Shown: one piece after another, positions 1-64,000 of the stretch
How the letters are laid out: every line of letters begins with the position of its first letter
How positions within the stretch are numbered: the first letter of the stretch is position 1
NCBI GenBank assembly: GCA_013403045.1
Contig: GCA_013403045.1_3037.1
Source: Escherichia coli O157:H7
Lineage (GTDB): Bacteria > Pseudomonadota > Gammaproteobacteria > Enterobacterales > Enterobacteriaceae
Reading direction: 5' to 3' (one strand)
DNA length: 64,000 bases
The notes under the pieces: model-generated
Told to the model about the DNA's origin: nothing
Seen by the model: only the letters and a program-made list of their open reading frames with translations
Databases searched by the model: none
Translations under genes and position numbers: made by a program

Positions 1-666
1 TTTAAAAATGGTGATCGATTGCCAAAAGGTATTACTTTATATCGTTCACAGCGAATGTTACCTTCAATATATGAAGCATTGGTAAAAAATCGAGTTTTTT
101 ATTTTAGAAATTTTGTATCAACATCATTATATCCAAACATTTTTGGTACTTGGATGACTGATTCAGCTGTTGGTGTTTTACCAGATGAAAAGCGTCTAAA
201 CATTTCTATCGATAAAAATGATGAAGGGCTTGTTAATTCTAGCGATAATTTAGTCGGAATTGGATGGGTTATTACTGGGGCTGATAAAGTCAATGTTGTT
301 TTACCCGGTGGAAGTTTAGCGCCTTCAAATGAAATGGAAGTTATTTTGCCACGTGGATTAATGGTCAAAGTTAATAAAATAACTGATGCATCTTACAATG
401 ATGGAACAGTTAAAACTAACAACAAGCTTATTCAAGCTGAAGTTATGACCACGGAAGAGCTCACCGAATCGGTAATCTATGACGGAGACCATTTAATGGA
501 AACTGGTGAATTGGTTGCAATGACAGGTGATATTGAAGTAGAAGACAGAGTTGACTTTGCATCATTTGTTTCATCAAACGTTAAACAGAAAGTAGAATCA
601 TCTCTTGGAATTATTGCGTCTTGCATAGATATTACAAACATGCCTTACAAGTTCGTTCAAGGATAA
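1..666 (+). CDS. Alt-like ADP-ribosyltransferase paralog, C-terminal part (5' end lies upstream of window)
   Basis: Frame is open from nt 1. Translation aligns with the C-terminal region of the downstream Alt (YR[SG]Q, FYF[RK]NFVSTSL, EVILPRG, DGDHLMETGE). Confidence 0.7.
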   Translation, partial: FKNGDRLPKGITLYRSQRMLPSIYEALVKNRVFYFRNFVSTSLYPNIFGTWMTDSAVGVLPDEKRLNISIDKNDEGLVNSSDNLVGIGWVITGADKVNVVLPGGSLAPSNEMEVILPRGLMVKVNKITDASYNDGTVKTNNKLIQAEVMTTEELTESVIYDGDHLMETGELVAMTGDIEVEDRVDFASFVSSNVKQKVESSLGIIASCIDITNMPYKFVQG

Positions 667-669
667 ATC

Positions 670-2727
670 ATGGAACTTATTACAGAATTATTTGACGGCG
701 CTTCGGCGCCGGTTGTTAACTTAAATCCTAAGCATAAAATACCACAAATTTTTGCTATCCAAGCCGGCGAAGAAAGCGTGCTTCCTGGATTTAGATTTTG
801 TACATACACCTCTGGTGGTGATACAAATAAAAATGTTAAGCCAGGCGATAAAATGATGCATATCGTAATGATAGGTGTCAACGAGAAATTATCGCTGGTT
901 AAGCTTAGAAACTTGGGTGGAAATCCAATTGGCGTCATTAATGCCGTTTTTGATACTGCTCTTCAAACAATGAAACAGTATAAAATTGACGCATGCCTAT
1001 TCCGCGTACTAAAAAGTAAAACAAATGGCGCTGCTCGTCAAATGCAAGTTATTGCTGACCGTTTAGTACGTACTAAAGGAGCAGGTCGATATGTTCTTTT
1101 AAAGGAAATCTGGGATTATGATAAAAAGTATGCATATATTATGGTTTACCGTAAAAATGCCAATTTAGAAGACATTCCAGGTGTACCTCCTATTTCAACT
1201 GAGTTATTCACAAAAGTTGAATCAAAGGTTGGTGATGTTTATGTAGACGTTAAAACAGGTAATGCTGTTCCTAAAGCTGTCGCTGTTGCTGCTTCTATTG
1301 CTTTAGAAAATGATAAGCGCACGGACCAAGCTGTTATTCAGAAAACTAAAATTAGTCGTCGATTAGCAGCACAAGCTCAATATTCTACTGTTGATGCTTC
1401 ACTTCAGGGTGATAGCTTCGCTGCTAAGAAATATCAAGAGTTTGAATCTAAAGTTCCGGTATATAAAGCAGAAGGACCAATGAACTCTGGCGTTATTCAG
1501 ATTGGTTCAAACTTCAGCAAAGGAGCTATCGGTGGTATGAGGAGTGCTTCTCGTTTTAAATCTAGCGATTATGAACTAGAAAGTTTCCGAAATCATATTG
1601 CATTAGCCCATGCGCGTTTACGCGATCCATCTATCAAGTTGCAGAGCGATACATCATATCAAGGTTCCCAGGAATATTTAAAGAATAAAGACTTCTTTAA
1701 TTACAAAACTGATAAAATTTTAAGCGATCTTGCTGATATTAATATTTCTAATAGTTTTGATGTTATTAAGAAAATTATCAATGATTTAGTTAAAGGTTCT
1801 AAAGCTACACCAGATGAAAAGACAGCTATTATTCAATTTGTAATGAATGGAATTTATAAATTAATTGATGAATCCGCTGCTCAGGCGTATGAATATGCAA
1901 GCACTGAAGTAACTCCAAAAGGATTGACTCAGGCTGAGTCTGATGTAATTGAAGATTATTGCGCAGATTCGTATGTTGAAATGAACTCATTCCTTTTAGG
2001 TAAACCTGATTCTACACGTGAAGAATATATGGAACGAGCTATTAAACATATTGAGACGCTGGATTCTGCATTCGCTAAAGGTTCAGTTCTTCCTCCAGGA
2101 ACTACACTTTACCGTGGACAAGAAGTTACTTTTAAAACTTTGCGTCATAACATTGAAAATAAAATGTTCTATTTCAAGAACTTCGTATCGACATCACTTA
2201 AACCAAATATCTTTGGTGAGTATGGTAAAAATTATATGGCCTTAGATAATTCCGGAGCAGTATTTTCTGGTGAAGGAGAAGGTTCCGTTGATGCAGAAGA
2301 TTTGATGCATATGGGTAGTCATTCTACATATGCTAATGAAGATGCTGAAACTAGCGTGGGTATGGTAATTAAAGGAGCTGAACGAGTTAAAGTTATCGTT
2401 CCAGGTCATTTATCAGGATTTCCATCAGAAGCTGAAGTTATTCTACCACGTGGAATTTTACTGAAGATTAATAAAGTAAGTACTTACTTTATGAAAGAAA
2501 CTGCTTATAACAAGTATCTAATCGAAGGTACAATCGTTCCTCCTTCTGAACAATTAGAAGAATCAGTATATGATGGCGACCATCTAATGGAAACTGGTGA
2601 AGTTCGTCCAATGGCTGGATTTAATCAATTCCTTGTAGAAGAATCAAAAGAAGAGGAAAACGAAGTTTCTCAAATCTTAGCTTCTTTGGTTAACATCAAC
2701 GGAATGTCTAAAAAGTTCAAAATGTAG
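670..2727 (+). CDS. alt: Alt, packaged RNA polymerase ADP-ribosyltransferase
   Basis: 685 aa, close to T4 Alt length as recalled. N-terminus MELITE resembles a gp21 cleavage site. R / STS / ExE-type ART motifs in the C-terminal domain. AAGGA ribosome-binding site upstream. Confidence 0.9.
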   Translation: MELITELFDGASAPVVNLNPKHKIPQIFAIQAGEESVLPGFRFCTYTSGGDTNKNVKPGDKMMHIVMIGVNEKLSLVKLRNLGGNPIGVINAVFDTALQTMKQYKIDACLFRVLKSKTNGAARQMQVIADRLVRTKGAGRYVLLKEIWDYDKKYAYIMVYRKNANLEDIPGVPPISTELFTKVESKVGDVYVDVKTGNAVPKAVAVAASIALENDKRTDQAVIQKTKISRRLAAQAQYSTVDASLQGDSFAAKKYQEFESKVPVYKAEGPMNSGVIQIGSNFSKGAIGGMRSASRFKSSDYELESFRNHIALAHARLRDPSIKLQSDTSYQGSQEYLKNKDFFNYKTDKILSDLADINISNSFDVIKKIINDLVKGSKATPDEKTAIIQFVMNGIYKLIDESAAQAYEYASTEVTPKGLTQAESDVIEDYCADSYVEMNSFLLGKPDSTREEYMERAIKHIETLDSAFAKGSVLPPGTTLYRGQEVTFKTLRHNIENKMFYFKNFVSTSLKPNIFGEYGKNYMALDNSGAVFSGEGEGSVDAEDLMHMGSHSTYANEDAETSVGMVIKGAERVKVIVPGHLSGFPSEAEVILPRGILLKINKVSTYFMKETAYNKYLIEGTIVPPSEQLEESVYDGDHLMETGEVRPMAGFNQFLVEESKEEENEVSQILASLVNINGMSKKFKM

Positions 2728-2756
2728 TTTACAAGTCCCTCGTGTTGTGTTATAGT
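2727..2756 (+). promoter_or_regulatory. early (sigma70-type) promoter: GTTTACA, 17-nt spacer, TATAGT
   Basis: Motif read directly from sequence upstream of ORF 2788. Confidence 0.55.
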
Positions 2757-2787
2757 AGTCTTACTGACATAACATGAGGAACACAAA

Positions 2788-3078
2788 ATGAAATCTTCTT
2801 TGCGCTTTTTAGGTCAAGAACTCGTCGTTGAAGGCGTTATTCCCGCTGATAACGCTTTCAATGAAGCAGTTTACGGTGAATTTATCAAAATTTTTGGAAC
2901 AGATAAAAAGTTCGGAATTTTTCCTTCTGAAAATTTTTCAAAGCCAGAACAGACTGAAAGTATTTTCCAAGGTGTAGTAACAGGTAAATTTGAGTCAGAA
3001 GCTCCGGTAAAAATTGAGGTTTATATTGAAGAAACCTCTGTTGCTTCAGTTTCTGCTTTTATTTCATTCCGTAAATAA
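2788..3078 (+). CDS. hypothetical early protein
   Basis: 96-aa ORF preceded by an early-type promoter and GAGGAA ribosome-binding site. Confidence 0.55.
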   Translation: MKSSLRFLGQELVVEGVIPADNAFNEAVYGEFIKIFGTDKKFGIFPSENFSKPEQTESIFQGVVTGKFESEAPVKIEVYIEETSVASVSAFISFRK

Positions 3079-3084
3079 AAATAT

Positions 3085-3102
3085 GGGGACCGAAAGGTCC
3101 CC
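3085..3102. terminator. bidirectional hairpin terminator (GGGGACC-GAAA-GGTCCCC) between convergent ORF 2788 and gene 54
   Basis: Perfect 7-bp GC-rich stem with GAAA loop, flanked by T-rich runs on both strands. Confidence 0.65.
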
Positions 3103-3106
3103 ATTG

Positions 3107-4072
3107 TTATATTGCTCCTAATATTTTACTTTGCGAATTGACAATTCCTGTCATAGTATTAATATTTGAAATGCTTCCTGCAGTTCCCCCTAATCTACTA
3201 AGTCGTGAAAGCGAATTAGATAGTCCAGTAACACCTCCACTATTTCCGAGAACGCTTTGAATACCATTTATAGTAGCAGATTCAAGCCATTCAAGGGCAG
3301 CTTGTCTATCAACTGCTCCAGCCTGCATGACTCTATAAGCGAAAGTAACATCAAATGTAGTTATTTGGTTATCTCCATCATATGATAACTCAGGAGCACT
3401 CACAGATATTGGAATACAGCCAGTGAACATCACCGCAGTATGTGGTAATCCATTGCGAGAATGAAGATTGACCTGAATATCTGCCTCGACATCTTGCGGT
3501 AAAGCACGCAATCCAGTTACTGGGTCTTGAACAGCGTTAACCCAGTCTTGCATTGCACGATAGTTACAAGCTTCTGAATCCATTCTAAATGAAATAACCA
3601 AAGGGTCTAATTCTCTTCCAGTTATACGAATATTAGGAGAATTATAGTTCCAGTCAGTTTCATAGGATAATCTATTCTCTGGCATTTTTACAGAATATAT
3701 CATCAATCCAGATGAGTTATATGCCATGTTAAAGAAGTCAATTAAATATGTACCAACTGTAAATGAGCCTAATAAACTTTGAACTGTACGTTGACTCATG
3801 GCACCAATAAGATATTTACTAACCCCTGATTTTCTTATCAGTTTTTGTGTGCCAGCGGTAATTAGCGTAGTAATTCCCTGATTAATATCACCTTGAGTTA
3901 ATCCCAACCAATCTGAATTTAGACCCAAGTTATTATAAGCAAAGTTACTAATTGAGCTTATTAACGATGAGCTTTTAGTTGATGGAGTTGTAGCAAAAAC
4001 ACAGCTGAACATATTATTACGTTGGAAGTCTGCGTTTATTGCTTGATTATTAAATTCCTCTAAAGAATACAT
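3107..4072 (-). CDS. 54: baseplate tail tube initiator gp54
   Basis: 321 aa; position between alt and 48; length matches T4 gp54 as recalled. Confidence 0.9.
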   Translation of the reverse strand: MYSLEEFNNQAINADFQRNNMFSCVFATTPSTKSSSLISSISNFAYNNLGLNSDWLGLTQGDINQGITTLITAGTQKLIRKSGVSKYLIGAMSQRTVQSLLGSFTVGTYLIDFFNMAYNSSGLMIYSVKMPENRLSYETDWNYNSPNIRITGRELDPLVISFRMDSEACNYRAMQDWVNAVQDPVTGLRALPQDVEADIQVNLHSRNGLPHTAVMFTGCIPISVSAPELSYDGDNQITTFDVTFAYRVMQAGAVDRQAALEWLESATINGIQSVLGNSGGVTGLSNSLSRLSRLGGTAGSISNINTMTGIVNSQSKILGAI

Positions 4073-5166
4073 TAGAAAGTCCCCGTATATAAAGAAGCAC
4101 GGTTTAACGTAATAATCTCTCTCATAGTAATCTCGAGTGTAAAAGAACTTGGAAGGTTAGGAGCAATAGCTAATCCATTAAAGTTACCATTTGGTGTTTT
4201 ATCAAATCTAATACTCTGTATTTGGCATGGACCGAATACTTCAGTCTTTCCATCAAATTTAGAAGTTGCACCAAAGTTTTTCACCATCCAAATTGTCGGG
4301 TTTGAAACTACAAGAACGTTCGTTAAACTCGATGTCATTTTTTCAAATAACGTCTTGTTTTTAATCGCGTCTTCTGGCGTTAATGGTTCAATAAATGTAG
4401 AACGATACCACTCATCTAAATATCCTTTTATTTCAGCAGCATATTGAGATTTACCAGTTTCACCGTAAGAAAAATAGTTAAAATACTGATAGATATTAAT
4501 AATAGCCATTAAATCTTCTGTTGAGCGCGGAGTCAAATCCCAGGTGAACACTTTTGTTCTATTTTCAGCACCGCCATACATACTTCTAGCTGTTGTATAG
4601 ATCTGTTCATTATTATCAGCCATTATTCCTTGTGTTATACTTTCAAGCGCACCAAATACTGCAGTTGAAGCCATATTACTTAGCACACCAGTAGCAGTAC
4701 CTCCGCCTTTTGTAATAAGACTATCTTGAACATCATTAAATCTATGTGATGACGTATCGACGTCAGATTTAGATCTAGGTAAAAGAATATTTGCAACAGG
4801 AACTTTACTTATTGTTCCTGAATTATTATCTGATATTAGTCCATTTGATAGTTTTGATACTGTATTACTGATAGTGTTTCTGGCTGTACGTAAAATACTC
4901 GAAGATGAAGAAGAGTAGTTAGATCTCATCGTTCTAAGACTTCCAGAATCCCTAGATGACATATTGTATGCAGTAAATAATAATCCATTCTTATATAGAT
5001 CTGTTACCTGGAAGTCCCCTGTAGTGTCATTACCACTAGCACGCCCAGTTGGAAACTGGGCTGTGTATGTTTTAGTTCCTACTTCTGATTTAGTACTCTG
5101 TCCGGCTGAAATTGTTTCACCGGACTTTTTAATTAAATCAGCAGTTATTTCTTTAACAATTGCCAT
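4072..5166 (-). CDS. 48: baseplate tail tube cap gp48
   Basis: 364 aa; synteny and length match T4 gp48. Confidence 0.9.
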   Translation of the reverse strand: MAIVKEITADLIKKSGETISAGQSTKSEVGTKTYTAQFPTGRASGNDTTGDFQVTDLYKNGLLFTAYNMSSRDSGSLRTMRSNYSSSSSSILRTARNTISNTVSKLSNGLISDNNSGTISKVPVANILLPRSKSDVDTSSHRFNDVQDSLITKGGGTATGVLSNMASTAVFGALESITQGIMADNNEQIYTTARSMYGGAENRTKVFTWDLTPRSTEDLMAIINIYQYFNYFSYGETGKSQYAAEIKGYLDEWYRSTFIEPLTPEDAIKNKTLFEKMTSSLTNVLVVSNPTIWMVKNFGATSKFDGKTEVFGPCQIQSIRFDKTPNGNFNGLAIAPNLPSSFTLEITMREIITLNRASLYTGTF

Positions 5167-5174
5167 ATTATTCC

Positions 5175-6947
5175 TTAATTAACTCCCGTCGCACCAAATA
5201 CACCAGGAGCAGTTGTGCTTGTGACAGGTGTCATATTATGAACGACAGTATTTTTCTTAATAACATTATTAGTATTATTGATTGAAGGAGATGCTTGTTG
5301 AACAGGAGCTTGTTGTGCTTTGTTCTTTTCAATCACCTGGACCTGTTTTGCTTCTGGTGATTTAGCAGAAGTTTCAGGTTTTGCTTCAGGTTGATTTTTC
5401 TTGAGCTCTTGATAAGTGGCATCAATTTTAGCAAATCTAGAAGCAAGTTCTTTTTTAACTGCTGGTGAATTATTTAAATCCGGATCATTCATTCGTTTTT
5501 TAAGGTCTTCATGAGCAGCTTCAATTGATTTAACTGTCGAGTCTTTGCTCATATCAGCTGAATCAGCGTATTTTTCAAAACGAATCATCGCAGCACGAGC
5601 TTCATTAGCTTTCATTAAAGCATTTTTTCTTTCTTCCGGTGAAAGTTGTTTTAATTTTTCTTCTTCTGCTGCACGTTCTTCGTCAGTAGTCAATGCTTCT
5701 TTATTATCTACACCACGAATCCAGTTAGATGCACGAGTTTTCCAGTTCGCAATTTTGTCTAATCCTTTTGCTATTGGGCCAAGATCATCATTCATTCGTT
5801 TATCTTGATAATTTGCTACTTTTTCTTGGTCTTCTTTATTAAGAGATGCTCCAGTAGAATTTTGGAAATTTTCTAATGCTCTTCCTTCTACTTCATCAGC
5901 AGTATCCTTCATGCCAGGAATGACTCGAAGAATTGCTGCAGATAATTTAGCCATACCTAATTGAATAAGCTCTCCTAAATTATAAAGAACACTTCCAAGC
6001 CCTTCAACAATAGCTACTGTTAATCCGCCCCAATCTCCAGCTTCCCAGAACTTTTTAATTTCATCAATAGAATCAAAGATGCTCTGTAATAAAGGACCCC
6101 ATGTTCCGGTTTCGCTAGAGAATTTAGTAAAATCAGTGCTAAATAAATCCCAGGCTTTTGAAAATTTATCTGACCAGTATTTAAAATGAACCATCAGCAG
6201 GTCTATTCCAATAACAACAGCCATTATCAATGCAACCATTTTAGCAGCTTCAATAGCAGCACTGACGGTATACTTAAATAGCATACTAGATATTTTATCA
6301 GTAATTGAAATAGATTTCTTAAATCCGAAATCAACTGTCTTTGTTAATTTATCTAAAGCTTGAGATAATTTTAAGTTAAATGCGTCTCTTTTTTGCTTCT
6401 CTTCTGGAGACTCTTGTTTTGGTTCAATTGGCTGAGGAGTAGGGAAAAAATCAGCATCAGGATCATTATTAACTGCTTCAGGAGCCGGTAATAAAGGACC
6501 CACAGATTCAGCTGTATCATCCTCGACGACTTTAACAGGAATAGCATTTTCGACTACTGCTAAACTCGTTCCAGTTTGCTGAATTCCAGCTGTCTGAATT
6601 TTTTGTTCCAGTAAACTTGTTAATTTATCTAATTTGCTTCCGAGCGATTCACCGATTTCTTTATTAATATTGTTTCCAATTTCAACAGTTTCAGCAATTA
6701 ACTCAGAACCGGCAGTAGTATCACTTACTGCGCTTTCAACGTTATCAATTGCTCCAACTATTTCATTTGATTTTTCTTCAACAGTCTGAGCTATTAATTC
6801 AGAAGCAGCTTGAGCATCATCTAATTTTGTAGAAATGTCATTAAGACCAGATAAAGTATTAGAAGCGGATTTAGCCGCTTCCTGTGTTGGTTTATTATCT
6901 GAAATAACTTTTCTACGCATCGTTTGCATTTCTTGTGGCTTTTTCAT
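5175..6947 (-). CDS. 29: tail tape measure / baseplate hub protein gp29
   Basis: 590 aa; synteny and length match T4 gp29. Confidence 0.9.
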   Translation of the reverse strand: MKKPQEMQTMRRKVISDNKPTQEAAKSASNTLSGLNDISTKLDDAQAASELIAQTVEEKSNEIVGAIDNVESAVSDTTAGSELIAETVEIGNNINKEIGESLGSKLDKLTSLLEQKIQTAGIQQTGTSLAVVENAIPVKVVEDDTAESVGPLLPAPEAVNNDPDADFFPTPQPIEPKQESPEEKQKRDAFNLKLSQALDKLTKTVDFGFKKSISITDKISSMLFKYTVSAAIEAAKMVALIMAVVIGIDLLMVHFKYWSDKFSKAWDLFSTDFTKFSSETGTWGPLLQSIFDSIDEIKKFWEAGDWGGLTVAIVEGLGSVLYNLGELIQLGMAKLSAAILRVIPGMKDTADEVEGRALENFQNSTGASLNKEDQEKVANYQDKRMNDDLGPIAKGLDKIANWKTRASNWIRGVDNKEALTTDEERAAEEEKLKQLSPEERKNALMKANEARAAMIRFEKYADSADMSKDSTVKSIEAAHEDLKKRMNDPDLNNSPAVKKELASRFAKIDATYQELKKNQPEAKPETSAKSPEAKQVQVIEKNKAQQAPVQQASPSINNTNNVIKKNTVVHNMTPVTSTTAPGVFGATGVN

Positions 6948-7477
6948 TCAAATAATCCAATAATATTGCCAATTCCGGTTATTGGACCATTAGGGCCAGG
7001 AATTGCTAAAGTTGTAGAAATATCATTTGCCCATTTTAAAACAAATGCTGGCATCTCAAGAAAATTAATTTCTTTAACTTCATCATTGACCTTAAGCAAG
7101 CATTTGGATAACATATCGCTTACAGTTAAAAATTGTTCAAATTTTCCAGGAGGTCTAAAATAAAATGTATTTCCTTGGTATTGAAATTCCAATCTTTGGC
7201 ATACATAAACGTCATTAATATCATAAGTATAACCATCTATTTCTTTACGAGATTTAATCTTTCCATTAAATTCTAGCAAATGAATAGAAACGAAATCAAC
7301 TTCTGCCGGTGATAAATTTGGACAAATAGAATCAATAAGAAGCTTTAAATTTTCATCAGGACCTTTAACATCTTTTAAAATGTTATAATGTTTAAGACCC
7401 ATCTTAGGAATAGAAACCTCTTTATTACTTATCGGAAGAACTACTTTCTTCAGTGGTAGTATCAGTTTTAAATTCAT
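6944..7477 (-). CDS. 28: baseplate hub distal subunit gp28
   Basis: ORF extends to 7519; internal Met at 7477 gives 177 aa, matching T4 gp28 length as recalled. Overlaps the 3' end of gene 27. Confidence 0.8.
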
Positions 7478-8597
7478 TTTTAACCTTAACTGGGTCGATT
7501 GTTTCCAGTTTCGTTGCATTAGTGAACATATAAAGATGAGTTACGGAATTATTATTTGATAATTCGTGAATAACTTCATCAACGTAAAATTCTGTTTTAA
7601 ATTGGTTTTTACTATCATTAAAAATAATTTTAACGCCAGGAGTCAAGTTAAAATTACCGACAGTAGAACATTTAGCGTAACCATCATACTGCGCCATAGT
7701 CTGAAGACGAATAGCTTCTTCATATCCATTTCTATAAGTCATTTCAGAATAAGCACCTGACCTTGACACTACAATAGAGTTTTCACCCTTTCCTGTAGTA
7801 ATCATTGGTAATGAAGAATCTAAAAATGAATGAGCATAGATAGTAGCATTTTTCATTGGATCGCGTTTATGCGGGTTTGATTTAGTCAACCAAACAAAAT
7901 CATATGCTAATGGATATTTCAATTCTTGGACGAATTGACCTATTAAAGTTGGCTCACCTACAATCATTGGATATGGTTCTTGATTTATCATCATATCATA
8001 GTCCATCATGTTAACTCCCATGATGTCTTGCCATACAAATACGAACTTATCGCTTCCTACCGCTAGAGCAACTTCTCTTACATATGACAAATAGTTTTCA
8101 AATGTGCTAGTCCATGGAATATCAGGAACATAAGCATTAATAGCATTTATCGCTGGAGTTAATAATGTACGATCTTGATAAATTACGCCAAGCATTTCCT
8201 TTATAGATTCACCGGCATCAGGGAAAAATGGTCTACCAAATTTAAGATTTTCTATAGAATGAATAGTTCCTAATTCAATAGCAATGATGTTATCGCCTTT
8301 TGAATCTACTGACACGGAAAAATGCTTGCATCCATAAATTCGGGTTTTAACATTATTAATATCGTTTGCATTAGCTACAGAAATCTGAATTATTTCATTT
8401 CCATCCATTTTTGTATGAATGTTTTTAGAATCATAAAATTGTAGCATTCCTTCATTTCGACCATAAAGAGAGTCACGCATAGTTAATGTGGTAATAGTAG
8501 CAGCTAATTCAACAAATCTATTATTACTCCAAGCGTCATAACTCTCAAATAATTTAACGCTGAGATTTGGATATCCAGGACGTTGTAACATACTCAT
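7425..8597 (-). CDS. 27: baseplate hub subunit gp27
   Basis: 390 aa; synteny and length match T4 gp27. Confidence 0.9.
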
Positions 8598-9346
8598 TGA
8601 TGTTTATCCTTCTCAATCAGTTTTAATACGAATCCGCGCTCGGCAGGAATCATTTTCATTATTGAATTTAAGCTATAATTACTTTTTACAAGCGTGTGAT
8701 TAATTTGATAAAAAGTAAATATCTCATCTGGATTAACTAATAGCTTAAACACATCTACTATATCAGTGTATTTTTTAATGTACTTATCACAACACGACAT
8801 GTGCAATGTTAAATTAATAGGATTCATTGCATCGAGAATTTTTTCTAATGTTTCTATCTCGATGGCGTCAACAAGTTCTATTTGACTTGATTCACTAATT
8901 TCCTTCCAATCATACCACATTTCATCGACTTGAACAGAATGAATATTTTCAGTAATCATCTTTGCTTTATTTTCATAAAACTCAGAAGGAAAATTTAATT
9001 TAATTTTAACATTAGCTACATCAAAAATAGGTTCCTTTAATTCTTTTTGATATATTTCAAATGGAACTGTCTTTTCTTTTTTACATTTTGGACATACAAA
9101 TGTGACTGGTACTTTAGTTTTACCTATTGACCCTACAAATACCTGCAAAAATATAAATGGTTGCCAAGTCTTTGGATAGTCTCCAAAATAATCAGCAATT
9201 AAATCAGCAATTACTTCTTTTTGTTCTTGTGGTGACCGATGTTCTATATCGTTTCGAACTAACAAAAAATCTCGATAATCTTCTACCGTAAATGGTTTAA
9301 AACGATGAACACCATCAGGTAATTTACAACGAATAATGTTTGCCAT
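8594..9346 (-). CDS. 51: baseplate hub assembly catalyst gp51
   Basis: 250 aa; synteny; late promoter motif immediately upstream. Confidence 0.85.
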
Positions 9347-9363
9347 AGATGCTCCTTTTATTC

Positions 9364-9375
9364 TATTTATAAATA
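9364..9375. promoter_or_regulatory. overlapping divergent late promoters (TATAAATA on both strands) for genes 51 and 26
   Basis: TATTTATAAATA: the minus-strand TATAAATA faces gene 51, the plus-strand TATAAATA faces gene 26. Confidence 0.65.
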
Positions 9376-9396
9376 TGATAAATAAAGGAGCTAAAT

Positions 9397-10023
9397 ATGT
9401 ATGAATACAAATTTGACGTGAGAGTTGGTTCTAAAATAATCAACTGTCGCGCATTTACTCTTAAAGAATATCTAGAACTTATTACTGCCAAAAATAATGG
9501 TTCCGTAGAAGTAATTGTTAAAAAGCTAATCAAAGACTGCACAAATGCAAAAGATTTAAACCGCCAAGAATCAGAACTATTACTGATTCATTTATGGGCG
9601 CATTCTCTTGGAGAAGTTAATCACGAAAACTCCTGGAAGTGCACCTGTGGAACTGAAATACCAACCCATATAAATCTATTACATACACAAATAGATGCAC
9701 CAGAAGACCTCTGGTATACACTGGGTGACATTAAAATTAAATTCCATTACCCTAAAATTTTTGATGATAAAAATATAGCCCACATGATAGTATCATGTAT
9801 AGAAACGATTCATGCTAACGGTGAAAGCATTCCAGTTGAAGACTTAAATGAAAAAGAATTGGAAGATTTATATTCTATCATCACAGAGTCAGATATTGTA
9901 GCTATAAAAGATATGCTTTTAAAGCCTACTGTTTATTTGGCTGTTCCAATTAAGTGCCCAGAGTGTGGAAAAACCCACGCTCATGTAATAAGAGGACTCA
10001 AAGAATTCTTTGAGCTATTGTAA
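9397..10023 (+). CDS. 26: baseplate hub subunit gp26
   Basis: 208 aa; divergent from gene 51 as in T4. Confidence 0.85.
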
Positions 10024-10421
10024 TGGCAAATATTAATAAGCTTTATTCTGATATTGACCCAGAGATGAAAATGGATTGGAACAAAGACGTTTCAAGATCA
10101 CTTGGATTAAGGTCAATTAAAAATAGTCTTTTAGGAATTATTACAACAAGAAAAGGTTCAAGACCGTTTGACCCTGAATTTGGATGCGATTTATCTGACC
10201 AACTTTTTGAGAATATGACTCCTCTTACTGCTGACACGGTTGAGCGTAATATCGAAAGCGCAGTAAGAAACTATGAGCCACGTATTGATAAATTAGCAGT
10301 TAATGTAATACCGGTTTATGATGATTATACTTTGATAGTAGAAATACGCTTTTCAGTCATCGATAACCCTGATGATATTGAGCAGATAAAACTACAACTG
10401 GCTTCCAGTAATAGAGTATAA
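10023..10421 (+). CDS. 25: baseplate wedge protein gp25
   Basis: 132 aa; synteny and length match T4 gp25. Confidence 0.9.
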   Translation: MANINKLYSDIDPEMKMDWNKDVSRSLGLRSIKNSLLGIITTRKGSRPFDPEFGCDLSDQLFENMTPLTADTVERNIESAVRNYEPRIDKLAVNVIPVYDDYTLIVEIRFSVIDNPDDIEQIKLQLASSNRV

Positions 10422-10447
10422 TGCTTCACGTATAAACGTGGTATAAT
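10422..10447 (+). promoter_or_regulatory. middle promoter (MotA box TGCTTCA plus TATAAT) upstream of uvsY
   Basis: aaTGCTTCA followed 13 nt later by TATAAT, about 40 nt before the uvsY start. Confidence 0.6.
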
Positions 10448-10487
10448 GAATCTAAGTCCATCCAATAACAATTGAATAGAGAACAAT

Positions 10488-10901
10488 ATGAGATTAGAAG
10501 ATCTTCAAGAAGAATTGAAGAAAGATGTGTTTATAGATTCGACTAAATTACAGTATGAAGCAGCTAATAATGTGATGTTATATAGTAAATGGCTTAATAA
10601 GCATTCAAGTATTAAAAAGGAAATGCTTAGAATTGAAGCACAGAAAAAAGTTGCTCTTAAAGCTAAATTAGACTACTACTCGGGACGAGGAGATGGTGAT
10701 GAATTTAGTATGGATCGTTACGAGAAATCAGAAATGAAAACAGTTCTATCAGCTGATAAGGATGTTTTAAAGGTTGATACTTCATTACAATATTGGGGAA
10801 TTTTATTAGATTTCTGTAGCGGAGCTCTTGATGCTATCAAATCACGAGGATTTGCTATTAAGCATATTCAAGACATGCGGGCATTTGAGGCTGGAAAATA
10901 A
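10488..10901 (+). CDS. uvsY: recombination mediator UvsY
   Basis: 137 aa; synteny; MotA-type middle promoter upstream. Confidence 0.9.
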   Translation: MRLEDLQEELKKDVFIDSTKLQYEAANNVMLYSKWLNKHSSIKKEMLRIEAQKKVALKAKLDYYSGRGDGDEFSMDRYEKSEMKTVLSADKDVLKVDTSLQYWGILLDFCSGALDAIKSRGFAIKHIQDMRAFEAGK

Positions 10902-11128
10902 TGAGATATAACATTGATGACGCTTTTAATTATGAAGAAGAATTTGAAACGGAAATTCAATTCTTAATGAAAAAGCATAATCTTAAGCGTCAGGATATTC
11001 GTATCCTGGCCGACCACCCGTGTGGTGAAGATGTCCTTTATATTAAAGGAAAATTTGCCGGATATCTTGATGAATATTTTTATTCTAAAGATATGGGCAT
11101 TGATATGCATATGAGAGATATGGGGTAA
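10901..11128 (+). CDS. UvsY.-1-like small protein
   Basis: 75-aa ORF directly following uvsY. Confidence 0.7.
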   Translation: MRYNIDDAFNYEEEFETEIQFLMKKHNLKRQDIRILADHPCGEDVLYIKGKFAGYLDEYFYSKDMGIDMHMRDMG

Positions 11129-11130
11129 AT

Positions 11131-11223
11131 ATGACAAATTATAAAGAAGTATTTAGACTTTTAGCAGAAATGGAAGCATGTTTAAAGCTTGTACAAGAAA
11201 TGCGCTTTAAGATGGGGTTATAA
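11131..11223 (+). CDS. small ORF (30 aa), uvsY.-2-like
   Basis: ATG immediately after the upstream stop; not in the supplied ORF track, found by reading the sequence. Confidence 0.35.
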   Translation: MTNYKEVFRLLAEMEACLKLVQEMRFKMGL

Positions 11224-11251
11224 ATAGATATATAATTCAGAGGAGACAATC

Positions 11252-11419
11252 ATGTCAGATAAGATTTGTGTTGTCTGTAAAACTCCAATCGATTCTGCAT
11301 TGGTTGTTGAAACAGACAAAGGTCCTGTACATCCTGGGCCTTGCTATAATTACATTAAAGAACTACCAGTTTCAGAAAGTTCGGAAGAACAATTAAATGA
11401 AACACAACTTTTGCTATAG
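11252..11419 (+). CDS. small Cys-containing protein (55 aa)
   Basis: GAGGAG ribosome-binding site then ATG; CxxC ... C pattern; hairpin with T-run downstream. Confidence 0.5.
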   Translation: MSDKICVVCKTPIDSALVVETDKGPVHPGPCYNYIKELPVSESSEEQLNETQLLL

Positions 11420-11442
11420 TGTGACCTTTAGTCTATAGTTTT

Positions 11443-11470
11443 GGCCCTTCCTTTTTGGTTGGGCCTTTTT
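11443..11470. terminator. hairpin plus T-run between convergent small ORF and uvsW.1
   Basis: GGCCC ... GGGCC stem followed by TTTTTT; weak stem. Confidence 0.4.
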
Positions 11471-11474
11471 TAAT

Positions 11475-11708
11475 TTAAAAGCTTTCTTCTACTTCATCAT
11501 CGTCTGAATCTTCTAATTCAGCTCTTTTTCCTGCCAAAGCATCTCTCACAGAGATGTCATCAGTATCTTTTAATTCAGTTTCTTTAACTCTTTTCTTATA
11601 ATAAGCTTCAAGTTCTTCTAAACCTTCTATCGTTTGGCAAGAGGCAATTTTACCCATAAATTCATCAATAGAAGCTTCATAAAGAAATTGTTTAAATTCT
11701 AGTAACAT
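11475..11708 (-). CDS. uvsW.1: UvsW.1
   Basis: ORF track starts at a TTG (11720); the ATG at 11708 with a GGAG ribosome-binding site gives 77 aa, directly downstream of uvsW. Confidence 0.7.
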   Translation of the reverse strand: MLLEFKQFLYEASIDEFMGKIASCQTIEGLEELEAYYKKRVKETELKDTDDISVRDALAGKRAELEDSDDDEVEESF

Positions 11709-11733
11709 CTTTTTCTCCAAAGGGCCGAAGCCC

Positions 11734-13242
11734 TTATAAATTAACTGTTTTCATTACGTAATTAAATTTTTCATCTGCGTAGCGCTGAATACGATCAATG
11801 CCGTGTTTTAAAAGATAGTTCAAATGAACATATTTCTTTTTCGTATTAGCAGATTTTGGCTTAACACCACAATCATCTATGAGGTCCCAGACTGTTGCTA
11901 TTGTCTTAGAACCATGCTTACGTAATACACGACCGATTGTTTGTAATACAATGATTTTTGATTTAACACCGTGCGCTAAAACAACGTGATGCAGATTTTT
12001 AACTGAAATACCAGTAGAAAATACACCATAACTAGCTACTATAATTATTCCTTTACCATTTTCAGCTAAGGTTTTCATTATATTGCGGGTTTCGGTATCA
12101 ACTTCCCCTGATACGTAATAAACTTTATCGTATTCATTTTTAATTAAATCGAAAATAGCTTTACCATGTGATACATGTTTAAACATGACAAAAGCGTTTT
12201 CATCTTTTTGCGCAAGCTTAATAGCTAATTTAGCGATCCATTTATTTCTTTTACTAAGCCCAGTAATAATTTTTATTTCTTCTTGATAAGTTTTTCCCTT
12301 TAATTTAGTAGTGAACTCATCGGGATAGCGAAGAAAAATACTATTAATTTTTAGCTCAGTTACTTGCCCATCTTCCATTAATTTAGAAGTCGTTACTGGC
12401 TTAAATATTTCACCAAACAATCCAACATACTGCATGATATTGGCTTTGCCATCACGTAATGAACCTGATAGACCAAATTTAAACATACAGTTATTTAAAC
12501 CAGATATGATAGATGAAATACTTTTTCCTGTAGCAAGATGGCATTCATCATTCATCATCATTCCAAACTGTGAGAACCATTCTTTTGGTTGTTTAACTAC
12601 AGTTTGCCATGTACCAACAACGACTGGTGCATCATTTTTATATTTATCATCTTTTGATGCTCCTCCGCCAATTTTCTTTATCATTGCATGACTGAATAAA
12701 CGATAGTCAACGAAGTCATCAGCCATCTGAGTTGTCAGAGCAGTTGTTGGAACAATGATAAGAATTTTACCTTCATAATTTTCCAAATAATACCGAGCAA
12801 GCAGAGCTTGAATTAACGATTTACCAGCGGATGTTGGAAGATTAAGAATTCTACGACGATTAACTAATCCTTCGAACACTGCATCTTTTTGATACCAGTG
12901 TGGTTCAATTCTTTTATTTCCTGAATAGATTTCTAATTTAGAAAGCCATTCATCAAAATCTTTTCTTGATAATTCTTCTTTTTCATTAATTTGTGGGTCA
13001 ATCCAGGCTTTATAGCCAAAGTTATCACAGAACTTTTTAATTTGCCCGACTAAGCCGAATGGAAGAAGACGATTATAATCTAAAAGACGGATTCGTCCAT
13101 CCCAGTTGCCATATCTGAAGCGAGGGTTAAATCTATATCCATCGGCCTCAAACGAAAAGAAATCTCTTAATTCGTGGAACGTGCTCTCTTCACAATCGAT
13201 GCGTACATGACTGAAGTCGTGAAAATGTACTTTAATATCCAT
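11734..13242 (-). CDS. uvsW: UvsW RNA-DNA / DNA helicase
   Basis: 502 aa, matches T4 UvsW length; helicase motifs (GKS, DECH). Confidence 0.9.
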   Translation of the reverse strand: MDIKVHFHDFSHVRIDCEESTFHELRDFFSFEADGYRFNPRFRYGNWDGRIRLLDYNRLLPFGLVGQIKKFCDNFGYKAWIDPQINEKEELSRKDFDEWLSKLEIYSGNKRIEPHWYQKDAVFEGLVNRRRILNLPTSAGKSLIQALLARYYLENYEGKILIIVPTTALTTQMADDFVDYRLFSHAMIKKIGGGASKDDKYKNDAPVVVGTWQTVVKQPKEWFSQFGMMMNDECHLATGKSISSIISGLNNCMFKFGLSGSLRDGKANIMQYVGLFGEIFKPVTTSKLMEDGQVTELKINSIFLRYPDEFTTKLKGKTYQEEIKIITGLSKRNKWIAKLAIKLAQKDENAFVMFKHVSHGKAIFDLIKNEYDKVYYVSGEVDTETRNIMKTLAENGKGIIIVASYGVFSTGISVKNLHHVVLAHGVKSKIIVLQTIGRVLRKHGSKTIATVWDLIDDCGVKPKSANTKKKYVHLNYLLKHGIDRIQRYADEKFNYVMKTVNL

Positions 13243-13244
13243 AA

Positions 13245-13862
13245 TTATGCCTTACTAAATTTGCCTTTAGAATCTCTTTTCATGAGACGACCTTTAATAA
13301 ATCCGTCGGGAATAATACCGTCTGGTTGTATTAATTTATTTATTGCGCCATTATTGACCCAAAAAGTTCCTGTGGTAGTCGGTTTGACTTTACATCCTTT
13401 TCTGGACTTTCTATTAGGATGAACCATCCCTTTTACAAATCCTTCTGGAACAAGTTCTCCAGGTTTAATAAAAATATTTTTAGTTCCATTAGTGTAACAA
13501 GTTTTACCTAATACCGTGCCTGGTGAGTTTTCAAATCTTTTAGCGGAAGATTCTTTCATCTTTGCTATAACCTCTGTAGTCATAACAATTCCACCAATTC
13601 CACCAGGTTTCATATTATAATAATTTTTGCTTTTTATTAGTTCAGGAGTTATAATTTCTTCTTCATACATGTACGCTTCTTCGGAAGTTTTAAACTCTTT
13701 TAGTATTGTTCTAGAGAAATTGTTTTCACCATATTTCTTTATAGCCTGCTGAATTGCCTTACCGGAACCAAGGTAACCATCATTCAAGTCATCAGTAGAG
13801 TGTTTTCCTATATACTTTTTACCATTTATTAGATTTGTTGTTTCATATACAAAGTGGTACAT
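13245..13862 (-). CDS. segE: GIY-YIG homing endonuclease SegE-like
   Basis: N-terminal GIY-YIG module (YIGKH ... Y ... E); sits between uvsW and inh as segE does in T4. Confidence 0.8.
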   Translation of the reverse strand: MYHFVYETTNLINGKKYIGKHSTDDLNDGYLGSGKAIQQAIKKYGENNFSRTILKEFKTSEEAYMYEEEIITPELIKSKNYYNMKPGGIGGIVMTTEVIAKMKESSAKRFENSPGTVLGKTCYTNGTKNIFIKPGELVPEGFVKGMVHPNRKSRKGCKVKPTTTGTFWVNNGAINKLIQPDGIIPDGFIKGRLMKRDSKGKFSKA

Positions 13863-13911
13863 ACTATTTTCCGAGTAATAAATATATCTATATTTATACT
13901 GAGGAAATATT

Positions 13912-14592
13912 ATGATAGATAAAGATTATATTGCAGAGCTGAAGGCTCTTGATGATAACAAAGAAGCTAAAGCTAAATTAGCTGAATATGCTGAACAGTT
14001 TGGTATAAAGGTCAAAAAGAATAAATCTTTTGATAATATCGTTGTTGATATTGAAGAAGCCCTCCAGAAGCTCGCTAGTGAACCTATGCCAGAGACTGAT
14101 GGGTTATCTATTAAAGACTTAATTGATGCTGCTGATGCTGCAGAGGGATTAAAATATGACGATGAAGAAGTTAATCCAGAAGCAGCACTTCTGATTGATT
14201 CTCCAGTTAAATCTGATATTAAAATTGAAGTGGTAGAAACGGATAAAATTCCTGAAAATACTGATGTTTTGATTGAAGACACTCCTTTTGTTGAAGAAAA
14301 GTTTGAACAAGCTGTAGATAAGATTATTGAATCTGAAAAGCCGTCTGTATTTACTCTTCCGGAAAACTTTAGCCCGAATCTTCAGCTGATTGGAAAAAAT
14401 CCAGGATTCTGCACTGTTCCTTGGTGGATTTATCAATGGATTGCTGAAACTCCGGATTGGAAATCTCACCCAACTAGTTTTGAGCATGCGTCAGCACACC
14501 AAACTTTATTTAGCTTAATTTATTACATTAATCGCGATGGATCAGTTTTAATTCGTGAAACACGCAACTCTTCTTTCGTAACATTAAAATAA
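13912..14592 (+). CDS. inh: Inh, inhibitor of prohead protease
   Basis: 226 aa; synteny and length match T4 Inh. Confidence 0.85.
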   Translation: MIDKDYIAELKALDDNKEAKAKLAEYAEQFGIKVKKNKSFDNIVVDIEEALQKLASEPMPETDGLSIKDLIDAADAAEGLKYDDEEVNPEAALLIDSPVKSDIKIEVVETDKIPENTDVLIEDTPFVEEKFEQAVDKIIESEKPSVFTLPENFSPNLQLIGKNPGFCTVPWWIYQWIAETPDWKSHPTSFEHASAHQTLFSLIYYINRDGSVLIRETRNSSFVTLK

Positions 14593-14601
14593 GGATAACT
14601 T

Positions 14602-16026
14602 ATGGCTTTTACAGTTGATATAACTCCTAAAACACCGACAGGGGTTATTGATGAAACCAAGCAGTTTACTGCTGCACCCAGTGGTCAAACTGAAGGTGGA
14701 ACTATTACCTATGCTTGGAGTGTAGATAATGTTCCACAGGATGGAGCTGAAGCAACTTTTAGTTATGTACTAAAAGGACCTGCCGGTCAAAAGACTATTA
14801 AAGTCGTTGCAACAAATACAGTTCCAGAATCTGAATCTGAACCTGAAACAGCAGAAGATACGACAACTATCACAGTTCAAAATAAGACACAGACTACTAC
14901 AATAACAGTAACTCCTGATAGTCCTTCGGAAGGAGTAATCGGAACAGCTGTTCAATTTACCGCTGCCTTAGATTCACAGCCGCCAGGTGCATCTGCTACG
15001 TATCAATGACACGTCGACGGTTCTCCTGTGGGAGAAGCAACTGACGCTACATTTAACTATACTCCTGCCACAAGCGGAGTTAAAAAAATTAAGTGTGTAG
15101 CTCAAGTAACTGCGACAGATTATGATACAAAGACCGTTACTTCTGACGAAGTGTCGCTGACTGTTAACAAGAAAACCCAAGCGACTACTTTAGTTGTAAC
15201 TCCTAATAGTCCTTCAGCTGGAGTAATTGGAACTCCAGTTCAATTTACTGCTGCCTTAGCTTCTCAACCTGATGGAGCGTCTGCTACATATAAGTGGTAT
15301 GTAGATGATTCTCAAATTGGTGGAGAAACTAACTCTACATTTAACTATACTCCAACTACAAGTGGAGTAAAAAGAATTAAATGTGTAGCGCAAGTAACTG
15401 CAGAAAATTACAATGAAAAGGAAGTTACTTCTAATGAAGTATCATTGACAGTTAATAAGAAGACAATGAATCCACAGGTTACATTGACTCCTCCTTCTAT
15501 TAACGTTCAGCAAGATGCTTCGGCTACATTTACGGCTAATGTTACTGGAGCACCTGAAGCAGCACAAATTACTTATTCATGGAAGAAAGATTCTTCTCCT
15601 GTAGAAGGGTCAACTAACGTATACACCGTTGACACCTCATCTATTGGAAGTCAAACTATTGAAGTTACTGCTGTCGTTACAGCAACCGACTATGATAGTA
15701 AAACAGTTAAAACAACAGGTCAAGTTCAGGTAACTGATAAAGTTGCTCCGGAACCAGAAGGTGAATTGCCTTATGTTCATCCTCTTCCACATCGTACTTC
15801 AGCTTATATCTGGTGCGGTTGGTGGGTTATGGATGAAATCCAAAAAATGACTGAAGAAGGTAAAGATTGGAAAACTGAAGATCCAGATAGTAAGTACTAC
15901 TTGCATCGTTATACGCTTCAGAAGATGATGAAAGATTATTCAGAAGTTGATGTTCAAGAATCACGTAATGGATACATCATCCATAAAACTGCTTTAGAAA
16001 CTGGTATCATCTATACTTATCCATAA
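14602..16026 (+). CDS. hoc: Hoc outer capsid protein with Ig-like repeats, interrupted by an in-frame TGA at 15007-15009 (possible pseudogene or leaky opal)
   Basis: N-terminus MAFTVDITPKTPTGVIDETKQFTA and C-terminus ...HKTALETGIIYTYP match T4 Hoc. The two track ORFs (14602-15009 and 15028-16026) are in the same frame, separated by one TGA. Confidence 0.8.
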
Positions 16027-16030
16027 TCGA

Positions 16031-16058
16031 AAGGGGCTTCGGCCCCTTTCTTCATTTT
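16031..16058 (+). terminator. rho-independent terminator after hoc (UUCG tetraloop)
   Basis: AAGGGGC-TTCG-GCCCCTT followed by TCTTCATTTT. Confidence 0.7.
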
Positions 16059-16115
16059 GAAAGCACACAAAACACAATCAGAAAATGATGTATATAATGG
16101 CACCAACTCGATAAC

Positions 16116-16331
16116 ATGAGATTGATTATGAGAACTGAAGTTGTGGTGTTTACACTTCATGAGTCTGGAAAGTCATTCATTGAAATTGCTCGTGAATTAA
16201 ACTTACAGGCGAAAGAAGTGGCTGTATTATGGGCTCGAGCTATGACTGCAAAGAATAAATTTGAGACTCGAGAAAAAGTTGTCTATAGAAAAAGACACAT
16301 TAATAAAAAGGTGAAAAATGGAACAGTATGA
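16116..16331 (+). CDS. hypothetical protein (24.3-like)
   Basis: 71-aa ORF at the T4 24.3 position. Confidence 0.55.
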   Translation: MRLIMRTEVVVFTLHESGKSFIEIARELNLQAKEVAVLWARAMTAKNKFETREKVVYRKRHINKKVKNGTV

Positions 16332-16596
16332 TCTTTATGAAAATGAATCTTTTGCTAATCAATTACGTGAAAAAGCATTAAAAAGTAAACAGTTTAAGCT
16401 AGAGTGTTTTATTAAAGATTTTTCAGAACTTGCTAATAAAGCAGCTGAACAAGGTAAAACATATTTTAGTTATTATTGTACTGCTCGTGATAAATTGATT
16501 ACTGAAGAAATTGGTGATTGGCTGAGAAAAGAAGGATTTAATTTTAAAGTCAATAGTGATCAGCGTGATGGTGATTGGTTAGAAATTACATTTTGA
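16318..16596 (+). CDS. hypothetical protein (24.2-like)
   Basis: 92-aa ORF at the T4 24.2 position. Confidence 0.55.
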   Translation: MEQYDLYENESFANQLREKALKSKQFKLECFIKDFSELANKAAEQGKTYFSYYCTARDKLITEEIGDWLRKEGFNFKVNSDQRDGDWLEITF

Positions 16597-16605
16597 GGAT
16601 TAATT

Positions 16606-17610
16606 ATGTTTAAAAAGTATAGCAGTCTTGAAAATCATTACAACTCTAAATTTATTGAAAAACTTTATAGCTTGGGATTGACTGGCGGCGAATGGGTAGC
16701 TCGTGAAAAGATTCACGGCACAAATTTCTCATTGATTATTGAGCGTGATAAAGTAACTTGCGCTAAACGTACTGGACCGATTCTTCCTGCTGAAGATTTC
16801 TTTGGGTATGAAATTATTCTAAAGAATTACGCTGATTCCATTAAAGCAGTACAAGATATTATGGAAACTTCAGCGGTTGTATCTTATCAAGTTTTTGGCG
16901 AATTCGCTGGACCTGGCATTCAGAAGAATGTTGATTATGGTGATAAAGATTTCTATGTATTTGACATTATTGTCACTACAGAAAGTGGTGACATGACTTA
17001 TGTCGATGATTATATGATGGAATCATTCTGCAATACATTTAAATTTAAAATGGCTCCACTTTTAGGTCGCGGTAAATTTGAAGAGCTTATTAAATTGCCA
17101 AATGATTTAGATTCTGTCGTCCAAGATTATAATTTTACAGTAGACCATGCTGGATTAGTTGATGCAAATAAATGCGTTTGGAATGCCGAAGCCAAAGGCG
17201 AAGTATTTACCGCTGAAGGATATGTATTGAAACCTTGTTATCCTTCTTGGCTGCCTAATCGCAATCGTGTAGCCATCAAATGCAAGAATTCTAAATTTAG
17301 TGAAAAGAAAAAGTCTGATAAGCCTATTAAAGCTAAAGTTGAATTGTCAGAAGCTGATAACAAATTGGTGGGAATTTTAGCTTGTTACGTTACACTGAAC
17401 CGAGTAAATAACGTTATTTCTAAAATTGGCGAAATTGGTCCAAAGGATTTTGGAAAGGTGATGGGGCTAACTGTCCAAGATATTTTGGAAGAAACTTCTC
17501 GTGAAGGTATTACTCTAACTCAAGCAGATAATCCTTCTTTGATTAAAAAGGAATTAGTTAAAATGGTGCAAGATGTACTTCGTCCAGCTTGGATTGAGTT
17601 GGTGAGCTAA
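16606..17610 (+). CDS. rnlB: RNA ligase 2
   Basis: 334 aa; KIHGTN nucleotidyltransferase motif I; synteny next to gene 24. Confidence 0.9.
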
Positions 17611-17614
17611 ATAA

Positions 17615-17640
17615 AAAGGGACCGAAAGGTCCCTTTGTTT
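17615..17640. terminator. bidirectional terminator between convergent rnlB and gene 24
   Basis: AAAGGGACC-GAAA-GGTCCCTTT with T-runs on both sides. Confidence 0.7.
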
Positions 17641-18923
17641 TATTCATCGATAATAATTTTTGGTAATTTAACACCTAATAAAACAGACAAATCTGAACGA
17701 CCCGCCATTTTATCCATGTCTCCACCATCAATTACTCTTGCTTCTTTTTCATCTTTTGCTACGGTATAAGGATTTGCAGATAAAGCATATCTAACTAATA
17801 AACCGATAGACGGTTGTAAGCTTTCTGGATCAACAACAACTTTAAATGCACCTACATGTTCAGGGTCATCTAAGTCGAGACCTTCTGTATACGGAGCATA
17901 GAAAATTGATCCAACAATTTCTTTTTCACCGATATTTTCTACTACGCCAACGATTACATAATCTAATGGGCTGTTAGTATCGCAATAAAGCGGTAAACCA
18001 TTAGCTAAGAACCCGTAGGCATTTTGTGAAAGATATTTATCATCTTCTGGTTTATGTTTTAACCAACCAGATGCAGCAAGAATCGCAGCGGCACGAGCTG
18101 AAGCAACACAAAACGTTGCTGTATAAGTTGATTCTTTTTGGATATGCGAAACCATTTCACATACCATTCGGTATAATGAACGACCAGCTTCAGGTGCAGA
18201 TGCATAACTCAAATCAATGAATCCAGTATCAGTAATTCCTGTAACTTTATAACGTTTTGATACTGTAATCAAAGACTGCAGAATATCTTTATTGATTTCA
18301 TCTGCCATTTCAGTTGCAAGCAAATCTTCCAAGAAATTAGGAGCATCGAATCCATTTGCTTCTAAATCTTGTGCTAATTCAACTGTGATACCGGTTTTAA
18401 GTTTACGAGATTTAACTGCGGTTTGCCATTTATTAATCTGGAATCTAGCATCCGCAATTTCACTATCAGAGCTTTCAAATTTGCTTGTTGACGCTGCGTC
18501 AGAAAATAGACGAACCTTTAAAAGAACAATTGCAATCTGAAGAGCTAATTCTAAATCACTTTCTTCAATATCAGCAAATGGTGTATCTTCTAATACTTTA
18601 TAAACGATATTATTATATTTGAATAAATCGCCTTTATTGAGAGTTAATTTAGACTCTTCTGTTAATTCTGTGATTTGTTCTCGGTCTACATATCCAGCTT
18701 CGCCAGCGTAAGTAGCACCAGTTTTAAATGTAAATTCATTGTCTGGGTTAAGGTATTTGATACCATAAAAAGCAGCAACAGGTTGATTAGTTCTTTGCGT
18801 TGCTACAATGTCAGAATATATTAATTTAGTGGTAGCGCGAGTCAAAGCAACGAGATTTGGGCGACCGATTGAGTTGCTATTCGTTGTGGTTGATTCGCGC
18901 AGAAGTTCGTTGATTTTAGCCAT
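17640..18923 (-). CDS. 24: capsid vertex protein gp24
   Basis: 427 aa; synteny and length match T4 gp24. Confidence 0.9.
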   Translation of the reverse strand: MAKINELLRESTTTNSNSIGRPNLVALTRATTKLIYSDIVATQRTNQPVAAFYGIKYLNPDNEFTFKTGATYAGEAGYVDREQITELTEESKLTLNKGDLFKYNNIVYKVLEDTPFADIEESDLELALQIAIVLLKVRLFSDAASTSKFESSDSEIADARFQINKWQTAVKSRKLKTGITVELAQDLEANGFDAPNFLEDLLATEMADEINKDILQSLITVSKRYKVTGITDTGFIDLSYASAPEAGRSLYRMVCEMVSHIQKESTYTATFCVASARAAAILAASGWLKHKPEDDKYLSQNAYGFLANGLPLYCDTNSPLDYVIVGVVENIGEKEIVGSIFYAPYTEGLDLDDPEHVGAFKVVVDPESLQPSIGLLVRYALSANPYTVAKDEKEARVIDGGDMDKMAGRSDLSVLLGVKLPKIIIDE

Positions 18924-18950
18924 TGCGCTTTCCTTTCAGTTTATATGATT

Positions 18951-18958
18951 TATTTATA
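18951..18958 (-). promoter_or_regulatory. late promoter (TATAAATA) for gene 24
   Basis: TATTTATA on the plus strand about 30 nt upstream of the gene 24 start codon. Confidence 0.65.
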
Positions 18959-18973
18959 CCATAAAAACAACTA

Positions 18974-18993
18974 AAGGGACCCGAAGGTCCCTT
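18974..18993 (-). terminator. terminator hairpin downstream of gene 23
   Basis: GGGACC-TTCG-GGTCCC on the transcribed strand followed by a T-rich run. Confidence 0.7.
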
Positions 18994-19006
18994 AAATCGT
19001 CAAAGA

Positions 19007-20572
19007 TTAGATACCTTTAACATATACACGGCGGAAGTAAGCGTTCTTACCAAGGCTGTTCAGGATAGAAGGCATACCGCTCTGAATGCGAGAAGCCGGA
19101 GCCTGAGCAGCGGATTCTGCAAATGGGTTGATACCGATACCGTAACGAGTTTTGAATCCCATTACTGGTTGGAAGTTCTTCGGATCAGAACCACGCAGTG
19201 GAGTCAGAGCTACATATGGAGCGTAGTAAATACCAGCATCCATTTCGTTCGGACCTTTATAACCTACAGTGAAATAATCCTGTTTAGCATACTGGTCGAT
19301 ATATACACGGTATTTACCACCCAGAACACCAGCAAATACTGACTTGGTAGTATCAGTGTTAAAGCCAGTTGCCAGACCCTGTGCAGCATAAGAAATGCCG
19401 GTATCAACTGAAGCCAGAACGTTAACTACGTTACGGGAAGCGATAATGAAGTTACCTTCACCACGACCGGTCTGACGAGCGATTTCAACTGCTTCTTTAT
19501 CAATCTGGAACAACAGAGCTTTAAAGGATTCACCAGCCCAGCGAGCACCACGAATATCGATTGGGTCCTGGAAGTCAAATACACCAGCTTTAGAACCCGG
19601 AGTCAGGGTCATACCAGATTTACCAACCTGTGCTGAGTAGTTAATCCAATCAACAACTTCACGGTTGATTTCCAGCATAATTTCGGTAGCCAGAATACCA
19701 GACAGTTCAGCATCAGCATCCATACCATGAACAGCGCGGAGGTCTTGTGCTAATTCGATAGAGTAAGCAGCTTTCAGCTGGCGAGATTTAGCTTCGATAA
19801 CTTGTTTATCGATACGGAAGCCCATTTCATTCCATGGGTTATCGGTAGAACCATTGAAACCTTCCTGAAGTTCAGCGATAGAAGTAGCCATACCTTCAGC
19901 GATTTCTACCAGTACACCAGCTTCCATTTGTTTCTTGATTTCAGCATCTAATTTAGCTGCATCATTTGCACTAGTATCAATTTGCTTAACTTCTGTAGCT
20001 TGCAGATACACAGTACCAGTGTCCTGGAAGAAGTGAGTGTAAATAGTTCCGACTTCAAGAGTATCACTTGCTTTCAAAGCAGCGAATTTCTTAGCAGCAC
20101 CCTGACCAGAGAACATTGCATCTGGACCATACATTGGGTGGAATGCTTCTTTAGCGCCGGAAGCGATTGGATCTTTACCATATACTGCGCGCAGCGCGAA
20201 TACCTGGCCAGTCGGGCTGTTCATTGGCTGAACACCGCAAATATCGAAAGCAATCAGGTTAGGAATGGCACGACGTACCATACCCATAACAGCTGGGCCA
20301 ATCTGAGTTACTGCGCCAGAAGTCTGACCTGCAGCGATGTTGGTAGCATTGTAACCGTGGTCACCACCGATTTCAGCTTCTGTTAAGAAAGAACCGAATG
20401 CCTGAGCAATTTTTTCGTCTTTATATTCCGGAGCTGTCTGGAAATCTTTTTCCTGGTTTTCAAAGATTTTAGCGATAATCGCTTGTTTGCTATTAGCAAT
20501 TTCCGGTAAACCTTCACCTTCCAGTAATGGCTTCCATTTGTTCAAAAGTTCAGCTTTAGTTTTGATAGTCAT
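19007..20572 (-). CDS. 23: major capsid protein gp23
   Basis: 521 aa; N-terminus MTIKTKAELLNKWKPLLEGEGLPEIANSK matches T4 gp23 from memory. Confidence 0.97.
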   Translation of the reverse strand: MTIKTKAELLNKWKPLLEGEGLPEIANSKQAIIAKIFENQEKDFQTAPEYKDEKIAQAFGSFLTEAEIGGDHGYNATNIAAGQTSGAVTQIGPAVMGMVRRAIPNLIAFDICGVQPMNSPTGQVFALRAVYGKDPIASGAKEAFHPMYGPDAMFSGQGAAKKFAALKASDTLEVGTIYTHFFQDTGTVYLQATEVKQIDTSANDAAKLDAEIKKQMEAGVLVEIAEGMATSIAELQEGFNGSTDNPWNEMGFRIDKQVIEAKSRQLKAAYSIELAQDLRAVHGMDADAELSGILATEIMLEINREVVDWINYSAQVGKSGMTLTPGSKAGVFDFQDPIDIRGARWAGESFKALLFQIDKEAVEIARQTGRGEGNFIIASRNVVNVLASVDTGISYAAQGLATGFNTDTTKSVFAGVLGGKYRVYIDQYAKQDYFTVGYKGPNEMDAGIYYAPYVALTPLRGSDPKNFQPVMGFKTRYGIGINPFAESAAQAPASRIQSGMPSILNSLGKNAYFRRVYVKGI

Positions 20573-20590
20573 TTGTGTTAACCTTTAAAA

Positions 20591-21400
20591 TTAGAAACGA
20601 GATGCGACTTTCGCATATACACTTACAATATCTTCTGCACCTTGTGCAGATTTATCTTCTACAGCTTCAGTGACGAAATTCAGTCCGGCTGCTTCAGTAT
20701 CAGGAGTATTTATACTCTCAGTAATAGTGCTTTCATCTTTATTAGATTTCTTCACCATTTCTACTATGGCACTCAATTTGCTTGAGAATGCATCTGAATA
20801 ATCAATACCTTCGACCAGAGCAGAGACTTTTTCTTTTTGAGACTCAGTCAGATCTTTAGTACTTTCGCTCAATGCCACTTCACGCTGCACATAATTGATA
20901 TATGCGTCACGCTTATTGAGTTCTTCGAACAGACGAGCTGATTCTTCTTTATGTTCTTGCAGTTCTTCTTCCATTTCAGCTACAACATCAACTGATTCTT
21001 CTGGAACAACAACGTTGTGTTCAACGAAGAGCTCTTTCAATCCACCAAGCATGGATTCAAACAGTTCGGCTTTGATACCTTTATCTACTGCTAATTTATT
21101 TTCAGTGAGCCATTCTTTTGCAAGATGGTCAAGGAATTTAGAAGCTTGCTCAGCGATTTTCTTCTCAGCTTTTTCTTCTGCTTCTTCTTTATTTTTTTCT
21201 ACTTCTTCTTCTGCTTTTTCAGCAATTTTAGCGATATGAGATTCAGCTAATTTAACGGCGTGCTGCTTGACGGTAGCTTCGAATACAGTGCCGAAAGTTT
21301 CTTTTGCTTCCGGAGAAATATTAACTGATTCGAAAATACTATCAAGAGCAACGGAAGCATCAATTTTCTGCGCTTCGGCAATCAGTTGTTCTTTAAGCAT
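20591..21400 (-). CDS. 22: prohead core scaffold protein gp22
   Basis: 269 aa, Glu/Lys-rich coiled-coil; synteny. Confidence 0.9.
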   Translation of the reverse strand: MLKEQLIAEAQKIDASVALDSIFESVNISPEAKETFGTVFEATVKQHAVKLAESHIAKIAEKAEEEVEKNKEEAEEKAEKKIAEQASKFLDHLAKEWLTENKLAVDKGIKAELFESMLGGLKELFVEHNVVVPEESVDVVAEMEEELQEHKEESARLFEELNKRDAYINYVQREVALSESTKDLTESQKEKVSALVEGIDYSDAFSSKLSAIVEMVKKSNKDESTITESINTPDTEAAGLNFVTEAVEDKSAQGAEDIVSVYAKVASRF

Positions 21401-21427
21401 TTTGTAGTCCTGTTGTTTAGATAATAA

Positions 21428-21435
21428 TATTTATA
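21428..21435 (-). promoter_or_regulatory. late promoter (TATAAATA) for gene 22
   Basis: TATTTATA on the plus strand overlapping the gene 21 stop, about 30 nt upstream of gene 22. Confidence 0.55.
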
Positions 21436-22069
21436 ACGCTTTTTTCATGGCCTCTGCGAGAGCCATATAGGCGTCATCGGCACTTGTATCGGCTTCCGCC
21501 GTCTGTGATTCTGTAATTTCCTTAGGAGTTACCCATGCATCTGGAGCACTTGGACCCCATACTGCATCAACACCTACAGTTAATTTGAATCCTTCGTTTA
21601 CGATACGATAACCTTTATTTGTGTCAGTCAATGAACCTAATCCACGAGAAGAAACTCCTGGAATCCATCCGGCACGAATATTAGCTGCTAATTTATCTCC
21701 AGGACCATGGTCACCTTCAATAACACGAGCTCGTCCGTATACGTCATTTCCTTTCCACCACATATCTTCTATAATGATAGCGGCTTGCATCGGGTCAACA
21801 TTAGCGCGTGGAGGATGATTTAATTCTCCGAGAGCTTGTTTAGTTAAAACTTGCTCATTAATATAGTCTTTTACCGCTTTTTCTAATATACGTTTTGGAT
21901 AAAGACGTTTATTTCTATTGACGACTTCTGCTTGCATGAATATTCCTTCGATGTATAAACCAGGTTTTAAACCTAAGTCTTTCCCATCATGGGATTCAAG
22001 CATTGGCACACCATCAATAATTTCGCCAGGTTGACCCCAAGTTTCAATTAGCAATTGGGGTTCATTCAT
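21431..22069 (-). CDS. 21: prohead protease gp21
   Basis: 212 aa; synteny and length match T4 gp21. Confidence 0.9.
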   Translation of the reverse strand: MNEPQLLIETWGQPGEIIDGVPMLESHDGKDLGLKPGLYIEGIFMQAEVVNRNKRLYPKRILEKAVKDYINEQVLTKQALGELNHPPRANVDPMQAAIIIEDMWWKGNDVYGRARVIEGDHGPGDKLAANIRAGWIPGVSSRGLGSLTDTNKGYRIVNEGFKLTVGVDAVWGPSAPDAWVTPKEITESQTAEADTSADDAYMALAEAMKKAL

Positions 22070-22494
22070 TAGCTTAATCCTAATGCTTTACGGCGTTTAA
22101 GAGCTTTTTTACGCTTACGCTGAGCACGAGATTGACCTGCTGGATTGGCAATCTTCGTTTTGGTAGCTTTACGAGCAATTTGTCTACGTTTTGCTTTAGA
22201 CAACCCGGTAGTTTGAAATGCATTACGTTCGCGGGTTTTGCGATCTTTAGTGCGAGTAATTTCACCACGGGCAGAAACATGTTTAACGATAAATTCATTT
22301 AACGGCATATTTTCATTAATAGAAGCTAATGCAACCGCTAAATCAGTTTCATCATCAAGCATATTCTCGATAATTTTATTTATATCGTCTTTATTTAAAG
22401 CAGAAGACAACTCGTCAAAGCGACCCTGTGCTTCAGGAATAAGTGCTTCGACATTCTCGAGAACTAATTCATGAGTTTCAGGGATTAGAATCAT
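22069..22494 (-). CDS. 68: prohead core protein gp68
   Basis: 141 aa; synteny. Confidence 0.8.
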
Positions 22495-22729
22495 TATTCA
22501 TCATCCTCGTCTTCATCAGAGTCTTTGTCTTTTTTGTCGTCTTTATCATCATCGCTATCTTCGTCGTCATCCTCGTCATCAGGTTCTTCACCCTCGATTA
22601 AGAAATTACGAGCGATAGTGATTTTTTCTTCTTTGATTAAATCAGTCGTTCTTGCAGCCATGGCTTCAGCAAATAATTTACGAGCGGCTACGAGGTCGTT
22701 TGATTTAATAGCTTCAATTAAACCTTCCA

Positions 22730-22730
<1 letters not shown>
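22494..22730 (-). CDS. 67: prohead core protein gp67
   Basis: 78 aa with a poly-acidic C-terminus; synteny. Confidence 0.8.
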
Positions 22731-24355
<1,625 letters not shown>

Positions 24356-24387
24356 TTAAGCAGGATGGGGATTTCTCCCCATTCATT

Positions 24388-24879
24388 TTATTCCCAATAA
24401 TCGAGAGCAAGAGTTACTTCAAATGTTTGGATTTCATTGTTTGAATCCCAATCTAATTGAAGTTCACCCACGTTAGTAGGCCATAGACCTTTAATTTCAA
24501 TTTCTTTTGTTACTGTTTTAGCATCACGAGCATATTGACGAACAATAGCGCTCTTTTTATACTCTGCAGGTTTTCCACCAGTAATTTCGTTTCCTTGACC
24601 AGCAGCAATGCTTTGCCAATCAACAAACTTCTGACGAGCATCATGAGCTTCATCATTCATCACTGTAACAGTCCAATCATCGAATGTACGGTCTCCTGCT
24701 ACATTAATTTTACGGTTCATAAATCCGACTGGAATTTTTTCTACAATACCAGCTGGTAAAGCAGTAGCTTTACATTGGAACGTAAAATTTTGGCCAAGAT
24801 AAGAAATCTCTACTTGGAATAAGTTAGGTCGCGCAAAATCACCAGATTCAAACGCTCGTGTTACATCATCTACAAACAT
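24388..24879 (-). CDS. 19: tail tube protein gp19
   Basis: 163 aa; synteny. Confidence 0.9.
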   Translation of the reverse strand: MFVDDVTRAFESGDFARPNLFQVEISYLGQNFTFQCKATALPAGIVEKIPVGFMNRKINVAGDRTFDDWTVTVMNDEAHDARQKFVDWQSIAAGQGNEITGGKPAEYKKSAIVRQYARDAKTVTKEIEIKGLWPTNVGELQLDWDSNNEIQTFEVTLALDYWE

Positions 24880-24893
24880 ATTAGCCTCTGTAG

Positions 24894-24960
24894 TATTTAT
24901 ATCCCTATGTTTAACCTAGGGCATATAGAATTAAAGAATTAAGGATATAGTGTATTTATA
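24894..24960 (-). promoter_or_regulatory. two tandem late promoter motifs upstream of gene 19
   Basis: TATTTATA at about 24894-24901 and 24953-24960 on the plus strand, in the 18-19 intergenic region. Confidence 0.55.
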
Positions 24961-24961
24961 T

Positions 24962-24979
24962 GGCCTGTCGAAACAGGCC
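24962..24979 (-). terminator. hairpin (GGCCTGTTTCGACAGGCC) downstream of gene 18
   Basis: Perfect inverted repeat just after the gene 18 stop; flanking sequence is only moderately T-rich. Confidence 0.4.
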
Positions 24980-24995
24980 TTTAGAATGCACCGTA

Positions 24996-26975
24996 TTAAC
25001 CAGCAAGACCAGTTAACTCATCGAAATCTGCACCAGTAGCAGTCGCAACGAAGTTAAGCTGGATATAATTTATACTGCGCGCCGGTTGGATGTAGAATGT
25101 TGCAACAAATTCATTTCTATCAATTACTGACGGAGTGTTATTTGTTGTATCGCAAACTACACGATATTCATAAATTCCGCCAAGAGCTTTAATTCCTTGC
25201 AAGTACTGAGCAGTTTCTGTACGGAATGAAGAACGAGTAAACGCGTTGTTTAATTCGAACAAACGATATTTTGAACTACGTCCGATATTCGTTTTCAACA
25301 TATTAAACAGACGACGAACGTTAATACGATCAAATGGAGAAGGAACAGAAGTAGCTGTTTTATCACCATACAATACGTAACCATCACCACCTGTACCAGT
25401 TACTGGGTTGATAGCTTCTTGATATAAGCGGTCACGTTGTGCCTGGCGAGTTTCAATAGCAAGTTTAATAACGTTAAGAATCTGGCCACGATTATAACCA
25501 GCTGGTGACATCCAAGTCTGAGATACGTTATCAGTTCTTGCGCATAAACCAGCAATATCAGCTGCTAATGGAACCCAACGATTCACATCATTATATTTGT
25601 CATACTGATATTTGTAGTTACCATCAATTGCTGCGTAGGTTGAACTAATATTAAAGTTATTATCAGTATATGAACCTGCGGCAGTTCTCCAATTGACTAA
25701 GTTGTCAACAGCACGGGTTACAGGAATTCCAACTACAGTTTCACGCGGTGGTGAGCACAATACTAAGCAATCCTGGCGAGCATCACCAATTGAAACGACG
25801 TGTTTTTGGACAGTAGATGCTGTTTCCAAAGATTCACCGGCACAAGAACCCGCAATAAACAGTTGAACATCAACGGATTCACGGTCAGCAAAGAAGTCCC
25901 AAGCTTCCATCAAATCTCCTGCTGTTACTTCAGCATTTGATGATAATCCACCAGAAAGAGTTAAAATTCCAGAGAATCCTTCTGGCCAGTTTTGTGCAGT
26001 TGCAAAAATATATTCTGAACCACCTTTTGCGAAAAAGTCATCGATATAGATGTTACTATCGTAAATATCTTTTTCACCACGCTTAGTTGAAAGAACAACG
26101 CTTTGAACAATAGCATCATTTCGACGAACTATAATAGCGTACTGTGAGTCAGTCTGCGGCCCATATCCAAATACTGCCTTGGCAGTAGATGCACGAGTAC
26201 CACCACCTGGATAAATTGGCAGTAATGCAGAAGCGCCTTTCGCATAGTCAGCTTTAGATACGATTTCAATTTCAATTTTATCGCCTAATTCGCCTGGATA
26301 GAGAGCTACTACTCCTGGAATTCCATATTTTTCAAGATTTGCCTGAAAATCAACTGCTGTCATAGCAGTTTCAGCGCTCTCGATTTCAGCTAATAAAATA
26401 CCGGAATCAGTAATAATTTTTCCAAGAGTTATTACTGCAGCTAAACCGGAAGAAGATGAAGAAATTTCTGCAGTCCAGTTAGAACCTAATGTTGGGTATT
26501 CGCCAACTTCTTTAGCTTTAGCAATAATTTTTGCAGTAGGAATATTAATTTTCTTAATTTTTCCATCTGCGTCTACTTCGGTAATTTTACCTTCAGTTTC
26601 AATATCATCTGAAACATATTTGACCGTGATTTTATCTCCAACTGCATAGTTACTACCCGGGGTAGAAATTGTGTATTCAATATTACCAGCAATTGGCGAT
26701 GAGTTTTTAGCGGTATCTCTATCAACAGCACGAACTACTCGTAAGTCATTTCCGTACTGCAAGAAATTCATCGCAGACATAAAATAGTCAGCAGTTTCAG
26801 CGGTTGGTTGACCAAAAGTATTAACTAAATCTACTTCATTTGTAACCTGTTTAATCTGAAAAGCAGGACCCCACTGGAATTTACCGGCCAAAGCTGCTGT
26901 ACCAGTAGAGTTATTAACCACGGTGCTTTGAACCGTAGTTTCTTTGAGCTCAATGCCCGGAGATAATAAAGTCAT
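24996..26975 (-). CDS. 18: tail sheath protein gp18
   Basis: 659 aa; synteny. Confidence 0.95.
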   Translation of the reverse strand: MTLLSPGIELKETTVQSTVVNNSTGTAALAGKFQWGPAFQIKQVTNEVDLVNTFGQPTAETADYFMSAMNFLQYGNDLRVVRAVDRDTAKNSSPIAGNIEYTISTPGSNYAVGDKITVKYVSDDIETEGKITEVDADGKIKKINIPTAKIIAKAKEVGEYPTLGSNWTAEISSSSSGLAAVITLGKIITDSGILLAEIESAETAMTAVDFQANLEKYGIPGVVALYPGELGDKIEIEIVSKADYAKGASALLPIYPGGGTRASTAKAVFGYGPQTDSQYAIIVRRNDAIVQSVVLSTKRGEKDIYDSNIYIDDFFAKGGSEYIFATAQNWPEGFSGILTLSGGLSSNAEVTAGDLMEAWDFFADRESVDVQLFIAGSCAGESLETASTVQKHVVSIGDARQDCLVLCSPPRETVVGIPVTRAVDNLVNWRTAAGSYTDNNFNISSTYAAIDGNYKYQYDKYNDVNRWVPLAADIAGLCARTDNVSQTWMSPAGYNRGQILNVIKLAIETRQAQRDRLYQEAINPVTGTGGDGYVLYGDKTATSVPSPFDRINVRRLFNMLKTNIGRSSKYRLFELNNAFTRSSFRTETAQYLQGIKALGGIYEYRVVCDTTNNTPSVIDRNEFVATFYIQPARSINYIQLNFVATATGADFDELTGLAG

Positions 26976-27003
26976 TTTTAATCCTCTTTAATATGCTTTA
27001 ATA

Positions 27004-30144
<3,141 letters not shown>

Positions 30145-30185
30145 GATTTCTCCTAATCTGGGCTTTAATTAGTTTATAATATTTA

Positions 30186-31887
<1,702 letters not shown>

Positions 31888-31893
31888 TTAAAA

Positions 31894-31909
31894 TCCTTTG
31901 GGGCCTTGC
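31894..31909 (-). other. GC-rich hairpin (GGGGCC-GCAA-GGCCCC) between wac and gene 13
   Basis: Perfect 6-bp stem with a 4-nt loop directly downstream of wac and adjacent to the gene 13 ribosome-binding site. Confidence 0.45.
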
Positions 31910-31918
31910 GGCCCCATG

Positions 31919-33376
31919 TTATGCTGGTGATAAAAAGGTAGAAAGTAATACCCATTCGCCGTCTTTACGAACGTAAGCTTGACCATCTTTTGGAGCTTCA
32001 GGAATATAACCAGCTTCTTGTAAAGTCTGGACATCCCTCTGCAATGAGGACACATTACCTTTAATACTACGAATCTCTTGATTAATTGAAGAAATGTTAG
32101 TCTCATTAGCTTTTATTGAATTAGTCAATCCGCGTTCTTCGACAGTTGAACCATTCGGATTTGTTCCATTTACTAATTTATTTAGTGTTACAACTTGCCC
32201 TTTAATTCCGGAATTGTTATTACCAATTTCAACCTGTAAGTTTTGAACATCATTGTTAAGTCTATTAACAGAGGTTTCAACAGTTGAAACTCTATTTAAA
32301 AGAGACCCCGGAGGAGAAGGTTGACCTCCGCTAGAATCAGTTCCAACTATCTGATTTAGCCATGAAACGTTAGCTCTTAAACCGGACGAGGTGTTTTCAC
32401 CTACAATTCCATTTAAAGATTCAATAGAAGTGGTATTATCTTTAATTTGACCTTTAATACTAGAAGGAATATCATCTGAACCAATCGATGTTTCAATAAC
32501 AGTTAATCGCTGTTTAACGCCGCCACTTTTATTTAGTTCATCATTTAAAGCTGAAATTTCTTGACTGTTGACATTGACATCTGTGATTATTGAAGTATTT
32601 CCTGGATATCCAATAGAAGTTTTGATAGATTTAATTTCGGAACTAAGATTAATTTGAGATTGATCTAAATTATGCACACGTGAATATATGCTTTCACTAA
32701 ATGAAGATGGTCTTTGTCCAAGTTCTTGTCTAAGATTTCCGACTTCAATTGTCAGTGAACCTACATCAGATTCAATAAATTTTTCTTCCAAATCACTTAG
32801 ACGTATTCCTTGGGAAGTTATAGCATCTGTATTATTAATGATACGGTGCTTCATACCCGTGCTGCTATTTCCTACAACAGGAAGACCGTTAATGTCTTGC
32901 CCAGCATATTGTCCTAATTCCCTTTTAATCCATAACAAATCATTTCTAATCGTTCTATAAACTGAATTTGCTTGCGAATTAAATGGACCAATGTCAGCAA
33001 GAATGCTATCGACAGTATTATTAGTTCCATTTAATATTTCGGTATGTTCACTCGTAAGCGTTTTAAGATCAGTGATATCCTTTTTATTGATACTTATTTG
33101 CGATAAAGCTTCTATATCACCAGATACATCTAAGATACCCTGAATGGTTTTAATATCTTCCTGGGATGTTTCTAATGCTGTTTTAAGAATTCCTATATTT
33201 TCGTCAAGAACCTCAACATTTTTAAACACGGAAACAGTTGGTCTATTCATTGATCCATCGTTTCCATACTTAGTACTAGCTCCTAATATTTCTTCACCAT
33301 TTTTAATCCATGAAATACGCTCCTGACCTTCGCCAGGAACGCTATCAACAAAAGGTAACTCTTTTAATTCAATCAT
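31919..33376 (-). CDS. wac: fibritin (whisker) Wac
   Basis: 485 aa; C-terminal [27 protein letters not shown] foldon sequence. Confidence 0.9.
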
Positions 33377-33385
33377 TTGTAATCC

Positions 33386-34936
33386 TTAGTAATGAATTTT
33401 AATAATATAGTTTAATGATATATTCCATGGTCTAGTTTCATAACCAATTAATCCTTCACGATTAAGTGTACCAAGGGCATCTCTCGGTCCACCCAATTCA
33501 AATCCATCATTAGTGAAGTATGAAGCATTATCCCAGTCGGAATATTTTCTAGTTCCAAGATATCCTTGATAAACGGACGCGCCAAATGGACCTTCACTTC
33601 TGTTATATTCCCCCCAACCACCAGCGTGTTTATGGTATGACATTTGTTGTGCTTGAACGCCACCAACATGCATTCCGTCACATCCTACACCAAGTCTATC
33701 CTTCCCATAACCATCTTGTCCACGTTGATTTAAAATATGACCGCCCGTGCCAGCTCCTCTAACAAAAAGACCTCTCATATCAGGAATGCCAGGGTTATTC
33801 CAATCACCACCAAATCTTGTTCCAACTGTGTTTCTATAATCAGGATATTGATCTCCTGACACTGTTCCACCGTGGCACATAATCCAACCCGGAGGTGCTG
33901 AATCACCCGCAAACATCATAATAGTTCCAACTGGAACTCTTTCGGACGCATATCTTTCAGTGGCAACAGGTTGATCGCCATTTTTCCACATTCCGCCGCG
34001 CGACCAAATTCCGTTTGCTGTAAGATGGTCTAAATTTAAAGAACCATTAATAGTTTGTCCACCGCGAGTATTAATTACATCTGCGTTCCATGCTAATGCT
34101 CCAGAGCTATCACCTTCGGGGGCAATACCGGCCTGCGTCGTTAATTTGACGACTCCACGCATAGAACCAGTAGCTCCTCGACCATTTAGTGTTTCACCTG
34201 TTACTGCAACATCTCCTAAATTACTGTTAATTTCCGATTGTGTTCCTAAACGTATAACACCCTTATATTCTTGTGTTGCAACAGAATTCATAAAGGTATA
34301 TGGAGAAATTGCATATCCTTCGCGGAGAGTTCCTTGACGAGTTTGCGCAACAGTAGATAATTGAACTACACCTCTCACAGATTCTGATGCAGTATCTTCG
34401 GAAGGAGCTATTTGCGAAATTAATTTTATTGCAAGTTTTTGTGTTTTTAGCGGAGTCATTGCCGTAGTATCATCTACTCCAGCTAAAGCTGCAGGTGTAG
34501 ATGATATTTTAATAACCCCGTTTGATGACTCAGACGAATATCTATTTTGGAACACATCGTCAGTATGGTATTTCAGTTTTTGCGGCGTTATTGATGAATT
34601 ATTATCTGAGCCTTCTAATGTTTCTTCATTTGTTGAATAGCGCGTTAAACCATACTTAGTTTCAGTAGCATTTGGATACAATAATCTTGTTGCTAATGTA
34701 GCTGGTGTAACGATTTTAGAATTATTAGTTCCATCTAAAACCTCTTGCTCTGACGCAATCATTGCTATTCCTTTAACTTCCATAGTTGCATCAGGAATAC
34801 CATTTACGCCGATATTACTTATTTTTGATAATGCAGACTGCACTGTCGTGACAGTGTCAGGAAAATTCGATCCAGTAGGATCGAATTTAACATATTTTGA
34901 TTCATTTGATACGTGCTGATATGTATTGTTACTCAT
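33386..34936 (-). CDS. 12: short tail fiber gp12
   Basis: 516 aa; synteny. Confidence 0.9.
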
Positions 34937-35610
34937 GCTATTCTCTCAAAATAATAAAATACCGTAGGTTGTGTGTGACTATCTAGCGTAACAGTTTGCG
35001 CACCTAATAATTGCCAAGTTCCGTATCCGGGTTTAGAAGGAGAAATTATTTCTTGTTTGAAAGTAATTCCTTTATCAGAGTATTGTTCTAAGATATGTTC
35101 TTGGTTATCTAAATACTTAACTTGTATTTTATTTCCTATGGTAGGATGGTCTTCAAATGAATCAATTGCAATAAATTTTGCAACCATTTCCTGCAGAGCT
35201 GTTCTAACGGCACTGGTAAATTCGATTGAAGTCATTCCATTAGTAGCTTTAACTGGAATACCAAACATGTTAACAATAACTGTGTCACCTGGTTTGGCTG
35301 AAGTATCATTGACAGTTCCTTCAAATGACCAGTAGTCTGTTTGTTGCACTCCAGTAGGAGATACGCCGCTTATATTAACTAATACAGCTCCAACCTGTTG
35401 CTCTGCCATATTTCTAACATCATTAATAGCAGATTCTACATTTGGGTCATAAAAACCTTTTGCTATTTGTGAAATTGTTACAGCACCTACTGGCTGATTA
35501 TTCATAACCGAAATATCATTTTTCTTAGTTCTAAAACCAAGAAAATCTGCTAAGCGGGAAATAACTCCCGCTTTATTATTAAGTAAACTCATTATGCAAT
35601 CCTTATCCAA
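34933..35610 (-). CDS. 11: baseplate wedge / short tail fiber attachment protein gp11
   Basis: 225 aa; synteny. Confidence 0.9.
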
Positions 35611-37397
35611 CGGTATACAGTAATAGACGGTTGAATATTACTAATATTAGCAGGAGGAGTATGTGAAGAGTTTGTTGTTGCGTAGTCTTCACGATATTTT
35701 GTATATATAGGACCAGTTTCATCTGGGTCATATTGGCAACCTCCAATAATAACCGATCCATTTTCGTCTTCAATTAAAACTCTTTCGTCGGTTTTAGTTG
35801 CAGGAAGATTTGCGTTTTCAAGCGTTACTGATGTTGTACCAACTGTTCCACCGGCGGTATGTGAAGGATTTCCGCTAGAATCTAAATCATTATTGTTTAA
35901 TGCAAAGTTTGGATCTGTAACATCATCATTCCATCCTACTAAAACCTGCCCTTTACCAAATAATTTCCATGAACCAAATCCCATATAAGTCACCGGATTA
36001 TTTGGGTTTATAGCATTTTCATAAATTGAACCAACAGGATAAATGCTGTCGAAAATAGATGATATTGAATTATACGTTCTAGTATAAGAATCAACTTTTT
36101 CAACATTTGGCCAACCGATTTTATCAAAATCTGTTAAGGCCACATCACCAGTAACTTCAGTAGATGATCCTTTACTAACATAACGGTCATCAGTCAATTC
36201 AATGATGTCATCTTTTTCTAAAAGAGTTCCTAAATCATTATTGAACCATGTTATAACGATAATGTCACCGGATTCAAATTTTCTATCAAATAAAAGACTG
36301 ATAGGTTTTCCGTCTTCATACTCTATAGAATAATCGGTGTTTGATTCTTTCCATTCGCCACCAAGAGATATACATCCTTCTTGCGTATCTGAATTAGCGC
36401 CTTCACACAAAAACAGAGGATATCCAGCTGTTCCAGCCTGCTGCTGCAAAATTCCATTAAAACGAACCTCAAGAGAGTTAGGATTAATGGGTTCACCAGG
36501 AATTAATCCAAATGCAGAAAATGGAATTGATTTCATCGCTGATAAATCAGTAACATAAATGCTTCCTTCTAAAGAAGTCTTTGATGTTAGTTTTGAATCC
36601 AGTACTTTTATTTGGCGTCTTGTATATGAACTTCTCCATTGTGATACACCATCCATAAATGTTTCAATTTGAACAGTGTCACCAATATTACAAGGCTGTC
36701 TTAATCGAATGTTAAATCCATCAAGAGGAACTAATTCGCCTTCATTTTCTCCAGGAGAGCCAAAGTCACTGTTTTCGCTAAATACATCGCCGTAATACAA
36801 TTCGTTACCACGATGTTTTACTCTGATGTTATTGACATTATAACTAGTTCCATTAAAAACATCTAAAAAGTCTGTTTGCCCTTGAACTTCGACTAAAAAT
36901 TCTTTACGAGCTACATTACTAATGTCTGAACTGATAATTTTATCAATTTGCTTATTTTTGACATACTCCCAGCGTCCTGGAGCGCAATAAACGAGTTCTA
37001 AATCACTAAATTGAATATTAATTTCAACTGACGATGACGACCCTTTAATTGTATCTCCAGAAGCAGCTACTAAAGTAACTGGATTGATGTTCCATGTAGC
37101 GAATACGTCTCTAGCTCTAATTACCTTGTTGTAATCATTAACAGTTCCTTTAGGAAGTTGTAGAGTTACTCTTCCAGACGAAGTATTAATGGCATATGAT
37201 TTTCCCCATTCTGCCGTTAGTGTTTGTCCAGATGAAGCATTATAAGTTTTCCAGGCACCGGCTGAATATGGAACATCTCCATCACCAAGTTCATAATAAA
37301 GTTCATCAAAGTTTTCATTTATTTTTATACCACCTTTACGCAGGTAGTCACCGGTACCATCATCAACAACATTACCGATATTAATATTTTGTTTCAT
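35592..37397 (-). CDS. 10: baseplate wedge protein gp10
   Basis: 601 aa; synteny. Confidence 0.9.
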
Positions 37398-38263
37398 TAT
37401 TGAGCCACCCCGATTTTCTGCGTAGCGATAACTTTAACTGCTGCTCTCATACCGACAGTTGAAGAACTTATAGTCGCCGTTACATAATTTTCTTTAATAC
37501 TAAATGCAATATTAGCGATTTCGTCTTCTTCAGTTTCATTCCCAACCCGCATGACAGCATATTCAGAAGAAATGACCGTTGAATTAACAGTATCTACAAG
37601 AATATTTATTTCTGCCGTTTTAATTTTTCTTCCATCTACCGATTGACAAGTAACTAGCAATTTAGCCATATTGTATTCAGTACGATGAAATAATGGAATG
37701 TCAACTGATCCAGATGTAGAAATATTCCATGTACCTTCGGCCGGTGATTCCTTTTGGCCAAACATACTTTCAATAGAATAATTCCAAACTGACGTAGAAT
37801 TATCAGATGAAATACAGCGCAAAGTTACTTTACTATATGGGCTAGTTACTACCAAATTACCCGAAACACCTTTAATTGAATCAATGGCTTGAATTGTTAA
37901 AGGATTAGTAACTGATATCGATCCATTAGAATTAATGAATTCAACACAGTCACCGAGTTCTCCTCTTTCAATGATAACTTTAACACCAACAGTAGAGGTA
38001 TCAATATCATGCCTAGTACCAACTTTCACCGGAGTTGCGTACTCTGTGATAGAATGCTTTTGATAATATCCAGTAGCATGGATAATTTGGCCGTCAGCAC
38101 CAGTACCATTTGCTACTGCCATTTTACGCTGATCGCCAAACGCATTATAAATTGCGTTAAAATCACTATTAATTTTATTACCACCGTCGAATAAGATATC
38201 ACCAGTAGAAGCGTTACCAATTTCGCCGGTATCAATCAATTTCTTTGGTTCTTGAATGAACAT
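37397..38263 (-). CDS. 9: baseplate wedge / long tail fiber socket protein gp9
   Basis: 288 aa; synteny. Confidence 0.9.
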   Translation of the reverse strand: MFIQEPKKLIDTGEIGNASTGDILFDGGNKINSDFNAIYNAFGDQRKMAVANGTGADGQIIHATGYYQKHSITEYATPVKVGTRHDIDTSTVGVKVIIERGELGDCVEFINSNGSISVTNPLTIQAIDSIKGVSGNLVVTSPYSKVTLRCISSDNSTSVWNYSIESMFGQKESPAEGTWNISTSGSVDIPLFHRTEYNMAKLLVTCQSVDGRKIKTAEINILVDTVNSTVISSEYAVMRVGNETEEDEIANIAFSIKENYVTATISSSTVGMRAAVKVIATQKIGVAQ

Positions 38264-38287
38264 AGCAGTTTCCTTATGAGTTTATAG

Positions 38288-38295
38288 TATTTATA
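38288..38295 (-). promoter_or_regulatory. late promoter (TATAAATA) for gene 9
   Basis: TATTTATA on the plus strand about 25 nt upstream of the gene 9 start. Confidence 0.6.
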
Positions 38296-38302
38296 AAGAA
38301 AA

Positions 38303-38321
38303 AGGGAGCCCATGGGCTCCC
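38303..38321 (-). terminator. rho-independent terminator after gene 8
   Basis: AGGGAGCCC-A-TGGGCTCCCT palindrome followed by TTTTTCTTTAT on the transcribed strand. Confidence 0.7.
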
Positions 38322-38326
38322 TTAAT

Positions 38327-39331
38327 TTAAAATGTAAACAGAATATTGATTTCTTCTGTTTGATCCATTGCCATAATAATAGGTGGCCTATTTTCCATAT
38401 AAATCATTTCGCCCGAATGCCTCATTAAATCTTCCGGATCATAGTAATCCTTTTCAGCTTTAACGTTTGGGTCATTTGGATGAACTTTAGCTTCAAGAGG
38501 ATTCGTGATTATCGATATTTGTCTAAATCCTTTATTTCCTGGCAATGCAGCTTCAGGAAAATAAACTGAATCTAAGTATGCTTTAAAACGAATAGTATTT
38601 GCCTTAACCCGGTAAATTAATCCAAAATCATCTTGCTGCCAAGTGAGATTATCTTCATACCCCCATCTAGTCGGGTCTTCTTTTAATTCCTCAGGCCAAG
38701 GAACTACGATATATTCATTCGTACATCTATTTATAGATACATCAGGCGGAATCTCAAATAGATATTCCCATACATACCCGTCTCCAGGTTCGATTGTTCC
38801 TTCCGCGTCTCCTCGACCTTCAGGAGGAGTCATTGACCTAACAGAAGGAGTCCATTTTCCACCTAGCTTAAGGCATTCATCCTTATTAGTTAAAGACTCA
38901 ATTGAGCACATTCCAGTATCAGGAACATCTAAACAACGATATACTAACCAGCCTGCGCCTGATTCGGTAGCGTTGTAAGGAGCTGAGTTACACACTACAA
39001 TATCGTTAATTCTAAATGTGTATGGATCCGGATATCTAGTATCTCCCCAATCTCGACGAGGAATAACTGCATCAAGCATAGATGGAAGAACCTTCACGGT
39101 TCCCATCATATGAGTCCACATGTCAGTTACACCTAACACAGAATCGGTGGGATAAGGTGGGGCAAATCCCACCTCATTTTCGTTTGATGACCACGGTTCT
39201 GATCTTCCAAATGTAATAAAGATAGTGTTTTTATCCGGACCACTTCCAATTGAATTATAAAAATTCAACATTTTTTCTGTTCTAAATTTTGAAGTAACTA
39301 TCGCACGATAGATAACACTTGAATCATTCAT
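38327..39331 (-). CDS. 8: baseplate wedge protein gp8
   Basis: 334 aa; synteny. Confidence 0.9.
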   Translation of the reverse strand: MNDSSVIYRAIVTSKFRTEKMLNFYNSIGSGPDKNTIFITFGRSEPWSSNENEVGFAPPYPTDSVLGVTDMWTHMMGTVKVLPSMLDAVIPRRDWGDTRYPDPYTFRINDIVVCNSAPYNATESGAGWLVYRCLDVPDTGMCSIESLTNKDECLKLGGKWTPSVRSMTPPEGRGDAEGTIEPGDGYVWEYLFEIPPDVSINRCTNEYIVVPWPEELKEDPTRWGYEDNLTWQQDDFGLIYRVKANTIRFKAYLDSVYFPEAALPGNKGFRQISIITNPLEAKVHPNDPNVKAEKDYYDPEDLMRHSGEMIYMENRPPIIMAMDQTEEINILFTF

Positions 39332-42300
39332 CTATTTTAACCTGTGTTGGATTTTCAGGGTCTCTTGGATTTCCTATATTATCTTTTAGACGTTTATTAA
39401 CTAAATCCCTAAATTGTGCAAATGTTGTTCCAGATGCATCAAATAGAGGACTCATTAATTTACGTCGTTCAGATGGCAATTGACCTTGAAATATTGAATT
39501 ATTATTTTCAGCATTATAGTCATCAGGAAGAGGATATTCTACACCAGCCATTGGGCCAGGTTCATAAATTGCTTCGCCTGTTACTGAATCATGCTCAATT
39601 TCACCGGTTGGAGTCAATTTGGCTACTCTATCAGCATATTCAGTAGGCAATCCAGAATCCCATTTATAGTTTTTGTATTTATTAATTATAGTCTCTGTAT
39701 GTTTAAGAGTTAAACCAACATTAATAAACATTGTTAAAAGGGTAATTGCTATAAATCCAAATCCTACTGGATGAACAAAACGAATAACGTCAGATTTCCA
39801 GCGGGAAGAAGGTAAATTGGATTTAATTTTCATTACATAATATGATCTACTTCTATTAATATAGTCTATATTATTTTGAAGCAAATCCTTTCCTTTAACC
39901 CCGCGAATAATTTCGCCTTCGAAACTAGGGAGTCTTTCTGCTTTAACTTCTTGACCGGCAATTAATCTTCCCAAAAGATTATGAATAGTTACGGTCCATT
40001 GCAATTTACCATTAGAATAGCTTCTTTCTATATAAGTAACATTACATCTTCCTGTAGCTGTATAAATCGTTTGTCCTACTAAGTCTTCGGTCAAAGAATC
40101 AGATTGAACGATTATATCATATTCAGTACCAGCCCCAGATTCAATTTCAATTTCAACTTCTTCATTATAAAGAACTTTAAAAAGAAATTTGTATGATGCT
40201 TCAATTCCTTTAGTAGAATAAAAATCATAGCTACGTGATTCAAAAAATCTTGCAACAGCATCACGTTTATCAGCATTTAAATAAATGTTTCTTTTATATA
40301 TCTCTGACCACAAATATTCCCACGCGTGCTCTTCTCGCGGATATTGGTTACGAATTAAATTTCGTAAATTATTATACTGAGTTCCATATCCATCGGAAAG
40401 ATACTGAATATATGCTTCGCAGAATGCCTCAAAATTAGAATCCTGTAGCAAATAAGAATCAGGCATCATTGTGCCAATCAATGGTCTTAAATCAGGATCA
40501 GCTAATCCATGCTCTTCTTCCGGGGACCAAGGAGTTTCACGCTCTTGGTTTTGTAAAAATGCTTTTAAAAATATTCCAGTTGGCTTCCAAATTATTTCAA
40601 CCGTGTCTCTCACTCGATAGTTAAAATCATAGTAAGAAATTATTTCACCAGAAGACTTATAAAAAAGCATTCCTGATGCGTATTTTTTAAATCCAGTGAA
40701 TTTGACATTTGGCATTACTATAGTGCAATCACCATCATCCCAGTATTCATGAACTAATCTATCTGGTGATGTTTCCGGAATATTTTCTATAACTTTGGTG
40801 TATTTTAAATCCGCATAAACTACTACAGCTCTGTCAGAGTTGTTTATCCAACAGCGTGTGTTAGATTTTTTAGACCAGTTAAAGAATGGTTCTGCATAGT
40901 ATTTCATCGGCTGAGGCGTAAAAGTTTCCCAATCAGATTTTTCATCCGCTATAAATGCCATCATATGATAATGCTTATCAGCTAACCATTCACGAGGAAA
41001 TTCATATTTAACAGCACCGATTAACTGATATTTCACCACAGTTTCAGGGTCATTAACAATGTTATCACTTAAAAATTTAAAATTACTCGAAGATAGAGAA
41101 ACTAATTTACCGTCAGTTGACATATTCGCATATCCGGGTTGAATACGTCTTCTTTCTTCTTCGGTATTACCGAAAACTCTTTTCCACGTTTTCGTATCAT
41201 GGTTTAAAACATATATTCCTTTATCAGCAGAATCAATTATTTTTGATGTTCTAGGATTGGCATTTAATGTTTCAACTTCACCAATAATAAGAGCAAAAAC
41301 TTTATCACCAACAGAATCCATTTTATAGCATACTGCTTTAGGATTTCCGGTTATAGTCATGGTATCAGGTTCAAAAAGTCTTTCCGAATATGTTGGAGAT
41401 AATGGATCAGAATCTATAGGTGCATTACTCGTTTTTATGTATCTAACTTTGTCTCTGGCGACAACGTAAATGTAATCATCGGTGCAAGTAATAGCTTCTG
41501 CAATGCGGTATACATTCGCTGGTAAAGTCGCATAAGTGGCAAAAATTTCTACATCAAATCCTAAATGTAATTGGTCGCCAAGTTTAGCGAATGTTATATC
41601 CTGTGAACTGAATCTGACATCATCAGCTGACCATCTAACATCAGTAGATTTGCGGCCATAGAAAATCTTGTCGTATCCTAGAACGTATGTAGTGTTCGCA
41701 GATTGGTAATATACTGTCTTAGATAAAGGATATCCTACACGGTCATTGAAGAGCTTTACAGCTTTCCAGGTTTGTCCTTTATCATTAGATACTTTAACCA
41801 CGGGTTGATAACGCTCAAAAAGATATAGAATCCCTTCTGATTCCATCAAATAAACTCGGTTAATATCCTTACATACTTGCTGAATGGAACCTTGTATTTC
41901 ATGATACTCATTTTCACCAATAATAAAATTACTGATTGATGAAACATCAACATATGATGGGCTGAATTGGAACGATTCATTCATCAATGCAGCCATTATA
42001 GTGTCATTATTAAAATTGACATAATTAGAATTGTTAAGAGTAAACTTTTCCTGAATGAATTTATTGGCTAATTGCATTTCAATCATGTTTTGAAATGTGT
42101 AAGCATTCGTAGCAAAAGTTTCAAACTCTTCCGTATAAACCCAATCAGATTGCTCAAAATCTTGTGCAGCTGTAGCTACTCTAATGATGTATGATGTTAG
42201 TGGATCAGCATCATCAAAAAAGAAACTATTGTTTGCTGTATATCCTAAATTAATCCAACGATATTGATCACTCGGGAGATTTTCCCCCGAGTCTGTTTTT

Positions 42301-42422
42301 GTCTCAGCGATTTCTACAAAATAGTAGAAATTAGCACCAACGTCATCCCAGCGTACTTGCACCTGATTTGCGGATAACTTGGAAATTCTGAGACTAGTGA
42401 CTGAAGGTGCTTTTACTGTCAT
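39324..42422 (-). CDS. 7: baseplate wedge initiator gp7
   Basis: 1032 aa; synteny. Confidence 0.9.
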   Translation of the reverse strand: MTVKAPSVTSLRISKLSANQVQVRWDDVGANFYYFVEIAETKTDSGENLPSDQYRWINLGYTANNSFFFDDADPLTSYIIRVATAAQDFEQSDWVYTEEFETFATNAYTFQNMIEMQLANKFIQEKFTLNNSNYVNFNNDTIMAALMNESFQFSPSYVDVSSISNFIIGENEYHEIQGSIQQVCKDINRVYLMESEGILYLFERYQPVVKVSNDKGQTWKAVKLFNDRVGYPLSKTVYYQSANTTYVLGYDKIFYGRKSTDVRWSADDVRFSSQDITFAKLGDQLHLGFDVEIFATYATLPANVYRIAEAITCTDDYIYVVARDKVRYIKTSNAPIDSDPLSPTYSERLFEPDTMTITGNPKAVCYKMDSVGDKVFALIIGEVETLNANPRTSKIIDSADKGIYVLNHDTKTWKRVFGNTEEERRRIQPGYANMSTDGKLVSLSSSNFKFLSDNIVNDPETVVKYQLIGAVKYEFPREWLADKHYHMMAFIADEKSDWETFTPQPMKYYAEPFFNWSKKSNTRCWINNSDRAVVVYADLKYTKVIENIPETSPDRLVHEYWDDGDCTIVMPNVKFTGFKKYASGMLFYKSSGEIISYYDFNYRVRDTVEIIWKPTGIFLKAFLQNQERETPWSPEEEHGLADPDLRPLIGTMMPDSYLLQDSNFEAFCEAYIQYLSDGYGTQYNNLRNLIRNQYPREEHAWEYLWSEIYKRNIYLNADKRDAVARFFESRSYDFYSTKGIEASYKFLFKVLYNEEVEIEIESGAGTEYDIIVQSDSLTEDLVGQTIYTATGRCNVTYIERSYSNGKLQWTVTIHNLLGRLIAGQEVKAERLPSFEGEIIRGVKGKDLLQNNIDYINRSRSYYVMKIKSNLPSSRWKSDVIRFVHPVGFGFIAITLLTMFINVGLTLKHTETIINKYKNYKWDSGLPTEYADRVAKLTPTGEIEHDSVTGEAIYEPGPMAGVEYPLPDDYNAENNNSIFQGQLPSERRKLMSPLFDASGTTFAQFRDLVNKRLKDNIGNPRDPENPTQVKIDE

Positions 42423-44401
42423 TGTGATATAGGCTCCAAATCGATAGTTAAGTATTGCGGACGTAAATCATTTTCAAATACAATCAGTGAACCATCGCGA
42501 GTAAAGATAACATCATCGGTTGGGTCAGAATATAATTCAATAGTCTGAACCTCAAATTTTTCAGATGTTAAATTAATTTTAGCGATATTCCAATAAATCA
42601 TGTCAGCCGGATAATTTATTTCACCGATAACATAATATTTGTCACGTCCATCAGAATTTGCTAATTTATTAAAATCATTGCCTGTATACGGCTGAATGTT
42701 TTCATTTTCTGTAACATCGCCAGAAGCAAATGGACCAATAATAACTTTACCAATTCCTTTAGAATCTCGGTCTGTTGATACTATACGAACGTCATATAAT
42801 ACATCTTCTTCTAAACCAGTATCAGGATTTACAACCTTTCGTCCAGAATTAAATGAAAACGTATTAGATTCCATAGAACGATCTTTTATTTGATTATTGT
42901 ATTTAATACCCGCTTCAGGCGTTTTATAGAAGTTTTGTACTTCACGAACCATTTGAATAGTCGCTGATGAACCAATGATAGAATGATCTGCATCATCTAC
43001 ATAAGTTAACATCTTAGACTTAGCGAAAGATGAGTTAAAAATTTCTACATCTTCGGTATAATAGCGATCAATTTTATCAATTATTTGACCTTCAAGCCAC
43101 TGCTCGGATTCTTGCAGTTTATTTAAAGCATATGTGACTTTTAAATTAGTCTTAATAAAAAGATAATTAGGAGAAATAATTGATGGCGTAATAGGAGCTA
43201 AATTATAGTCTTTGAGATAATTTTTAATATCTTCACGTTGTACAGTAGTTAAATACAGACCTGATTTAGGTTTAGCAGCAATAAATGCATACCCAGGTTT
43301 AGTAGAATCAGTGAAAGTTTGAACAGCTTGAATAATAGAACCGAATCTCTCTGAAACGAATGTATCGTAGTCAGTCGCAGTTACGCATCGTTGCTGAGTT
43401 TCGCGTTTAATAGTACCCAATTCGCGAATACGCTCAATATCTTCTGGATCACCGCCGCCATCTGCCCCAACAAAATCTGGGTCATCGTTTGGATTTTCAT
43501 TAATATTGATGACAGTTATATTTGTTAATGTATCTGCGTATGAAAATCCGACTGCTCCGTTCGCGTCAGCACCATTAGTACTGATGTACTCAATAACAAT
43601 CGTAGAGTTCTGAGTAGGTTTAAGACCTCCGATATAATTAGCGGTCAAAGCTCCTTCAGAAGCATTAACAGAAATTTCACCTTCGCCAAAATAAAATTCA
43701 GTGTTTCCATCAATAGTTTCACGCATATAGTAAATCGTTGATGTTGAACCAGCATGAACCATTGACTTTCTCGTCCAGTTAATCCATTCCGCTCCATCAA
43801 CATATAATTTAACCTGGTTTCTATCAATATTTTTATCATAAATGATAATAGGTGTTAATTTATCATAAATGATTTCAGTTCTTACTATACGCCCCTGGGC
43901 CAATTTTAAACGCGGAAAATACTGGTTATTTTTATCACGAATAGCAATAACGTCTTCGGTAGAAACGAAGTTATATGGATTAACAGAAGTATCTTTTGCA
44001 TATGCTAAAAAGCGAGTTCCGCGAGGAATTGTAATGTAATTCCTATTCAATGCGTCGGTGCATGTTAACATAATTTCGGTCTGCGCAGCGGATTTTGAAG
44101 TAGGTAAATATCCGTTATCTTGCGCAGCTTGAACAACTGAACTTCGTAAGTTAGCAGTACGCATAAAGCTTTCATACACAGCAGCATTACCAAACTGTTG
44201 AATGTACAGCGTATTATAAGCCAAAAGGTCACACAGAACGTTTAATCTTGAGCCTTCAAAATCATAATCCAAAAATTCATTTTGGCCATTAAGCCATTCA
44301 ATGAGGTTTTGTTTTATTTCAGCAAACGTACCCCCGACGAATATCTCGGGAATAGCATTTGCTGTTCTTGTTAATTGATAATTTACAGGGGTATTTGCCA
44401 T
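42419..44401 (-). CDS. 6: baseplate wedge protein gp6
   Basis: 660 aa; synteny. Confidence 0.9.
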   Translation of the reverse strand: MANTPVNYQLTRTANAIPEIFVGGTFAEIKQNLIEWLNGQNEFLDYDFEGSRLNVLCDLLAYNTLYIQQFGNAAVYESFMRTANLRSSVVQAAQDNGYLPTSKSAAQTEIMLTCTDALNRNYITIPRGTRFLAYAKDTSVNPYNFVSTEDVIAIRDKNNQYFPRLKLAQGRIVRTEIIYDKLTPIIIYDKNIDRNQVKLYVDGAEWINWTRKSMVHAGSTSTIYYMRETIDGNTEFYFGEGEISVNASEGALTANYIGGLKPTQNSTIVIEYISTNGADANGAVGFSYADTLTNITVININENPNDDPDFVGADGGGDPEDIERIRELGTIKRETQQRCVTATDYDTFVSERFGSIIQAVQTFTDSTKPGYAFIAAKPKSGLYLTTVQREDIKNYLKDYNLAPITPSIISPNYLFIKTNLKVTYALNKLQESEQWLEGQIIDKIDRYYTEDVEIFNSSFAKSKMLTYVDDADHSIIGSSATIQMVREVQNFYKTPEAGIKYNNQIKDRSMESNTFSFNSGRKVVNPDTGLEEDVLYDVRIVSTDRDSKGIGKVIIGPFASGDVTENENIQPYTGNDFNKLANSDGRDKYYVIGEINYPADMIYWNIAKINLTSEKFEVQTIELYSDPTDDVIFTRDGSLIVFENDLRPQYLTIDLEPISQ

Positions 44402-44409
44402 TTTAAATC

Positions 44410-44703
44410 CTATTTAATGAATACTTTAGATGATGCCTGAGCCACAGTATCACCGCATGATATTGGATCAGCCATTTGAACAGCTTTCTTTCCAGTGACA
44501 TATACCTTAGAAGTTCTAGGTTGTGTCACTCCGCCATGTGTTTCATACGGCTTTTTAATTTCTGTATGTTCTGTAATTGGATCGCCTGCTACGAGAACAG
44601 CAATTCCTCCAGTGAATACTTTACTTTGTGTAGCATTCACAACTGTTGGAGGCCACGCTTCATGGCCAGCAGTAACACACTTATCATAACTTAATCCTGA
44701 CAT
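44410..44703 (-). CDS. 5.4: PAAR-repeat spike tip protein gp5.4
   Basis: 97 aa, small Gly/Val-rich protein between genes 5 and 6. Confidence 0.8.
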
Positions 44704-45261
44704 TTATGGCCTCTCATATACATAGCTTCTCAATTTATTAGCCCAACGACTCCAATTTCCAACTATAGTTTTAGTATAATTTTTAACGAGAGTTTTTCTT
44801 ACTGGAGCAGGAGGATCCGTCGGTTCAGTAGTATCAGAAGATGACCTAGAATTACTGCCAGAACCTCCAGATTCGCTTTGTTCTTGGTAGTCATATATTA
44901 ATGTTACTTCGTAAGTGAATGTCTTCTGGAGATTTTGAGGAGCTTTCCACAAATACAACTGAGTATTAGAATCAGTAGGAAGTTCTTCCCATGAAGCAGC
45001 AGTTTTAAATTCATCGCCTAAACGATATTTCAACGCGTCATCTCCAAATCCAAACACAGATTCATATGTTCCATATAAGCGATTTTCTTCTACTAAAACC
45101 CCAGGAGTTTCTTCGTAACTAGTTATATTTATAGATACTAACGTTTCACCTGTTTCTAATTGAGCGGTAAAGGTGACGTCGATAGAAGAACCTTCCATGG
45201 ATTCTCCTAAATCAGCGCTCATTGGAAGTATATTAGCCAATGTCAATCCTCGATCCATCAA
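44704..45261 (-). CDS. gp5.1-like hypothetical protein
   Basis: 185-aa ORF directly downstream of gene 5. Confidence 0.65.
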
Positions 45262-46960
45262 TTGTGTATTGACCAGATGAAATAGAACTCATAGATGCCA
45301 TTTTTTCTGTCCAATCACCACCAACGTCCCAATCAACTGTCCCAGCAACTTTCCAAGAAAGATTTCCATTTACTGTATTAGTTTGATTTCCTTCAACTAA
45401 AGTGGTAGCATCTCCTTTAACTGTAATGTCAGCATTACCTTCAACTACAATAGTAACATTACCTTTAACTAGGATAGTTCCATTACCTTCAACCGTCTTA
45501 GTTTCATCGCCGCGCACAAATATTGTATTGCTTCCATCTATCTGGTGAAGACGATTATCCATGTTGTAATAAATTTCTGAACCACCGACGTTAGTCTTTT
45601 TATCACCGGCTACCAAAAAATTACCATCAGCATTTGTTATATCATACAAATTATCGACAGTTTTTCTTGTTCTTCTTCCTGACGGTGATACTTCTTCATA
45701 AGTTCCAGTTGGATGAACTAATCTGTATCGTTCTTGCCCAGGGGTATCATCAAATTCCTGAATATGTCCGCTTTCAGTTTCCATTGTATGTACATAAGGA
45801 TATTCACCTTTATATGAAGAAACTGGTTCTTTGAATAAAATTCTCGAGTCATTTGGAATAGGAGGGTCAGCAGGGTCAGAAGATTTAGCTACAGTAGCAG
45901 CCATTGCTGATAGAGACCTAGCTGGGGTTTTCACTTCAACACCGTATGATTCCAAATTCCCCGTAAGAATAATCATGGTAACACGGGATGCACGGCCTTT
46001 TGTTTGTTGATACCACAATGAATCACGACCGGCTTTATATGCTTTTTCCCAATCTCCGGCTAACATAGCAGTTAACATTGTGTTAAATTTAGCTACACCA
46101 CCAACACCCATTTGAAATGCCATATTTTCTAACGCCATTTGACGAGAACGGTTGACAGCTTGCCAGACTGGTCCTACTTTAGAATGTGATTTAATGTCCC
46201 GTTGCATATCAGCCAAATCACGCTCAAATAAAGTCGTCGCCTCTTCCATTGTAATAGAACCTGGGTTTCCAGTAATTTCACGACCAACTTGTTTTGATAA
46301 AACTTTATTAATTTGAGCCATATCACGAACTGGCTGTTTCATGATAAGATGACCAATACCAATTGTCGGATATCCTTCGGTATCCCAATAAACTTTTAGT
46401 CTTAATCCTTCATCACGGCGAAGCATTTCAGCCATTGACATATTTGGATTATCATCGGTTGGAATCTCTGATAGTGGTCTATCATCGGGATTTATTGCAG
46501 TGTCTAAGTTACTATCTTGAATAACGTTAGAAGAGGAATCATATCCTACTTCTCCGCCTTGGTTTAATACGTTAGTATCATTTCCTAAACGTCTAGGATA
46601 TTGCCCAGTTGGGTCAGAAAATCCTTCAAGTCTATTAGGTTTTTCGCGAACTATTCCACCATACGTGCCAAGGACAATTCCGTTAGTTTTCCATTTGTCT
46701 AAAAAATGACCATAAACTCTAGTTCCTTCTACTGGCCCTGTAACAGAACCTCCAATTCCTGACATTGCTGCAGAAGTTATAGGTTGAATAACTGACATCC
46801 ATGGTAATTTTTCAGTTGGAATACCCATTACATCACCTTGTGCTCTTTGTGGTGGATGCAGACCAACCACACGAACGCGAACACGACCTAATTTTAATGG
46901 GTCCATTCTATCTTCAACAACACCAACAAACCAATTAAGGTTATTACTTATCATTTCCAT
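45233..46960 (-). CDS. 5: baseplate hub and tail lysozyme gp5
   Basis: 575 aa; internal lysozyme domain (EGLRLKVYWDTEGYPTIGIGH) and C-terminal VxGxxxV beta-helix repeats. Confidence 0.95.
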   Translation of the reverse strand: MEMISNNLNWFVGVVEDRMDPLKLGRVRVRVVGLHPPQRAQGDVMGIPTEKLPWMSVIQPITSAAMSGIGGSVTGPVEGTRVYGHFLDKWKTNGIVLGTYGGIVREKPNRLEGFSDPTGQYPRRLGNDTNVLNQGGEVGYDSSSNVIQDSNLDTAINPDDRPLSEIPTDDNPNMSMAEMLRRDEGLRLKVYWDTEGYPTIGIGHLIMKQPVRDMAQINKVLSKQVGREITGNPGSITMEEATTLFERDLADMQRDIKSHSKVGPVWQAVNRSRQMALENMAFQMGVGGVAKFNTMLTAMLAGDWEKAYKAGRDSLWYQQTKGRASRVTMIILTGNLESYGVEVKTPARSLSAMAATVAKSSDPADPPIPNDSRILFKEPVSSYKGEYPYVHTMETESGHIQEFDDTPGQERYRLVHPTGTYEEVSPSGRRTRKTVDNLYDITNADGNFLVAGDKKTNVGGSEIYYNMDNRLHQIDGSNTIFVRGDETKTVEGNGTILVKGNVTIVVEGNADITVKGDATTLVEGNQTNTVNGNLSWKVAGTVDWDVGGDWTEKMASMSSISSGQYTIDGSRIDIG

Positions 46961-47534
46961 AAGATTTCTCCATTATACGTATAAGGTCGTTCATAAATGA
47001 ATTGATGTCTGATTTTGCTATTATTTTTATTTGACGAAGTTTTTCATTTTCAAGAACAGCCGCTTCATACGTATCGACCGCAGCAAGTGCTCCTTCATAT
47101 TGAGGATATTTTCTAGCTTTATCGCCTTTATCATACCAAACATATGGATTATCATCGTATGATATTAAATTATAAAATTTTTCACCGTTCTCATTCACAT
47201 GATATACTATTTGGTCTCCACCCACATTTTTGTATTTTTGTATAGATGCTTGATAAGCAGCTTCTTGTGAAGTAATCCATCCATAATATGGATCATAATT
47301 ATCATTACACATCAATAAAACCCAATACAGCTGTGGATTTCCATATATAGTATTTGCTAATTCTTCCGGACGTGGTGAACCTTTGATATAATAAGTACGT
47401 AAGCGGTATCCCGCAAGAGCGCGTTTAAAATAGTCTTTATAGTTTCTAAAAATATCTGTCATAGGAATAGTCGGCGCGTTTTTATTCACCGTTTTGGCCG
47501 CATATTCAATCGGATCAAAAAATGTAAAGAGCAT
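46944..47534 (-). CDS. 53: baseplate wedge protein gp53
   Basis: 196 aa; synteny. Confidence 0.85.
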   Translation of the reverse strand: MLFTFFDPIEYAAKTVNKNAPTIPMTDIFRNYKDYFKRALAGYRLRTYYIKGSPRPEELANTIYGNPQLYWVLLMCNDNYDPYYGWITSQEAAYQASIQKYKNVGGDQIVYHVNENGEKFYNLISYDDNPYVWYDKGDKARKYPQYEGALAAVDTYEAAVLENEKLRQIKIIAKSDINSFMNDLIRIMEKSYGNDK

Positions 47535-47547
47535 GGGCCCTCCTGTT

Positions 47548-47570
47548 TATAAATATATTATCTATTTATA
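47548..47570. promoter_or_regulatory. divergent late promoters for gene 4 (plus) and gene 53 (minus)
   Basis: Plus-strand TATAAATA at about 47548-47555 and minus-strand TATAAATA (TATTTATA on plus) at about 47563-47570 in the 47-nt intergenic region. Confidence 0.6.
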
Positions 47571-47581
47571 AGGAGAATCCA

Positions 47582-48034
47582 ATGGCATATTCTGGAAAAT
47601 GGGTTCCTAAAAATATATCAAAGTATAGAGGTGACCCTAAAAAAATTACGTATAGATCAAATTGGGAAAAATTCTTTTTTGAATGGTTAGATAAAAATCC
47701 AGAAATTATTGCATGGGGTAGTGAAACAGCAGTAATTCCTTATTTTTGTAATGCCGAAGGGAAAAAACGTAGATACTTCATGGATATTTGGATGAAAGAT
47801 TCTTCTGGACAAGAATTTTTTATTGAAATAAAACCTAAAAAAGAAACACAACCACCAGTTAAACCAGCACATCTAACAACCGCAGCGAAGAAAAGATTTA
47901 TGAATGAAATTTATACATATTCTGTTAATACCGACAAATGGAAAGCAGCGCAAGCTTTAGCTGAAAAGCGTGGAATAAAATTTAGAATTCTAACAGAAGA
48001 TGGATTACGAGCTCTTGGCTTTAAGGGGGCATAA
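47582..48034 (+). CDS. 4: head completion protein gp4
   Basis: 150 aa; divergent from gene 53; late promoter upstream. Confidence 0.85.
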
Positions 48035-48858
48035 TGGCTATTTTTCAAATAATTAATGAAAGCACTCCCCAAGTTCCAAAGGTTAAGCAATCATTAAACG
48101 AAAAGAAATGGATTCAAATAGGTCTTGAATATAAAAAGGCCAAAGCAAAAGGAATGACAGGAAAGCAATTTGCTGAAGAAAGAGGAATCAAATACTCTAC
48201 GTTTACTTCAGCAATGTCAAAATATGCTTCAGGAATTAAAACGGCTGAAAAGATTCAAAAGCTTGAATCAAAACCAATGAATAAACTCAATAAGCAAGAA
48301 AGACAACTGCTTATGATAAATTCATTCAGACAAACATTGCGTGATAAAATTCGTAATGAAGGTGCAGCAATTAATAATAAAACCAGAAAGTGGTTTGCTG
48401 AAACTATTAAGCAAGTAAAAGGACATAAAGTTGTTCGCCCGCAGCCGGGACGAATATATGCTTTTGCTTATGATGCTAAACACAAGGAAACTCTTCCTTA
48501 CTGGGATAAATTTCCTTTAATAATTTACCTTGGTTTAGGTAAGCATAATTTAATGTATGGATTAAACTTGCACTATATTCCACCTAAAGCTCGTCAACAG
48601 TTTCTAGAAGAGCTTTTAAAGCAATATGCAAATACACCTACTATTACTAATAAAACGAAATTAAAAATTGATTGGAGTCAAGTGAAAGGATTTAGGGGTG
48701 CAGACCAAATGATTAAGGCATATATACCTGGTAATATTATGGGTAGCCTTGTTGAAATCGCCCCGAAAGACTGGGCGAACGTTGTGTTGATGCCACTTCA
48801 GCAGTTCGTTTCAAAAGGAAAACGTTTCTCTGCAAACAAAGTCTGGTCAAATATCTAA
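48034..48858 (+). CDS. 2: DNA end protector protein gp2
   Basis: 274 aa; synteny. Confidence 0.85.
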
Positions 48859-48964
48859 TTCTATTATCTTCCATTCTTTTCTGTTGTTTGTTCTAAATGG
48901 AATTGAATGGAAGGGACTTAGACCCATTATACCACCAACAGTTATAAAGCATTATGAGGAATAT

Positions 48965-49495
48965 ATGTCGCAAGCTCTGCAACAAATTTTTAACCAAGCA
49001 AATACAACTAACTTTGTAGTATCAATACCGCACAGTAATACTACATCTGCTTTTACTTTAAATGCTCAGTCAGTTCCTATTCCAGGAATTAGAATACCTG
49101 TTACTGATACCGTGACTGGGCCGTTTGGACTGGGCCGAGCACAACGTCCAGGTGTTACATTTGAGTATGATCCACTCATTGTGAGATTTATAGTTGATGA
49201 AGAACTTAAGTCGTGGATAGGAATGTATGAATGGATGCTAGGAACTAGCAACTATCTTACAGGTGAAAATACTGCCCAAAAAACAGGTCCTGAGTACATT
49301 ACGCTTTACATCTTAGATAATAGCAAAACTGAAATAGTGATGTCAATAAATTTTTATAAGCCTTGGGTTTCTGACCTATCTGAAGTAGAATTTAGCTACA
49401 CAGAAGATTCAGACCCGGCTTTAGTATGTACTGCAACGATTCCTTACACCTATTTTCAAGTAGAAAAAGATGGTAAAATTATAGCAGAAGTTTAA
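48965..49495 (+). CDS. 3: tail completion and sheath stabilizer protein gp3
   Basis: ORF track starts at 48884; the ATG at 48965 with a GAGGAA ribosome-binding site gives 176 aa starting MSQ, matching T4 gp3 length. Confidence 0.8.
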   Translation: MSQALQQIFNQANTTNFVVSIPHSNTTSAFTLNAQSVPIPGIRIPVTDTVTGPFGLGRAQRPGVTFEYDPLIVRFIVDEELKSWIGMYEWMLGTSNYLTGENTAQKTGPEYITLYILDNSKTEIVMSINFYKPWVSDLSEVEFSYTEDSDPALVCTATIPYTYFQVEKDGKIIAEV

Positions 49496-49519
49496 TGCTT
49501 CAGTTTTGTGTGTTATAAT
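49494..49519 (+). promoter_or_regulatory. middle promoter (MotA box aaTGCTTCA plus extended -10 TGnTATAAT) upstream of gene 1
   Basis: Read directly from sequence, about 25 nt upstream of the gene 1 ATG. Confidence 0.55.
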
Positions 49520-49544
49520 CTTAATTAAATTTGAGGAGAGACAC

Positions 49545-50269
49545 ATGAAACTAATCTTTTTAAGCGGTGTAAAGCGTAGTGGAAAAGATACTACTGCTGA
49601 TTTTATCATGAGCAATTATTCTGCAGTTAAATACCAACTTGCTGGTCCTATTAAGGATGCATTGGCTTATGCATGGGCAGTATTTGCAGCAAACACTGAC
49701 TATCCTTGCTTAACTCGTAAAGAGTTTGAAGGAATTGACTATGATCGTGAGACTAATTTAAATCTGACTAAATTAGAAGTAATCACGATTATGGAACAAG
49801 CATTTTGCTATCTTAATGGTAAAAGCCCAATTAAAGGTGTGTTTGTTTTTGATGACGAAGGAAAAGAATCAGTTAATTCCGTAGCATTTAACAAGATTAT
49901 TGACGTTATAAATAATATTGAAGATCAATGGTCAGTCCGTCGTCTGATGCAAGCCCTAGGTACGGATTTGATTGTTAATAACTTCGACCGCATGTACTGG
50001 GTAAAATTATTTGCTTTAGATTATCTTGATAAATTTAACTCAGGTTATGATTATTATATCGTTCCTGATACTCGTCAAGATCATGAAATGGATGCGGCTA
50101 GGGCGATGGGTGCTACAGTAATTCATGTAGTTCGTCCTGGTCAAAAATCCAATGATACACATATTACAGAAGCTGGATTGCCAATTCGTGATGGTGATTT
50201 AGTAATTACAAACGATGGTTCTCTTGAAGAACTTTTTTCTAAAATTAAAAATACACTAAAGGTACTATA

Positions 50270-50270
<1 letters not shown>
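49545..50270 (+). CDS. 1: dNMP kinase gp1
   Basis: Start at MKLIFLSGVKRSGKDT (P-loop), 241 aa, with GAGGAG ribosome-binding site; the track ORF includes 13 extra upstream codons. Confidence 0.9.
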
Positions 50271-50967
<697 letters not shown>

Positions 50968-50979
50968 TTTCACAAAGTT

Positions 50980-51009
50980 GTTTACACACTGATGAGGTAG
51001 TGATACTAT
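50980..51009 (+). promoter_or_regulatory. early promoter (GTTTACA, 17-nt spacer, TACTAT) upstream of IPI-like gene
   Basis: Motif read from sequence; part of a repeated promoter cassette. Confidence 0.6.
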
Positions 51010-51039
51010 TATCTCATCAAAATTAATTAGGAAAATAAA

Positions 51040-51297
51040 ATGAAAACTTTCAAAGAGTTTGCTACAAAAACTACTATCACTGAATCTTCTCATGGTATGG
51101 AAGTAAAGCTTGGAATGGCTTTAGCTGAAGCTGAGCGTCTTTTCTCTCGTATTAAAGAACTTGCTGCTGCAGTCGATCCTTCGTCTTTTAAAGGAGACCA
51201 AACTAAAGTTAAAGCACTTTTAGCATTATGCTCTGACGCAGGAGAAATCGCTAAAAATGGTTCTAAGATGAAGAAACGATTAGAAGATTTAAAATAA
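51040..51297 (+). CDS. internal protein (IPI-like), capsid-targeted
   Basis: N-terminus MKTFKEFATKTTITE resembles the T4 capsid-targeting sequence with an I-x-E gp21 site; early promoter upstream; located next to 57B where ipI lies in T4. Confidence 0.6.
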   Translation: MKTFKEFATKTTITESSHGMEVKLGMALAEAERLFSRIKELAAAVDPSSFKGDQTKVKALLALCSDAGEIAKNGSKMKKRLEDLK

Positions 51298-51309
51298 TTT
51301 CACAAAGTT

Positions 51310-51339
51310 GTTTACACGGGGTTTTAGTAGTGATACTAT
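51310..51339 (+). promoter_or_regulatory. early promoter (GTTTACA, 17-nt spacer, TACTAT), second copy of the repeated cassette
   Basis: -35 and -10 regions identical to the copy at 50980-51009. Confidence 0.6.
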
Positions 51340-51367
51340 TACCCTATCAACTACTGAGGAGAATAAA

Positions 51368-51553
51368 ATGAAACGCTGTGAATTAATTCGAAATGTTGCT
51401 ATTGCAATTTCTGCTTCCGCTTTTAGTTTTTCAATGTTTGTTGGATTTATATGCGGATTATTAACTACAGCAGAAAATGTATTTTCACTTGTAGTAGCAT
51501 TTTTAATTGGTTTAATTGCTATCGTTATGGATAAAATTTCTAAAGGTGAGTAA
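51368..51553 (+). CDS. small hydrophobic membrane protein (61 aa)
   Basis: GAGGAG ribosome-binding site then ATG; two hydrophobic stretches. Confidence 0.5.
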   Translation: MKRCELIRNVAIAISASAFSFSMFVGFICGLLTTAENVFSLVVAFLIGLIAIVMDKISKGE

Positions 51554-51554
51554 A

Positions 51555-51935
51555 ATGTATAAAGTATATGCAGATTATCAGGCTAATCCATCTGAAAAGC
51601 CAGATTGCCAAATTGGATGGGCTCATGATACCTTGCTTGAAGCAGTAGATGCTGCTCAAAAATTAGGATATAGTTATGTAGATATTGTTCAACCTGGTGG
51701 AACAGTTATTACTCTTGAAGAGTTCAATAACATTAAACCAAACTTTTTACTTTTTGCAGGTGATAATTATTATCCTCGCGGTGGATATGCTGATTTAATC
51801 GCGAAAGCCGCTACCGAAGATGAACTCCGTGACATTATCAAAGAAAATGAGAACAAACCAATGTATGGTTCTAATCGCTTTGATTGGTGGCAAATTGTAA
51901 ATGCCCACACTCATACTATTGTTGATGAAGGGTAA
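51555..51935 (+). CDS. hypothetical protein
   Basis: ORF; likely start MYKVYADY immediately after the upstream stop. Confidence 0.55.
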   Translation: MYKVYADYQANPSEKPDCQIGWAHDTLLEAVDAAQKLGYSYVDIVQPGGTVITLEEFNNIKPNFLLFAGDNYYPRGGYADLIAKAATEDELRDIIKENENKPMYGSNRFDWWQIVNAHTHTIVDEG

Positions 51936-51937
51936 TA

Positions 51938-52228
51938 ATGATTCTTTATGCTAAAGTATCGTCCATTGAAAATGGATATAAATATGATCAAGAAGCAGCT
52001 AAAGCCTTGATTGATGATTATGGCATTTTAACATGTTTTGAAGTTGAAAAGGTTTACATTGACCGTTCATCTTCTCAGGTTAAATTAGTGAAGGAAGACC
52101 GTAAATTTAATACAGTAAATTTTGATTTCTTTATTGAAACAGAAAAAGGTCCTCTTGAATATGATATTTTCAAGAATCCTTTAAATCTTGAATGTATTAA
52201 ATATACTTATATTAATGCAGCGTGGTGA
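51938..52228 (+). CDS. hypothetical protein
   Basis: 96-aa ORF tightly packed with neighbours. Confidence 0.55.
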   Translation: MILYAKVSSIENGYKYDQEAAKALIDDYGILTCFEVEKVYIDRSSSQVKLVKEDRKFNTVNFDFFIETEKGPLEYDIFKNPLNLECIKYTYINAAW

Positions 52229-52230
52229 AA

Positions 52231-52746
52231 ATGAATATTTGTTTAGGTACTACAATTCCGCAGGGTTACGTAATTGATGTCACTACCTGGGAAAATGATG
52301 GTGACAACTATAAAACTAAAACACTGTTTGGCGTAGAAGAGCATGAAATCTTACAGTTCCAATATCTTTTAAAGAAGTTTAAAAGCAGACATTCTAGTAC
52401 TAAAGCTGAACGTTATTGTGGTAATGGCTTGTTCAGCGAGCAATCGCTTTTTATTTATGAATACTTGGTTGAAGGACTGTTCTCAGAACAACTTTATCCA
52501 GAATTCATTAAAAAGGTCTTTGATATAGAAGTTGACCTTGGTAATAAATCCGAAGAAGATGAAGAACGTGTATTTGACTTATTCTTTGTGAATGGTAATA
52601 AGATATTTGAAGGCCTTATTGATATTCTTGGTCATGCTTCTGAATATTATGACTATGATTTCTTGCGTGTAGTTGAGAGTGTTAAATACTCTTATATAGA
52701 AGAAGAAATTGTTTTGCCGACCGTTAAAATGTTTAATTTGCTTTAA
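52231..52746 (+). CDS. hypothetical protein
   Basis: ORF; ATG at 52231 after the GTG listed by the track. Confidence 0.55.
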   Translation: MNICLGTTIPQGYVIDVTTWENDGDNYKTKTLFGVEEHEILQFQYLLKKFKSRHSSTKAERYCGNGLFSEQSLFIYEYLVEGLFSEQLYPEFIKKVFDIEVDLGNKSEEDEERVFDLFFVNGNKIFEGLIDILGHASEYYDYDFLRVVESVKYSYIEEEIVLPTVKMFNLL

Positions 52747-52843
52747 GAATTATTTGTTATTATTAACTCATACCGCACTGATTAATACCCTCTATCATCA
52801 GAGAAAGTCCAATAGGCAGAACAGGAGATTGGATTCTTTTAAT

Positions 52844-52984
52844 TATGCTTGTTAATATTTTGACAGCAGCAATATTATCTGGGATATGGTGCGCGTTCAT
52901 TGAAATGCCATGGCGGTTACGCAGACAGCAAAAGATTTTTGATGAAAAGAAATATACTCAAAATTTAAATAACTTTATCACTGA

Positions 52985-53002
<18 letters not shown>
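52844..53002 (+). CDS. possible small membrane peptide (52 aa)
   Basis: Short ORF with a hydrophobic N-terminus, overlapping the nudE start; weak ribosome-binding site. Confidence 0.25.
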
Positions 53003-53972
<970 letters not shown>

Positions 53973-53977
53973 AGTTA

Positions 53978-54006
53978 TTTACTTTCTCCTAGAATTGTGA
54001 TAGTAT
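53978..54006 (+). promoter_or_regulatory. early promoter (TTTACT, 17-nt spacer, TAGTAT) upstream of internal-protein gene
   Basis: Motif read from sequence. Confidence 0.5.
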
Positions 54007-54066
54007 ATTCACAGTTACTTGAAGAGATAAATTATTAATTAAAATATTTACATTTAAAGGATACAC

Positions 54067-54540
54067 ATGAAAACATATCAAGAATTTATTACTGAAGCAG
54101 CTATTAATTCTCAAATTATTGCTGAATCTTTTACTGATCTTTTGAAATTTAAAAAAGGTCAAAAAATCACTGCTGTATTGGATGATGGTACAGAAGTTGA
54201 GATGGATGTACAGGGATATAATTATGCAGTAGATGGAAAACTGTATAATAAATCTCATGCTAAATTTGATTCATTTGACGACTTTGTTAATACAGTTGAA
54301 GATGAAAAAACTCGTAGATCCATTGCAACTGGCGACGCTAAGGTTCTTATGGCACATGGCCATGAACGCATCCGCGCTAAACAGAATAAAATGGGCGAAG
54401 ATAATTTTGCATTAGTTGGTTATCAATCTGGTAAACAAACTTATGGCTATCAGCGTACTGCTACCATGTATAACAAAAATGGTAAAATTGCCTTTGTGAA
54501 TAGTAAAGGTTCTATTCAGTACGTTAAATCGTTCAAATAA
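54067..54540 (+). CDS. internal protein (IPII/IPIII-like), capsid-targeted
   Basis: N-terminus MKTYQEFITEAAINSQIIAE has capsid-targeting sequence features and I-x-E sites; early promoter upstream. Confidence 0.7.
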   Translation: MKTYQEFITEAAINSQIIAESFTDLLKFKKGQKITAVLDDGTEVEMDVQGYNYAVDGKLYNKSHAKFDSFDDFVNTVEDEKTRRSIATGDAKVLMAHGHERIRAKQNKMGEDNFALVGYQSGKQTYGYQRTATMYNKNGKIAFVNSKGSIQYVKSFK

Positions 54541-54645
54541 GCAAATAAGAAATATGGGAACAAGCTGGACCTCATGATTCTGTGAGGGATTCCCGCCAAC
54601 CTGTAATAAGGTCGAGCCCAAGTGCGGTAATGGGTAAATACAGAA

Positions 54646-55233
54646 ATGGACAATTCATGCGCCATGGAATGGCCCAAATTTAGAGAGAATAAAATGAGAA
54701 CATTTTTAACTGGTCCTTATCTATCCCTGATGAATGCTTTTACACACCATTCTGATGCTAGAGTAGAAGAAATTTGTAAAAACGATTATATCCCACCATT
54801 TGAAGAATTACTTAAACAGTATTGCACACTTCGACTAGATGGTGGACGTCAATCCGGTAAATCAATTGCTGTGACTAACTTTGCTGCTAATTGGTTGTAT
54901 GATGGCGGAACAGTTATCGTTCTTTCTAATACTTCAGCTTACGCTAAAATTTCTGCAAATAACATTAAAAAGGAATTTTCGCGTTATTCTAATGATGATA
55001 TACGTTTTCGTTTATTTACTGATTCTGTGCGCAGTTTTATTGGTAATAAAGGAAGCAAGTTCAGAGGTTTATCGCTTTCGCGAATTTTGTATATAATTGA
55101 TGAGCCTGTCAAATCTCCTGATATGGATAAGATTTATAGTGTCCATATTGAGACTGTACACTACTGCTGTAATAGTAAATGTTGTATTGGTGGTATTACT
55201 CGTCCACAGTTTTTCGTAATCGGAATGCAATGA
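54646..55233 (+). CDS. small P-loop NTPase, unknown function
   Basis: Walker A GGRQSGKS and Walker B ILYIIDEP; C-terminal Cys cluster HYCCNSKCC. Start may be the internal Met at about 54694. Confidence 0.55.
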   Translation: MDNSCAMEWPKFRENKMRTFLTGPYLSLMNAFTHHSDARVEEICKNDYIPPFEELLKQYCTLRLDGGRQSGKSIAVTNFAANWLYDGGTVIVLSNTSAYAKISANNIKKEFSRYSNDDIRFRLFTDSVRSFIGNKGSKFRGLSLSRILYIIDEPVKSPDMDKIYSVHIETVHYCCNSKCCIGGITRPQFFVIGMQ

Positions 55234-55559
55234 TGACAGACACTCAGCTTTTCGAATATCTTTATTTTTCGCCAAAAACTATTAAAAATAAATTGGTGAA
55301 TCATTTTGAAATTTTGGCAAATAACAACGTCTTGAGCGAATTTTATCCTAAGCAATACAAATTACAAAAAGGCGTATTCAAAGGATGCAGAGTTTTGTGT
55401 ACTGCTCCTAATGCACGGCTAATGAATAAAATTCCATATTTTACCATGGAATTTATTGATGGTCCTTTTAAAGGACTAATCACACAGAGTTTAATGGCAT
55501 ATGATTCTGAGCCATTTTTAATTAAAGAACAATCTTGGATAAATTTATTTTCTAATTGA
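55230..55559 (+). CDS. hypothetical protein
   Basis: ATG overlaps the upstream stop (ATGA), suggesting translational coupling. Confidence 0.5.
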
Positions 55560-55566
55560 GGTTTAT

Positions 55567-55929
55567 ATGAAAGCATATCAAATTCTTGAAGGCACACATA
55601 AAGGTACTATTTATTTTGAAGATGGTATTCAAGCACGAATTATTGTCTCTAAAACCTTTAAAGAGGACTCTTTTGTAGACCCAGAAATTTTCTATGGTTT
55701 GCATGCCCGTGAAATTGAAATTGAGCAACAGCCTACAGTTAAAATTGAAGGTGGTCAACACCTGAACGTTAACGTTCTGCGTCGCGAAACTCTGGAAGAT
55801 GCAGTTAAGCATCCGGAAAAATATCCGCAGCTGACCATCCGTGTATCCGGTTATGCAGTTCGCTTTAACTCTCTGACTCCGGAACAGCAGCGCGACGTTA
55901 TCGCTCGTACCTTTACTGAGAGTTTGTAA
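55567..55929 (+). CDS. autonomous glycyl radical cofactor (GrcA/YfiD-like; T4 Y06I-like)
   Basis: C-terminal 60 aa ([60 protein letters not shown]) matches E. coli GrcA from memory, including the radical Gly in RVSGYAVRF. Confidence 0.85.
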
Positions 55930-56150
55930 TGGCAAAGATAATTATTGAAGGTTCTAAAGATGTGCTAAATGCTTTCGCCGAGTGGTTTAGTAATTCAGGC
56001 GAACAGCAATTTAATGAAGCCTGGAATATGGGTGATATTGATGGAATTTATCCTACGACAGAAATTTCTGTTCAAGGATATGGCATTCATGAACCTATTC
56101 GTTTAGTTGAATATGATTTATGTACTGGTGAGGAAGTCAAATATGATTGA
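55929..56150 (+). CDS. hypothetical protein
   Basis: 73-aa ORF, start overlapping the upstream stop. Confidence 0.5.
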   Translation: MAKIIIEGSKDVLNAFAEWFSNSGEQQFNEAWNMGDIDGIYPTTEISVQGYGIHEPIRLVEYDLCTGEEVKYD

Positions 56151-56409
56151 AGACATTAAAGGTTATAAGCCGCATACTGAAGAGAAAATCGGTAAAGTGA
56201 ATGCTATTAAAGACGCTGAAGTTCGTTTAGGACTTATCTTTGACGCTTTATACGATGAATTCTGGGAAGCACTAGATAATTGTGAAGATGATGAACTCGC
56301 GAAGAATTATGCTGAAAGCCTCGATCAGTTAACTATTGCTAAAACGAAACTCAAAGAAGCCAGTATGTGGGCTTGTCGTGCAGTGTTCCAACCAGAGGAA
56401 AAATACTAA
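56143..56409 (+). CDS. hypothetical protein
   Basis: ORF; internal ATG at 56143 overlaps the upstream stop. Confidence 0.5.
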
Positions 56410-56687
56410 TGGCTCAATTAAGTGCAGGGTTTGGTTATGAGTATTATACTGCACCTCGTCGTGTATCTGCCGCTCCTAAGAAAATTCAAAGTCTTGATGA
56501 CTTCCAGGAAGTAGTCCGTAAAGCTTTTCAGGACTATGCACGTTATCTTAAAGAAGATTCACAGGACTGTCTCGAAGAAGATGAAATTGCTTACTATGAG
56601 CAGCGTCTTGAACAGCTTAAAAACTTACATGAGGTTCGTGCAGAAGTTTCAAAGTCTATGAATAAATTGATTAGATTTAAAGAATAA
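56409..56687 (+). CDS. hypothetical protein
   Basis: ORF; TAATG start/stop overlap. Confidence 0.5.
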
Positions 56688-56689
56688 CT

Positions 56690-56719
56690 GTTTACTTTTC
56701 CTCTTGACTGTGGTATAAT
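56690..56719 (+). promoter_or_regulatory. early promoter (GTTTACT, 17-nt spacer, TATAAT) upstream of regB
   Basis: Motif read from sequence, about 30 nt before the regB ATG. Confidence 0.6.
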
Positions 56720-56746
56720 TTTTCTATCAGTTAAGAGGAGAATAAC

Positions 56747-57208
56747 ATGACTATCAATACAGAAGTTTTTATCCGTCGAAATAAGCTTCGTCGTCACTTT
56801 GAGTCGGAGTTTCGTCAAATTAACAATGAGATTCGTGAGGCATCAAAAGCAGCAGGAGTCTCATCGTTTCATCTAAAATATTCTCAACATCTTCTTGATC
56901 GTGCAATTCAACGGGAGATTGATGAGACATATGTTTTTGAATTATTCCATAAAATAAAAGACCATGTTTTAGAAGTTAATGAATTCCTGAGTATGCCTCC
57001 GCGTCCTGACATTGACGAGGATTTTATTGATGGGGTTGAATATCGTCCTGGACGTTTAGAAATCACAGATGGAAATCTTTGGCTTGGATTTACAGTTTGT
57101 AAGCCTAATGAGAAGTTTAAAAACCCGTCACTTCAATGCAGGATGGCAATTATCAACAGTCGTCGTTTACCAGGAAAGGCTTCTAAAGCAGTAATTAAAA
57201 CTCAATGA
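56747..57208 (+). CDS. regB: RegB site-specific endoribonuclease
   Basis: 153 aa, MTINTEVFIRRNKLRRHFESEF matches T4 RegB from memory; early promoter upstream. Confidence 0.9.
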   Translation: MTINTEVFIRRNKLRRHFESEFRQINNEIREASKAAGVSSFHLKYSQHLLDRAIQREIDETYVFELFHKIKDHVLEVNEFLSMPPRPDIDEDFIDGVEYRPGRLEITDGNLWLGFTVCKPNEKFKNPSLQCRMAIINSRRLPGKASKAVIKTQ

Positions 57209-57215
57209 GGTAAGC

Positions 57216-57761
57216 ATGAGAAAAGCACTACTCGCTGGTCTATTGGCCATTTCAATGATGGCACATAGCTCCGAGCATACTTTCAGTAATGTCCAACTCG
57301 ATAACATGCGTTACGCGTATCAATTCGGGGAACAATTTTCTAAGGATGGAAAATATAAAACACACAAAAATATCCACAAGAGCGGATTAGGTCATATAAT
57401 GGCTGCTATTTTATGGCAAGAAAGCTCTGGCGGAGTTAATTTAAAATCTAAACCAAAGCATCACGCCTACGGAATGTTCCAAAATTATTTGCCTACTATG
57501 CGAGCAAGAGTTAAGGAACTTGGTTATAATATGACCGATGCTGAAATAAAAAGAATGTTGAATAAACGATCCAATTCAGCTTCCTGGGCGTACATTGAAC
57601 TTTCTTATTGGTTAAATATACATAAGGGCGATATAAGAAAAGCAATATCCTCTTATAATTCGGGATGGAATGTTAAAGCAGGTTCTAAATATGCTTCTGA
57701 AGTCCTAGAAAAGGCTAATTACCTTAAAAATAATAAACTTTTGGAAATAGTAAATGACTAA
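57216..57761 (+). CDS. secreted lytic transglycosylase-like protein (SLT domain)
   Basis: N-terminal signal peptide MRKALLAGLLAISMMAHS; ILWQESSGG ... YGMFQ resembles the SLT catalytic region. Confidence 0.6.
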   Translation: MRKALLAGLLAISMMAHSSEHTFSNVQLDNMRYAYQFGEQFSKDGKYKTHKNIHKSGLGHIMAAILWQESSGGVNLKSKPKHHAYGMFQNYLPTMRARVKELGYNMTDAEIKRMLNKRSNSASWAYIELSYWLNIHKGDIRKAISSYNSGWNVKAGSKYASEVLEKANYLKNNKLLEIVND

Positions 57762-58101
57762 AATTTTGGTTTTATGTATAGGATTAATTTCATTTTCTGC
57801 TTCTGCGTCAGCAGATACATCATATACTGAAATTAGAGAATATGTAAACCGCACTGCGGCAGATTATTGTGGGAAAAATAAAGCATGCCAAGCTGAATTT
57901 GCACAGAAATTAATATATGCATATAAAGACGGAGAAAGAGATAAATCAAGTAGATACAAAAACGATACATTATTAAAACGATATGCTAAAAAGTGGAATA
58001 CCTTAGAATGTTCAGTTGCGGAGGAGAAAGATAAAGCCGCTTGTCATTCAATGGTTGACCGTTTGGTAGATTCTTATAATCGAGGATTGAGTACTAGATG
58101 A
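57754..58101 (+). CDS. small secreted Cys-containing protein
   Basis: Signal peptide MTKILVLCIGLISFSASASA; four Cys residues. Confidence 0.5.
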   Translation: MTKILVLCIGLISFSASASADTSYTEIREYVNRTAADYCGKNKACQAEFAQKLIYAYKDGERDKSSRYKNDTLLKRYAKKWNTLECSVAEEKDKAACHSMVDRLVDSYNRGLSTR

Positions 58102-58565
58102 TTGTAAAATATATCAAGGGCGATATTGTCGCCCTTTTCGCTGAAGGTAAAAATATTGCGCATGGATGTAATTGTTTTCACACGATGAAAGCTGGAGTCG
58201 CAGGTCAATTAACTAAAGCTTTCCCTAAAATTTTGGAAGCTGATAAATTACAGACTGAATGGGGTGATGTAACTAAACTTGGTTCTTATTCAGTCTATGA
58301 AAAATACTTTAGGACTCATAAAGCTTACTGCTTTAATCTTTATACTCAATTTCAACCAGGGCCAAATTTTGAGTATTCCGCTTTAATGAATTGTATGTTA
58401 GAATTAAATGAGTTTGGTAAAAATAAACTGATTAAACCTACAATCTATATGCCTAGGATTGGTGCAGGCATAGGTAAAGGGAACTGGGATATTATTGAGG
58501 GGATTTTAGATACATATTCTTCTAAATTAGAAATTGTGATTGTTGATTGGGAACCGTTATTATGA
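58098..58565 (+). CDS. macro-domain protein (putative ADP-ribose binding / hydrolase)
   Basis: IVKYIKGDI ... NIAHGCNCFHTMKAGVAGQL and IYMPRIGAGIGKGNW resemble macro-domain motifs (GDIT ... VNAAN ... GGGV ... FPxISTGxYG). Confidence 0.55.
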   Translation: MIVKYIKGDIVALFAEGKNIAHGCNCFHTMKAGVAGQLTKAFPKILEADKLQTEWGDVTKLGSYSVYEKYFRTHKAYCFNLYTQFQPGPNFEYSALMNCMLELNEFGKNKLIKPTIYMPRIGAGIGKGNWDIIEGILDTYSSKLEIVIVDWEPLL

Positions 58566-58774
58566 ATATACATTATCCACATCCATATGACCCAAAGAAT
58601 AAGGCAGTAATTATTCGTCAATGGGAACGCATTTGTCGTACTAAATGTCCAATTAATAGTCCACATGATGTAGATAAAGACTACATTGGAACATTCGTTG
58701 AATATACCTTTATTGATAAGAAAGGTCGTAAACAGCATGTAGAAGAATACTGCTTAAAGGTTACATGGTTATGA
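58562..58774 (+). CDS. hypothetical protein
   Basis: ORF; likely start MNIHYPHPYD. Confidence 0.5.
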   Translation: MNIHYPHPYDPKNKAVIIRQWERICRTKCPINSPHDVDKDYIGTFVEYTFIDKKGRKQHVEEYCLKVTWL

Positions 58775-58977
58775 GCCAAACTAGTATTCTTAAAAATGCC
58801 CACTGTGAAAAGTGTAAATGGCCGGTTGTTTTTGCTTTATGCAACGATGAAATGGCTTGTGATTTCGATTATTGGTGCTATTGTTCTAATAAAGGATGCA
58901 TCAATCATAAAGGTGAAGGATTTTATTCGGGATTTTATCCTTATCCTGATTTCGTTAAAGAAGGTAAACCAAAATGA
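58765..58977 (+). CDS. small Cys-rich (putative zinc-binding) protein
   Basis: About 10 Cys in 70 aa (CEKCKW ... C ... C ... CYC ... C). Confidence 0.5.
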   Translation: MVMSQTSILKNAHCEKCKWPVVFALCNDEMACDFDYWCYCSNKGCINHKGEGFYSGFYPYPDFVKEGKPK

Positions 58978-59150
58978 ATGATGATTTAAAATATCAATTA
59001 TTACGTGAACTTGATGTTTTGATTGAACTTTCTGCGCAAAAAGGATTTATAATTGGATCAGGTCAAAAAGACCCCAACGGTCATTCAATCGTAGCGGTTA
59101 TGAATCAGAAACGAGTCATTTTAAAACTTTTGGGGATTGACATACTGTGA
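58974..59150 (+). CDS. small hypothetical protein (58 aa)
   Basis: ATG overlaps the upstream stop; found by reading the sequence, not in the ORF track. Confidence 0.4.
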   Translation: MNDDLKYQLLRELDVLIELSAQKGFIIGSGQKDPNGHSIVAVMNQKRVILKLLGIDIL

Positions 59151-59332
59151 GTCTAAGCAAAGAACAAAAAGATAAATTGTTTGAGCTTATCCATGAACTT
59201 CTAGATGAGCATATAGAAGCAAACACCTTTTATGATGAATACGGCCCGCTATCTCCCGAACAGCAGGAAGAATTTGCTGATCGGTTTGATAAGAAAGAAA
59301 ATGAATTAATAGCTTATGTGAATACGCTTTAA
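59147..59332 (+). CDS. small acidic hypothetical protein
   Basis: ORF with GTG start overlapping the upstream stop. Confidence 0.4.
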   Translation: MSLSKEQKDKLFELIHELLDEHIEANTFYDEYGPLSPEQQEEFADRFDKKENELIAYVNTL

Positions 59333-59341
59333 GAAGGTGAT

Positions 59342-59923
59342 ATGGCGAGTTTAATTTTTACTTATGCAGCAATGAATGCTGGAAAATCTGCTTCTCTTTT
59401 GACTGCTGCACATAATTATAAAGAACGTGGAATGAGTGTATTAGTTCTTAAGCCTGCTATTGATACTCGCGATTCTGTCTGTGAAGTTGTTTCTCGCATT
59501 GGAATTAAACAGGAAGCGAATATTATTACAGATGATATGGATATTTTCGAGTTCTATAAATGGGCTGAAGCACAAAAAGATATTCATTGCGTATTTGTAG
59601 ATGAAGCTCAGTTTTTAAAAACTGAACAGGTGCATCAATTAAGTCGAATTGTTGATACATATAATGTTCCTGTTATGGCTTATGGATTAAGGACTGATTT
59701 CGCTGGAAAATTGTTTGAAGGTTCTAAAGAACTTTTAGCGATTGCAGATAAACTTATTGAACTAAAGGCAGTTTGTCATTGTGGTAAAAAAGCGATTATG
59801 ACAGCTCGATTAATGGAAGATGGAACACCAGTTAAAGAAGGTAATCAAATCTGTATTGGTGATGAAATTTATGTTTCTTTGTGTAGAAAACATTGGAATG
59901 AATTAACTAAAAAGCTCGGTTAG
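59342..59923 (+). CDS. tk: thymidine kinase
   Basis: 193 aa; P-loop AAMNAGKSASLL; Cys cluster CHCGKKA. Confidence 0.95.
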   Translation: MASLIFTYAAMNAGKSASLLTAAHNYKERGMSVLVLKPAIDTRDSVCEVVSRIGIKQEANIITDDMDIFEFYKWAEAQKDIHCVFVDEAQFLKTEQVHQLSRIVDTYNVPVMAYGLRTDFAGKLFEGSKELLAIADKLIELKAVCHCGKKAIMTARLMEDGTPVKEGNQICIGDEIYVSLCRKHWNELTKKLG

Positions 59924-59965
59924 TGCAAAAGTTATAAATAGGTTTATCTAACTAAAGGGGTATAT

Positions 59966-60178
59966 ATGCTACAATTAACTGAAAAGCAACTTCGCAATCT
60001 TACTGTTCTTCAATTAGATGAAATTCGTAGGGAAGTTGGAAATATCATTTCAGCTTTGCGTCGAGAAGTATCACTCAACCAATCTCCGGCAGACTATACT
60101 AGATTGCGAAATTTTGAAAAATACCTTGATAAAGTTAAGGCCGTGCATCGGCATAAAGTAAATACAGGACAAAAATGA
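59966..60178 (+). CDS. hypothetical protein
   Basis: 70-aa ORF between tk and rI. Confidence 0.5.
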
Positions 60179-60190
60179 TAGGAGGCCTTT

Positions 60191-60484
60191 ATGGCCTTAA
60201 AAGCAACGGCACTTTTTGCCATGCTAGGATTGTCATTTGTTTTATCTCCATCGATTGAAGCGAATGTCGATCCTCATTTTGATAAATTTATGGAATCTGG
60301 TATTAGGCACGTTTATATGCTTTTTGAAAATAAAAGCGTAGAATCGTCTGAACAATTCTATAGTTTTATGAGAACGACCTATAAAAATGACCCGTGCTCT
60401 TCTGATTTTGAATGTATAGAACGAGGCGCGGAGATGGCACAATCATACGCTAGAATTATGAACATTAAATTGGAGACTGAATGA
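60191..60484 (+). CDS. rI: lysis inhibition regulator RI
   Basis: 97 aa with N-terminal signal-anchor MALKATALFAMLGLSFVLSPSIEA; length and position match T4 RI. Confidence 0.85.
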   Translation: MALKATALFAMLGLSFVLSPSIEANVDPHFDKFMESGIRHVYMLFENKSVESSEQFYSFMRTTYKNDPCSSDFECIERGAEMAQSYARIMNIKLETE

Positions 60485-60867
60485 AATTCAGCGACTTTTC
60501 ACAAAGTGGAAAACCTTCAAAGGCAGATGAATACTTAGGTTTATTAATGGCTGCACAAGCTTATTTTCATTCTGCACATTTTGAAACTAAAAGTTATGCT
60601 AGACACAAAGCATACGATTTTATTTTCTCCGAGTTGCCAGATTTGATTGATAAATTTGGTGAGCAATATTTGGGGTATTCTGGTAGAAAATACACGCCTT
60701 CAATTCCAGATGCCAGTAAACTTCCTACCGACACAATTAAAATGATTGATCGCATACTAGACCAATCTAACAGCATTTATAAAGAAATGCCTCCAGCCAT
60801 TCAAAGCACGATAGATGATATTACTGGGATGTTTTACCAGAGTAAGTATCTTCTTTCCCTCGAATAA
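60481..60867 (+). CDS. hypothetical protein (rI.-1-like)
   Basis: 128-aa ORF, ATGA-coupled to rI; terminator downstream. Confidence 0.6.
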
Positions 60868-60871
60868 CATT

Positions 60872-60896
60872 AGTCTCCTTCGGGAGACTTTTTTCA
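60872..60896 (+). terminator. rho-independent terminator after rI.-1 (UUCG tetraloop)
   Basis: AGTCTCC-TTCG-GGAGACT followed by TTTTTTCATTTT. Confidence 0.7.
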
Positions 60897-60904
60897 TTTT
60901 ACCG

Positions 60905-60934
60905 GTTTACTTTCCGTTTGAGCTGTGGTACTAT
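60905..60934 (+). promoter_or_regulatory. early promoter (GTTTACT, 17-nt spacer, TACTAT)
   Basis: Motif read from sequence upstream of ORF 60963. Confidence 0.5.
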
Positions 60935-60962
60935 ACAACTATCGGATAAAGAGGAGAACATC

Positions 60963-61151
60963 ATGAAAATTGAAGCACTCAATCAAGAAGGAAATATCTA
61001 CGTCATCATTAATGGTGATTTTTTCGTCGACATGGATGAAGTTACTAGTGAAGAACTTGTAGAATTTCTTAAGAAACGTTATAATATGTGTGATGAAGTT
61101 GCAACTCACATGGCGTGTGCAATATTCTCTCTTTCATATGTGGTGGAATAA
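60963..61151 (+). CDS. small hypothetical protein
   Basis: AGAGGAG ribosome-binding site then ATG (MKIEA...); early promoter upstream. Confidence 0.45.
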
Positions 61152-61354
61152 TGATTAGTATCGAACAAGCGGATAAGATTAAAGAATTGGTAGCTTTAAT
61201 TCGTAAAGCAGACGAGGAACTTAGTGACTTTGCTTGGTTTTCGTCAGGCATTGCAAATAAAGGCATTGATGAACTTGAAGCTAAAGTTGATAATGCTTTA
61301 GAAGCGTTAGATATGTTTCTTGATGAAATTATCGATCATAATACGAGAGTTTAA
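61151..61354 (+). CDS. small hypothetical protein
   Basis: TAATG-coupled ORF. Confidence 0.45.
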   Translation: MISIEQADKIKELVALIRKADEELSDFAWFSSGIANKGIDELEAKVDNALEALDMFLDEIIDHNTRV

Positions 61355-61356
61355 TT

Positions 61357-61551
61357 ATGCTAACACGCGAACAGTTTGAAAAAATCATTAAATTAGCACG
61401 TGATATTGAAATAGATTCATATCAATTGGCAGTTGAGCATTGTGAAGGATATTCATACGACGGTATAGAAGCAGCTAAAAAGGATTTGGACAAATCTAAA
61501 GCTAAGTTAGTTCAATATCTTGAAATGATTAGGTGGAATAATGAAAACTGA
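61357..61551 (+). CDS. small hypothetical protein
   Basis: 64-aa ORF. Confidence 0.45.
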   Translation: MLTREQFEKIIKLARDIEIDSYQLAVEHCEGYSYDGIEAAKKDLDKSKAKLVQYLEMIRWNNEN

Positions 61552-61711
61552 AAAGCAGATGTTTTTAATGAAACTAATTGAAGAATATGCTAATGCAGTT
61601 TCTGACTATGAGTGTTCTTCTCGGGAAAGAGGTACAGCTTTCGCAAAGGAAGAAATGAAAATCATGGTTGATGCTCACACAAAGCTTCAGAATTTTATTG
61701 AAAACGTCATT
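61541..61711 (+). CDS. small hypothetical protein (56 aa)
   Basis: ATG overlapping the end of the upstream ORF; read from sequence. Confidence 0.3.
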
Positions 61712-61716
61712 TAATG

Positions 61717-61746
61717 GTTTACAAGTTGGCAAGGTTATGGTATAGT
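61717..61746 (+). promoter_or_regulatory. early promoter (GTTTACA, 17-nt spacer, TATAGT)
   Basis: Motif read from sequence; followed by an AAGGAG ribosome-binding site and a 34-codon hydrophobic mini-ORF (about 61775-61879). Confidence 0.5.
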
Positions 61747-61881
61747 AATCTTGTCAACTGCCAAGGAGAAGAGAATGAAAGTTTTGTTTGTTGTGTATGT
61801 GATGATTCAATATAATTACCCAATGTTTACTTATAATCTGGTGAACAACATTATTGATATTATTCAAAGGAGTATGTAATT

Positions 61882-62439
61882 GTGAGTGAGTCGAAGAGAA
61901 TCAATATGAAACGATTAGTATTAGAAGTTAGTCCGCTTTTTGGTGAATTGACTATAGAAAAAGTAAATAACATGTATCGTTTGACGCAAGAAGACGATAT
62001 GCTATATTTTACGCCTAGTGAAATCATTCATTTAACCCAAATTGAATATCCTTATACTGATAAAATAGTAAGCATCAATGATGAGCACAAAATTCATTTT
62101 TATTCTTCATGCCCAGGATTTAATATTAAAAGTGAGTCAATGTGTTTATCAGTTATCCATTGGGATAGTTTTATAGCTAAGATTAAATATTTTTATTATT
62201 CTAATGAAAGAAAACATAGTTTAAAATGGCTCAAAAATTGCAATGCTATTATTACTAACGCTTGCAATCAGAATGATGAAACTCTTTTAAATGTATCAAA
62301 ATGTTATGAAGAGGGAGATGTCTTAACTATTCGCCAAATTGACGATTTTCGATCACATATCATTACATTTACCAAAGACGAAGCTATTGCGCTAAAGACT
62401 TATCTTGATTCTGTTATTCCAACTATGATTTCAAAGTGA
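61882..62439 (+). CDS. hypothetical protein, paralog of 62446-62967
   Basis: ORF; C-terminal motif shared with the next gene. Confidence 0.5.
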   Translation: MSESKRINMKRLVLEVSPLFGELTIEKVNNMYRLTQEDDMLYFTPSEIIHLTQIEYPYTDKIVSINDEHKIHFYSSCPGFNIKSESMCLSVIHWDSFIAKIKYFYYSNERKHSLKWLKNCNAIITNACNQNDETLLNVSKCYEEGDVLTIRQIDDFRSHIITFTKDEAIALKTYLDSVIPTMISK

Positions 62440-62445
62440 GGAAAT

Positions 62446-62967
62446 ATGTTTATTTCAAGTGGAAGTGGTTTAATTCGTGTTGAATTTAAAAATGACATCT
62501 TTCTTATTCAAGGAGATGATATTATTAAAATGAGTTATGACGAAATCAAGAAAATTTGTCATGCTCTTGAAAGTCATGGAAAAGTGAACGCTGTTATTGA
62601 TATTGGCGATTTATGGGTGACACTTTATGAAGTATCCGAAGGATTTAACATTGAAGATGAAAATAACATTTTAGCTATTGATAAAAGAAGTGATTTGTTT
62701 GATGTATTAAAAGTTTATGAACAGTCAAATGGCGGAAGAAAAGCTGCATTGATTTATCAAAAACCGCATTCATGTGGAACTGCTTCAATCATTTCAAATA
62801 TTGAAGATGAAGTTGATACTTATATGTGTGTTTTAAAAGCTGGTGGTGACCGTCATCCGGATTTTATTTCTATTCGTCAAAACAATGGAGAAATTTCATT
62901 ATCAAAATCAGAAGCTGAAGCTATGATTAAGTATTTAACAACTGTTACGCCTTCAATGAAAGGATAA
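62446..62967 (+). CDS. hypothetical protein, paralog of 61882-62439
   Basis: ORF; C-terminus ISLSKSEAEAMIKYLTTVTPSMKG resembles ITFTKDEAIALKTYLDSVIPTMISK of the upstream gene. Confidence 0.5.
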   Translation: MFISSGSGLIRVEFKNDIFLIQGDDIIKMSYDEIKKICHALESHGKVNAVIDIGDLWVTLYEVSEGFNIEDENNILAIDKRSDLFDVLKVYEQSNGGRKAALIYQKPHSCGTASIISNIEDEVDTYMCVLKAGGDRHPDFISIRQNNGEISLSKSEAEAMIKYLTTVTPSMKG

Positions 62968-62969
62968 TT

Positions 62970-63431
62970 ATGATTATTAATGAAAACTCTTGGCACTATA
63001 AATTATTCAAATTGTTTAACGATGAATGGCAACGACCTAAGACACTATGCGCATATTTTTGGTCTATTGCCATTCCTACATTTTTCGTTTCTATTTTTGG
63101 ATGTGCTATACTCGTAGGGCTAACAATTATTTGTGCAGAAAGCCTACAACGTTGGCTTATTTTCGGTAGTTTATGGACTCTTCTTCCATCGGCATTTATA
63201 CTTGCACTTTTGGTTGTTTTACTTATTATCGGTTCATTTGTTATTCCTGCACATTTGCGTGAAAAATATAAAGATTATAAATGGAAAAAGGATTATGCTT
63301 TACACGTAGAAAATATTGATAGGGCGTATAAAGGTTTACCTCCTATTCAACCCAAGAAATCGGTTATCGTTGAATTTTTAAAAGCTCGTAAAGCTAAAGT
63401 ATGTCCTGTTATTGAATATAAGGCTGAATGA
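62970..63431 (+). CDS. membrane protein with two predicted transmembrane helices
   Basis: Two long hydrophobic segments. Confidence 0.5.
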   Translation: MIINENSWHYKLFKLFNDEWQRPKTLCAYFWSIAIPTFFVSIFGCAILVGLTIICAESLQRWLIFGSLWTLLPSAFILALLVVLLIIGSFVIPAHLREKYKDYKWKKDYALHVENIDRAYKGLPPIQPKKSVIVEFLKARKAKVCPVIEYKAE

Positions 63432-64000
63432 TGAAAACAGTAATGAAAAGCTATTTTGGTAGTCATCTTTATGGAACTTCTACTCCAGAATCTGATGTAG
63501 ATTTTAAAGAAATCTTTGTTCCTCCTGCTCGCGATATTCTTATTGGAAATGTTAAAGAGCACATGAGTAAAAATACTAACAACACATCATCTAAAAACAC
63601 TAAAGATGATATTGACCATGAACTATACAGTCTTAAATATTTCTTTAAATTAGCAGCAGATGGTGAAACTGTAGCATTGGATATGCTTCACACTCCACCT
63701 GAACTAGTGGTTAAATCTGATTTGCCTGATGTGTGGAAGTTTATTCAAGACAACCGTTCTCGTTTTTATACGACTAACATGAAATCCTATTTAGGATATG
63801 TCCGCAAGCAAGCTTCTAAATACGGTGTCAAGGGTTCTCGTTTGGCTGCATTACGTGATGTATTGAAAGTAGTTAATCAAATCCCTGAGCAGTGGATTGA
63901 TTACCAAGAAGATGGTTCTATTAAGCAGCGTCGCACTAAAGTTGAAGATATTAAGCATCGTCTTCCAGAAAACGAATTCTGTGAATGGGTGTTCCATAAT
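63428..64000 (+). CDS. nucleotidyltransferase-fold protein (partial; 3' end beyond window)
   Basis: Open frame from the ATGATG at about 63428 to the window end (191 codons, no stop). FGSHLYGTSTPESDVDF fits the GS ... DxD motif of Pol-beta-type nucleotidyltransferases. Confidence 0.5.
   Translation, partial: MMKTVMKSYFGSHLYGTSTPESDVDFKEIFVPPARDILIGNVKEHMSKNTNNTSSKNTKDDIDHELYSLKYFFKLAADGETVALDMLHTPPELVVKSDLPDVWKFIQDNRSRFYTTNMKSYLGYVRKQASKYGVKGSRLAALRDVLKVVNQIPEQWIDYQEDGSIKQRRTKVEDIKHRLPENEFCEWVFHN

Follow-up and report, generated by a model that had tools for sequence, protein, structure and literature searches.

Why does a T-even phage carry two Alt-type ADP-ribosyltransferase (ART) genes in tandem, and what might the second copy do? 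T4 is the long-standing model for injected ADP-ribosyltransferases, yet with its single Alt it represents a minority state. About four fifths of sequenced Tequatroviruses have a second, strongly conserved protein, Alt2, and in about two thirds of Tequatroviruses the first slot holds another effector cassette. The locus described here opens a 64,000-nucleotide stretch of DNA (the window), which is 100% identical to Escherichia phage AR1, a published T4-like phage. We best explain the region as a T-even alt locus in the two-gene state that is commonly seen, with both enzymes probably packed into the phage head, injected, and used to modify host proteins. We give this explanation as a whole, gene content and mechanism together, a probability of roughly 0.7.

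The tandem pair is real and intact, yet already known from the annotation of hundreds of related phage records. Both genes are carried as Alt-like ARTs in the AR1 annotation, and the arrangement was noted previously in the T4 record and by Nolan 2006. The gene order is alt.1/gene 30, altA, alt2 and alt.-3/gene 54, and the features of the region are collected in Table 1. The downstream gene of the pair is the same gene that is called ‘Alt2’ or a second ‘Alt-like RNA polymerase ADP-ribosyltransferase’ in RB32, T2, PP01, the BASEL phages Bas36, Bas43 and Bas44, and many others. Alt2 is an orthologue of a gene that is already annotated.

Table 1. Positions of genes, protein domains, motifs and candidate signals at the alt locus of the window.
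Feature	Position	Strand	Comment
altA 3' end (last 221 codons and stop)	1..666	+	AR1_202, T4 alt orthologue; PF03496 63 bits
TLYR motif, altA	34..45	+	ART core R at 43-45
STS motif, altA	118..126	+	
EMEVILPRG motif, altA	331..357	+	ExE at 331-339
gp21 site LTE, altA	460..468	+	
C-terminal propeptide, altA	469..663	+	SV(I)YDGDHLMETGE at 469-510
Spacer, 3 nt, altA stop to alt2 start	667..669	+	
alt2, second Alt-family ART, full-length (685 aa)	670..2727	+	AR1_201; phrog_802; ‘Alt2’ in BASEL records
N-terminal propeptide MELITE, predicted	670..687	+	Same as T4 Alt ITE-6 gp21 site; E6 invariant, 22 members
Alt N-terminal alpha/beta domain, residues ~7-235	688..1374	+	67% identical to AltA; pLDDT 85
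Left copy of 9-bp direct repeat CTAAAAAGT	1009..1017	+	Left deletion end-point
All-helical middle region, paralogue-specific, residues ~236-470	1375..2079	+	~15% identical to AltA
R-S-E ART core	2080..2562	+	R482 at 2113-2115; S507-T-S509 at 2188-2196; E587-A-E589 at 2428-2436
TLYR motif, alt2	2104..2115	+	
STS motif, alt2	2188..2196	+	
EAEVILPRG motif, alt2	2428..2454	+	
C-terminal propeptide, predicted, 54 aa, acidic, starts SVYDGDHLMETGE	2563..2724	+	SV(I)YDGDHLMETGE at 2563-2601; disordered in model, pLDDT <50 for residues 630-685
Right copy of CTAAAAAGT	2708..2716	+	Right end-point of T4-type 1,699-bp deletion
Sigma-70/T4-early-like promoter in alt2/alt.-3 gap	2728..2756	+	TTTACA, 17-nt spacer, TG-TATAGT; consensus match only
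alt.-3 (DUF5498, 96 aa), downstream neighbour	2788..3078	+	Not an ART
Terminator-like hairpin, bidirectional, between alt.-3 and convergent gene 54	3083..3104	.	

The original prediction named the downstream gene full-length alt, but these labels are swapped. The upstream gene, which reads through frame 1 without interruption from the first base as far as a stop at 664-666 and holds 221 codons there, is the orthologue of T4 Alt (gpAlt, NP_049811), an Arg-specific mono-ADP-ribosyltransferase that is packaged in the head and injected, with 97% identity over the full gene and with the same locus, late-promoter position and gp21 sites. The gene at the right, found as a 685-aa frame by ORF calling, is the Alt2 paralogue. 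When altA is completed from the source record (L001:4609-6666), it codes for an intact protein of 685 aa that keeps the catalytic residues, so the upstream gene is neither a pseudogene remnant nor devoid of its catalytic residues.

That the window carries two tandem Alt-like ART genes, as first proposed, is borne out by the sequence data. A BLASTP comparison of the altA fragment with the full downstream ORF gives 82/229 identities (36%) at an E value of 2e-38, with the fragment aligning to residues 468-683. PF03496 (ADPrib_exo_Tox) is matched by both, with Alt2 scoring 71.7 bits relative to a Pfam gathering cut-off of 23.4 bits. All four motifs named in the original prediction occur in both genes, although AEVILPRG itself is present only in the second, the first having MEVILPRG. 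The divergence noted between motifs proves to be stronger than claimed. Alt2 is 46% identical to AltA overall; identity is 67% in the N-domain, drops to ~15% in the middle region and stands at 37% for the ART domain. Relative to T4 Alt, Alt2 has the same architecture, catalytic triad and two processing sites, and a similar N-domain (67%), but it departs in the helical middle (~15%), the ART core (37%) and overall (46%). The genes altA and alt2 thus encode paralogous Alt-family ARTs, with alt2 as the old paralogue.

The predicted catalytic residues are LYR479, S504-T-S506 and E575-M-E577 in AltA, and LYR482, S507-T-S509 and E587-A-E589 in Alt2. The R, S-T-S and E-x-E residues are invariant in 22 homologues. 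As members of the Alt family, both proteins fall among the R-S-E mono-ADP-ribosyltransferases, and both have the E-x-E arrangement typical of arginine-specific enzymes. In T4 Alt, the E577A change yields a catalytically dead protein, and it is for T4 Alt only that NAD-dependent ADP-ribosyl transfer to arginine has been shown and that the alpha subunit of RNA polymerase is known to be ADP-ribosylated. In an AF2 model of Alt2 (pLDDT 75), the C-terminal domain matches ARTs of the C3-like and binary-toxin kinds, namely Vis, C3bot, CDTa, iota Ia and VIP2, with a Foldseek probability of 1.0 and E values down to 4e-7, and the target-normalised TM-score is ~0.6 for single-domain members. These toxins belong to PF03496, and their catalytic fold and motifs match those of the Alt proteins. 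The N-terminal degenerate ART-fold adaptor domain of binary toxins, as in VIP2, iota Ia and CDTa, was not found in the Alt proteins.

T4 Alt belongs to the head core, with 40 copies per head, and it is cleaved at ITE-6 and LTE-619. When we map these sites on T4 Alt, the mature protein comes out at 68.2 kDa, as published. In Alt2, ITE-6 and LEE-631 fall in the alignment where T4 Alt is cut, and neither P1 glutamate varies among 22 homologues. Motifs of the form [LI]xE are common, with 7-8 per protein, and therefore the case for cleavage sites in Alt2 comes from the alignment and not from the motif by itself. The predicted gp21 site L629-E-E631 closes the ART core of Alt2. Across 22 family members, no variation is seen at residues E631, Y634, D635, G636, D637, E641, G643 and E644. 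Because both prohead-protease sites of T4 Alt are conserved, the SV(I)YDGDHLMETGE motif, which had been counted in the C-terminal region shared by the two genes, is placed outside the catalytic core and in the C-terminal propeptide that gp21 cuts off T4 Alt. The proposal that both enzymes are packaged thus gains conserved gp21 cleavage sites and a conserved N-terminal domain, a form of support drawn wholly from sequence.

Alt2 matches phrog_802 along its entire length (residues 1-685, E 8.5e-256), as does altA, and its precomputed domains are PF03496 and PF26846. We propose that the N-terminal domain serves as a head-core or packaging module, and that the middle region is the target-recognition part of an effector cassette. 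No family was matched in an NCBIfam scan of the three Alt types, and a sequence search of PDB chains with Alt2 produced no match. An N-domain profile found nothing in the PDB even at E <= 10, and Pfam at E <= 10 gave only noise for the N-domain and middle regions, apart from the start of PF03496. Fold searches with the N-domain yielded no clear functional assignment. A further idea was that sequence-level fusions join this domain to other effectors. This idea was rejected, as only 69 cluster representatives were recovered among 1.84 billion proteins. The full-length matches that were listed are 598-712 aa long, and of the nine that were scanned, six carry PF03496, among them most of those with unusual lengths. 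Other N-domain fusions are hinted at by remote structural matches only; by structure, the fold is found in other myovirus proteins with zeta-toxin-, deaminase- or ParB-like domains.

A late-promoter consensus, TATAAATA, lies outside the window at L001:4581-4588, 20 nt before altA. The number of such sequences is unremarkable, with one found versus 2.3 expected in 15 kb. No late-promoter consensus is present between altA and alt2, and the AAGGA Shine-Dalgarno sequence for alt2 sits within the 3' end of altA. From this lack of an intervening late promoter and the 3-nt gap between the genes, we infer that the two are co-transcribed from the altA late promoter.

A total of 456 phage records contain the Alt2-specific middle region, and in 402 the identity is 90% or more. 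The alt2 gene is intact in ~400 of ~500 Tequatrovirus records, with orthologues 95-99% identical in ~350 records. It is absent from T4 and from 91 of the ~500 records, and Alt2 is therefore dispensable on laboratory hosts. T4-type phages lost the gene through a 1,699-bp deletion between the two 9-bp repeats (Table 1). In T4, alt.-1 and alt.-2 (NP_049810 and NP_049809) are what is left of an Alt2-type gene, covering ~117 codons from its start. This gene, intact in AR1, has been broken in T4 by a frameshift and the deletion between the CTAAAAAGT repeats. Two families, phrog_23015 and phrog_15247, match Alt2 with E values of 2e-40 and 1e-37, versus 1e-21 and 2e-19 for AltA. A note in the T4 record describes alt.-1/alt.-2 as an old duplicate of the beginning of alt, and Nolan 2006 is the only paper on alt.-1/alt.-2 that we found in the searchable literature.

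Variation of another kind is seen in the first slot, where AltA exists as two alleles that differ only in the middle and ART cassette. The AltA proteins of AR1 and PP01 share 99% identity over the N-domain, compared with 37% for the middle region, 67% for the ART domain and 92% for the propeptide, and the cassette has sharp boundaries at the DNA level. The PP01-type cassette is 88-98% identical to a Dhakavirus Alt, whereas identity between the N-domains is no more than 28-50%. We distinguish at least four cassette types (T4-type, PP01-type, Alt2-type and another from Dhakavirus 04086), and a locus holds 1-3 cassettes in tandem. These data are best read as constant packaging modules combined with swappable effector modules. 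A broader interpretation, which we offer tentatively and at somewhat less than even odds when taken as one, is that the Tevenvirinae alt locus is a polymorphic array of injected effectors, wherein a constant N-domain and gp21-cleaved propeptides frame helical and ART cassettes. The cassettes would move between genera, each with a different host protein or defence system as its target, and Alt2 would have a conserved target of its own. In the same interpretation, the fold of the Alt N-domain may serve more generally as a head-delivery module.

In the mechanism that we favour, altA and alt2 would be transcribed together from the late promoter that precedes altA, and each protein would enter the prohead core by way of the common N-terminal domain and the terminal propeptides. 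The gp21 prohead protease would cut each protein twice, behind E6 and behind the L-x-E in front of SV(I)YDGDHLMETGE. Each would then be injected with the DNA and ADP-ribosylate host proteins, and the divergent helical region and ART core would constitute an exchangeable cassette that sets target specificity. The original prediction suggested that two ARTs in tandem have different targets, and under this mechanism Alt and Alt2 would act on different host proteins or defence factors. Our search of the literature turned up nothing that directly demonstrates Alt2 in virions, its cleavage, its enzymatic activity or a target separate from that of Alt. The only functional hint in this direction is that Alt alleles are not interchangeable with regard to Mokosh type I, against which T4 Alt restores growth but Bas37 Alt does not, according to one preprint. 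The Alt gene is numbered _0033 and Alt2 _0032 in Bas43 and Bas44 (_0032 and _0031 in Bas36), and from the numbering in Bas43 and Bas44 we infer that bas37_0033 is a slot-A gene. By a further step, it would be a PP01-type allele.

Could the second copy simply be a redundant duplicate on its way to being lost, with no role apart from that of Alt and with the tandem as a historical accident? Phage T4 and 91 of 500 records have shed alt2, through repeat-mediated deletion and frameshift, at no apparent cost on laboratory hosts, and T4 alt is itself non-essential. We nevertheless consider redundancy very improbable. Comparison of the AR1 and PP01 alt2 genes reveals 99 synonymous and 19 non-synonymous differences (dN/dS 0.045), the mark of strong purifying selection on alt2. 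In ~350 records the paralogue-specific middle region shows 95-99% conservation, the catalytic and processing residues of Alt2 are all intact, and Dhakavirus keeps an orthologue at 47-60% identity. Moreover, an ART core only 37% identical to that of Alt has diverged well beyond redundancy. It also seems unlikely that Alt2 is an active but non-packaged ART working late in the producing cell, or solely a structural component of the core. We found no virion proteomic report for Alt2 in the literature, no paper in the searchable literature mentions Alt2 together with ART and phage, and Alt goes unmentioned in the papers on virion or injected proteins that we examined; late expression by itself is no proof of encapsidation. 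However, Alt2 has the same MELITE start as T4 Alt and an N-domain two thirds identical to it, and the L-x-E site and propeptide motif are invariant across the family, with no obvious use in an unpackaged protein. ModA and ModB, the non-packaged ARTs of T4, are without all such features.

A third alternative concerns purpose more than delivery. The Alt/Alt2 array might act chiefly in counter-defence rather than in RNA polymerase reprogramming, such that each cassette neutralises one immunity or toxin system upon injection. Evasion of Mokosh type I requires T4 Alt, for which the Bas37 allele is no substitute, and the Mokosh preprint refers to a report of Alt interference with MazEF. Cassette polymorphism, exchange between genera and the presence of 1-3 copies resemble anti-defence loci, and the adjoining alt.-3 gene can mutate to block CmdTAC. 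Yet Alt2 itself is linked to no defence system, and within Tequatrovirus it is highly conserved and not diversifying, which a housekeeping host target would fit equally well. We therefore regard counter-defence as the chief role of the array as possible but doubtful; it is compatible with a packaged, injected pair of ARTs and does not exclude it. If the Mokosh preprint holds true, then Alt2 and the cassette alleles become testable candidates for host-range and counter-defence functions in therapeutic T4-like phages.

Among known systems, T4 ModA and ModB resemble the Alt proteins as members of the R-S-E ART clade. Their ExE aligns with the ExE of the Alts and is the only motif to do so, as the R and STS motifs were not aligned with those of Alt by MAFFT. 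ModA and ModB are early-expressed proteins of ~200 aa that are not packaged and lack the Alt N-domain, the helical region and the gp21 propeptides. Neither altA nor alt2 belongs to this small, single-domain, non-packaged type, as both genes encode 685-aa multidomain proteins. [quoted passage not shown] The IPs have no sequence relationship to Alt proteins, and they carry a short capsid-targeting sequence (CTS) of ~10 residues, whereas the Alts have a conserved 230-aa domain and propeptides at both ends.

Over its first 3,100 bases, the window matches the Tequatrovirus Escherichia phage AR1 (NC_027983.1 / AP011113.1, reverse strand) with 100% identity, and the locus carries two intact genes of the Alt family of ADP-ribosyltransferases (ARTs). 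The original prediction of tandem paralogous ART genes with a common C-terminal region holds far beyond chance. The two products are 36% identical over their last ~229 residues (E 2e-38), both score above the Pfam gathering cut-off for PF03496 (ADP-ribosyltransferase exoenzyme), and the four motifs originally quoted are all in place. With the upstream sequence obtained, the truncated first ORF proves to be the end of an intact 685-aa gene, AR1_202. Its product is 97% identical to T4 Alt, whereas the product of the downstream gene, AR1_201, is only 46% identical to that of AR1_202. Thus, the name alt, first given to the full-length ORF, belongs to the truncated one (altA), which is the true alt orthologue, and the full-length ORF is a second paralogue (alt2). 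This tandem pair is not new; it is already known and is annotated in a published genome. GenBank records of the BASEL collection name exactly this pair 'ADP-ribosyltransferase Alt' and 'ADP-ribosyltransferase Alt2', and RefSeq calls both genes 'Alt-like RNA polymerase ADP-ribosyltransferase'.

Features of the alt locus and of Alt2 (L001, AR1 source-record segment reaching upstream of the window; L006, Dhakavirus phage 04086; identities in the Alt2 rows are AR1 AltA versus AR1 Alt2)
Feature	Position	Strand	Remark
altA, complete (AR1_202)	L001:4609-6666		685-aa gene in source record, cut by window edge
altA, 3' end	window 1-666	+	frame 1 open from base 1, stop 664-666
alt2 (AR1_201)	window 670-2727	+	685-aa ORF
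Terminator-like hairpin	directly upstream of altA		
TATAAATA	directly upstream of altA		sole copy in 15 kb
altA-alt2 gap	altA stop to alt2 start		3 nt; AAGGA ribosome-binding site
Divergent block, slot-A alleles	~L001:5350-6450 (window -650 to +450)		DNA identity falls from 95-100% to 46-75%
ExE codons of altA	window 331-339		residues 575/577 in AR1
9-bp direct repeat CTAAAAAGT	window 1009-1017 and 2708-2716		deletion end-points; exactly two copies in first 3.2 kb
Early-type promoter	between alt2 and alt.-3		consensus match
alt.-3	window 2788-3078	+	DUF5498, 96 aa; directly 3' of alt2
Bidirectional hairpin	3' of alt.-3		
Genes 54, 48, 29	window 3107-6947	-	tail tube initiator, tube cap, tape measure; convergent late genes past alt locus, as in T4
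Three tandem Alt genes	L006:3267-9818		
Alt2 N-terminal region	residues 1-235		67% identity
Alt2 middle region	residues ~236-425		~15% identity
Alt2 ART core	residues 426-630		37% identity
Alt2 C-terminal tail			42% identity
Alt2 model, alpha/beta N-domain	residues 1 to ~225		
Alt2 model, all-helical region	residues ~230-470		
Alt2 model, ART domain	residues ~475-625		
Alt2 model, disordered tail	residues 630-685		

The ART domain of the Alt2 structure, an AlphaFold2 model (pLDDT 75), matches Vis, C3bot, CDTa, iota toxin and VIP2 in a Foldseek search of the PDB. Both AltA and Alt2 contain the catalytic R, S-T-S and E-x-E, all of which are invariant in 22 diverse homologues, and the E-x-E lines up with the one in ModA and ModB. 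As judged by alignment, the catalytic and processing residues are conserved in both proteins, and the E-x-E motif suggests arginine specificity. An E577A change renders T4 Alt catalytically dead (PMC11404850). The T4 RefSeq entry numbers the ExE glutamates 574/576, so the published position differs from it by one; it fits the AR1 annotation, in which AltA starts with two methionines. A difference in numbering or in the start codon probably accounts for the offset.

Of some value beyond the known gene pair is a view of the locus in terms of an effector cassette (the middle helical region plus the ART core), of which we found no description in the literature searched. At the upstream position (slot A) in Tequatrovirus, the middle region is of the T4/AR1 type in 175 records (at least 90% identity) and of the PP01 type in 320. 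The AR1 and PP01 alleles differ only in a sharply bounded middle-plus-ART block, with 99% identity in the N-domain, 37% in the middle, 67% in the ART core and 92% in the propeptide. Modular mosaicism is evident at the alt locus. Over the ART half of the PP01-type cassette (residues ~400-650), identity to the first Alt of Dhakavirus IME341 is 88-98%, compared with only 28-50% between the N-domains and 44% between the C-tails of these proteins. This pattern points to effector cassettes that are exchanged between genera while the packaging modules around them stay specific to each lineage. Dhakavirus 04086 has three Alt genes in a row, and the first encodes a further effector type, with ~20% identity to all others in the middle and 35-48% in the ART core. 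The third, Alt2-like gene in that record appears to be split or to contain an ambiguous base, possibly a matter of sequence quality. Slot-A allele and Alt2 presence assort independently, as in HY03, where a PP01-type Alt is combined with the T4-type deletion.

Among 1.84 billion proteins, a sequence search with the N-domain recovered only 69 clusters (50% identity). The full-length matches listed are 598-712 aa long, and six of the nine scanned carry PF03496 whereas three have no Pfam match. Precomputed annotations (proteins P0001-P0120) assign every full-length Alt homologue to a further Pfam family besides PF03496, namely PF26846, which is presumably the N-domain. Foldseek against predicted viral structures gave only remote matches (TM 0.4-0.55). 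The matched proteins are longer, come from Ackermannviridae-like, Vibrio and Agrobacterium phages, and in some cases have annotated zeta-toxin, deaminase or ParB-like domains. That the N-domain might be a more general delivery module is a lead from these models, not a result.

The alt2 gene is under purifying selection, with 99 synonymous and 19 non-synonymous differences between AR1 and PP01 (dN/dS 0.045). The middle region peculiar to this paralogue can be found in 456 phage records (402 at 90% identity or more), including T2 and Yersinia, Shigella and Serratia phages; Dhakavirus orthologues are ~48% identical. The two-gene state is the common one. A T4-type junction, which goes back to a 1,699-bp deletion between two CTAAAAAGT copies plus a frameshift, is shared by 91 of 500 related records, among them every T4 isolate, RB55 and RB59. 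T4 alt.-1 and alt.-2 occupy the position of Alt2 and are the product of this deletion. By the T4 record's own account, they are an old duplication of the beginning of alt with an interrupting stop codon, and duplications of alt in T4, RB49 and 44RR were listed earlier by Nolan et al. 2006 (PMC1524935). Both match Alt2 better than Alt. We infer that the two-gene state is ancestral and the T4 state degenerate.

T4 Alt belongs to the prohead core, with ~40 copies per head. The prohead protease gp21 cleaves it at two sites, ITE-6 and LTE-619, which takes 63 residues off the C-terminus and leaves a 68.2 kDa mature form (PMC5694885, PMC9026906). The mass that we computed for the T4 sequence cut at both sites is the same. 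Alt2 begins with the same MELITE as T4 Alt, its L-E-E631 is in register with LTE-619, and the P1 glutamates of both sites are invariant in the family alignment. Alt2 is likely to be packaged and injected, with a predicted mature mass of 69.1 kDa. The motif SV(I)YDGDHLMETGE, originally grouped with the catalytic motifs, starts directly after the C-terminal gp21 site. This places it outside the ART core, in the C-terminal propeptide. The motif hardly varies between the two paralogues, which otherwise share 37% identity, and so may serve in core targeting, tethering or latency.

Alt and Alt2 might have distinct targets; no paper addressing Alt2 was found in the literature searched. The only functional data bearing on Alt divergence come from a HIDEN-SEQ preprint, in which evasion of Mokosh type I requires T4 Alt, and Bas37 Alt (bas37_0033), with 'notable sequence differences', does not substitute for it (10.1101/2025.11.20.689424). 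In Bas43 and Bas44 the gene numbered _0033 is the slot-A Alt gene. By analogy, bas37_0033 is probably the slot-A gene as well and, one step further, may carry the PP01-type allele.

The altA and alt2 genes are predicted to be co-transcribed late in infection, and alt.-3 has an early-type promoter consensus of its own. Mutants of T4 Alt.-3 with C-terminal extensions block CmdA degradation and thereby escape the CmdTAC defence (PMC11618068). The alt genes are the sole rightward late genes in this neighbourhood.

Follow-up and report, generated by a model that had tools for sequence, protein, structure and literature searches.

A premature TGA at a conserved tryptophan codon of hoc in a copy of the Escherichia phage AR1 genome

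In the 64,000-nt stretch of DNA analysed here (the window), two consecutive open reading frames (ORFs) on the plus strand together resemble the capsid protein Hoc and are parted by a single TGA. The locus could hold one hoc gene with a nonsense mutation, a gene whose stop codon is recoded or read through, two separate genes, or a sequence error, and we asked which of these best accounts for it. The window proved to be a near-identical copy of part of the genome of Escherichia phage AR1, whose natural host is O157:H7. Comparison with this and other genomes leads us to favour, at a probability of roughly 55%, a private spontaneous nonsense mutation in AR1 hoc that changed Trp136 (TGG) to an opal codon (TGA).

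Results

Two ORFs form a single interrupted hoc frame

The starts of the two ORFs lie 426 nt, or 142 codons, apart (15028 − 14602), which places both in one frame, and the joined frame of 475 codons contains exactly one internal stop, the TGA at codon 136 (Table 1). An uninterrupted ORF for Hoc is therefore not found. The codons around the stop are UAU CAA UGA CAC, and the base that follows it, C at 15010, gives a UGA-C context. Once the A at 15009 is changed back to G, the translated frame is identical to AR1 Hoc (BAI83192.1 / YP_009167995.1; 474 aa, 51 kDa), in line with the original prediction that the two ORFs make up one Hoc-like protein.

On alignment evidence, the homology of the frame product to T4 Hoc is unambiguous. 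The solved T4 Hoc (PDB 5vf3_Z) matches it at E=5e-214, with residues 195-474 aligned to T4 residues 97-376 and residues 1-109 to T4 residues 1-107, and Pfam matches comprise PKD, Ig_3 and I-set. The gene order at the locus is inh-hoc-24.3-24.2-rnlB, as annotated for the identical locus in AR1, wV7 and Sf21.

AR1-type Hoc has four Ig-like domains, one more than T4 Hoc. A TYxW motif is common to all four, and the stop replaces the Trp of the second domain (D2a), an invariant core residue. In the other three Ig domains the matching residues are W39, W232 and W327, all encoded by TGG. D2a and its neighbour D2b share 73% amino acid and 75% nucleotide identity at an offset of 96 codons. The comparison of the stop with a TGG in this paralogous repeat, made in the original prediction, holds, but the position given for it (15283-15291) was wrong: the motif ASATYKWYVDD spans 15277-15309, and its TGG lies where Table 1 lists W232.

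The truncated product that the frame encodes comprises D1 and the first 39 residues of D2a. In T4, the capsid-binding domain of Hoc is C-terminal, and the residues that contact the capsid are Y293, H295, W306, W309 and W310 (PMC10385173). These correspond here to Y391, H393, W404, W407 and W408, all of which are encoded downstream of the TGA.

An intrinsic terminator directly follows the hoc stop codon, so that any polarity caused by the premature stop would be confined to hoc. We conclude that 14602-16026 should be annotated as one interrupted hoc (a pseudogene or nonsense allele) and not as two genes.

Table 1 Features of the hoc locus and of its product; positions are those of the window unless given as residues
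Feature	Position	Strand	Details
Shine-Dalgarno AAGGA of the true hoc start (ATG 14602)	14591..14595	+	Duplex with 16S rRNA 3' end, -6.0 kcal/mol
hoc reading frame	14602..16026	+	475 codons including internal TGA and terminal TAA
Upstream ORF	14602-15009	+	ATG start, 135 aa, 14.0 kDa, ends in TGA
Premature opal TGA (W136*)	15007..15009	+	A at 15009; G in AR1 and relatives
Frame after the stop	15010..16023	+	Translated only via read-through or restart
Downstream ORF	15028-16026	+	GTG start, 332 aa
GTG used by the ORF finder	15028..15030	+	Anti-SD duplex -2.8 kcal/mol, against -6.0 (hoc) and -6.1 (inh)
Paralogous Trp codon TGG (W232) in D2b	15295..15297	+
Intrinsic terminator hairpin	16029..16050	+	9-bp stem, 6 GC pairs, then T-run
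Ig-like domain D1	residues 1-96
Ig-like domain D2a	residues 97-193
Ig-like domain D2b	residues 194-290
Ig-like domain D3	residues 291-386
C-terminal capsid-binding domain	residues 387-474

Two further ORF arrangements were noted in the window. A 47-aa ORF on the minus strand (16017-16160) overlaps the hoc stop codon and the terminator. It corresponds to AR1_183 of the AR1 annotation ('No matched to nr'), and its counterpart is left unannotated in wV7, typing phage 7 and Sf21; AR1_183 is probably a spurious gene call. Elsewhere, the same-frame pair of ORFs at 19-666 and 670-2727 (+) is also split by one stop. AR1 annotates these as two tandem full-length paralogues of alt (ADP-ribosyltransferase), AR1_202 and AR1_201, which identifies the pair as a tandem duplication and not a split gene.

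The TGA allele is confined to the present copy of AR1 among the sequences compared

A megablast search with the locus returned Escherichia phage AR1 at 99.9%. The window corresponds to two blocks of the AR1 genome (AP011113.1), both in reverse complement: window positions 1-52800 match 122756..69957 and positions 52801-64000 match 63894..52695. Over the 64,000 aligned bases there is a single mismatch, at 15009, which is A here and G in AR1. The same change is the only difference between the two hoc genes in 1425 nt, and it is a G->A transition on the plus strand (C->T on the other strand). AR1, wV7, O157 typing phage 7 and Sf21 all have an annotated intact hoc of 1425 nt in which the site reads CAATGGCAC; with G at this position in all four, the TGG->TGA transition that had been proposed is borne out. 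Comparison with close phages, suggested at the same time as a check, gave TGG and Trp in every relative examined.

Wider searches returned the TGG version only. Among 50,697 phage records there was no 100% match to the 71-nt segment that contains the stop; the 14 top-ranked records carried one mismatch each, and in the four of these that we inspected base by base the mismatch was a G at the stop site. The Trp is invariant in 13/13 members of the 90% protein cluster that cover this column, and the split products of 135 and 332 aa were found neither in a collection of 15 billion protein sequences nor in a gene index covering 153 billion positions. In a pattern scan of metagenomes, the sole contig with the same 26-mer has TGG. 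An exact-pattern scan of IMG/VR for a 38-mer with the TGA gave no match, as did a control scan in which the third position of the codon was left free; with even the TGG version missing, that collection is without AR1-type hoc and says nothing about the allele. A literature search for AR1 hoc variants returned nothing relevant. Because the deposited AR1 genome reads TGG, the TGA allele is, as judged from these comparisons, private to the present copy of the sequence.

The two blocks of the alignment are separated by 6,062 bp of AR1 (AP011113.1 63895..69956) that are missing at window position 52800|52801. The missing segment holds all 10 AR1 tRNA genes, segD, e.3-e.8 and the 5' part of ar1_129. 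The two sides of the gap meet bluntly, without microhomology, and the junction was not found in 602 matching phage records; an exact-pattern scan of IMG/VR for it also gave no match, which is equally uninformative in a collection without AR1-type hoc. Ambiguous bases that could explain removal of the segment are absent from it in AR1. The coordinate of the junction is round (52800 = 33 x 1600, in a window of 40 x 1600), which casts doubt on how the sequence was put together. The gap looks like a construction artefact; by analogy with T4, in which deletions of the tRNA region are tolerated, it could be a genuine deletion of that kind.

Real mutation or data error

From the sequence by itself, a real mutation and a data error are indistinguishable. 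That the phage really has TGG, and that the A at 15009 arose as a base-call, consensus or editing error, is a possibility we take seriously without favouring it. The deposited AR1 genome has TGG, the TGA allele occurs nowhere else in the collections that could be searched informatively, and the only other difference from AR1, the blunt gap at a round coordinate, suggests a processed sequence. Against this, an error falling at random would rarely produce what we see: among all possible single substitutions in the window, 4.7% introduce a stop into a long ORF, and 0.10% do so in hoc. Position 15009 lies outside any homopolymer, and the gene is dispensable and of a kind in which real nonsense alleles recur. 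The paralogous repeats all carry G at the site, so that mis-mapping between them cannot yield an A. Repeat-driven mis-assembly or gene conversion from D1, D2b or D3 is ruled out for the same reason, all three paralogous codons being TGG.

Expected translation of the interrupted frame

If the nonsense mutation is real, ribosomes that start at ATG 14602 would be expected to reach the UGA, where RF2 would release a fragment of 135 aa and 14 kDa. As this fragment would lack the capsid-binding domain, Hoc-free capsids are expected, and the resulting virions would remain viable, like those of T4 hoc nonsense mutants. Hoc is described as dispensable by Ishii and Yanagida (1977), as cited in PMC10385173. 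The earlier expectation that a hoc null would be tolerated fits the viable T4 mutant HAP1 and the three independently disrupted hoc genes of relatives described below.

A small, host-dependent fraction of ribosomes may read the UGA-C with Trp-tRNA(Trp). Since the original residue is Trp, such misreading would restore it and yield authentic full-length Hoc at low occupancy. In E. coli, UGA read-through reflects competition of Trp-tRNA(Trp) with RF2 (PMC10570021), and PMC5289835 describes termination as inefficient when C follows the stop, especially at UGA, in agreement with the leaky context pointed out in the original prediction; in the same paper, misreading by tRNA-Trp is reported to be strongest with A, not C, at position +4. 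For a native gene, UGA read-through was visible with the K-12 allele of RF2 and undetectable with the B-type RF2 (PMC5373646). By analogy, trace full-length Hoc from read-through is plausible, and its level should depend on the RF2 allele of the host. The allele would then be a leaky null, neither a split gene nor a case of programmed recoding.

Two known systems offer partial parallels. In phage Q-beta, a UGA read by tRNA-Trp extends the capsid-associated protein A1 (Weiner and Weber 1973, as cited in PMC5289835), and the trace read-through proposed here would likewise depend on Trp-tRNA(Trp) outcompeting RF2 at a UGA. The Q-beta stop is conserved and its extended product essential, whereas the stop in AR1 hoc is private, unconserved and placed on a former Trp codon. 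The prfB gene shares the UGA-C tetranucleotide, a documented inefficient RF2 signal (PMC5289835), but in prfB it serves a programmed +1 frameshift, together with a slippery CUU and an SD-like element upstream, whereas the AR1 stop follows UAU CAA.

Read-through would gain a different meaning if the opal codon had been kept by selection, a low and physiology-dependent reading by tRNA-Trp serving to tune the number of Hoc fibres per capsid. Several points are compatible with this: UGA-C is a weak termination context (PMC5289835), the residue inserted would be the wild-type Trp, the extent of UGA read-through differs among single cells and with the state of the host (PMC10570021), and Hoc binds hexamer centres independently, which makes partial occupancy physically possible (PMC10385173). 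We nevertheless consider a selected leaky allele quite unlikely. The stop is not conserved, with TGG in all relatives; a single private SNP carries no selection signal; and the structure downstream, a hairpin of -14.1 kcal/mol, is not significant against shuffled sequences (z = -0.86). On the same value we rejected a SECIS element or a stimulatory hairpin downstream of the stop, and the lack of conservation speaks against programmed read-through. The more elaborate version, a bet-hedging dosage switch in which a maintained leaky opal and host-state-dependent misreading of UGA-C leave few and variable Hoc fibres on each capsid, would treat Hoc as a mucus- or surface-adhesion protein, and we regard it as more improbable still.

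Decoding of the TGA as an amino acid, through code reassignment, a suppressor tRNA or selenocysteine, has only the placement of the codon on a Trp in its favour, and we give it next to no weight. Within the window, TGA terminates eighteen further long ORFs, and since all other aligned bases agree with AR1, there is no second in-frame TGA. There are 0 tRNA genes in the window, none of the ten tRNAs of AR1 has a UCA anticodon, and a significant hairpin after the codon is absent. Code reassignment is effectively refuted by the TGA-ended ORFs together with the lack of a UGA-reading tRNA in AR1. Nothing supports programmed read-through or code reassignment, and the allele is outside every programmed-recoding family.

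The locus might also be a true split gene, in which a soluble N-terminal Ig fragment is made alongside a 332-aa capsid-bound protein that starts at GTG 15028, by independent initiation or by termination-reinitiation. The GTG lies 18 nt past the stop in the same frame, and the product would keep complete D2b, D3 and capsid-binding domains. This arrangement is highly improbable, however: all intact relatives use the GTG as an internal Val codon, its product would begin within a broken Ig domain, and the 332-aa protein is on record nowhere. No Shine-Dalgarno sequence precedes the GTG (Table 1), for which reason we rejected initiation there and regard the start as an ORF-finder artefact. Of the proposal that a second ORF runs from this codon, the shared frame thus stands, while the start is not credible. 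Nor does the in-frame ATG that follows, at 15466, offer a better start, its SD duplex being -2.4 kcal/mol. The nonsense mutation that we prefer would be an ordinary knock-out of a dispensable gene and, like the alternative of a base-call error, involves no new mechanism.

hoc lesions in T4 and in relatives of AR1

The closest precedent is T4 HAP1, a spontaneous hoc mutant (C496T, Q166ochre) that is viable and has a capsid without Hoc (PMC3127757, PMC10580926). As in HAP1, a single C:G->T:A transition places a stop inside the string of Ig domains and upstream of the capsid-binding domain, in a gene that is otherwise wild-type (here, one difference from AR1 hoc). The HAP1 stop is an ochre at a Gln of the 376-aa, three-Ig T4 Hoc, whereas the present one is an opal at a core Trp of the 474-aa, four-Ig AR1 Hoc, and lies in the extra Ig domain. 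An opal followed by C would be expected to be leakier than the HAP1 stop, and its misreading would restore the native residue. We class the present allele with HAP1 as a further nonsense allele of hoc, found in AR1 instead of T4.

Close Tequatrovirus relatives carry independent inactivating lesions in the same gene. In vB_EcoM-UFV09 hoc the codon for Q63 is changed (CAA->TAA), in vB_EcoM_OE5505 hoc that for Q226 (CAA->TAA), and SfPhi01 hoc has a +1 frameshift; in all three phages hoc is annotated as two or more fragments. The lesions differ from ours in position and type, and a TGA at codon 136 occurs in none of them. On this sequence comparison, the pattern suggests that hoc has been lost repeatedly in isolates.

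Among the 40 best matches, at least three independent lineages have a disrupted hoc. Truncated Hoc fragments of 184-281 aa occur in the same 90% protein cluster. The four hoc nonsense alleles considered here (15009, UFV09, OE5505 and HAP1) are all C:G->T:A changes, CAA->TAA in three and TGG->TGA in one. Transitions of this type are the class expected from cytosine deamination.

If the allele is real, this stock of AR1 is naturally deficient in Hoc, possibly with some leakiness, and it adds to the signs of repeated hoc loss in cultured T4-like phages. Hoc influences how phages aggregate and adhere to mucus and mammalian cells, as well as their immunogenicity and use in phage display, and an O157:H7 biocontrol phage without Hoc could therefore differ in vivo.

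A further variation in Hoc architecture was seen in a metagenome contig (UMIC01022929.1, positions 554-1405), which encodes a 283-aa Hoc with two Ig domains only. In this protein D2a joins D3 directly after the conserved WHVDGSPV motif, a layout that looks like the result of in-frame recombination between Ig repeats. The number of Ig domains among close relatives is thus two in this contig, three in T4 and four in AR1.

Follow-up and report, generated by a model that had tools for sequence, protein, structure and literature searches.

Hoc, the highly immunogenic outer capsid protein, forms a monomeric fibre in which a string of Ig-like domains precedes a C-terminal domain that binds in the middle of each gp23 hexamer. 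It takes part in phage adherence to mucus and cell surfaces and serves as the principal scaffold for display on T4 capsids, so that both phage therapy and vaccine display have a stake in how many Ig domains it has and of which type. In PMC10385173, T4 Hoc was described as a 180-Angstrom fibre, present at 155 copies per capsid, whose three Ig-like domains stand on a conserved capsid-binding domain. The same source described the capsid-binding role of the C-terminal domain, reported homologues with anywhere from 1 to 10 Ig domains in a row and stated that Hoc is non-essential in the laboratory. Moreover, Hoc was shown to bind fucosylated mucin glycans (PMC9271167), and residues S183-L184-T185 in domain 2 of PhiPNJ-9 Hoc were reported in PMC11853027 to be needed for MUC2 (fucose) binding. 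A variable Ig-domain count in Hoc has therefore a published precedent, and the 474-aa Hoc was also known beforehand, being annotated in the AR1 (BAI83192.1) and wV7 records.

The hoc gene considered here lies in a stretch of 64,000 bases (the window). A megablast search with window positions 14400-16200 retrieved phage AR1 (AP011113.1) as a 99.9% identity match, together with about 690 further Tequatrovirus-type records of lower identity. The base-by-base comparison revealed that the window corresponds to the reverse complement of AR1, with AR1 position 122756 matching window position 1, and that exactly two differences separate them: a G>A substitution at 15009 and a 6,062-bp deletion at 52800|52801. 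The hoc genes themselves (AP011113.1 106731-108155 in AR1) differ by one base. The gene is preceded by segE (13245-13862, minus strand) and inh (13912-14592) and followed by 24.3, 24.2 and rnlB, and the order segE/inh/hoc/24.3/24.2/rnlB/gene 24 found in the window ORFs matched the AR1, wV7 and T4 annotations. The features of the locus are the following:

14602..16026, plus strand: hoc (highly immunogenic outer capsid protein), translated as 474 codons followed by TAA, codon 136 being an in-frame TGA
14591..14595, plus strand: Shine-Dalgarno-like AAGGA, 6 nt 5' of the hoc ATG and overlapping the inh stop, read from the sequence
14602..14889, plus strand: Ig-like domain 1 with an acidic linker (aa 1-96), scoring 39.5 bits with the module HMM
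14827..14847, plus strand: GAATCT hexanucleotide run (3.5 units) encoding the PESESEPE linker from domain 1 to copy A
14890..15177, plus strand: copy A, Ig-like domain 2 (aa 97-192), of m1 type, without a T4 Hoc counterpart
15007..15009, plus strand: TGA in place of TGG at Trp136, the invariant Ig core Trp, within copy A; the sole substitution relative to AR1 in the window
15178..15465, plus strand: copy B, Ig-like domain 3 (aa 193-288), of m2 type, the closer of the two copies to domain 2 of T4 Hoc
15466..15744, plus strand: Ig-like domain 4 (aa 289-381), orthologous to domain 3 of T4 Hoc, from Pfam Ig_3/I-set at aa 291-358 and collinear alignment
15745..16023, plus strand: C-terminal capsid-binding domain (aa 382-474), with few differences from residues 284-376 of T4 Hoc
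16029..16050, plus strand: GC-rich hairpin followed by a T-run, terminator-like, just 3' of hoc, from a consensus scan alone

Our reading, to which a probability of about 0.88 is given, is that AR1 hoc carries the T4-type second Ig module twice in tandem, yielding a 474-aa protein of four Ig domains plus anchor, and that the window holds a nonsense allele of this gene. Concerning its transcription, the T4 late-promoter TATAAATA was absent from the plus strand at 13001-16100, sigma-70-like matches were no commoner than in shuffles, and a hoc promoter was not located. A 47-aa ORF at 16017-16160 on the minus strand, antisense to the hoc 3' end and the terminator, is annotated in AR1 as AR1_183 with 'no match to nr', and is probably a spurious gene call. 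At the other end of the stretch, at about 1-2730, two adjacent full-length paralogues of alt (RNA polymerase ADP-ribosyltransferase) stand in tandem according to the AR1 annotation (AR1 120030-124148).

The original prediction had proposed an extra Ig-like domain in Hoc, arising from a diverged tandem duplication at 14880-15480, and this interval correctly brackets copies A and B. A repeat search returned two ungapped 288-nt copies (14872-15159 and 15160-15447, spacing 288) with 74% identity, and Tandem Repeats Finder reported 14908-15461 with a period of 288, 1.9 copies, 77% matches, 0% indels and a score of 679. When cut at the domain boundaries, copies A and B shared 75% of DNA and 72% of protein positions, so that over the different cuts the pairwise alignment established homology at both the DNA (74-75%) and the protein (71-72%) level, without indels. 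The period equals 96 codons in the hoc frame, and the copies are adjacent, head-to-tail and of equal length. The shared pattern noticed beforehand (P..GVIGT.VQFTAAL, GASATY, TFNYTP.TSGVK.IKCVAQVTA and SLTVNKKT) was found entire in both copies, the joined ORF, expected to be of about 474 aa, was translated as 474 codons, and the stop codon assigned to the first copy does fall within copy A (TGA 15007-15009, codon 136). That the likeness of the two segments is due to chance or low-complexity composition, without homology, was rejected as having practically no probability: 1000 shuffles of copy A gave 26% +/- 2.5% identity with a maximum of 34%, against 74% over 288 ungapped nt, the Tandem Repeats Finder score is high, and the Ig fold is common to both copies. 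Identity between the copies was 79%, 88% and 56% at codon positions 1, 2 and 3, respectively, and the greater divergence of the third positions, which also speaks against chance, indicates a coding sequence held by selection.

The Ig-like nature of the modules was approached by profile, domain and structure comparisons. A module HMM scored copies A and B at 186 and 195 (194.7) bits, close to the 191 bits of the single T4 copy, and it found the flanking Ig domains D1 and D3 more weakly (30-40 bits), so that all four Ig units are related. In Pfam, the best stretch of PKD lay on copy B (aa 197-269), with a whole-protein score of 38.6 for a cutoff of 23.5; copy A had matches only to Ig_2 (whole-protein score 24.9, cutoff 27) and to BiPBP_C (29.9, cutoff 26.8, over a short stretch of 39 residues). 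The predicted Ig identity of copy A thus comes from its homology to copy B and from a structure model, which was that of P0009, a homologue of 472 aa with 94% identity to AR1 Hoc, predicted with AlphaFold2 from an alignment of 44 sequences. This model showed a row of four beta-sandwich domains at a pLDDT of around 90, strands of the first spanning residues 4-91, followed by a less confident C-terminal alpha/beta domain. A Foldseek search with it retrieved four-Ig fragments of Dscam and ICAM-5, NCAM, and RB49 Hoc (3shs, E = 1.9e-10), and a Y-x-W motif was present in all four Ig domains. The module HMM, the P0009 model and the multi-Ig Foldseek matches together bear out that the repeats are homologous Ig-like modules, and the domain and structure prediction proposed as a check gave the four expected beta-sandwiches in a homologue of 94% identity.

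T4 hoc (NC_000866 110187-111317; NP_049793) has 1131 nt and encodes 376 aa with one module. In a PDB sequence search, T4 Hoc (5vf3 and others) aligned with residues 1-109 and 195-474 of the query, leaving copy A unpaired; the segment 195-474 matched T4 Hoc 97-376 with 555 bits, and the last 95 residues were nearly identical. The alignment also placed in the window gene a capsid-binding domain homologous to T4 Hoc residues from about 281 to 376, and T4 Hoc 284-376 is present in the capsid structures 5vf3 and 8t1x. The first 210 nt of AR1 hoc are 95% identical to T4, and copy B shares 87-88% of nucleotides and 84% of amino acids with the T4 module. The linker between D1 and D2 reads PESESEPE in AR1, LSEGGPE in T4 and PEADPE in P0009; the AR1 run explains the 2-aa gap between the 474-aa and 472-aa forms, most two-module Hoc proteins being of 472 aa. 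The expectation that T4 Hoc has one module fewer was upheld by both the module HMM and the alignment (one copy in T4, two here), and the two outcomes that would have contradicted the prediction, a copy A of non-Ig nature and a T4 Hoc with two modules, were examined and excluded. The word 'extra' holds only with respect to T4, and fails as the description of an event in AR1, since the two-module form occurs in hundreds of Tequatrovirus genomes.

The distribution of module numbers was verified in a set of 120 Hoc cluster representatives, drawn from a search of about 5.8 billion proteins, plus AR1 and T4. The cluster representatives fell into discrete length classes, and in the whole set the module HMM found 82 proteins with one module (361-378 aa), 31 with two (468-474 aa) and nine with three (567-570 aa). 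Similarly, a phage genome collection yielded 913 module matches over 637 records, and an evenly spaced sample of 60 of these rows contained 36 with one match, 20 with two, three with three and a single one with four. Two-copy hoc is present in roughly one third of the deposited genomes, so the two-module form is a common state and no peculiarity of AR1. Larger arrays were observed in T4_ev151 hoc (LR597660.1 107088-108794; 568 aa, three D2-type modules, five Ig-like domains), which is not T4's own allele, and in slur08 hoc (LN881733.1 57613-59607; 664 aa, four D2-type modules, six Ig-like domains); in both, the motif MNPQV reads MNPRV. A series of one to four D2 modules within Tequatrovirus is not described in the available parts of PMC11853027 and PMC10385173. 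The series and its positional lineages are nevertheless unsurprising, as they follow from deposited annotations, and they open no new question; the value of the survey lies in displaying a single 96-residue module in one to four tandem copies among T4's closest relatives, with position-specific lineages.

These lineages were recognized by characteristic residues, with m1-type modules carrying GTAV.F, VDGSPV.EAT.ATF, GVKKIKC and TATDYDALSV, and m2-type modules GTPVQF, VDDSQVGGETNSTF, GVKRIKC and ENYNEKEV. Mean identity was 87% among the first modules of two- and three-module proteins and 83% among the second modules, for 75-78% between modules within one protein. Both AR1 copies have positional orthologues in many phages and are not the product of a recent lineage-specific duplication. 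Divergence at synonymous sites agrees with an old origin: dS between copies A and B was 0.91-0.96 (dN/dS 0.18-0.21), and dS between AR1 and T4 was 0.15 for domain 1, 0.33 for copy B against the T4 module, and 0.44 for domain 3 plus anchor. With about 0.9 between the copies and 0.15-0.44 in the flanks, the copies are older than the split of AR1 and T4 elsewhere in hoc, and represent an old polymorphism and no AR1 event. In copy A, dN/dS was 0.21 against the CAM-21 orthologue and 0.16 against that of PP01, and in copy B the corresponding values were 0.06 and 0.13; both copies are under purifying selection. Moreover, no near-identical adjacent modules were found among the seven hoc genes compared by DNA, in which within-gene identities, including those of the T4_ev151 modules and of two slur08 modules, were 74-85%; recent duplication in situ was accordingly not observed. 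We conclude, on sequence comparison, that the hoc module locus is an old, recombining and mosaic array.

The direction of change can be read in more than one way. The multi-module array might be ancestral and the T4-type single-module Hoc a secondary loss, in which case AR1 would carry no 'extra' domain at all; this has a considerable probability, somewhat below an even chance. It accords with the age of the copies, far greater than the divergence of AR1 and T4 in domain 1 and in domain 3 with the C-terminal domain, and with the occurrence of single-module proteins in both lineages (56 of m1 type, 21 of m2 type), which suggests several independent origins. What tells against it is that single-module genes are the majority class and that the T4 module is of m2 type over its first 72 residues (70/72) and of m1 type over its last 24 (24/24), the reverse of the m1-head/m2-tail product that one unequal crossover deleting a tandem copy would leave from an m1-m2 array. 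Otherwise, copy A might have been gained laterally from the hoc of another phage, by module shuffling between co-infecting T-even phages and with no duplication in the lineage itself, a proposal that we regard as rather unlikely. The mosaic character of hoc, with domain 1 at 95% and copy B at 87-88% identity to T4, would suit such a gain, as would the position of copy A as an outlier that clusters apart from most m1-type modules, its DNA identity of only 77-80% to any other compared module, its own orthologues aside, and its faster or more mixed divergence among close relatives (dS 0.29-0.48 versus 0.08-0.25 for copy B). The CAM-21 and PP01 orthologues of copy A, however, occupy the same position with 85-89% identity, which fits vertical descent with faster change equally. 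As the modules are mosaic, a loss in the T4 lineage is as possible as a gain in the AR1 lineage.

The second component of our reading, the nonsense allele, depends on the substitution at 15009, where the window has A and both AR1 and wV7 have G. The affected Trp occupies module position 40 and was present in 171 of 171 modules. With this in-frame TGA, the frame that should run through the Ig string and the anchor is interrupted in the window gene, which is a hoc allele by descent and a nonsense allele here. The G-to-A change, converting Trp136 (TGG) into TGA, would leave an N-terminal fragment of 135 residues; as this product would have no capsid anchor, Hoc-less capsids would be expected. The extra domain is thus probably not displayed in a phage with the window sequence, which is probably a Hoc-minus derivative of AR1. 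Since this is the sole substitution in 64 kb, the inactivation of hoc would be very recent, or else an error or edit. In-frame restart codons are available 3' of the TGA (GTG 15028, GTG 15151, TTG 15445, ATG 15466 and TTG 15484); none of these five starts has a convincing Shine-Dalgarno upstream, which makes it less likely, though conceivable, that re-initiation supplies an N-truncated Hoc with its anchor. A reading of TGA as a Trp codon was rejected, as TGA closes five other long ORFs and the window carries no tRNA gene.

The second difference from AR1 is the absence of AR1 63895-69956 (6,062 bp) at 52800|52801. The missing stretch contained all ten tRNA genes, segD, e.3-e.8 and part of ar1_129, and ARAGORN detected no tRNA genes within the 64-kb window. 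No microhomology was found at the junction, and not one of 519 related phage records spans it. The window would come either from an AR1 deletion derivative absent from collections or from an altered sequence.

The stop codon itself admits two other interpretations. It could be an artefact that arose in sequencing or assembly, or through editing of the AR1 sequence, the phage making a normal four-Ig Hoc; we give this an appreciable chance, below an even one. It would account for a sole substitution in 64 kb relative to AP011113.1, and it is in keeping with the 6062-bp deletion, whose lack of microhomology and of any matching junction points to an unusual derivative or an altered sequence. The exact truncated product of 135 aa also has no record in public assemblies. 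In IMG/VR neither the mutant nor the wild-type 26-mer around the stop had an exact match, so that these scans carry no information on the point. On the other hand, a simple transition turns TGG into TGA, a change of the same kind as those in the classical T4 nonsense mutants, the loss of a non-essential protein is tolerated, and the sequence bears no error mark within itself. It is far less credible that the TGA is a functional read-through site setting the ratio of a low amount of full-length Hoc to the free 135-residue fragment. Decoding by tRNA-Trp would give back exactly the wild-type residue and could yield a small amount of full-length wild-type Hoc, and the stop stands in the context UGA-C, which is said to have been described as a weak terminator by Poole et al. 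in 1995. UGA_C was also the weaker terminator in eukaryotic reporters in PMC9841425, which cites Poole et al. 1995. Nevertheless, the stop is not conserved, with Trp in the AR1 reference, in wV7 and in all the modules surveyed, and there was no sign of a stimulatory structure.

As for how the two-module organization arises and what it may confer, module copy number would change through unequal homologous recombination or exchange among phages that infect the same cell, as the mosaic modules suggest. An added module would lengthen the fibre of roughly 180 Angstrom by one Ig unit, about 4-5 nm, and would supply a second copy of the domain 2 surface, including the SLT motif; both AR1 copies retain ...EVSLTVNKKT. 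A bolder proposal, in which the D2-module array is a recombination-driven copy-number locus (1-4) for the quick retuning of fibre length and glycan valency, complemented by a leaky, Trp-restoring opal codon that lowers Hoc display without abolishing it, is considered improbable.

Compared with described systems, the closest is the Hoc of AR1 itself (BAI83192.1), the same gene, with the difference that the reference is intact, with 474 aa and TGG at codon 136 where the window has TGA. T4 Hoc (5vf3, 8t1x and 8t9r) occupies the same locus with the same neighbours, its domain 2 is a module of the same kind as copies A and B, and the two phages are collinear, with 89-95% DNA identity, in domain 1, in the last Ig domain and in the capsid-binding domain. 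The two proteins differ in that T4 has one D2-type module, with three Ig domains plus anchor, whereas AR1 has two, with four Ig domains plus anchor and a D1-D2 linker 2 aa longer. The three- and four-module Hoc proteins of Tequatrovirus (UGKSEcP2, 570 aa; T4_ev151, 568 aa; slur08, 664 aa) share the same 96-residue tandem module and the same flanks, and their first and second modules correspond to AR1 copies A and B as positional orthologues; unlike AR1, they carry one or two more modules, including an 'm3' type (VDGSLVDGETTTTF ... GAKTVKC). More distantly, the N-terminal Ig domains of RB49 Hoc, found by Foldseek as 3shs, form a linear Ig string as in AR1-like Hoc, but with about 14% identity over the Foldseek alignment and with three Ig domains, none of which is a recent duplicate of another. 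Finally, PMC11853027 and PMC10385173 give two Ig domains for PhiPNJ-9 Hoc and ten for that of Serratia phage Muldoon, in both cases with modules that differ from those of AR1.

Follow-up and report, generated by a model that had tools for sequence, protein, structure and literature searches.

The window (the whole stretch of DNA that was analysed, 64,000 nucleotides in length) contains the gene vs.6, which begins with an ATG start codon and is predicted to encode a glycyl radical cofactor of the GrcA/YfiD type; the gene and the features within and around it are given in Table 1. The region was found to be 100% identical to Escherichia phage AR1 (Tequatrovirus) across 6.1 kb (6,129 nt) around vs.6, and the AR1 record annotates the same open reading frame as vs.6, 'autonomous glycyl radical cofactor', within the gene order e - Ip4 - vs.8 - vs.7 - vs.6 - vs.5-like - vs.4 - vs.3 - regB. 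Phage T4 carries a single GrcA-like gene, Y06I, the product of which shares 99.2% amino acid identity (119/120) with the window protein, and this identity, along with its placement in the early-gene cluster from e to regB, flanked by vs.7 and vs.5, places the window gene in the T4 vs.6 orthologous group. Comparison with Y06I, as proposed in the earlier note, showed that T4 shares the gene neighbourhood vs.8-vs.7-vs.6-vs.5 and also the E. coli-derived tract (described below), the differences being one amino acid in the 5' half, codon 73 (CGC in the window, not CGT) and codon 118 (GAG, not GAA). Synteny around vs.6 was also the same in Mosigvirus and Jiaodavirus records.

Table 1. Features at and around vs.6, with window positions, strand and the basis on which each was assigned.
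Feature	Position	Strand	Basis
vs.6 coding sequence, 120 aa, T4 Y06I ortholog, GrcA/YfiD-like autonomous glycyl radical cofactor	55567..55929	+	ORF list, AR1 annotation, Pfam, PDB
Putative Shine-Dalgarno sequence of vs.6 (GAGG), 5 nt 5' of the ATG, overlapping the vs.7 stop	55558..55561	+	Read from the sequence; role inferred
Phage-type AT-rich 5' part of vs.6, codons 1-59 and first base of codon 60	55567..55744	+	Codon alignment, GC3, hhalign
Predicted conversion tract of host origin, identical to E. coli K-12 grcA over 175 nt	55745..55919	+	Megablast, codon alignment, maximum chi-square
Radical glycine codon GGT (Gly95 = GrcA Gly102 = PflB Gly734)	55849..55851	+	Codon alignment, motif check, PflB alignment
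Phage-type 3' end, GAG AGT TTG TAA (host GAA AGC CTG TAA)	55920..55929	+	Codon alignment
Downstream ORF, 73 aa, ar1_122 / vs.5-like, translationally coupled to vs.6	55929..56150	+	ORF list, AR1 annotation

A Pfam search of the vs.6 protein identified a Gly_radical domain in residues 60-101 (67 bits; cutoff 22.2) and no further domain, while the same search of the downstream 73-amino-acid ORF returned no family. The NMR structure of E. coli YfiD/GrcA (PDB 6owr) was matched with an E value of 9e-42. The product is a small stand-alone glycyl-radical protein (~14 kDa), as are members of the GrcA/YfiD family (TIGR04365, IPR011140), and has the family's RVSGYAV motif and radical glycine near the C-terminus (RVSGYAVRF, residues 92-100). 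Its score against the full-length NCBIfam equivalog model TIGR04365 (154.9 bits, residues 20-120 aligned to model positions 25-126) falls below the trusted cutoff of 170, because the N-terminal half has diverged. Relative to E. coli GrcA (YfiD, 6OWR) the C-terminal 60 residues are the same except for I60/V67, and the radical glycine and RVSGYAV are common to both; the vs.6 protein is, however, 7 residues shorter, only ~30% identical in its N-terminal half and devoid of NSFWLLD and ARC, which are conserved motifs in bacterial GrcA. The genomic settings also differ, as vs.6 lies in a lytic phage early-gene cluster whereas E. coli grcA lies between ung and eamB.

Full-length glycyl radical enzymes possess, besides the radical domain, a ten-stranded barrel of ~750 amino acids and catalytic cysteines. 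The Gly_radical segment of vs.6 aligns with residues 697-759 in the C-terminal domain of PflB, which is alike in fold and is the piece that a spare part replaces, but the PflB signature MNREMLLDAMEN...TQSM differs from the tract and the vs.6 protein has no catalytic barrel. Against the model for the full-length enzymes (PflB/TdcE, TIGR01255) the protein scored 89 bits (cutoff 994), the match being limited to model positions 680-744 of 744; the label 'pyruvate formate-lyase' in several phage records is therefore a misnomer. Other misnomers for vs.6 homologs ('2-ketobutyrate formate-lyase', 'ribonucleotide reductase subunit' and 'acetyltransferase-like') were seen in many GenBank records. Homologs were identified in about 1,590 phage records, from T4-like, T5-like and jumbo phages.

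A promoter and terminator scan around vs.6 returned nothing beyond shuffled expectation, and a tRNA and Rfam search of the window returned no hits. The intergenic region between Ip4 and vs.8 (54541-54645) has a G+C content of 0.46-0.49, against 0.36 for the window, with no tRNA, Rfam family or E. coli match. The first 234 nt of the AR1 stretch that was compared (in the ar1_129 region, approximately window positions 52567-52800) were not colinear with the window, which could reflect an indel or a small local difference.

When vs.6 was aligned by codon with grcA of E. coli K-12, codons 61-117 were identical at every base, all synonymous sites included (57/57 codons), and the longest exact run extended over 175 nt (55745-55919). 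This tract encodes the glycyl-radical domain (EGGQH...RVSGYAVRF...ARTFT). A maximum chi-square analysis placed the breakpoint at 55745 (chi2 114, compared to a permutation maximum of 19; 2,000 permutations, P <0.0005). By megablast, all 5,426 complete E. coli genomes matched window positions 55745-55933, under grcA, at 96-98.4% identity, and the same search against the 5,426 genomes gave no further E. coli match in the 64-kb window.

Composition was found to shift quantitatively at the same point. G+C content was 0.25-0.31 in the 5' half of vs.6 and 0.44-0.52 in the 3' half, while GC3 rose from 0.20 in the 5' half to 0.44 in the tract; the background was 0.23 +/- 0.06 (15,107 57-codon windows from the ORFs of the window), which puts the tract in the top 0.25% of such windows. 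All five leucine codons of the tract are CTG (background 7%) and all three proline codons are CCG (background 13%). The earlier note had proposed, from the sequence alone, that the C-terminal ~60 codons match E. coli GrcA from about 55745, that they use host-preferred codons unlike the AT-rich 5' half and that they represent recently acquired host DNA; its boundary proved accurate to the base, and its codon-usage claim and its reading of the origin were both upheld. Windows of 57 codons with a GC3 within 0.05 of the tract were also seen in the ORFs at 670-2727, 11734-13242, 19007-20572, 28823-29317, 48034-48858 and 57216-57761; as these have no E. coli megablast match, high GC3 alone is no sign of host DNA in the window.

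The donor was sought among bacterial grcA genes. Identity to the tract was 100% for K-12, 98.2% for another Escherichia species, 91.8% for Citrobacter, 88.3% for K. pneumoniae and 82.5% for Salmonella, and the Tequatrovirus and Mosigvirus tracts grouped with Escherichia in 99.95% of bootstrap replicates. Because the grcA gene of Salmonella encodes nearly the same peptide at so much lower a DNA identity, the exact run exceeds what protein conservation would produce and the tract is best regarded as recent host DNA. The gene pflB was ruled out as donor, with 79.5% nucleotide identity to the tract (98-100% for grcA). Two observations argue for transfer from host to phage: no comparable break separates the two halves of bacterial grcA (between E. 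coli and Citrobacter, identity is 88.6% for the 5' part and 91.8% for the tract), and the codon usage of the tract is that of the host.

Merging of host reads into a phage assembly is of negligible probability, as host DNA does occur in phage lysates but the same mosaic and junctions are present in 492 phage records (at least 95% identity over the whole gene) and 157 more (90-95%), among them T4, records from many laboratories and countries and metagenome contigs, with a continuous reading frame and last three codons of phage type. It is also extremely improbable that grcA was acquired in the distant past and kept near-identical by purifying selection on the radical domain with no recent transfer. 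The peptide is indeed extremely conserved, the 60-amino-acid C-terminus being the same across enterobacteria (E. coli, Citrobacter, Serratia and Pectobacterium) and RB16-like phages. Protein selection does not fix synonymous sites, however, and bacteria and phages with the same peptide are 82-92% identical in DNA, whereas AR1 matches the host at all 57 codons; a long residence is also hard to reconcile with host-biased codons in a genome that is AT-rich.

The first 59 codons of vs.6 share 48% nucleotide and 34% amino acid identity with K-12 grcA. When only the N-terminal halves were compared as profiles (8 phage and 12 bacterial sequences; hhalign), a significant alignment was obtained (probability 92.3%, E = 5.6e-7, 48 columns), in line with a GrcA/YfiD protein that is homologous to bacterial GrcA in its N-terminal half as well. 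As judged by this comparison, the 5' half is a diverged GrcA N-terminus and not unrelated phage sequence. Its identity tracks phage taxonomy, the AR1-type 5' half being 89-90% identical to that of Mosigvirus and 73-74% identical to that of Jiaodavirus. At the other end of the gene, the last three codons differ from K-12 grcA by synonymous changes only, and a phage-type ending (GAG AGT CTA) is also found in RB16/KP15-like homologs without a host tract. In CC31-, RB16/RB43- and KP15-like phages the 120-amino-acid gene also occupies this position; its synonymous sites are A/T-rich from end to end, and its tract region shares only 77-85% identity with any grcA in a panel of 81 bacterial genes.

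Since phage-type sequence stands on both sides, the host tract is an internal patch in an old phage homolog, which points to gene conversion and not to fusion. The joining of an unrelated phage ORF to a 3' piece of grcA captured from the host, by illegitimate recombination, is accordingly very unlikely: homology drops sharply at 55745, and the N-terminal 60 amino acids alone match no NCBIfam family, but the N-terminal halves are significantly similar on their own, the full-length NCBIfam GrcA model extends across residues 20-120 and homologs without the host-like tract share the architecture. The earlier note had termed vs.6 a chimeric gene, and this holds insofar as a host tract lies in a phage gene; it does not hold in the sense of unrelated parts. 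'Chimeric' is better understood here, from the alignments, as gene conversion, in which part of an old grcA homolog of the phage was replaced by homologous sequence.

The vs.6 stop codon overlaps the start of the next gene (TAATG), and a GAGAG sequence (55918-55922) sits 6 nt 5' of that ATG (55929). GAGAG or GAGG precedes the next ATG in most phage lineages, while T4 itself has GAAAG. It could be speculated that the right edge of the tract is held by a putative Shine-Dalgarno sequence of the next gene and by translational coupling; the idea is plausible but weak, because T4 has GAAAG at this place. Variation in the last three codons was considered as evidence for different junctions and was found to be uninformative, each variant being a single synonymous transition.

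A similar mosaic was observed in Jiaodavirus (Klebsiella phages), where GC3 was 0.22-0.25 in the 5' half of vs.6 and 0.60-0.65 in the tract, and where the tract carries the signature ETLLDAVEH in place of the ETLEDAVKH of the E. coli type. A 32-mer from the Jiaodavirus tract retrieved 24 metagenome contigs with full-length bacterial grcA, and the retrieved bacterial locus was 99.4-99.7% identical over 1.5 kb to that of K. pneumoniae (srmB-grcA-ung). Jiaodavirus tracts were 94.2-97.7% identical to K. pneumoniae-type grcA and 88% identical to that of E. coli, with exact runs to K. pneumoniae grcA of up to 158 nt. These runs start at gene nt 181 (nt 179 in AR1) and end at about nt 338 (nt 353 in AR1). 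In total, 134 phage records matched K. pneumoniae grcA at 90% identity or more (106 at 95-99% and 28 at 90-95%); among the matches listed, every listed Klebsiella-phage match included, the match started at nt 199-208 of K. pneumoniae grcA, mostly at nt 202. Between Tequatrovirus and Jiaodavirus the tracts are 88% identical, as are the donor genes (88.3%), compared to the 73-74% of the 5' halves.

The K. pneumoniae tract was also found on a metagenome contig (L176). Another contig (L108, IMGVR_UViG_2974754850, 167 kb) carries a Jiaodavirus-like vs.6, from locus position 401, which is broken by a 1-nt deletion such that the ORF stops after 49 amino acids; its K. pneumoniae-type tract is intact 3' of the frameshift, and the locus may be a pseudogene or contain a sequencing error. 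A third independent event, in Slopekvirus, was considered on the basis of the 174-kb Klebsiella phage vB_Kpn_AM_K5 and was rejected, as that phage is listed under Jiaodavirus. The tracts of KP15-like phages share only 81% identity with K. pneumoniae.

The alignments indicate that host-to-phage gene conversion has occurred at least twice, from E. coli into Tequatrovirus/Mosigvirus and from K. pneumoniae into Jiaodavirus. We therefore consider it highly probable, on sequence grounds, that vs.6 is an old phage grcA homolog whose radical-domain half has been overwritten by a host allele on at least two occasions.

An E. coli or K. pneumoniae tract was retained by phages whose isolation hosts were Salmonella, Yersinia, Hafnia or Shigella. 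Two examples are Salmonella phage PSE-D1 (L168), with a K. pneumoniae-type tract, and Salmonella phage pSe_SNUABM_01 (L169), with an E. coli-type tract. There was no Salmonella-type tract in the phage records searched (best match 83.8%), from which it follows that conversion is episodic and not universal, and that the tract reflects past hosts and not the isolation host.

These distributions bear on whether conversion is adaptive, with selection for a radical domain that matches host GrcA (for PflA recognition or PflB docking), or for host codons, carrying converted alleles through sweeps. Tract type does follow host clade, E. coli phages having ETLEDAVKH (E. coli type) and both Jiaodavirus and the KP15-like Slopekvirus having ETLLDAVEH (K. 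pneumoniae type), and tract diversity is low relative to the flanks, as in a sweep. Such selection nonetheless seems unlikely to be the explanation, as the host types differ at two amino acid positions only, the E. coli tract is kept by Salmonella, Yersinia, Hafnia and Shigella isolates, and the E. coli-type peptide is found with no conversion in RB16-like phages that infect E. coli. As the RB16-like peptide is encoded by DNA that is not host-like, homology alone may have produced the tract, as a neutral by-product.

Other homologs were screened for similar tracts. A recent tract in the homologs of T5-like, jumbo, Aeromonas and oral-metagenome phages was unconvincing (72-86% identity to any bacterium of the panel). 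Nine IMG/VR contigs of ~32-154 kb (L101-L106, L113, L118 and L120) carry vs.6-like genes with a Pasteurellaceae-type C-terminal signature (NPDKY...VITRTF) and reach up to 86% DNA identity to Haemophilus parainfluenzae grcA (86% in L103); no near-identical donor for them was present in the bacterial panel, and from its signature the group may be another host-matched lineage. The IMG/VR contig L111 contains a full-length bacterial-type grcA (88.8% identical to Yersinia over 384 nt), and contigs L152-L162 contain pflB C-termini, not grcA; both are suggestive of bacterial host sequence in contigs that carry a viral label.

The E. coli tract is carried by both Tequatrovirus (AR1, T4) and Mosigvirus (PhAPEC2, Shf125875, KAW3E185, LF82-5). 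Between the two genera the vs.7/vs.5 flanks are 74-76% identical, the vs.6 5' half 89-90% and the tract 96-99%, the last being as close as the tracts are to E. coli. Synonymous codon differences numbered ~12/54 in the 5' half and 1-4/57 in the tract in five of six Mosigviruses (P = 0.0008-0.03), while the sixth, KAW3E185, had 7/57 in the tract (P = 0.31). The AR1 tract is the K-12 allele, whereas that of T4 is identical at 171/171 positions to a different natural E. coli allele and at 170/171 to K-12, the two tracts differing at codon 73. When seven E. coli alleles and one allele of another Escherichia species were examined, 4 of 5 polymorphic sites were also variable among the phages with the same bases (1.5 expected; P = 0.024, third positions). 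The statistical significance of this overlap is only modest, and parallel synonymous transitions could also account for it.

On these comparisons several conversions from E. coli are probably the better account, although the data also fit a single conversion from E. coli, after which the converted gene passed from phage to phage between Tequatrovirus and Mosigvirus in co-infections, with a separate event in Jiaodavirus. Spread from one conversion is a genuine, if lesser, possibility: the left and right junctions of the tract are identical in both genera, which agrees equally well with one conversion and with several, and the 5' half of vs.6 exceeds the flanks (~75%) in identity, suggesting movement of the whole gene between genera. 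Against it stand the lower synonymous divergence of the tract than of the 5' half in five of the six Mosigvirus comparisons, the different natural alleles at codon 73 in AR1 and T4 and the coincidence of phage variants with E. coli polymorphisms, although none of the three is decisive.

Both vs.6 and the biochemical role of its product have been described before, the role being textbook-level knowledge for glycyl radical enzymes. PMC8683613 reports, after Wagner et al. (2001), that T4 Y06I is activated in vitro by PFL activase and reconstitutes O2-fragmented PFL, and describes it as one of only two spare-part proteins validated by experiment. By analogy with this ortholog (99.2% identical), the window protein would be a PflA-activated cofactor which restores O2-cleaved PflB, and the suggestion in the earlier note that a phage cofactor could repair oxygen-damaged pyruvate formate-lyase agrees with that biochemistry. 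Host PflA would install the radical on Gly95, and the vs.6 protein would then dock onto pyruvate formate-lyase cleaved by oxygen at Gly734. Under the conditions of a microaerobic, gut-like host, docking may restore production of acetyl-CoA and formate once infection has silenced host gene expression, such that the fermentative supply of acetyl-CoA and ATP would be sustained.

As to the origin of the tract, T4-like phages have long possessed a complete, AT-rich grcA homolog within the cluster vs.8-vs.7-vs.6-vs.5. Protein conservation of the radical domain keeps phage and host DNA at ~80% identity, which would permit homologous recombination during infection; judging by the alignments, no other phage sequence in the window comes close enough to a host gene (~80%) for pairing. 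The alignments show that codons 61-117 were overwritten by the host grcA allele, with the left edge where phage-host homology ends and the right edge shortly ahead of the stop codon, by a few codons. Host DNA fragments could have invaded by way of the recombination-dependent replication of the phage, a UvsX-type join-copy pathway being the likely route; efficient recombination of T4 with homologous plasmid DNA that contains cytosine is established knowledge. The pathway is one that we infer, because T4 degrades host DNA and its own DNA carries modified cytosines. Whether T-even-type phages repeatedly overwrite the radical half of vs.6 with the grcA allele of their current enterobacterial host, such that the tract is a dated record of host history, is a question on which we lean, by a small degree, towards an affirmative answer.

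Intragenic recombination between host and phage in psbA/psbD of T4-like cyanophages was reportedly described by Zeidner et al. in 2005. Such recombination, with patchy G+C content, is documented for these genes (Sullivan et al. 2006, PMC1484495). Recurrent host-templated conversion of vs.6 resembles cyanophage psbA mosaicism and is an evolutionary pattern of a known kind: in both cases a metabolic gene in T4-like phages exchanges segments with the host, and the type tends to follow host range, with exceptions. The vs.6 case differs from psbA/psbD in that a single block with base-exact junctions is involved, with up to 100% identity to the allele of a named host species; in that the phages are enterobacterial T-even phages with modified DNA and the direction is from host to phage only; and in that the same gene segment appears to have been replaced from two different host species.

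A review notes that there are few clues as to how lateral transfer into T4-related genomes occurs (PMC2993671), and in the papers searched vs.6 is mentioned for its Gly_radical domain only (PMC1524935). No published account of the host-identical vs.6 tract or its recurrence was found in a search that lay outside Wagner 2001, Miller 2003 and Mosig 2001. What is added here is a base-resolved case of recent host-to-phage conversion, independent from two host species, in lytic T-even-type phages; vs.6 is the sole place in this 64-kb T-even stretch with visible host DNA, and the donor species can be named. As read from its sequence, the locus suggests that plain homology-guided conversion from the host chromosome occurs in nature, and the tract may mark the recent host history of uncultured T4-like phages. 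If repeated overwriting is true, vs.6 would provide a natural, base-resolved example of host DNA entering T4-like genomes by homology-guided conversion.

Follow-up and report, generated by a model that had tools for sequence, protein, structure and literature searches.

The tk.4 gene of phage AR1 encodes an orthologue of T4 AdfM, a predicted glutamine-type macrodomain that probably counters DarTG2

The DNA analysed here, a stretch of 64,000 nucleotides referred to as the window, belongs to Escherichia phage AR1, a T4-like Tequatrovirus whose host is E. coli O157:H7. About 2.8 kb around the open reading frame under study are 100% identical to NC_027983.1 / AP011113.1. Comparison of the AR1 Alt proteins with the window by tblastn showed that it is composed of AR1 122756..69957 followed by 63894..52695. 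The same search ruled out an arrangement in which the window would be a plain reverse complement of AR1 with the alt genes outside, both Alt proteins being found at the window start. AR1_202, an Alt-like ADP-ribosyltransferase cut by the window edge, is represented by its C-terminal 221 aa (positions 1..666, + strand; 100% identity in tblastn over residues 465-685), while the annotated AR1_201, of the same type, is complete (670..2727, + strand; 100% over 685 aa). The two proteins are 41.6% identical to each other. The pair of Alt-type ADP-ribosyltransferases announced by the original prediction is thus present in the window, one complete and one as a C-terminal part, at a distance of about 55 kb from the gene described below.

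This gene, annotated tk.4 in AR1 (AR1_116), is listed as an open reading frame at 58098..58565 on the + strand and encodes a single macrodomain of 155 aa devoid of any extra domain. The motifs that had been quoted for it (GDI, NIAHGCNCFHTMKAGVAGQL and IYMPRIGAGIGKGNW) are all found in its translation. According to the AR1 annotation and the sequence, tk.4 is preceded by vs, which encodes the valyl-tRNA synthetase modifier (57754..58101, + strand), and followed by tk.3 (58562..58774, + strand). Its ATG overlaps the vs stop codon (ATGA, 58098-58101) and its own stop codon overlaps the tk.3 ATG in the same manner (ATGA, 58562-58565). The gene therefore lies within a tightly packed block of co-directional genes, regB-vs.1-vs-tk.4-tk.3-...-tk, upstream of the thymidine kinase gene, and vs adjoins a tk.4-like gene in many related phages. 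A tk.4-like ORF is kept as a protein in 2817 phage records, which marks it as a genuine gene, not a fortuitous reading frame, and Tk.4 is among the proteins found in cells infected with T2 (bioRxiv 10.64898/2026.06.19.733364). Promoter-like sites were fewer in a sigma-70 promoter scan than in shuffled sequence (26 vs 30.8), so we drew no claim on transcription from promoter or terminator scans. A hairpin of 8 bp (58116-58136) close to the 5' end of the tk.4 coding sequence was also discarded, its folding being no better than that of shuffles (z = -1.35). The names given to the gene in public records are diverse: its RefSeq product name in AR1 is "phosphatase", other records read "macro domain protein", "Poa1p-like" or "Poa1p_like family protein", and "O-acetyl-ADP-ribose deacetylase" occurs as a further homology-derived label among tk.4-type records.

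AR1 Tk.4 and T4 Tk.4 are of equal length and align without gaps, with 152 of 155 residues identical. The three substitutions, given from AR1 to T4, are K31G, A32S and K108E, the first of which places a lysine of AR1 in a glycine-rich binding loop. Every residue that is invariant in the family is present in both proteins, both genes have vs and tk.3 as neighbours, and AR1 tk.4 occupies the slot that defines the orthologous group, between vs and tk.3 and upstream of tk. Judged by sequence and gene order, the ORF at 58098..58565 is the AR1 orthologue of T4 tk.4, also named adfM.

The assignment of Tk.4 to the macrodomains was supported by profile searches and by structure prediction. The Pfam Macro profile PF01661 matched AR1 Tk.4 with 24.8 bits (E=2.2e-5), above its gathering cut-off of 22, over residues 22-132 of the protein and positions 2-113 of the 118 in the profile; a precomputed match to this profile exists for 44 of 65 aligned homologues. 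The PHROG 335 family, labelled "phosphatase", matched with E=2e-64. When Tk.4 was compared with PDB sequences using phmmer, BT1257 (2e-8), Poa1p (3e-5), TARG1 (2e-3) and SCO6735 (4e-3) were found, together with DarG macrodomains (9e-3 and 0.087). DarG was also the sole match, a weak one, in the PADLOC and NCBIfam libraries. The AlphaFold2 model of Tk.4, calculated from an alignment of 66 homologues, has a pLDDT of 95 and a pTM of 0.90 and shows the three-layer α/β/α fold of macrodomains. Foldseek retrieved 127 PDB matches to this model at E<=1e-3, those listed being either macrodomains or enzymes designed on a macrodomain scaffold. TARG1, Poa1p, BT1257, DarG and SCO6735 came first (E 3e-9 to 3e-6, TM 0.7-0.8), the best matches being TARG1 and Poa1p (E about 3e-9 to 1e-8), and MacroD-type and viral macrodomains ranked after this group. 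Given this order, the modelled structure of Tk.4 is that of a macrodomain of the ALC1/TARG1-like class (TARG1/Poa1p/BT1257/DarG). The macro-domain call of the original prediction, for which an HMM search and a structure prediction had been proposed as checks, was borne out by both.

Conservation was examined over the set of 66 homologues, which extends down to 34% identity. G23, N25, G33, A35, D49, Y82, T83, Q84, P119, I121 and G124 are invariant, and H22, C24, C26, M30 and W130 nearly so. Four conserved segments were delineated, all on the + strand. The first is the HGCN active-site motif (H22-G23-C24-N25, codons at 58161..58172), whose H22 and C24 are conserved in at least 90% of the homologues. 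The second, delineated from column counts and from the comparison with T4, is a predicted glycine-rich ADP-ribose-binding loop (M30-K31-A32-G33-V34, 58185..58199). The third is Y82-T83-Q84 (58341..58349), identical in 66/66 sequences, and the fourth a predicted second diphosphate-binding loop of the form PxIGxG (P119-R-I-G-A-G-I-G-K-G-N-W130, 58452..58487). Profile alignments with hhalign placed Q84 opposite a lysine in three proteins: the catalytic K80 of Thermus aquaticus DarG (probability 98.1%), the catalytic K84 of human TARG1 (98.3%), whose catalytic D125 corresponds to G126 of Tk.4, and the lysine of the PTK motif in AdfM of phage PhiKZ (96.6%), whose N23 corresponds to N25. The strongest alignment was obtained with SCO6735 of Streptomyces coelicolor (98.8%, E=1.2e-16), in which Q84 faces a glutamine, Q85, H22 faces H24 and N25 faces N27. 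The numbering of SCO6735 was verified on the 5E3B chain and the TARG1 sequence on PDB 2LGR.

SCO6735 has neither the Lys nor the Asp found in TARG1 and DarG, yet it outperforms both in stripping DarT-made ADP-ribose from thymidine, and it can also rescue cells from DarT (PMC9411070). Replacement of its glutamine (Q85A or Q85E) yields an inactive protein in which hydrolysis of ADPr-thymidine is abolished, and the mechanism proposed is one in which Gln orients the substrate and catalysis is initiated by a water molecule held by the backbone (PMC9411070). Tk.4 combines two features of the SCO6735/BT1257 subclass, a Gln at the catalytic-Lys position and a His-x-Cys-Asn motif. It also shares the fold class of SCO6735 (5E3B) and of Bacteroides BT1257 (2FG1), and all three are stand-alone single domains. 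They nevertheless differ in sequence (20-26% identity), in the surroundings of the glutamine (IGQH in SCO6735 and BT1257, YTQF in Tk.4) and in their cellular versus phage host. The SCO6735 subclass has been described with an extra "mobile loop" element (PMC9411070). From the alignment of Q84 with Q85 and the activity of SCO6735 without the lysine, we class T4-type AdfM as a glutamine-type ALC1-like macrodomain that would be DarG-like in action. Since the lysine that DarG and TARG1 use for catalysis is absent from Tk.4, the hydrolase mechanism suggested for it rests on the analogy with SCO6735; this similarity is seen only at the profile level (hhalign 98.8%), with about 20% identity.

The lysine at position 31 distinguishes AR1 from most of the family, the M-G-(A/S)-G loop having a Gly there in T4 and in 57 of the 66 homologues. 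It is shared by cluster P0001 (122 member sequences) and by cluster P0003, which is 92% identical and differs by a dozen other substitutions. The presence of K31 in diverged lineages with an intact ORF suggests that this allele is tolerated and may well be functional.

The phenotype associated with tk.4 comes from phage T4. In a preprint of 20 November 2025 describing HIDEN-SEQ, a T4 transposon library was screened on E. coli in which DarTG2 was expressed; only tk.4 reached significance, as the one gene conditionally essential on this host, and its clean knockout sensitised T4 to DarTG2 (bioRxiv 10.1101/2025.11.20.689424). Its authors likened T4 Tk.4 to the DarG macrodomain of Mycobacterium tuberculosis, named the gene adfM, for anti-DarT factor Macrodomain, and put forward removal of ADP-ribose from DNA as the role of its product (bioRxiv 10.1101/2025.11.20.689424). 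T4 devoid of both adfA and adfN, the latter being gene 30.3 encoding a NADAR enzyme directed against DarTG1, stays resistant to DarTG2 (PMC11825919). This resistance predicted the existence of a further factor, a gap that the tk.4 result fills. The evidence on T4 tk.4 consists of genetics described in a preprint, and the literature searched yielded no biochemical assay of T4-type Tk.4. The finding at this locus is thus correct but already known as T4 tk.4/adfM. The earlier view of the function of the ORF as undefined has been superseded, the gene having both a name and a phenotype, while the suggestion that it could counter host ADP-ribosylating defences, with DarTG named, fits the published genetics of this 98%-identical orthologue. 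What our analysis may add goes slightly beyond the published description and is confined to two points read from sequence comparison: the active site is of the glutamine type, and T4-type AdfM is not orthologous to PhiKZ AdfM.

This second point arises because the name AdfM was given independently to PhiKZ gp104 (Cell Reports 2026, PMC13309987). PhiKZ gp104 was shown by biochemical assay to take DarT2-made ADP-ribose off a TNTC oligonucleotide, and its activity is reduced when the conserved catalytic-site asparagine is mutated (N23A construct) (PMC13309987). Like Tk.4, it is an orphan phage macrodomain acting against DarTG2, and the two have this asparagine in common (N23 = N25). However, the PhiKZ protein is DarG-like: it scores 132.9 bits with the PADLOC DarG profile versus 30 for Tk.4, matches M. 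tuberculosis DarG with E=9e-25 and keeps the PTK lysine. Pairwise BLASTP between the PhiKZ protein and Tk.4 aligned 23 residues (E 0.018). We therefore rejected the equation of Tk.4 with PhiKZ AdfM, on account of this near-absent pairwise similarity and of the DarG-like character of the PhiKZ protein. By these comparisons the name AdfM covers two non-orthologous proteins of distinct lineages.

Membership of Tk.4 in the DarG family itself, to which the wording of the T4 preprint points, was likewise rejected. Tk.4 has the fold class of the DarG macrodomain of DarTG2 (5M31, 5M3E, 5M3I) and presumably also acts on DarT2-made ADPr-thymidine, with reversal of DarT2 action as the common biological logic, but it has Q84 in place of K80, it is devoid of the C-terminal domain that binds DarT, and its neighbours are vs and tk.3 instead of darT. 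With the NCBIfam DarG equivalog NF048014 it scored 25.4 bits against a cut-off of 250, over profile positions 2-146 of 338. TARG1 (OARD1; TM 0.69-0.72 to Tk.4) and yeast Poa1p (TM 0.78-0.81) both share the PRIGxG loop, but the K84/D125 catalytic dyad of TARG1 is replaced by Q84/G126, which sets Tk.4 apart from TARG1-type enzymes, and Poa1p, which acts on ADP-ribose 1''-phosphate, has a Ser at the position of the Tk.4 Gln. In its strategy Tk.4 resembles AdfN (T4 30.3), an orphan antitoxin-like phage hydrolase that cleans ADP-ribosylated DNA in defence against DarTG1. AdfN has an unrelated NADAR fold, is directed at the guanosine adducts of DarT1 and does not act against DarTG2 (PMC11825919). 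AR1 also carries AdfN (AR1_207), encoded outside the window.

On this basis, we propose that AR1 Tk.4 is probably an orphan antitoxin-like macrodomain hydrolase that counters DarTG2 through removal of ADP-ribose from thymidine. In a host carrying DarTG2, DarT2 ADP-ribosylates thymidines in single-stranded phage DNA and blocks replication. The macrodomain cleft of Tk.4 would bind the ADP-ribose adduct and hydrolyse the ribose-thymine bond, releasing free ADP-ribose and restoring replicable DNA. The predicted site is of the glutamine type and would comprise H22, N25, Q84 and two glycine loops (residues 30-35 and 119-128). If it works as SCO6735 does, Q84 would hold the substrate and a water network in place and would not itself be a nucleophile, in contrast to the catalytic Lys in DarG and TARG1. 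The layout of the gene block suggests that tk.4 may be expressed before DNA replication. The structural neighbours TARG1, DarG and SCO6735 all cleave thymine-linked ADPr (PMC9411070, PMC13036486), and we expect the same activity of Tk.4, including in the form encoded by the AR1 allele with K31.

An extension of this proposal, which we regard as unlikely, is that T4-type AdfM represents a lysine-less glutamine-type lineage, recruited independently of PhiKZ AdfM, with a substrate range wider than that of DarG, as is the case for SCO6735. If so, candidate substrates would be uracil- or thymine-linked ADPr on RNA and DNA, or ADPr on acidic residues of proteins, Tk.4 could protect against hitherto undescribed ADP-ribosylating defences or trim by-products of the Alt and Mod enzymes of the phage itself, and the G31K change of AR1-type alleles could shift specificity.

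A mode of action in which Tk.4 neutralises DarTG2 mainly by stoichiometric binding and blocking of DarT2, and not by cleaning DNA, also has to be considered. Catalytically dead SCO6735 (Q85A), DarG (K80A) and TARG1 (K84A) all inhibit DarT in vitro, SCO6735 most strongly (PMC9411070). As DarT can be inhibited through binding by such macrodomains, protection alone is no proof of hydrolysis, and the T4 data are purely genetic. However, the 155 residues of Tk.4 correspond to the macrodomain part of the DarG model and do not include the domain through which DarG binds DarT at its C-terminus. The strictly invariant N25, G33, Q84, P119 and G124 are moreover residues of the ADP-ribose site, a better fit to a catalytic pocket than to an interface specific for the toxin, and AdfN and PhiKZ AdfM, phage factors with an analogous role, work as enzymes. 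We therefore consider blocking of the toxin to be quite improbable as the main mechanism.

Still more doubtful is the idea that Tk.4 acts on small ADP-ribose derivatives such as ADP-ribose 1''-phosphate, O-acetyl-ADP-ribose or ADPr-derived immune signals. A role of this kind (Appr1p phosphatase, OAADPr deacetylase, immune-signal degradation) is what the database labels and Iyer et al. (PMC9503650) would point to. It agrees with the "phosphatase", "Poa1p-like" and "O-acetyl-ADP-ribose deacetylase" annotations, with the rank of Poa1p among the best structural matches (TM up to 0.81) and with the phmmer alignment of H22 and T29 to Poa1p H23 and S30, which are mutated in PDB 6LFS and 6LFT. These annotations, however, are homology transfers and not tests, the sole phenotype established by experiment for the orthologue concerns a defence system that modifies DNA, and the invariant Gln matches that of the DNA-active SCO6735, where Poa1p has its Ser.

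The original prediction had also linked Tk.4 to the phage's own Alt-type transferases, whose ADP-ribosylation it could reverse or tune. This part of its interpretation found no support, while its identification of a macrodomain and its suggestion of a counter-defence role were right. Tk.4-like macrodomains are more than twice as frequent as the Alt catalytic domain (2817 versus 1224 phage records), and the distributions across genera are decoupled: Salmonella phage records hold 297 macrodomains versus 30 Alt domains, and Pseudomonas (184) and Vibrio (131) appear in the macrodomain counts but not among the ten genera listed for Alt, many phages of Pseudomonas, Vibrio and Salmonella carrying the macrodomain where Alt matches are few or absent. 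The bonds formed by Alt, ModA and ModB are N-glycosidic, on arginine, and their reversal normally falls to enzymes of the ARH/DraG type. Erasure or tuning of the phage's own marks (Alt, ModA and ModB marks on host proteins, ModB RNAylation), which would accord with the two Alt paralogues of the genome, both visible in the window, and with the existence of an arginine-specific macrodomain, MavL (as cited in PMC13036486), is the least supported rival and in our view highly improbable, since such bonds are normally cleaved by other enzymes, the gene families are decoupled, the structural neighbours of Tk.4 are the TARG1/DarG/SCO6735 class and not MavL, and it was only with DarTG2 that the T4 screen yielded a phenotype.

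Removal of DarT2-made adducts from phage DNA is our preferred role for Tk.4. DarTG systems stop phages through ADP-ribosylation of phage DNA, and T-even phages stack their counter-measures against them: AdfA, AdfN as the NADAR enzyme that counters DarTG1 and, for DarTG2, the Tk.4 macrodomain. The glutamine-type site and the non-orthology with the PhiKZ protein, as deduced here, would matter for the choice of mutants and for annotation, and leave the overall picture unchanged. AR1 is studied for the control of E. coli O157:H7, and recognition of tk.4 in its genome helps to predict host range on strains that carry DarTG2.

Colinearity between the window and the record of Escherichia phage AR1 (NC_027983.1 / AP011113.1) was broken at window 52800/52801. 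Positions 1..52800 correspond, in reverse complement, to AR1 122756..69957 (a single mismatch over 46.7 kb), and positions 52801..64000 correspond, in the same orientation, to AR1 63894..52695, so that 6062 bp (AR1 63895..69956) are absent at the junction. In AR1 this gap spans a portion of ar1_129, genes e.3-e.5, ar1_136-139, the full set of ten tRNA genes and segD. Among the 533 phage records with a match to either side, not one carried the two sides contiguously, microhomology was looked for at the breakpoint and none was present, and the coordinate of the breakpoint in the window is a round number. The junction may correspond to a deletion variant or to an artefact of window assembly. The first 2727 nucleotides (window 1..2727) encode AR1_202 and AR1_201, tandem Alt-like ADP-ribosyltransferase paralogues sharing 41.6% identity over ~720 aa. 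The number of Alt-like domain matches per record was one for T4 and two to three for several close relatives.

Within tk.4, the macrodomain gene, a perfect 8-bp stem (AAGGGCGA/TCGCCCTT, 5-nt loop) was located at window 58116..58136, 18 nt inside the coding sequence and spanning codons K7-L13. This stem is probably incidental, because the surrounding 86 nt did not fold better than shuffled sequences (z = -1.35). At position 31 of the protein, in the glycine-rich ADP-ribose-binding loop, the residue is Lys in AR1 (codon at window 58188..58190) and Gly in T4 and in 57 of the 66 homologues of the family alignment; the K31 allele was also found in two database clusters, P0001 (122 members) and P0003.

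The name AdfM covers two non-orthologous phage macrodomains: T4 Tk.4 is of the Gln type and only distantly related to the antitoxin macrodomain DarG, whereas PhiKZ gp104 is DarG-like and retains the lysine. In a 2026 preprint (bioRxiv 10.64898/2026.06.19.733364), T2 tk.4 is labelled 'putative thymidine kinase', a mis-annotation derived from the gene name. In the Streptomyces phage Muntaha, gp136 (positions 601..1077 of the locus L004), annotated 'hypothetical protein', is closely related to two ALC1-like macrodomains, BT1257 at E=1e-46 and SCO6735 at E=5e-39; it also matched the macrodomain of human ALC1 (E=3e-13). Streptomyces phages therefore also carry SCO6735-type macrodomains.

By annotation, further counter-defence or ADP-ribose-related genes lie near tk.4, namely vs.4, which in T4 is Acb2, 57B/acb1 and the Nudix gene nudE. 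The segment from nudE through tk.4 occupies window ~53000..58600, and 57B lies further upstream. Free ADP-ribose is a substrate for hydrolysis by T4 NudE and would also be what AdfM releases. The 57B/acb1 gene is anti-CBASS (bioRxiv 10.1101/2025.11.20.689424). Beyond the window, gene 30.3 (AR1_207, AR1 126948..127406) is by name the orthologue of T4 AdfN, a NADAR enzyme that counters DarTG1 (PMC11825919). Since AR1 carries 30.3 besides tk.4, it probably encodes both erasers of DNA ADP-ribosylation, AdfN and Tk.4.

Follow-up and report, generated by a model that had tools for sequence, protein, structure and literature searches.

The Locus and Its Gene Layout

The stretch of Escherichia coli O157:H7 DNA analyzed here (64,000 nucleotides of assembly GCA_013403045.1, hereafter the window) carries two adjacent genes, ORF1 and ORF2, and over the surrounding 3.9 kb its sequence is that of Escherichia phage AR1 at 100% identity. 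AR1 is a Tequatrovirus whose host is E. coli O157:H7, and the plus strand of the window corresponds to the AR1 minus strand. In the AR1 annotation the gene order is rI, rI.-1, mobD.5, mobD.4, mobD.3, ar1_103, mobD.1, ar1_101, ar1_100 and nrdC.11, where ORF1 is mobD.1 (AR1_102) and ORF2 is ar1_101, the orthologue of RB32ORF097c. The initial annotation had placed two similar genes here, after rI and downstream of an early promoter and a mini-ORF, and both the genes and this context were recovered (Table 1).

The coordinates of ORF2 coincide exactly with the AR1 annotation of ar1_101, and those of ORF1 depend on the choice of start codon. GTG 61882 has an AAGGAG 9 nt upstream and, in an alignment with T4 mobD.1, falls on the second ATG of that gene, and the AR1 annotation instead uses ATG 61906, which yields a 177-aa protein; because of this spacing and this alignment, we consider both starts possible. 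ORF2 follows on the same strand after a 6-nt spacer, with its GAGG ribosome-binding site overlapping the ORF1 stop codon, and is itself followed after 2 nt by the membrane-protein gene ar1_100, which in turn overlaps the start of nrdC.11 by 4 nt. On the upstream side, the stop codon of the mini-ORF mobD.2 lies 2 nt ahead of GTG 61882; this mini-ORF is annotated in T4 and Bas37, has no annotation in AR1 and gave no match in Pfam or NCBIfam. Further upstream, a promoter scan returned a T4-early-type site (GTTTACA...TGGTATAGT) with 10/12 matches plus the TG extension, near-identical in T4 together with its surroundings, whose letters are those of a putative promoter. ORF1 and ORF2 are thus packed tightly with the downstream membrane-protein gene and nrdC.11, with a promoter-like site of T4 early type upstream.

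Table 1. Features around the ORF1-ORF2 pair, in positions of the window
Feature	Position (nt)	Strand	Description
rI	60191-60484		
Hairpin	60872-60889	+	terminator-like; AGTCTCC TTCG GGAGACT
ar1_107	61069-61266	-	65-aa ORF annotated in AR1, probably a spurious call
mobD.4	61151-61354	+	DUF7438
mobD.3	61357-61551	+	DUF7438
ar1_103	61541-61714	+	DUF7438
Promoter-like site, T4 early type	61718-61746	+	TTTACA, 17-nt spacer, TG-extended TATAGT
mobD.2 (mini-ORF)	61775-61879	+	34 aa, MKVLFVVYVMIQYNYPMFTYNLVNNIIDIIQRSM
ORF1 (mobD.1, AR1_102)	61882-62439	+	185 aa from GTG 61882
ORF1 N-terminal domain, PF24449 (T4_y05I_N)	61915-62205	+	residues 12-108 of the 185-aa form
ORF1 C-terminal domain, PF24448 (T4_y05I_C)	62218-62427	+	predicted third repeat, five strands and a helix; holds the motif
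ORF1 unstable stretch	~62260-62285		codons NACNQNDET
ORF1 C-terminal motif	62362-62427		ITFTKDEAIALKTYLDSVIPTM
ORF1-ORF2 junction	62437-62445		TGA GGA AAT
ORF2 (ar1_101)	62446-62967	+	173 aa, mobD.1 paralogue
ORF2 N-terminal domain, PF24449	62449-62730	+	residues 2-95
ORF2 C-terminal domain, PF24448	62749-62958	+	residues 102-171; holds the motif
ORF2 C-terminal motif	62893-62958		ISLSKSEAEAMIKYLTTVTPSM
ar1_100	62970-63431	+	153 aa, membrane protein

ORF1 and ORF2 share one reading frame and are parted by nine nucleotides from the ORF1 stop codon onward, a spacing that recurs in four other Tequatroviruses. We considered stop-codon read-through into a six-repeat ORF1-ORF2 fusion and found no support for it, the shared frame being most likely a coincidence. 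Several other features of the neighborhood deserve mention. Directly upstream of the promoter-like site lies a second tandem array, made up of mobD.4, mobD.3 and ar1_103, whose 57-67 aa products all match DUF7438 (Pfam, E 1e-15 to 1e-17), with four copies in related contigs. Just past rI.-1, a GC-rich hairpin with a perfect 7-bp stem precedes a run of T and resembles a terminator when read on the plus strand; it separates the rI block from the mobD.x block. The minus-strand ar1_107 runs antisense over mobD.5 and mobD.4.

Paralogy and Distribution of the Gene Pair

An ancient tandem duplication had been proposed for the two genes on the basis of similar size and a shared C-terminal motif, [IL]xxxKxEAxAxxxYLxxVxPxM, which is indeed present in both proteins. 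Their likeness extends well past this motif: BLASTP aligns them end to end at 27% identity over 176 residues (E 5e-9), and their Smith-Waterman score of 95 compares with 30.3 ± 5.0 for shuffled sequences (z 12.8), a score reached by 0 of 2,000 shuffles. Truncating the last 30 residues, and hence the motif, leaves z at 6.9, a value that the N-terminal halves also give by themselves. The two proteins are therefore homologous along their whole length rather than alike in a short C-terminal stretch only. Both match the same two Pfam domains, PF24449 (133.2 bits, E 6e-39 for ORF1; 118.5 bits, E 2e-34 for ORF2; gathering score 24.9 bits) and PF24448 (74.8 bits, E 7e-21 and 81.2 bits, E 7e-23, respectively; gathering score 27 bits), and both match PHROG 1502 over its full length (profile positions 1-178; E 4e-80 and 3e-67). 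Together with their place between rI.-1 and nrdC.11, these matches assign both to the T-even-specific MobD.1/Y05I family. Across five Tequatroviruses dN/dS is 0.09-0.39 for both reading frames, which are under purifying selection.

An identity as low as 27%, within the AT-rich, low-complexity early regions of T4-like phages, could raise the suspicion that the similarity reflects chance or composition, or that one of the reading frames is not a gene. This explanation is already refuted by the alignment, the permutation result, the scores of both proteins far above threshold for two curated Pfam models and the dN/dS values, and it is further contradicted by the presence of ORF2 at no less than 90% identity in about 434 phage (Tequatrovirus) records. 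We conclude that ORF1 and ORF2 are almost certainly true tandem paralogues. Their relationship is already on record, as the RB14 RefSeq entry labels the ORF2 orthologue RB32ORF097c "similar to mobD.1" and the next gene "replaces mobD", and the family itself is already catalogued.

T4 MobD.1, to which ORF1 is directly orthologous at 87% identity, occupies the same position between rI.-1 and nrdC.11. Where AR1 carries the 27%-identical second copy, ORF2, and the membrane-protein gene, T4 carries the mobD homing endonuclease and no trace of either ORF2 or ar1_100. T4-type mobD (at least 95% identical) is found in about 47 records only, compared with the roughly 434 for ORF2, so the tandem pair is the common state and T4 the exception, having lost ORF2 and the membrane-protein gene together to mobD. 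At least two alleles of ORF2 are known, the second (T2/P0010 type) being 56% identical to the AR1 type.

Beyond these genomes the family is narrow. When 1.84 billion representative proteins were searched exhaustively with a profile, only 28 clusters came back, among which there was no outgroup and no functionally characterized relative. A few cluster members bear bacterial names in their source records, and the family members traced to genome records all belong to T4-like phages, classified in the Straboviridae wherever a classification is given. The clusters comprise full-length relatives, among them Dhakavirus proteins, as well as stand-alone C-terminal-domain proteins of 67-87 aa. Neither ORF1 nor ORF2 gave any match in NCBIfam or PADLOC, and hence no tie to known defense or anti-defense models, and literature searches returned no functional study of mobD.1 or y05I. 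The two genes had been described as being of unknown function, which still holds experimentally; the family, however, is already in Pfam and PHROGs, and the similarity in the RB14 record.

Misleading product names have spread, as seen in features of NC_027983 and in clusters P0077 and P0048: the name [quoted passage not shown] is given to mobD.1 and mobD.5, "thymidine kinase" or "prohead core scaffold protein" to family members, and "thioredoxin" to nrdC.11, an RlaP nucleotidyltransferase. In other genera, small proteins of Pfam family DUF7189 lie in the same gene block, at L005:2814-3005, L007:1978-2250 and L018:840-1022. They show weak cross-matches to y05I proteins, namely ORF2 (residues 16-38, E 4e-4), a Klebsiella-phage C-domain protein (E 6e-4) and P0064, in which both domains are present, and may represent one more relative with a single repeat of this fold.

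Dispensability on Laboratory Hosts

Published genome-wide screens of related phages cover both genes. In HIDEN-SEQ, T4 mobD.1 is non-essential, with 58 of its 59 sites disrupted, and Bas37 genes 0207-0209 are all non-essential, with log2FC near 0 and an adjusted p of 1 in two host comparisons. The last of these genes in Bas37 (phage KarlGJung), 0209, is 97% identical to ORF1, 0208 is 98% identical to ORF2, and bas37_0207 corresponds to the membrane-protein gene ar1_100 by position and length. CRISPRi-ART likewise classes mobD.1 as "Not Fit", and a T4 deletion running from nrdC.11 to mobD.3 is viable. Natural lesions are also found: ORF1 and the membrane gene are frameshifted in T2, whose ORF2 variant is split into three short CDS in the annotation, and mobD.1 is truncated in RB14, all of which would fit genes that do little or nothing on laboratory hosts. 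We infer from these data that ORF1 and ORF2, like the T4 counterpart of ORF1, are accessory and dispensable on laboratory E. coli. Given this dispensability and the replacement by mobD in T4, any role would be conditional, for example in host takeover, exclusion or anti-defense. The anti-Druantia gene of Bas37, bas37_0203, was considered as a possible match to ORF1, ORF2 or the membrane-protein gene and rejected; it lies four genes from bas37_0207, beyond nrdC.11, and is read as the nrdC.8 orthologue by length and position.

A Predicted Three-Repeat Architecture

To place the proteins structurally we used two independent AlphaFold models, built from 32 sequences for ORF1 (pLDDT 85) and from 14 for ORF2 (pLDDT 74.5). 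The C-terminal domain of ORF1 is modeled with moderate confidence (pLDDT 68-89), and in ORF2 the N-terminal domain reaches 79-92 and the C-terminal one 49-76. [quoted passage not shown] Pur-alpha is followed in the structural matches by MRP1/2, Whirly p24, StWhy2 and SsgA, the latter being second-best for ORF2, and then by PC4/Sub1 and, weakly, the T5 PC4 homologue; the alignments to Pur-alpha repeats I-II are at 4-13% identity. A three-repeat PC4-like fold is thus predicted with high probability for both proteins. Sequence searches do not reach this relationship: no PurA, Whirly or PC4 Pfam match was obtained at E values up to 1, the family profile gave only chance-level matches among solved structures (E 0.44 and 0.71), and the Whirly KGKAAL-type motif is absent from both sequences. 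In the BFVD viral fold library, the only hits with meaningful scores were members of the family itself. Within the family, a weak, in-register alignment links the profiles of repeats I and III (hhalign P 1.5e-4), with no similarity between repeats I and II or II and III by profile alignment, which is only suggestive of internal duplication.

The closest parallel is Pur-alpha, in which PUR repeats I-II (type I) are combined with a third repeat for dimerization (type II). ORF1 and ORF2 are predicted to have the same number of repeats, but they differ from Pur-alpha in the absence of detectable sequence similarity, in a third repeat of five strands, and in being acidic with conserved Asp/Glu where Pur-alpha has a basic/aromatic binding surface. 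Other members of the fold were compared as well. Whirly/p24 and MRP1/MRP2, also of type I, have the opposite charge, and the tetramer is a feature of Whirly; the likeness of SsgA-like proteins and of the KhtT N-domain, which are bacterial and unrelated in sequence and context, is confined to a single domain. The T5 PC4-like protein (PDB 4bg7) is, like ORF1 and ORF2, phage-encoded.

By analogy with Pur-alpha repeats I-II, repeats I and II would form one intramolecular domain, and repeat III would correspond to the C-terminal domain, with its helix and tail providing the conserved motif. A lone PC4-like repeat is considered unlikely to fold unaided, and repeat III of Pur-alpha dimerizes (PMC7549692). 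Reasoning from these precedents and from the single-repeat Pur-alpha of bacteria, we infer that repeat III of ORF1 and ORF2 is not self-sufficient and would pair with a second copy, its helix/tail motif possibly acting as the pairing element. If repeat III needs such a partner, ORF1 and ORF2 would act as homodimers or as ORF1-ORF2 heterodimers, and stand-alone C-domains of 67-87 aa are what one would expect of a unit that must pair. On the strength of this analogy, we give dimerization through repeat III an even chance.

Natural recombinants of the pair were also encountered. In metagenomic T4-like contigs a single 179-aa chimera, P0011, replaces both genes (L009:3001-3540, L010:3001-3540, L011:1306-1845), joining an ORF1-type N terminus to an ORF2-type C terminus in register at ...NDET|DTYMCV..., where a GATGAA microhomology can be read in the window DNA. 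This breakpoint falls within an unstable stretch of ORF1 (Table 1), which carries a CDQCDQCDQ expansion in BECP11 and in which the mobD.1 gene of RB14 is frameshifted and truncated. Such chimeras, together with the stand-alone C-domains, mark domain boundaries that are useful for experiments.

A Conserved Membrane-Protein Neighbor

The product of ar1_100 (phrog_944) has a conserved N terminus, MIINENSWHYK, and hydrophobic stretches that fit two to three membrane spans; its C-terminal tail is basic. Its homologues are 150-167 aa long and keep an NxNSWHxK N terminus and usually a basic tail, at 26-34% identity where compared (28-30% in tblastn matches). In all six genera checked (Tequatrovirus, Dhakavirus, Gelderlandvirus, a Klebsiella T4-like phage, Kanagawavirus and Kagamiyamavirus), a y05I_C gene lies directly upstream of the ar1_100 homologue. 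The form of that gene varies: it is ORF2 in AR1, a single three-repeat gene in the Dhakaviruses IME08 and dhabil, two stand-alone C-domain genes in Gelderlandvirus SEA1 (the second below the Pfam threshold), a DUF7189 gene plus a C-domain gene in the Klebsiella T4-like phage, and a y05I_C gene in Kosakonia phage 305 and Escherichia phage EcS1. Even the chimera P0011 keeps its ORF2-type C-domain beside the membrane gene in the metagenomic contigs.

This recurrence suggests that the y05I_C gene and the membrane gene form a functional pair, and ar1_100 is a candidate functional partner that is probably co-expressed with ORF1 and ORF2. Adjacency may nevertheless not mean function, since the gene order of T4-like phages is largely inherited; moreover, the membrane protein has homologues in 919 records versus 720 for the full-length family, and its C-terminal tail is not always basic (net charge -2 in SEA1 and 0 in Kosakonia). 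A functional link between ORF1/ORF2 and the membrane protein is accordingly proposed here as a tentative idea. SEA1 also contains a second ar1_100 match, SEA1_gp0093 (L004:6008-6487), about 2 kb downstream of the first, and the membrane protein may thus also be duplicated in some genera.

Origin of ORF2 and Nature of the Ligand

Midpoint rooting of an NJ tree places the ORF2 clade outside all other full-length family members sampled, which form three sequence groups including the Tequatrovirus mobD.1 group and one containing Dhakavirus proteins. Nearly all of these other members share 25-32% identity with ORF2, and within the Tequatrovirus group the mobD.1 proteins share 82-89% with one another. 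Such an outermost position means that the split is old, that ORF2 evolves fast, or that ORF2 was imported. Of the ancient tandem duplication proposed initially, the great age is therefore reasonable and the tandem homology established, but duplication in place goes beyond what can be shown: with a homing hot spot at this position and ORF2 alleles only 56% identical, in-place duplication and acquisition of an already diverged copy are equally possible. The specific scenario in which a long-diverged family member was brought beside mobD.1 by recombination at the mobD hot spot, making ORF2 a xenologue or alternative cassette, draws on the location of ORF2 exactly where T4 has its homing endonuclease, on the divergence of its alleles (AR1 versus T2/P0010 type) against the 82-89% identity of the mobD.1 proteins, on the outlying position of its clade and on the single copy found in Dhakaviruses. 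It is weakened by SEA1, which also has two neighboring repeat-III-type genes (gp0101 and gp0100, the second being the one below threshold), and by the Klebsiella phage, with DUF7189 and y05I_C side by side at this position, since adjacent genes of this type in other genera make in-place duplication a recurrent theme; nor did the 1.84 billion representatives contain a donor lineage with a closer relative of ORF2. We regard such an import as possible, though rather doubtful.

A second question concerns what the proteins bind. The family is acidic, with a pI of 4.2-5.7 in all but one of 19 proteins computed and a net charge of about -1 to -22. When the family set is reduced to members less than 80% identical, 14 of the conserved charged positions are Asp/Glu and a single one is Lys, K157, which starts the last helix, and no conserved Arg/Lys occurs on any strand. 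A basic surface is expected in Pur-alpha, PC4 and Whirly proteins, and by this sequence proxy a basic/aromatic surface for purine-rich ssDNA/RNA of the Pur-alpha type was not found. Given this acidity and the near-exclusive use of Asp/Glu at conserved polar positions, a basic protein is a likelier ligand than nucleic acid; we would put a protein ligand at about equal weight with all other readings taken together. Candidate ligands would be proteins of the host or the phage, or else the C-terminal tail, mostly basic, of the neighboring membrane protein.

Pfam in contrast describes the domains as "y05I-like putative transcription factor", in the sense that ORF1 and ORF2 would work like Pur-alpha, Whirly or PC4 as dimeric proteins that bind and melt ssDNA/RNA and regulate early transcription, replication or RNA metabolism. 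This has a structural rationale: the best structural matches (Pur-alpha, MRP1/2, Whirly, PC4/Sub1 and the T5 PC4 homologue) all bind nucleic acid, as do most PC4-like members, the three-repeat architecture equals that of Pur-alpha, and nrdC.11 in the same block is an RlaP "RNA repair pathway" nucleotidyltransferase. Pur-alpha, PC4 and Whirly moreover bind nucleic acid largely by base stacking on aromatic/hydrophobic residues of the sheet (PMC7549692). Overall acidity leaves room for a local site, but net charges reaching -22, the 14 conserved Asp/Glu against one Lys, strands with no conserved Arg/Lys, and the lack of any PurA, Whirly or PC4 sequence match all speak against this reading. Some members of the fold, such as SsgA and the KhtT N-domain, are moreover not known as nucleic-acid binders. 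We therefore judge nucleic-acid binding rather unlikely and a weaker reading than a protein ligand, and the acidic conserved surface puts the database label in question.

Functional Implications

The paralogy itself adds little, given that the family is in Pfam and PHROGs, that the similarity was remarked upon in RB14 and that the genes are dispensable in genome-wide screens. What is new is the predicted Pur-alpha-like three-repeat architecture, the acidic conserved surface and the conserved pairing with a membrane-protein gene. The first of these, at the level of prediction, offers a concrete handle on a gene that has remained "hypothetical" since the annotation of the T4 genome. The pairing of a C-domain gene with a membrane gene over six genera, within a hyperplastic region, points to a module, and one that is not studiable in T4, since in this reference phage half of it has given way to mobD.

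Taken together, we slightly favor a reading in which ORF1 and ORF2 are dimeric, protein-binding accessory factors that would pair through their third repeats and possibly act with ar1_100. A more elaborate version, in which the two form an asymmetric heterodimer through these repeats and their acidic surface controls the membrane protein or a host DNA/RNA-binding protein, is decidedly improbable. [quoted passage not shown] Were the heterodimer to prove true, the MobD.1/Y05I family would be the second known combination of type I and type II PC4-like domains after eukaryotic Pur-alpha, its acidic surface would serve as a nucleic-acid mimic or adaptor, and the locus would represent a conditional module for host takeover, exclusion or anti-defense that T4 has lost to a homing endonuclease.
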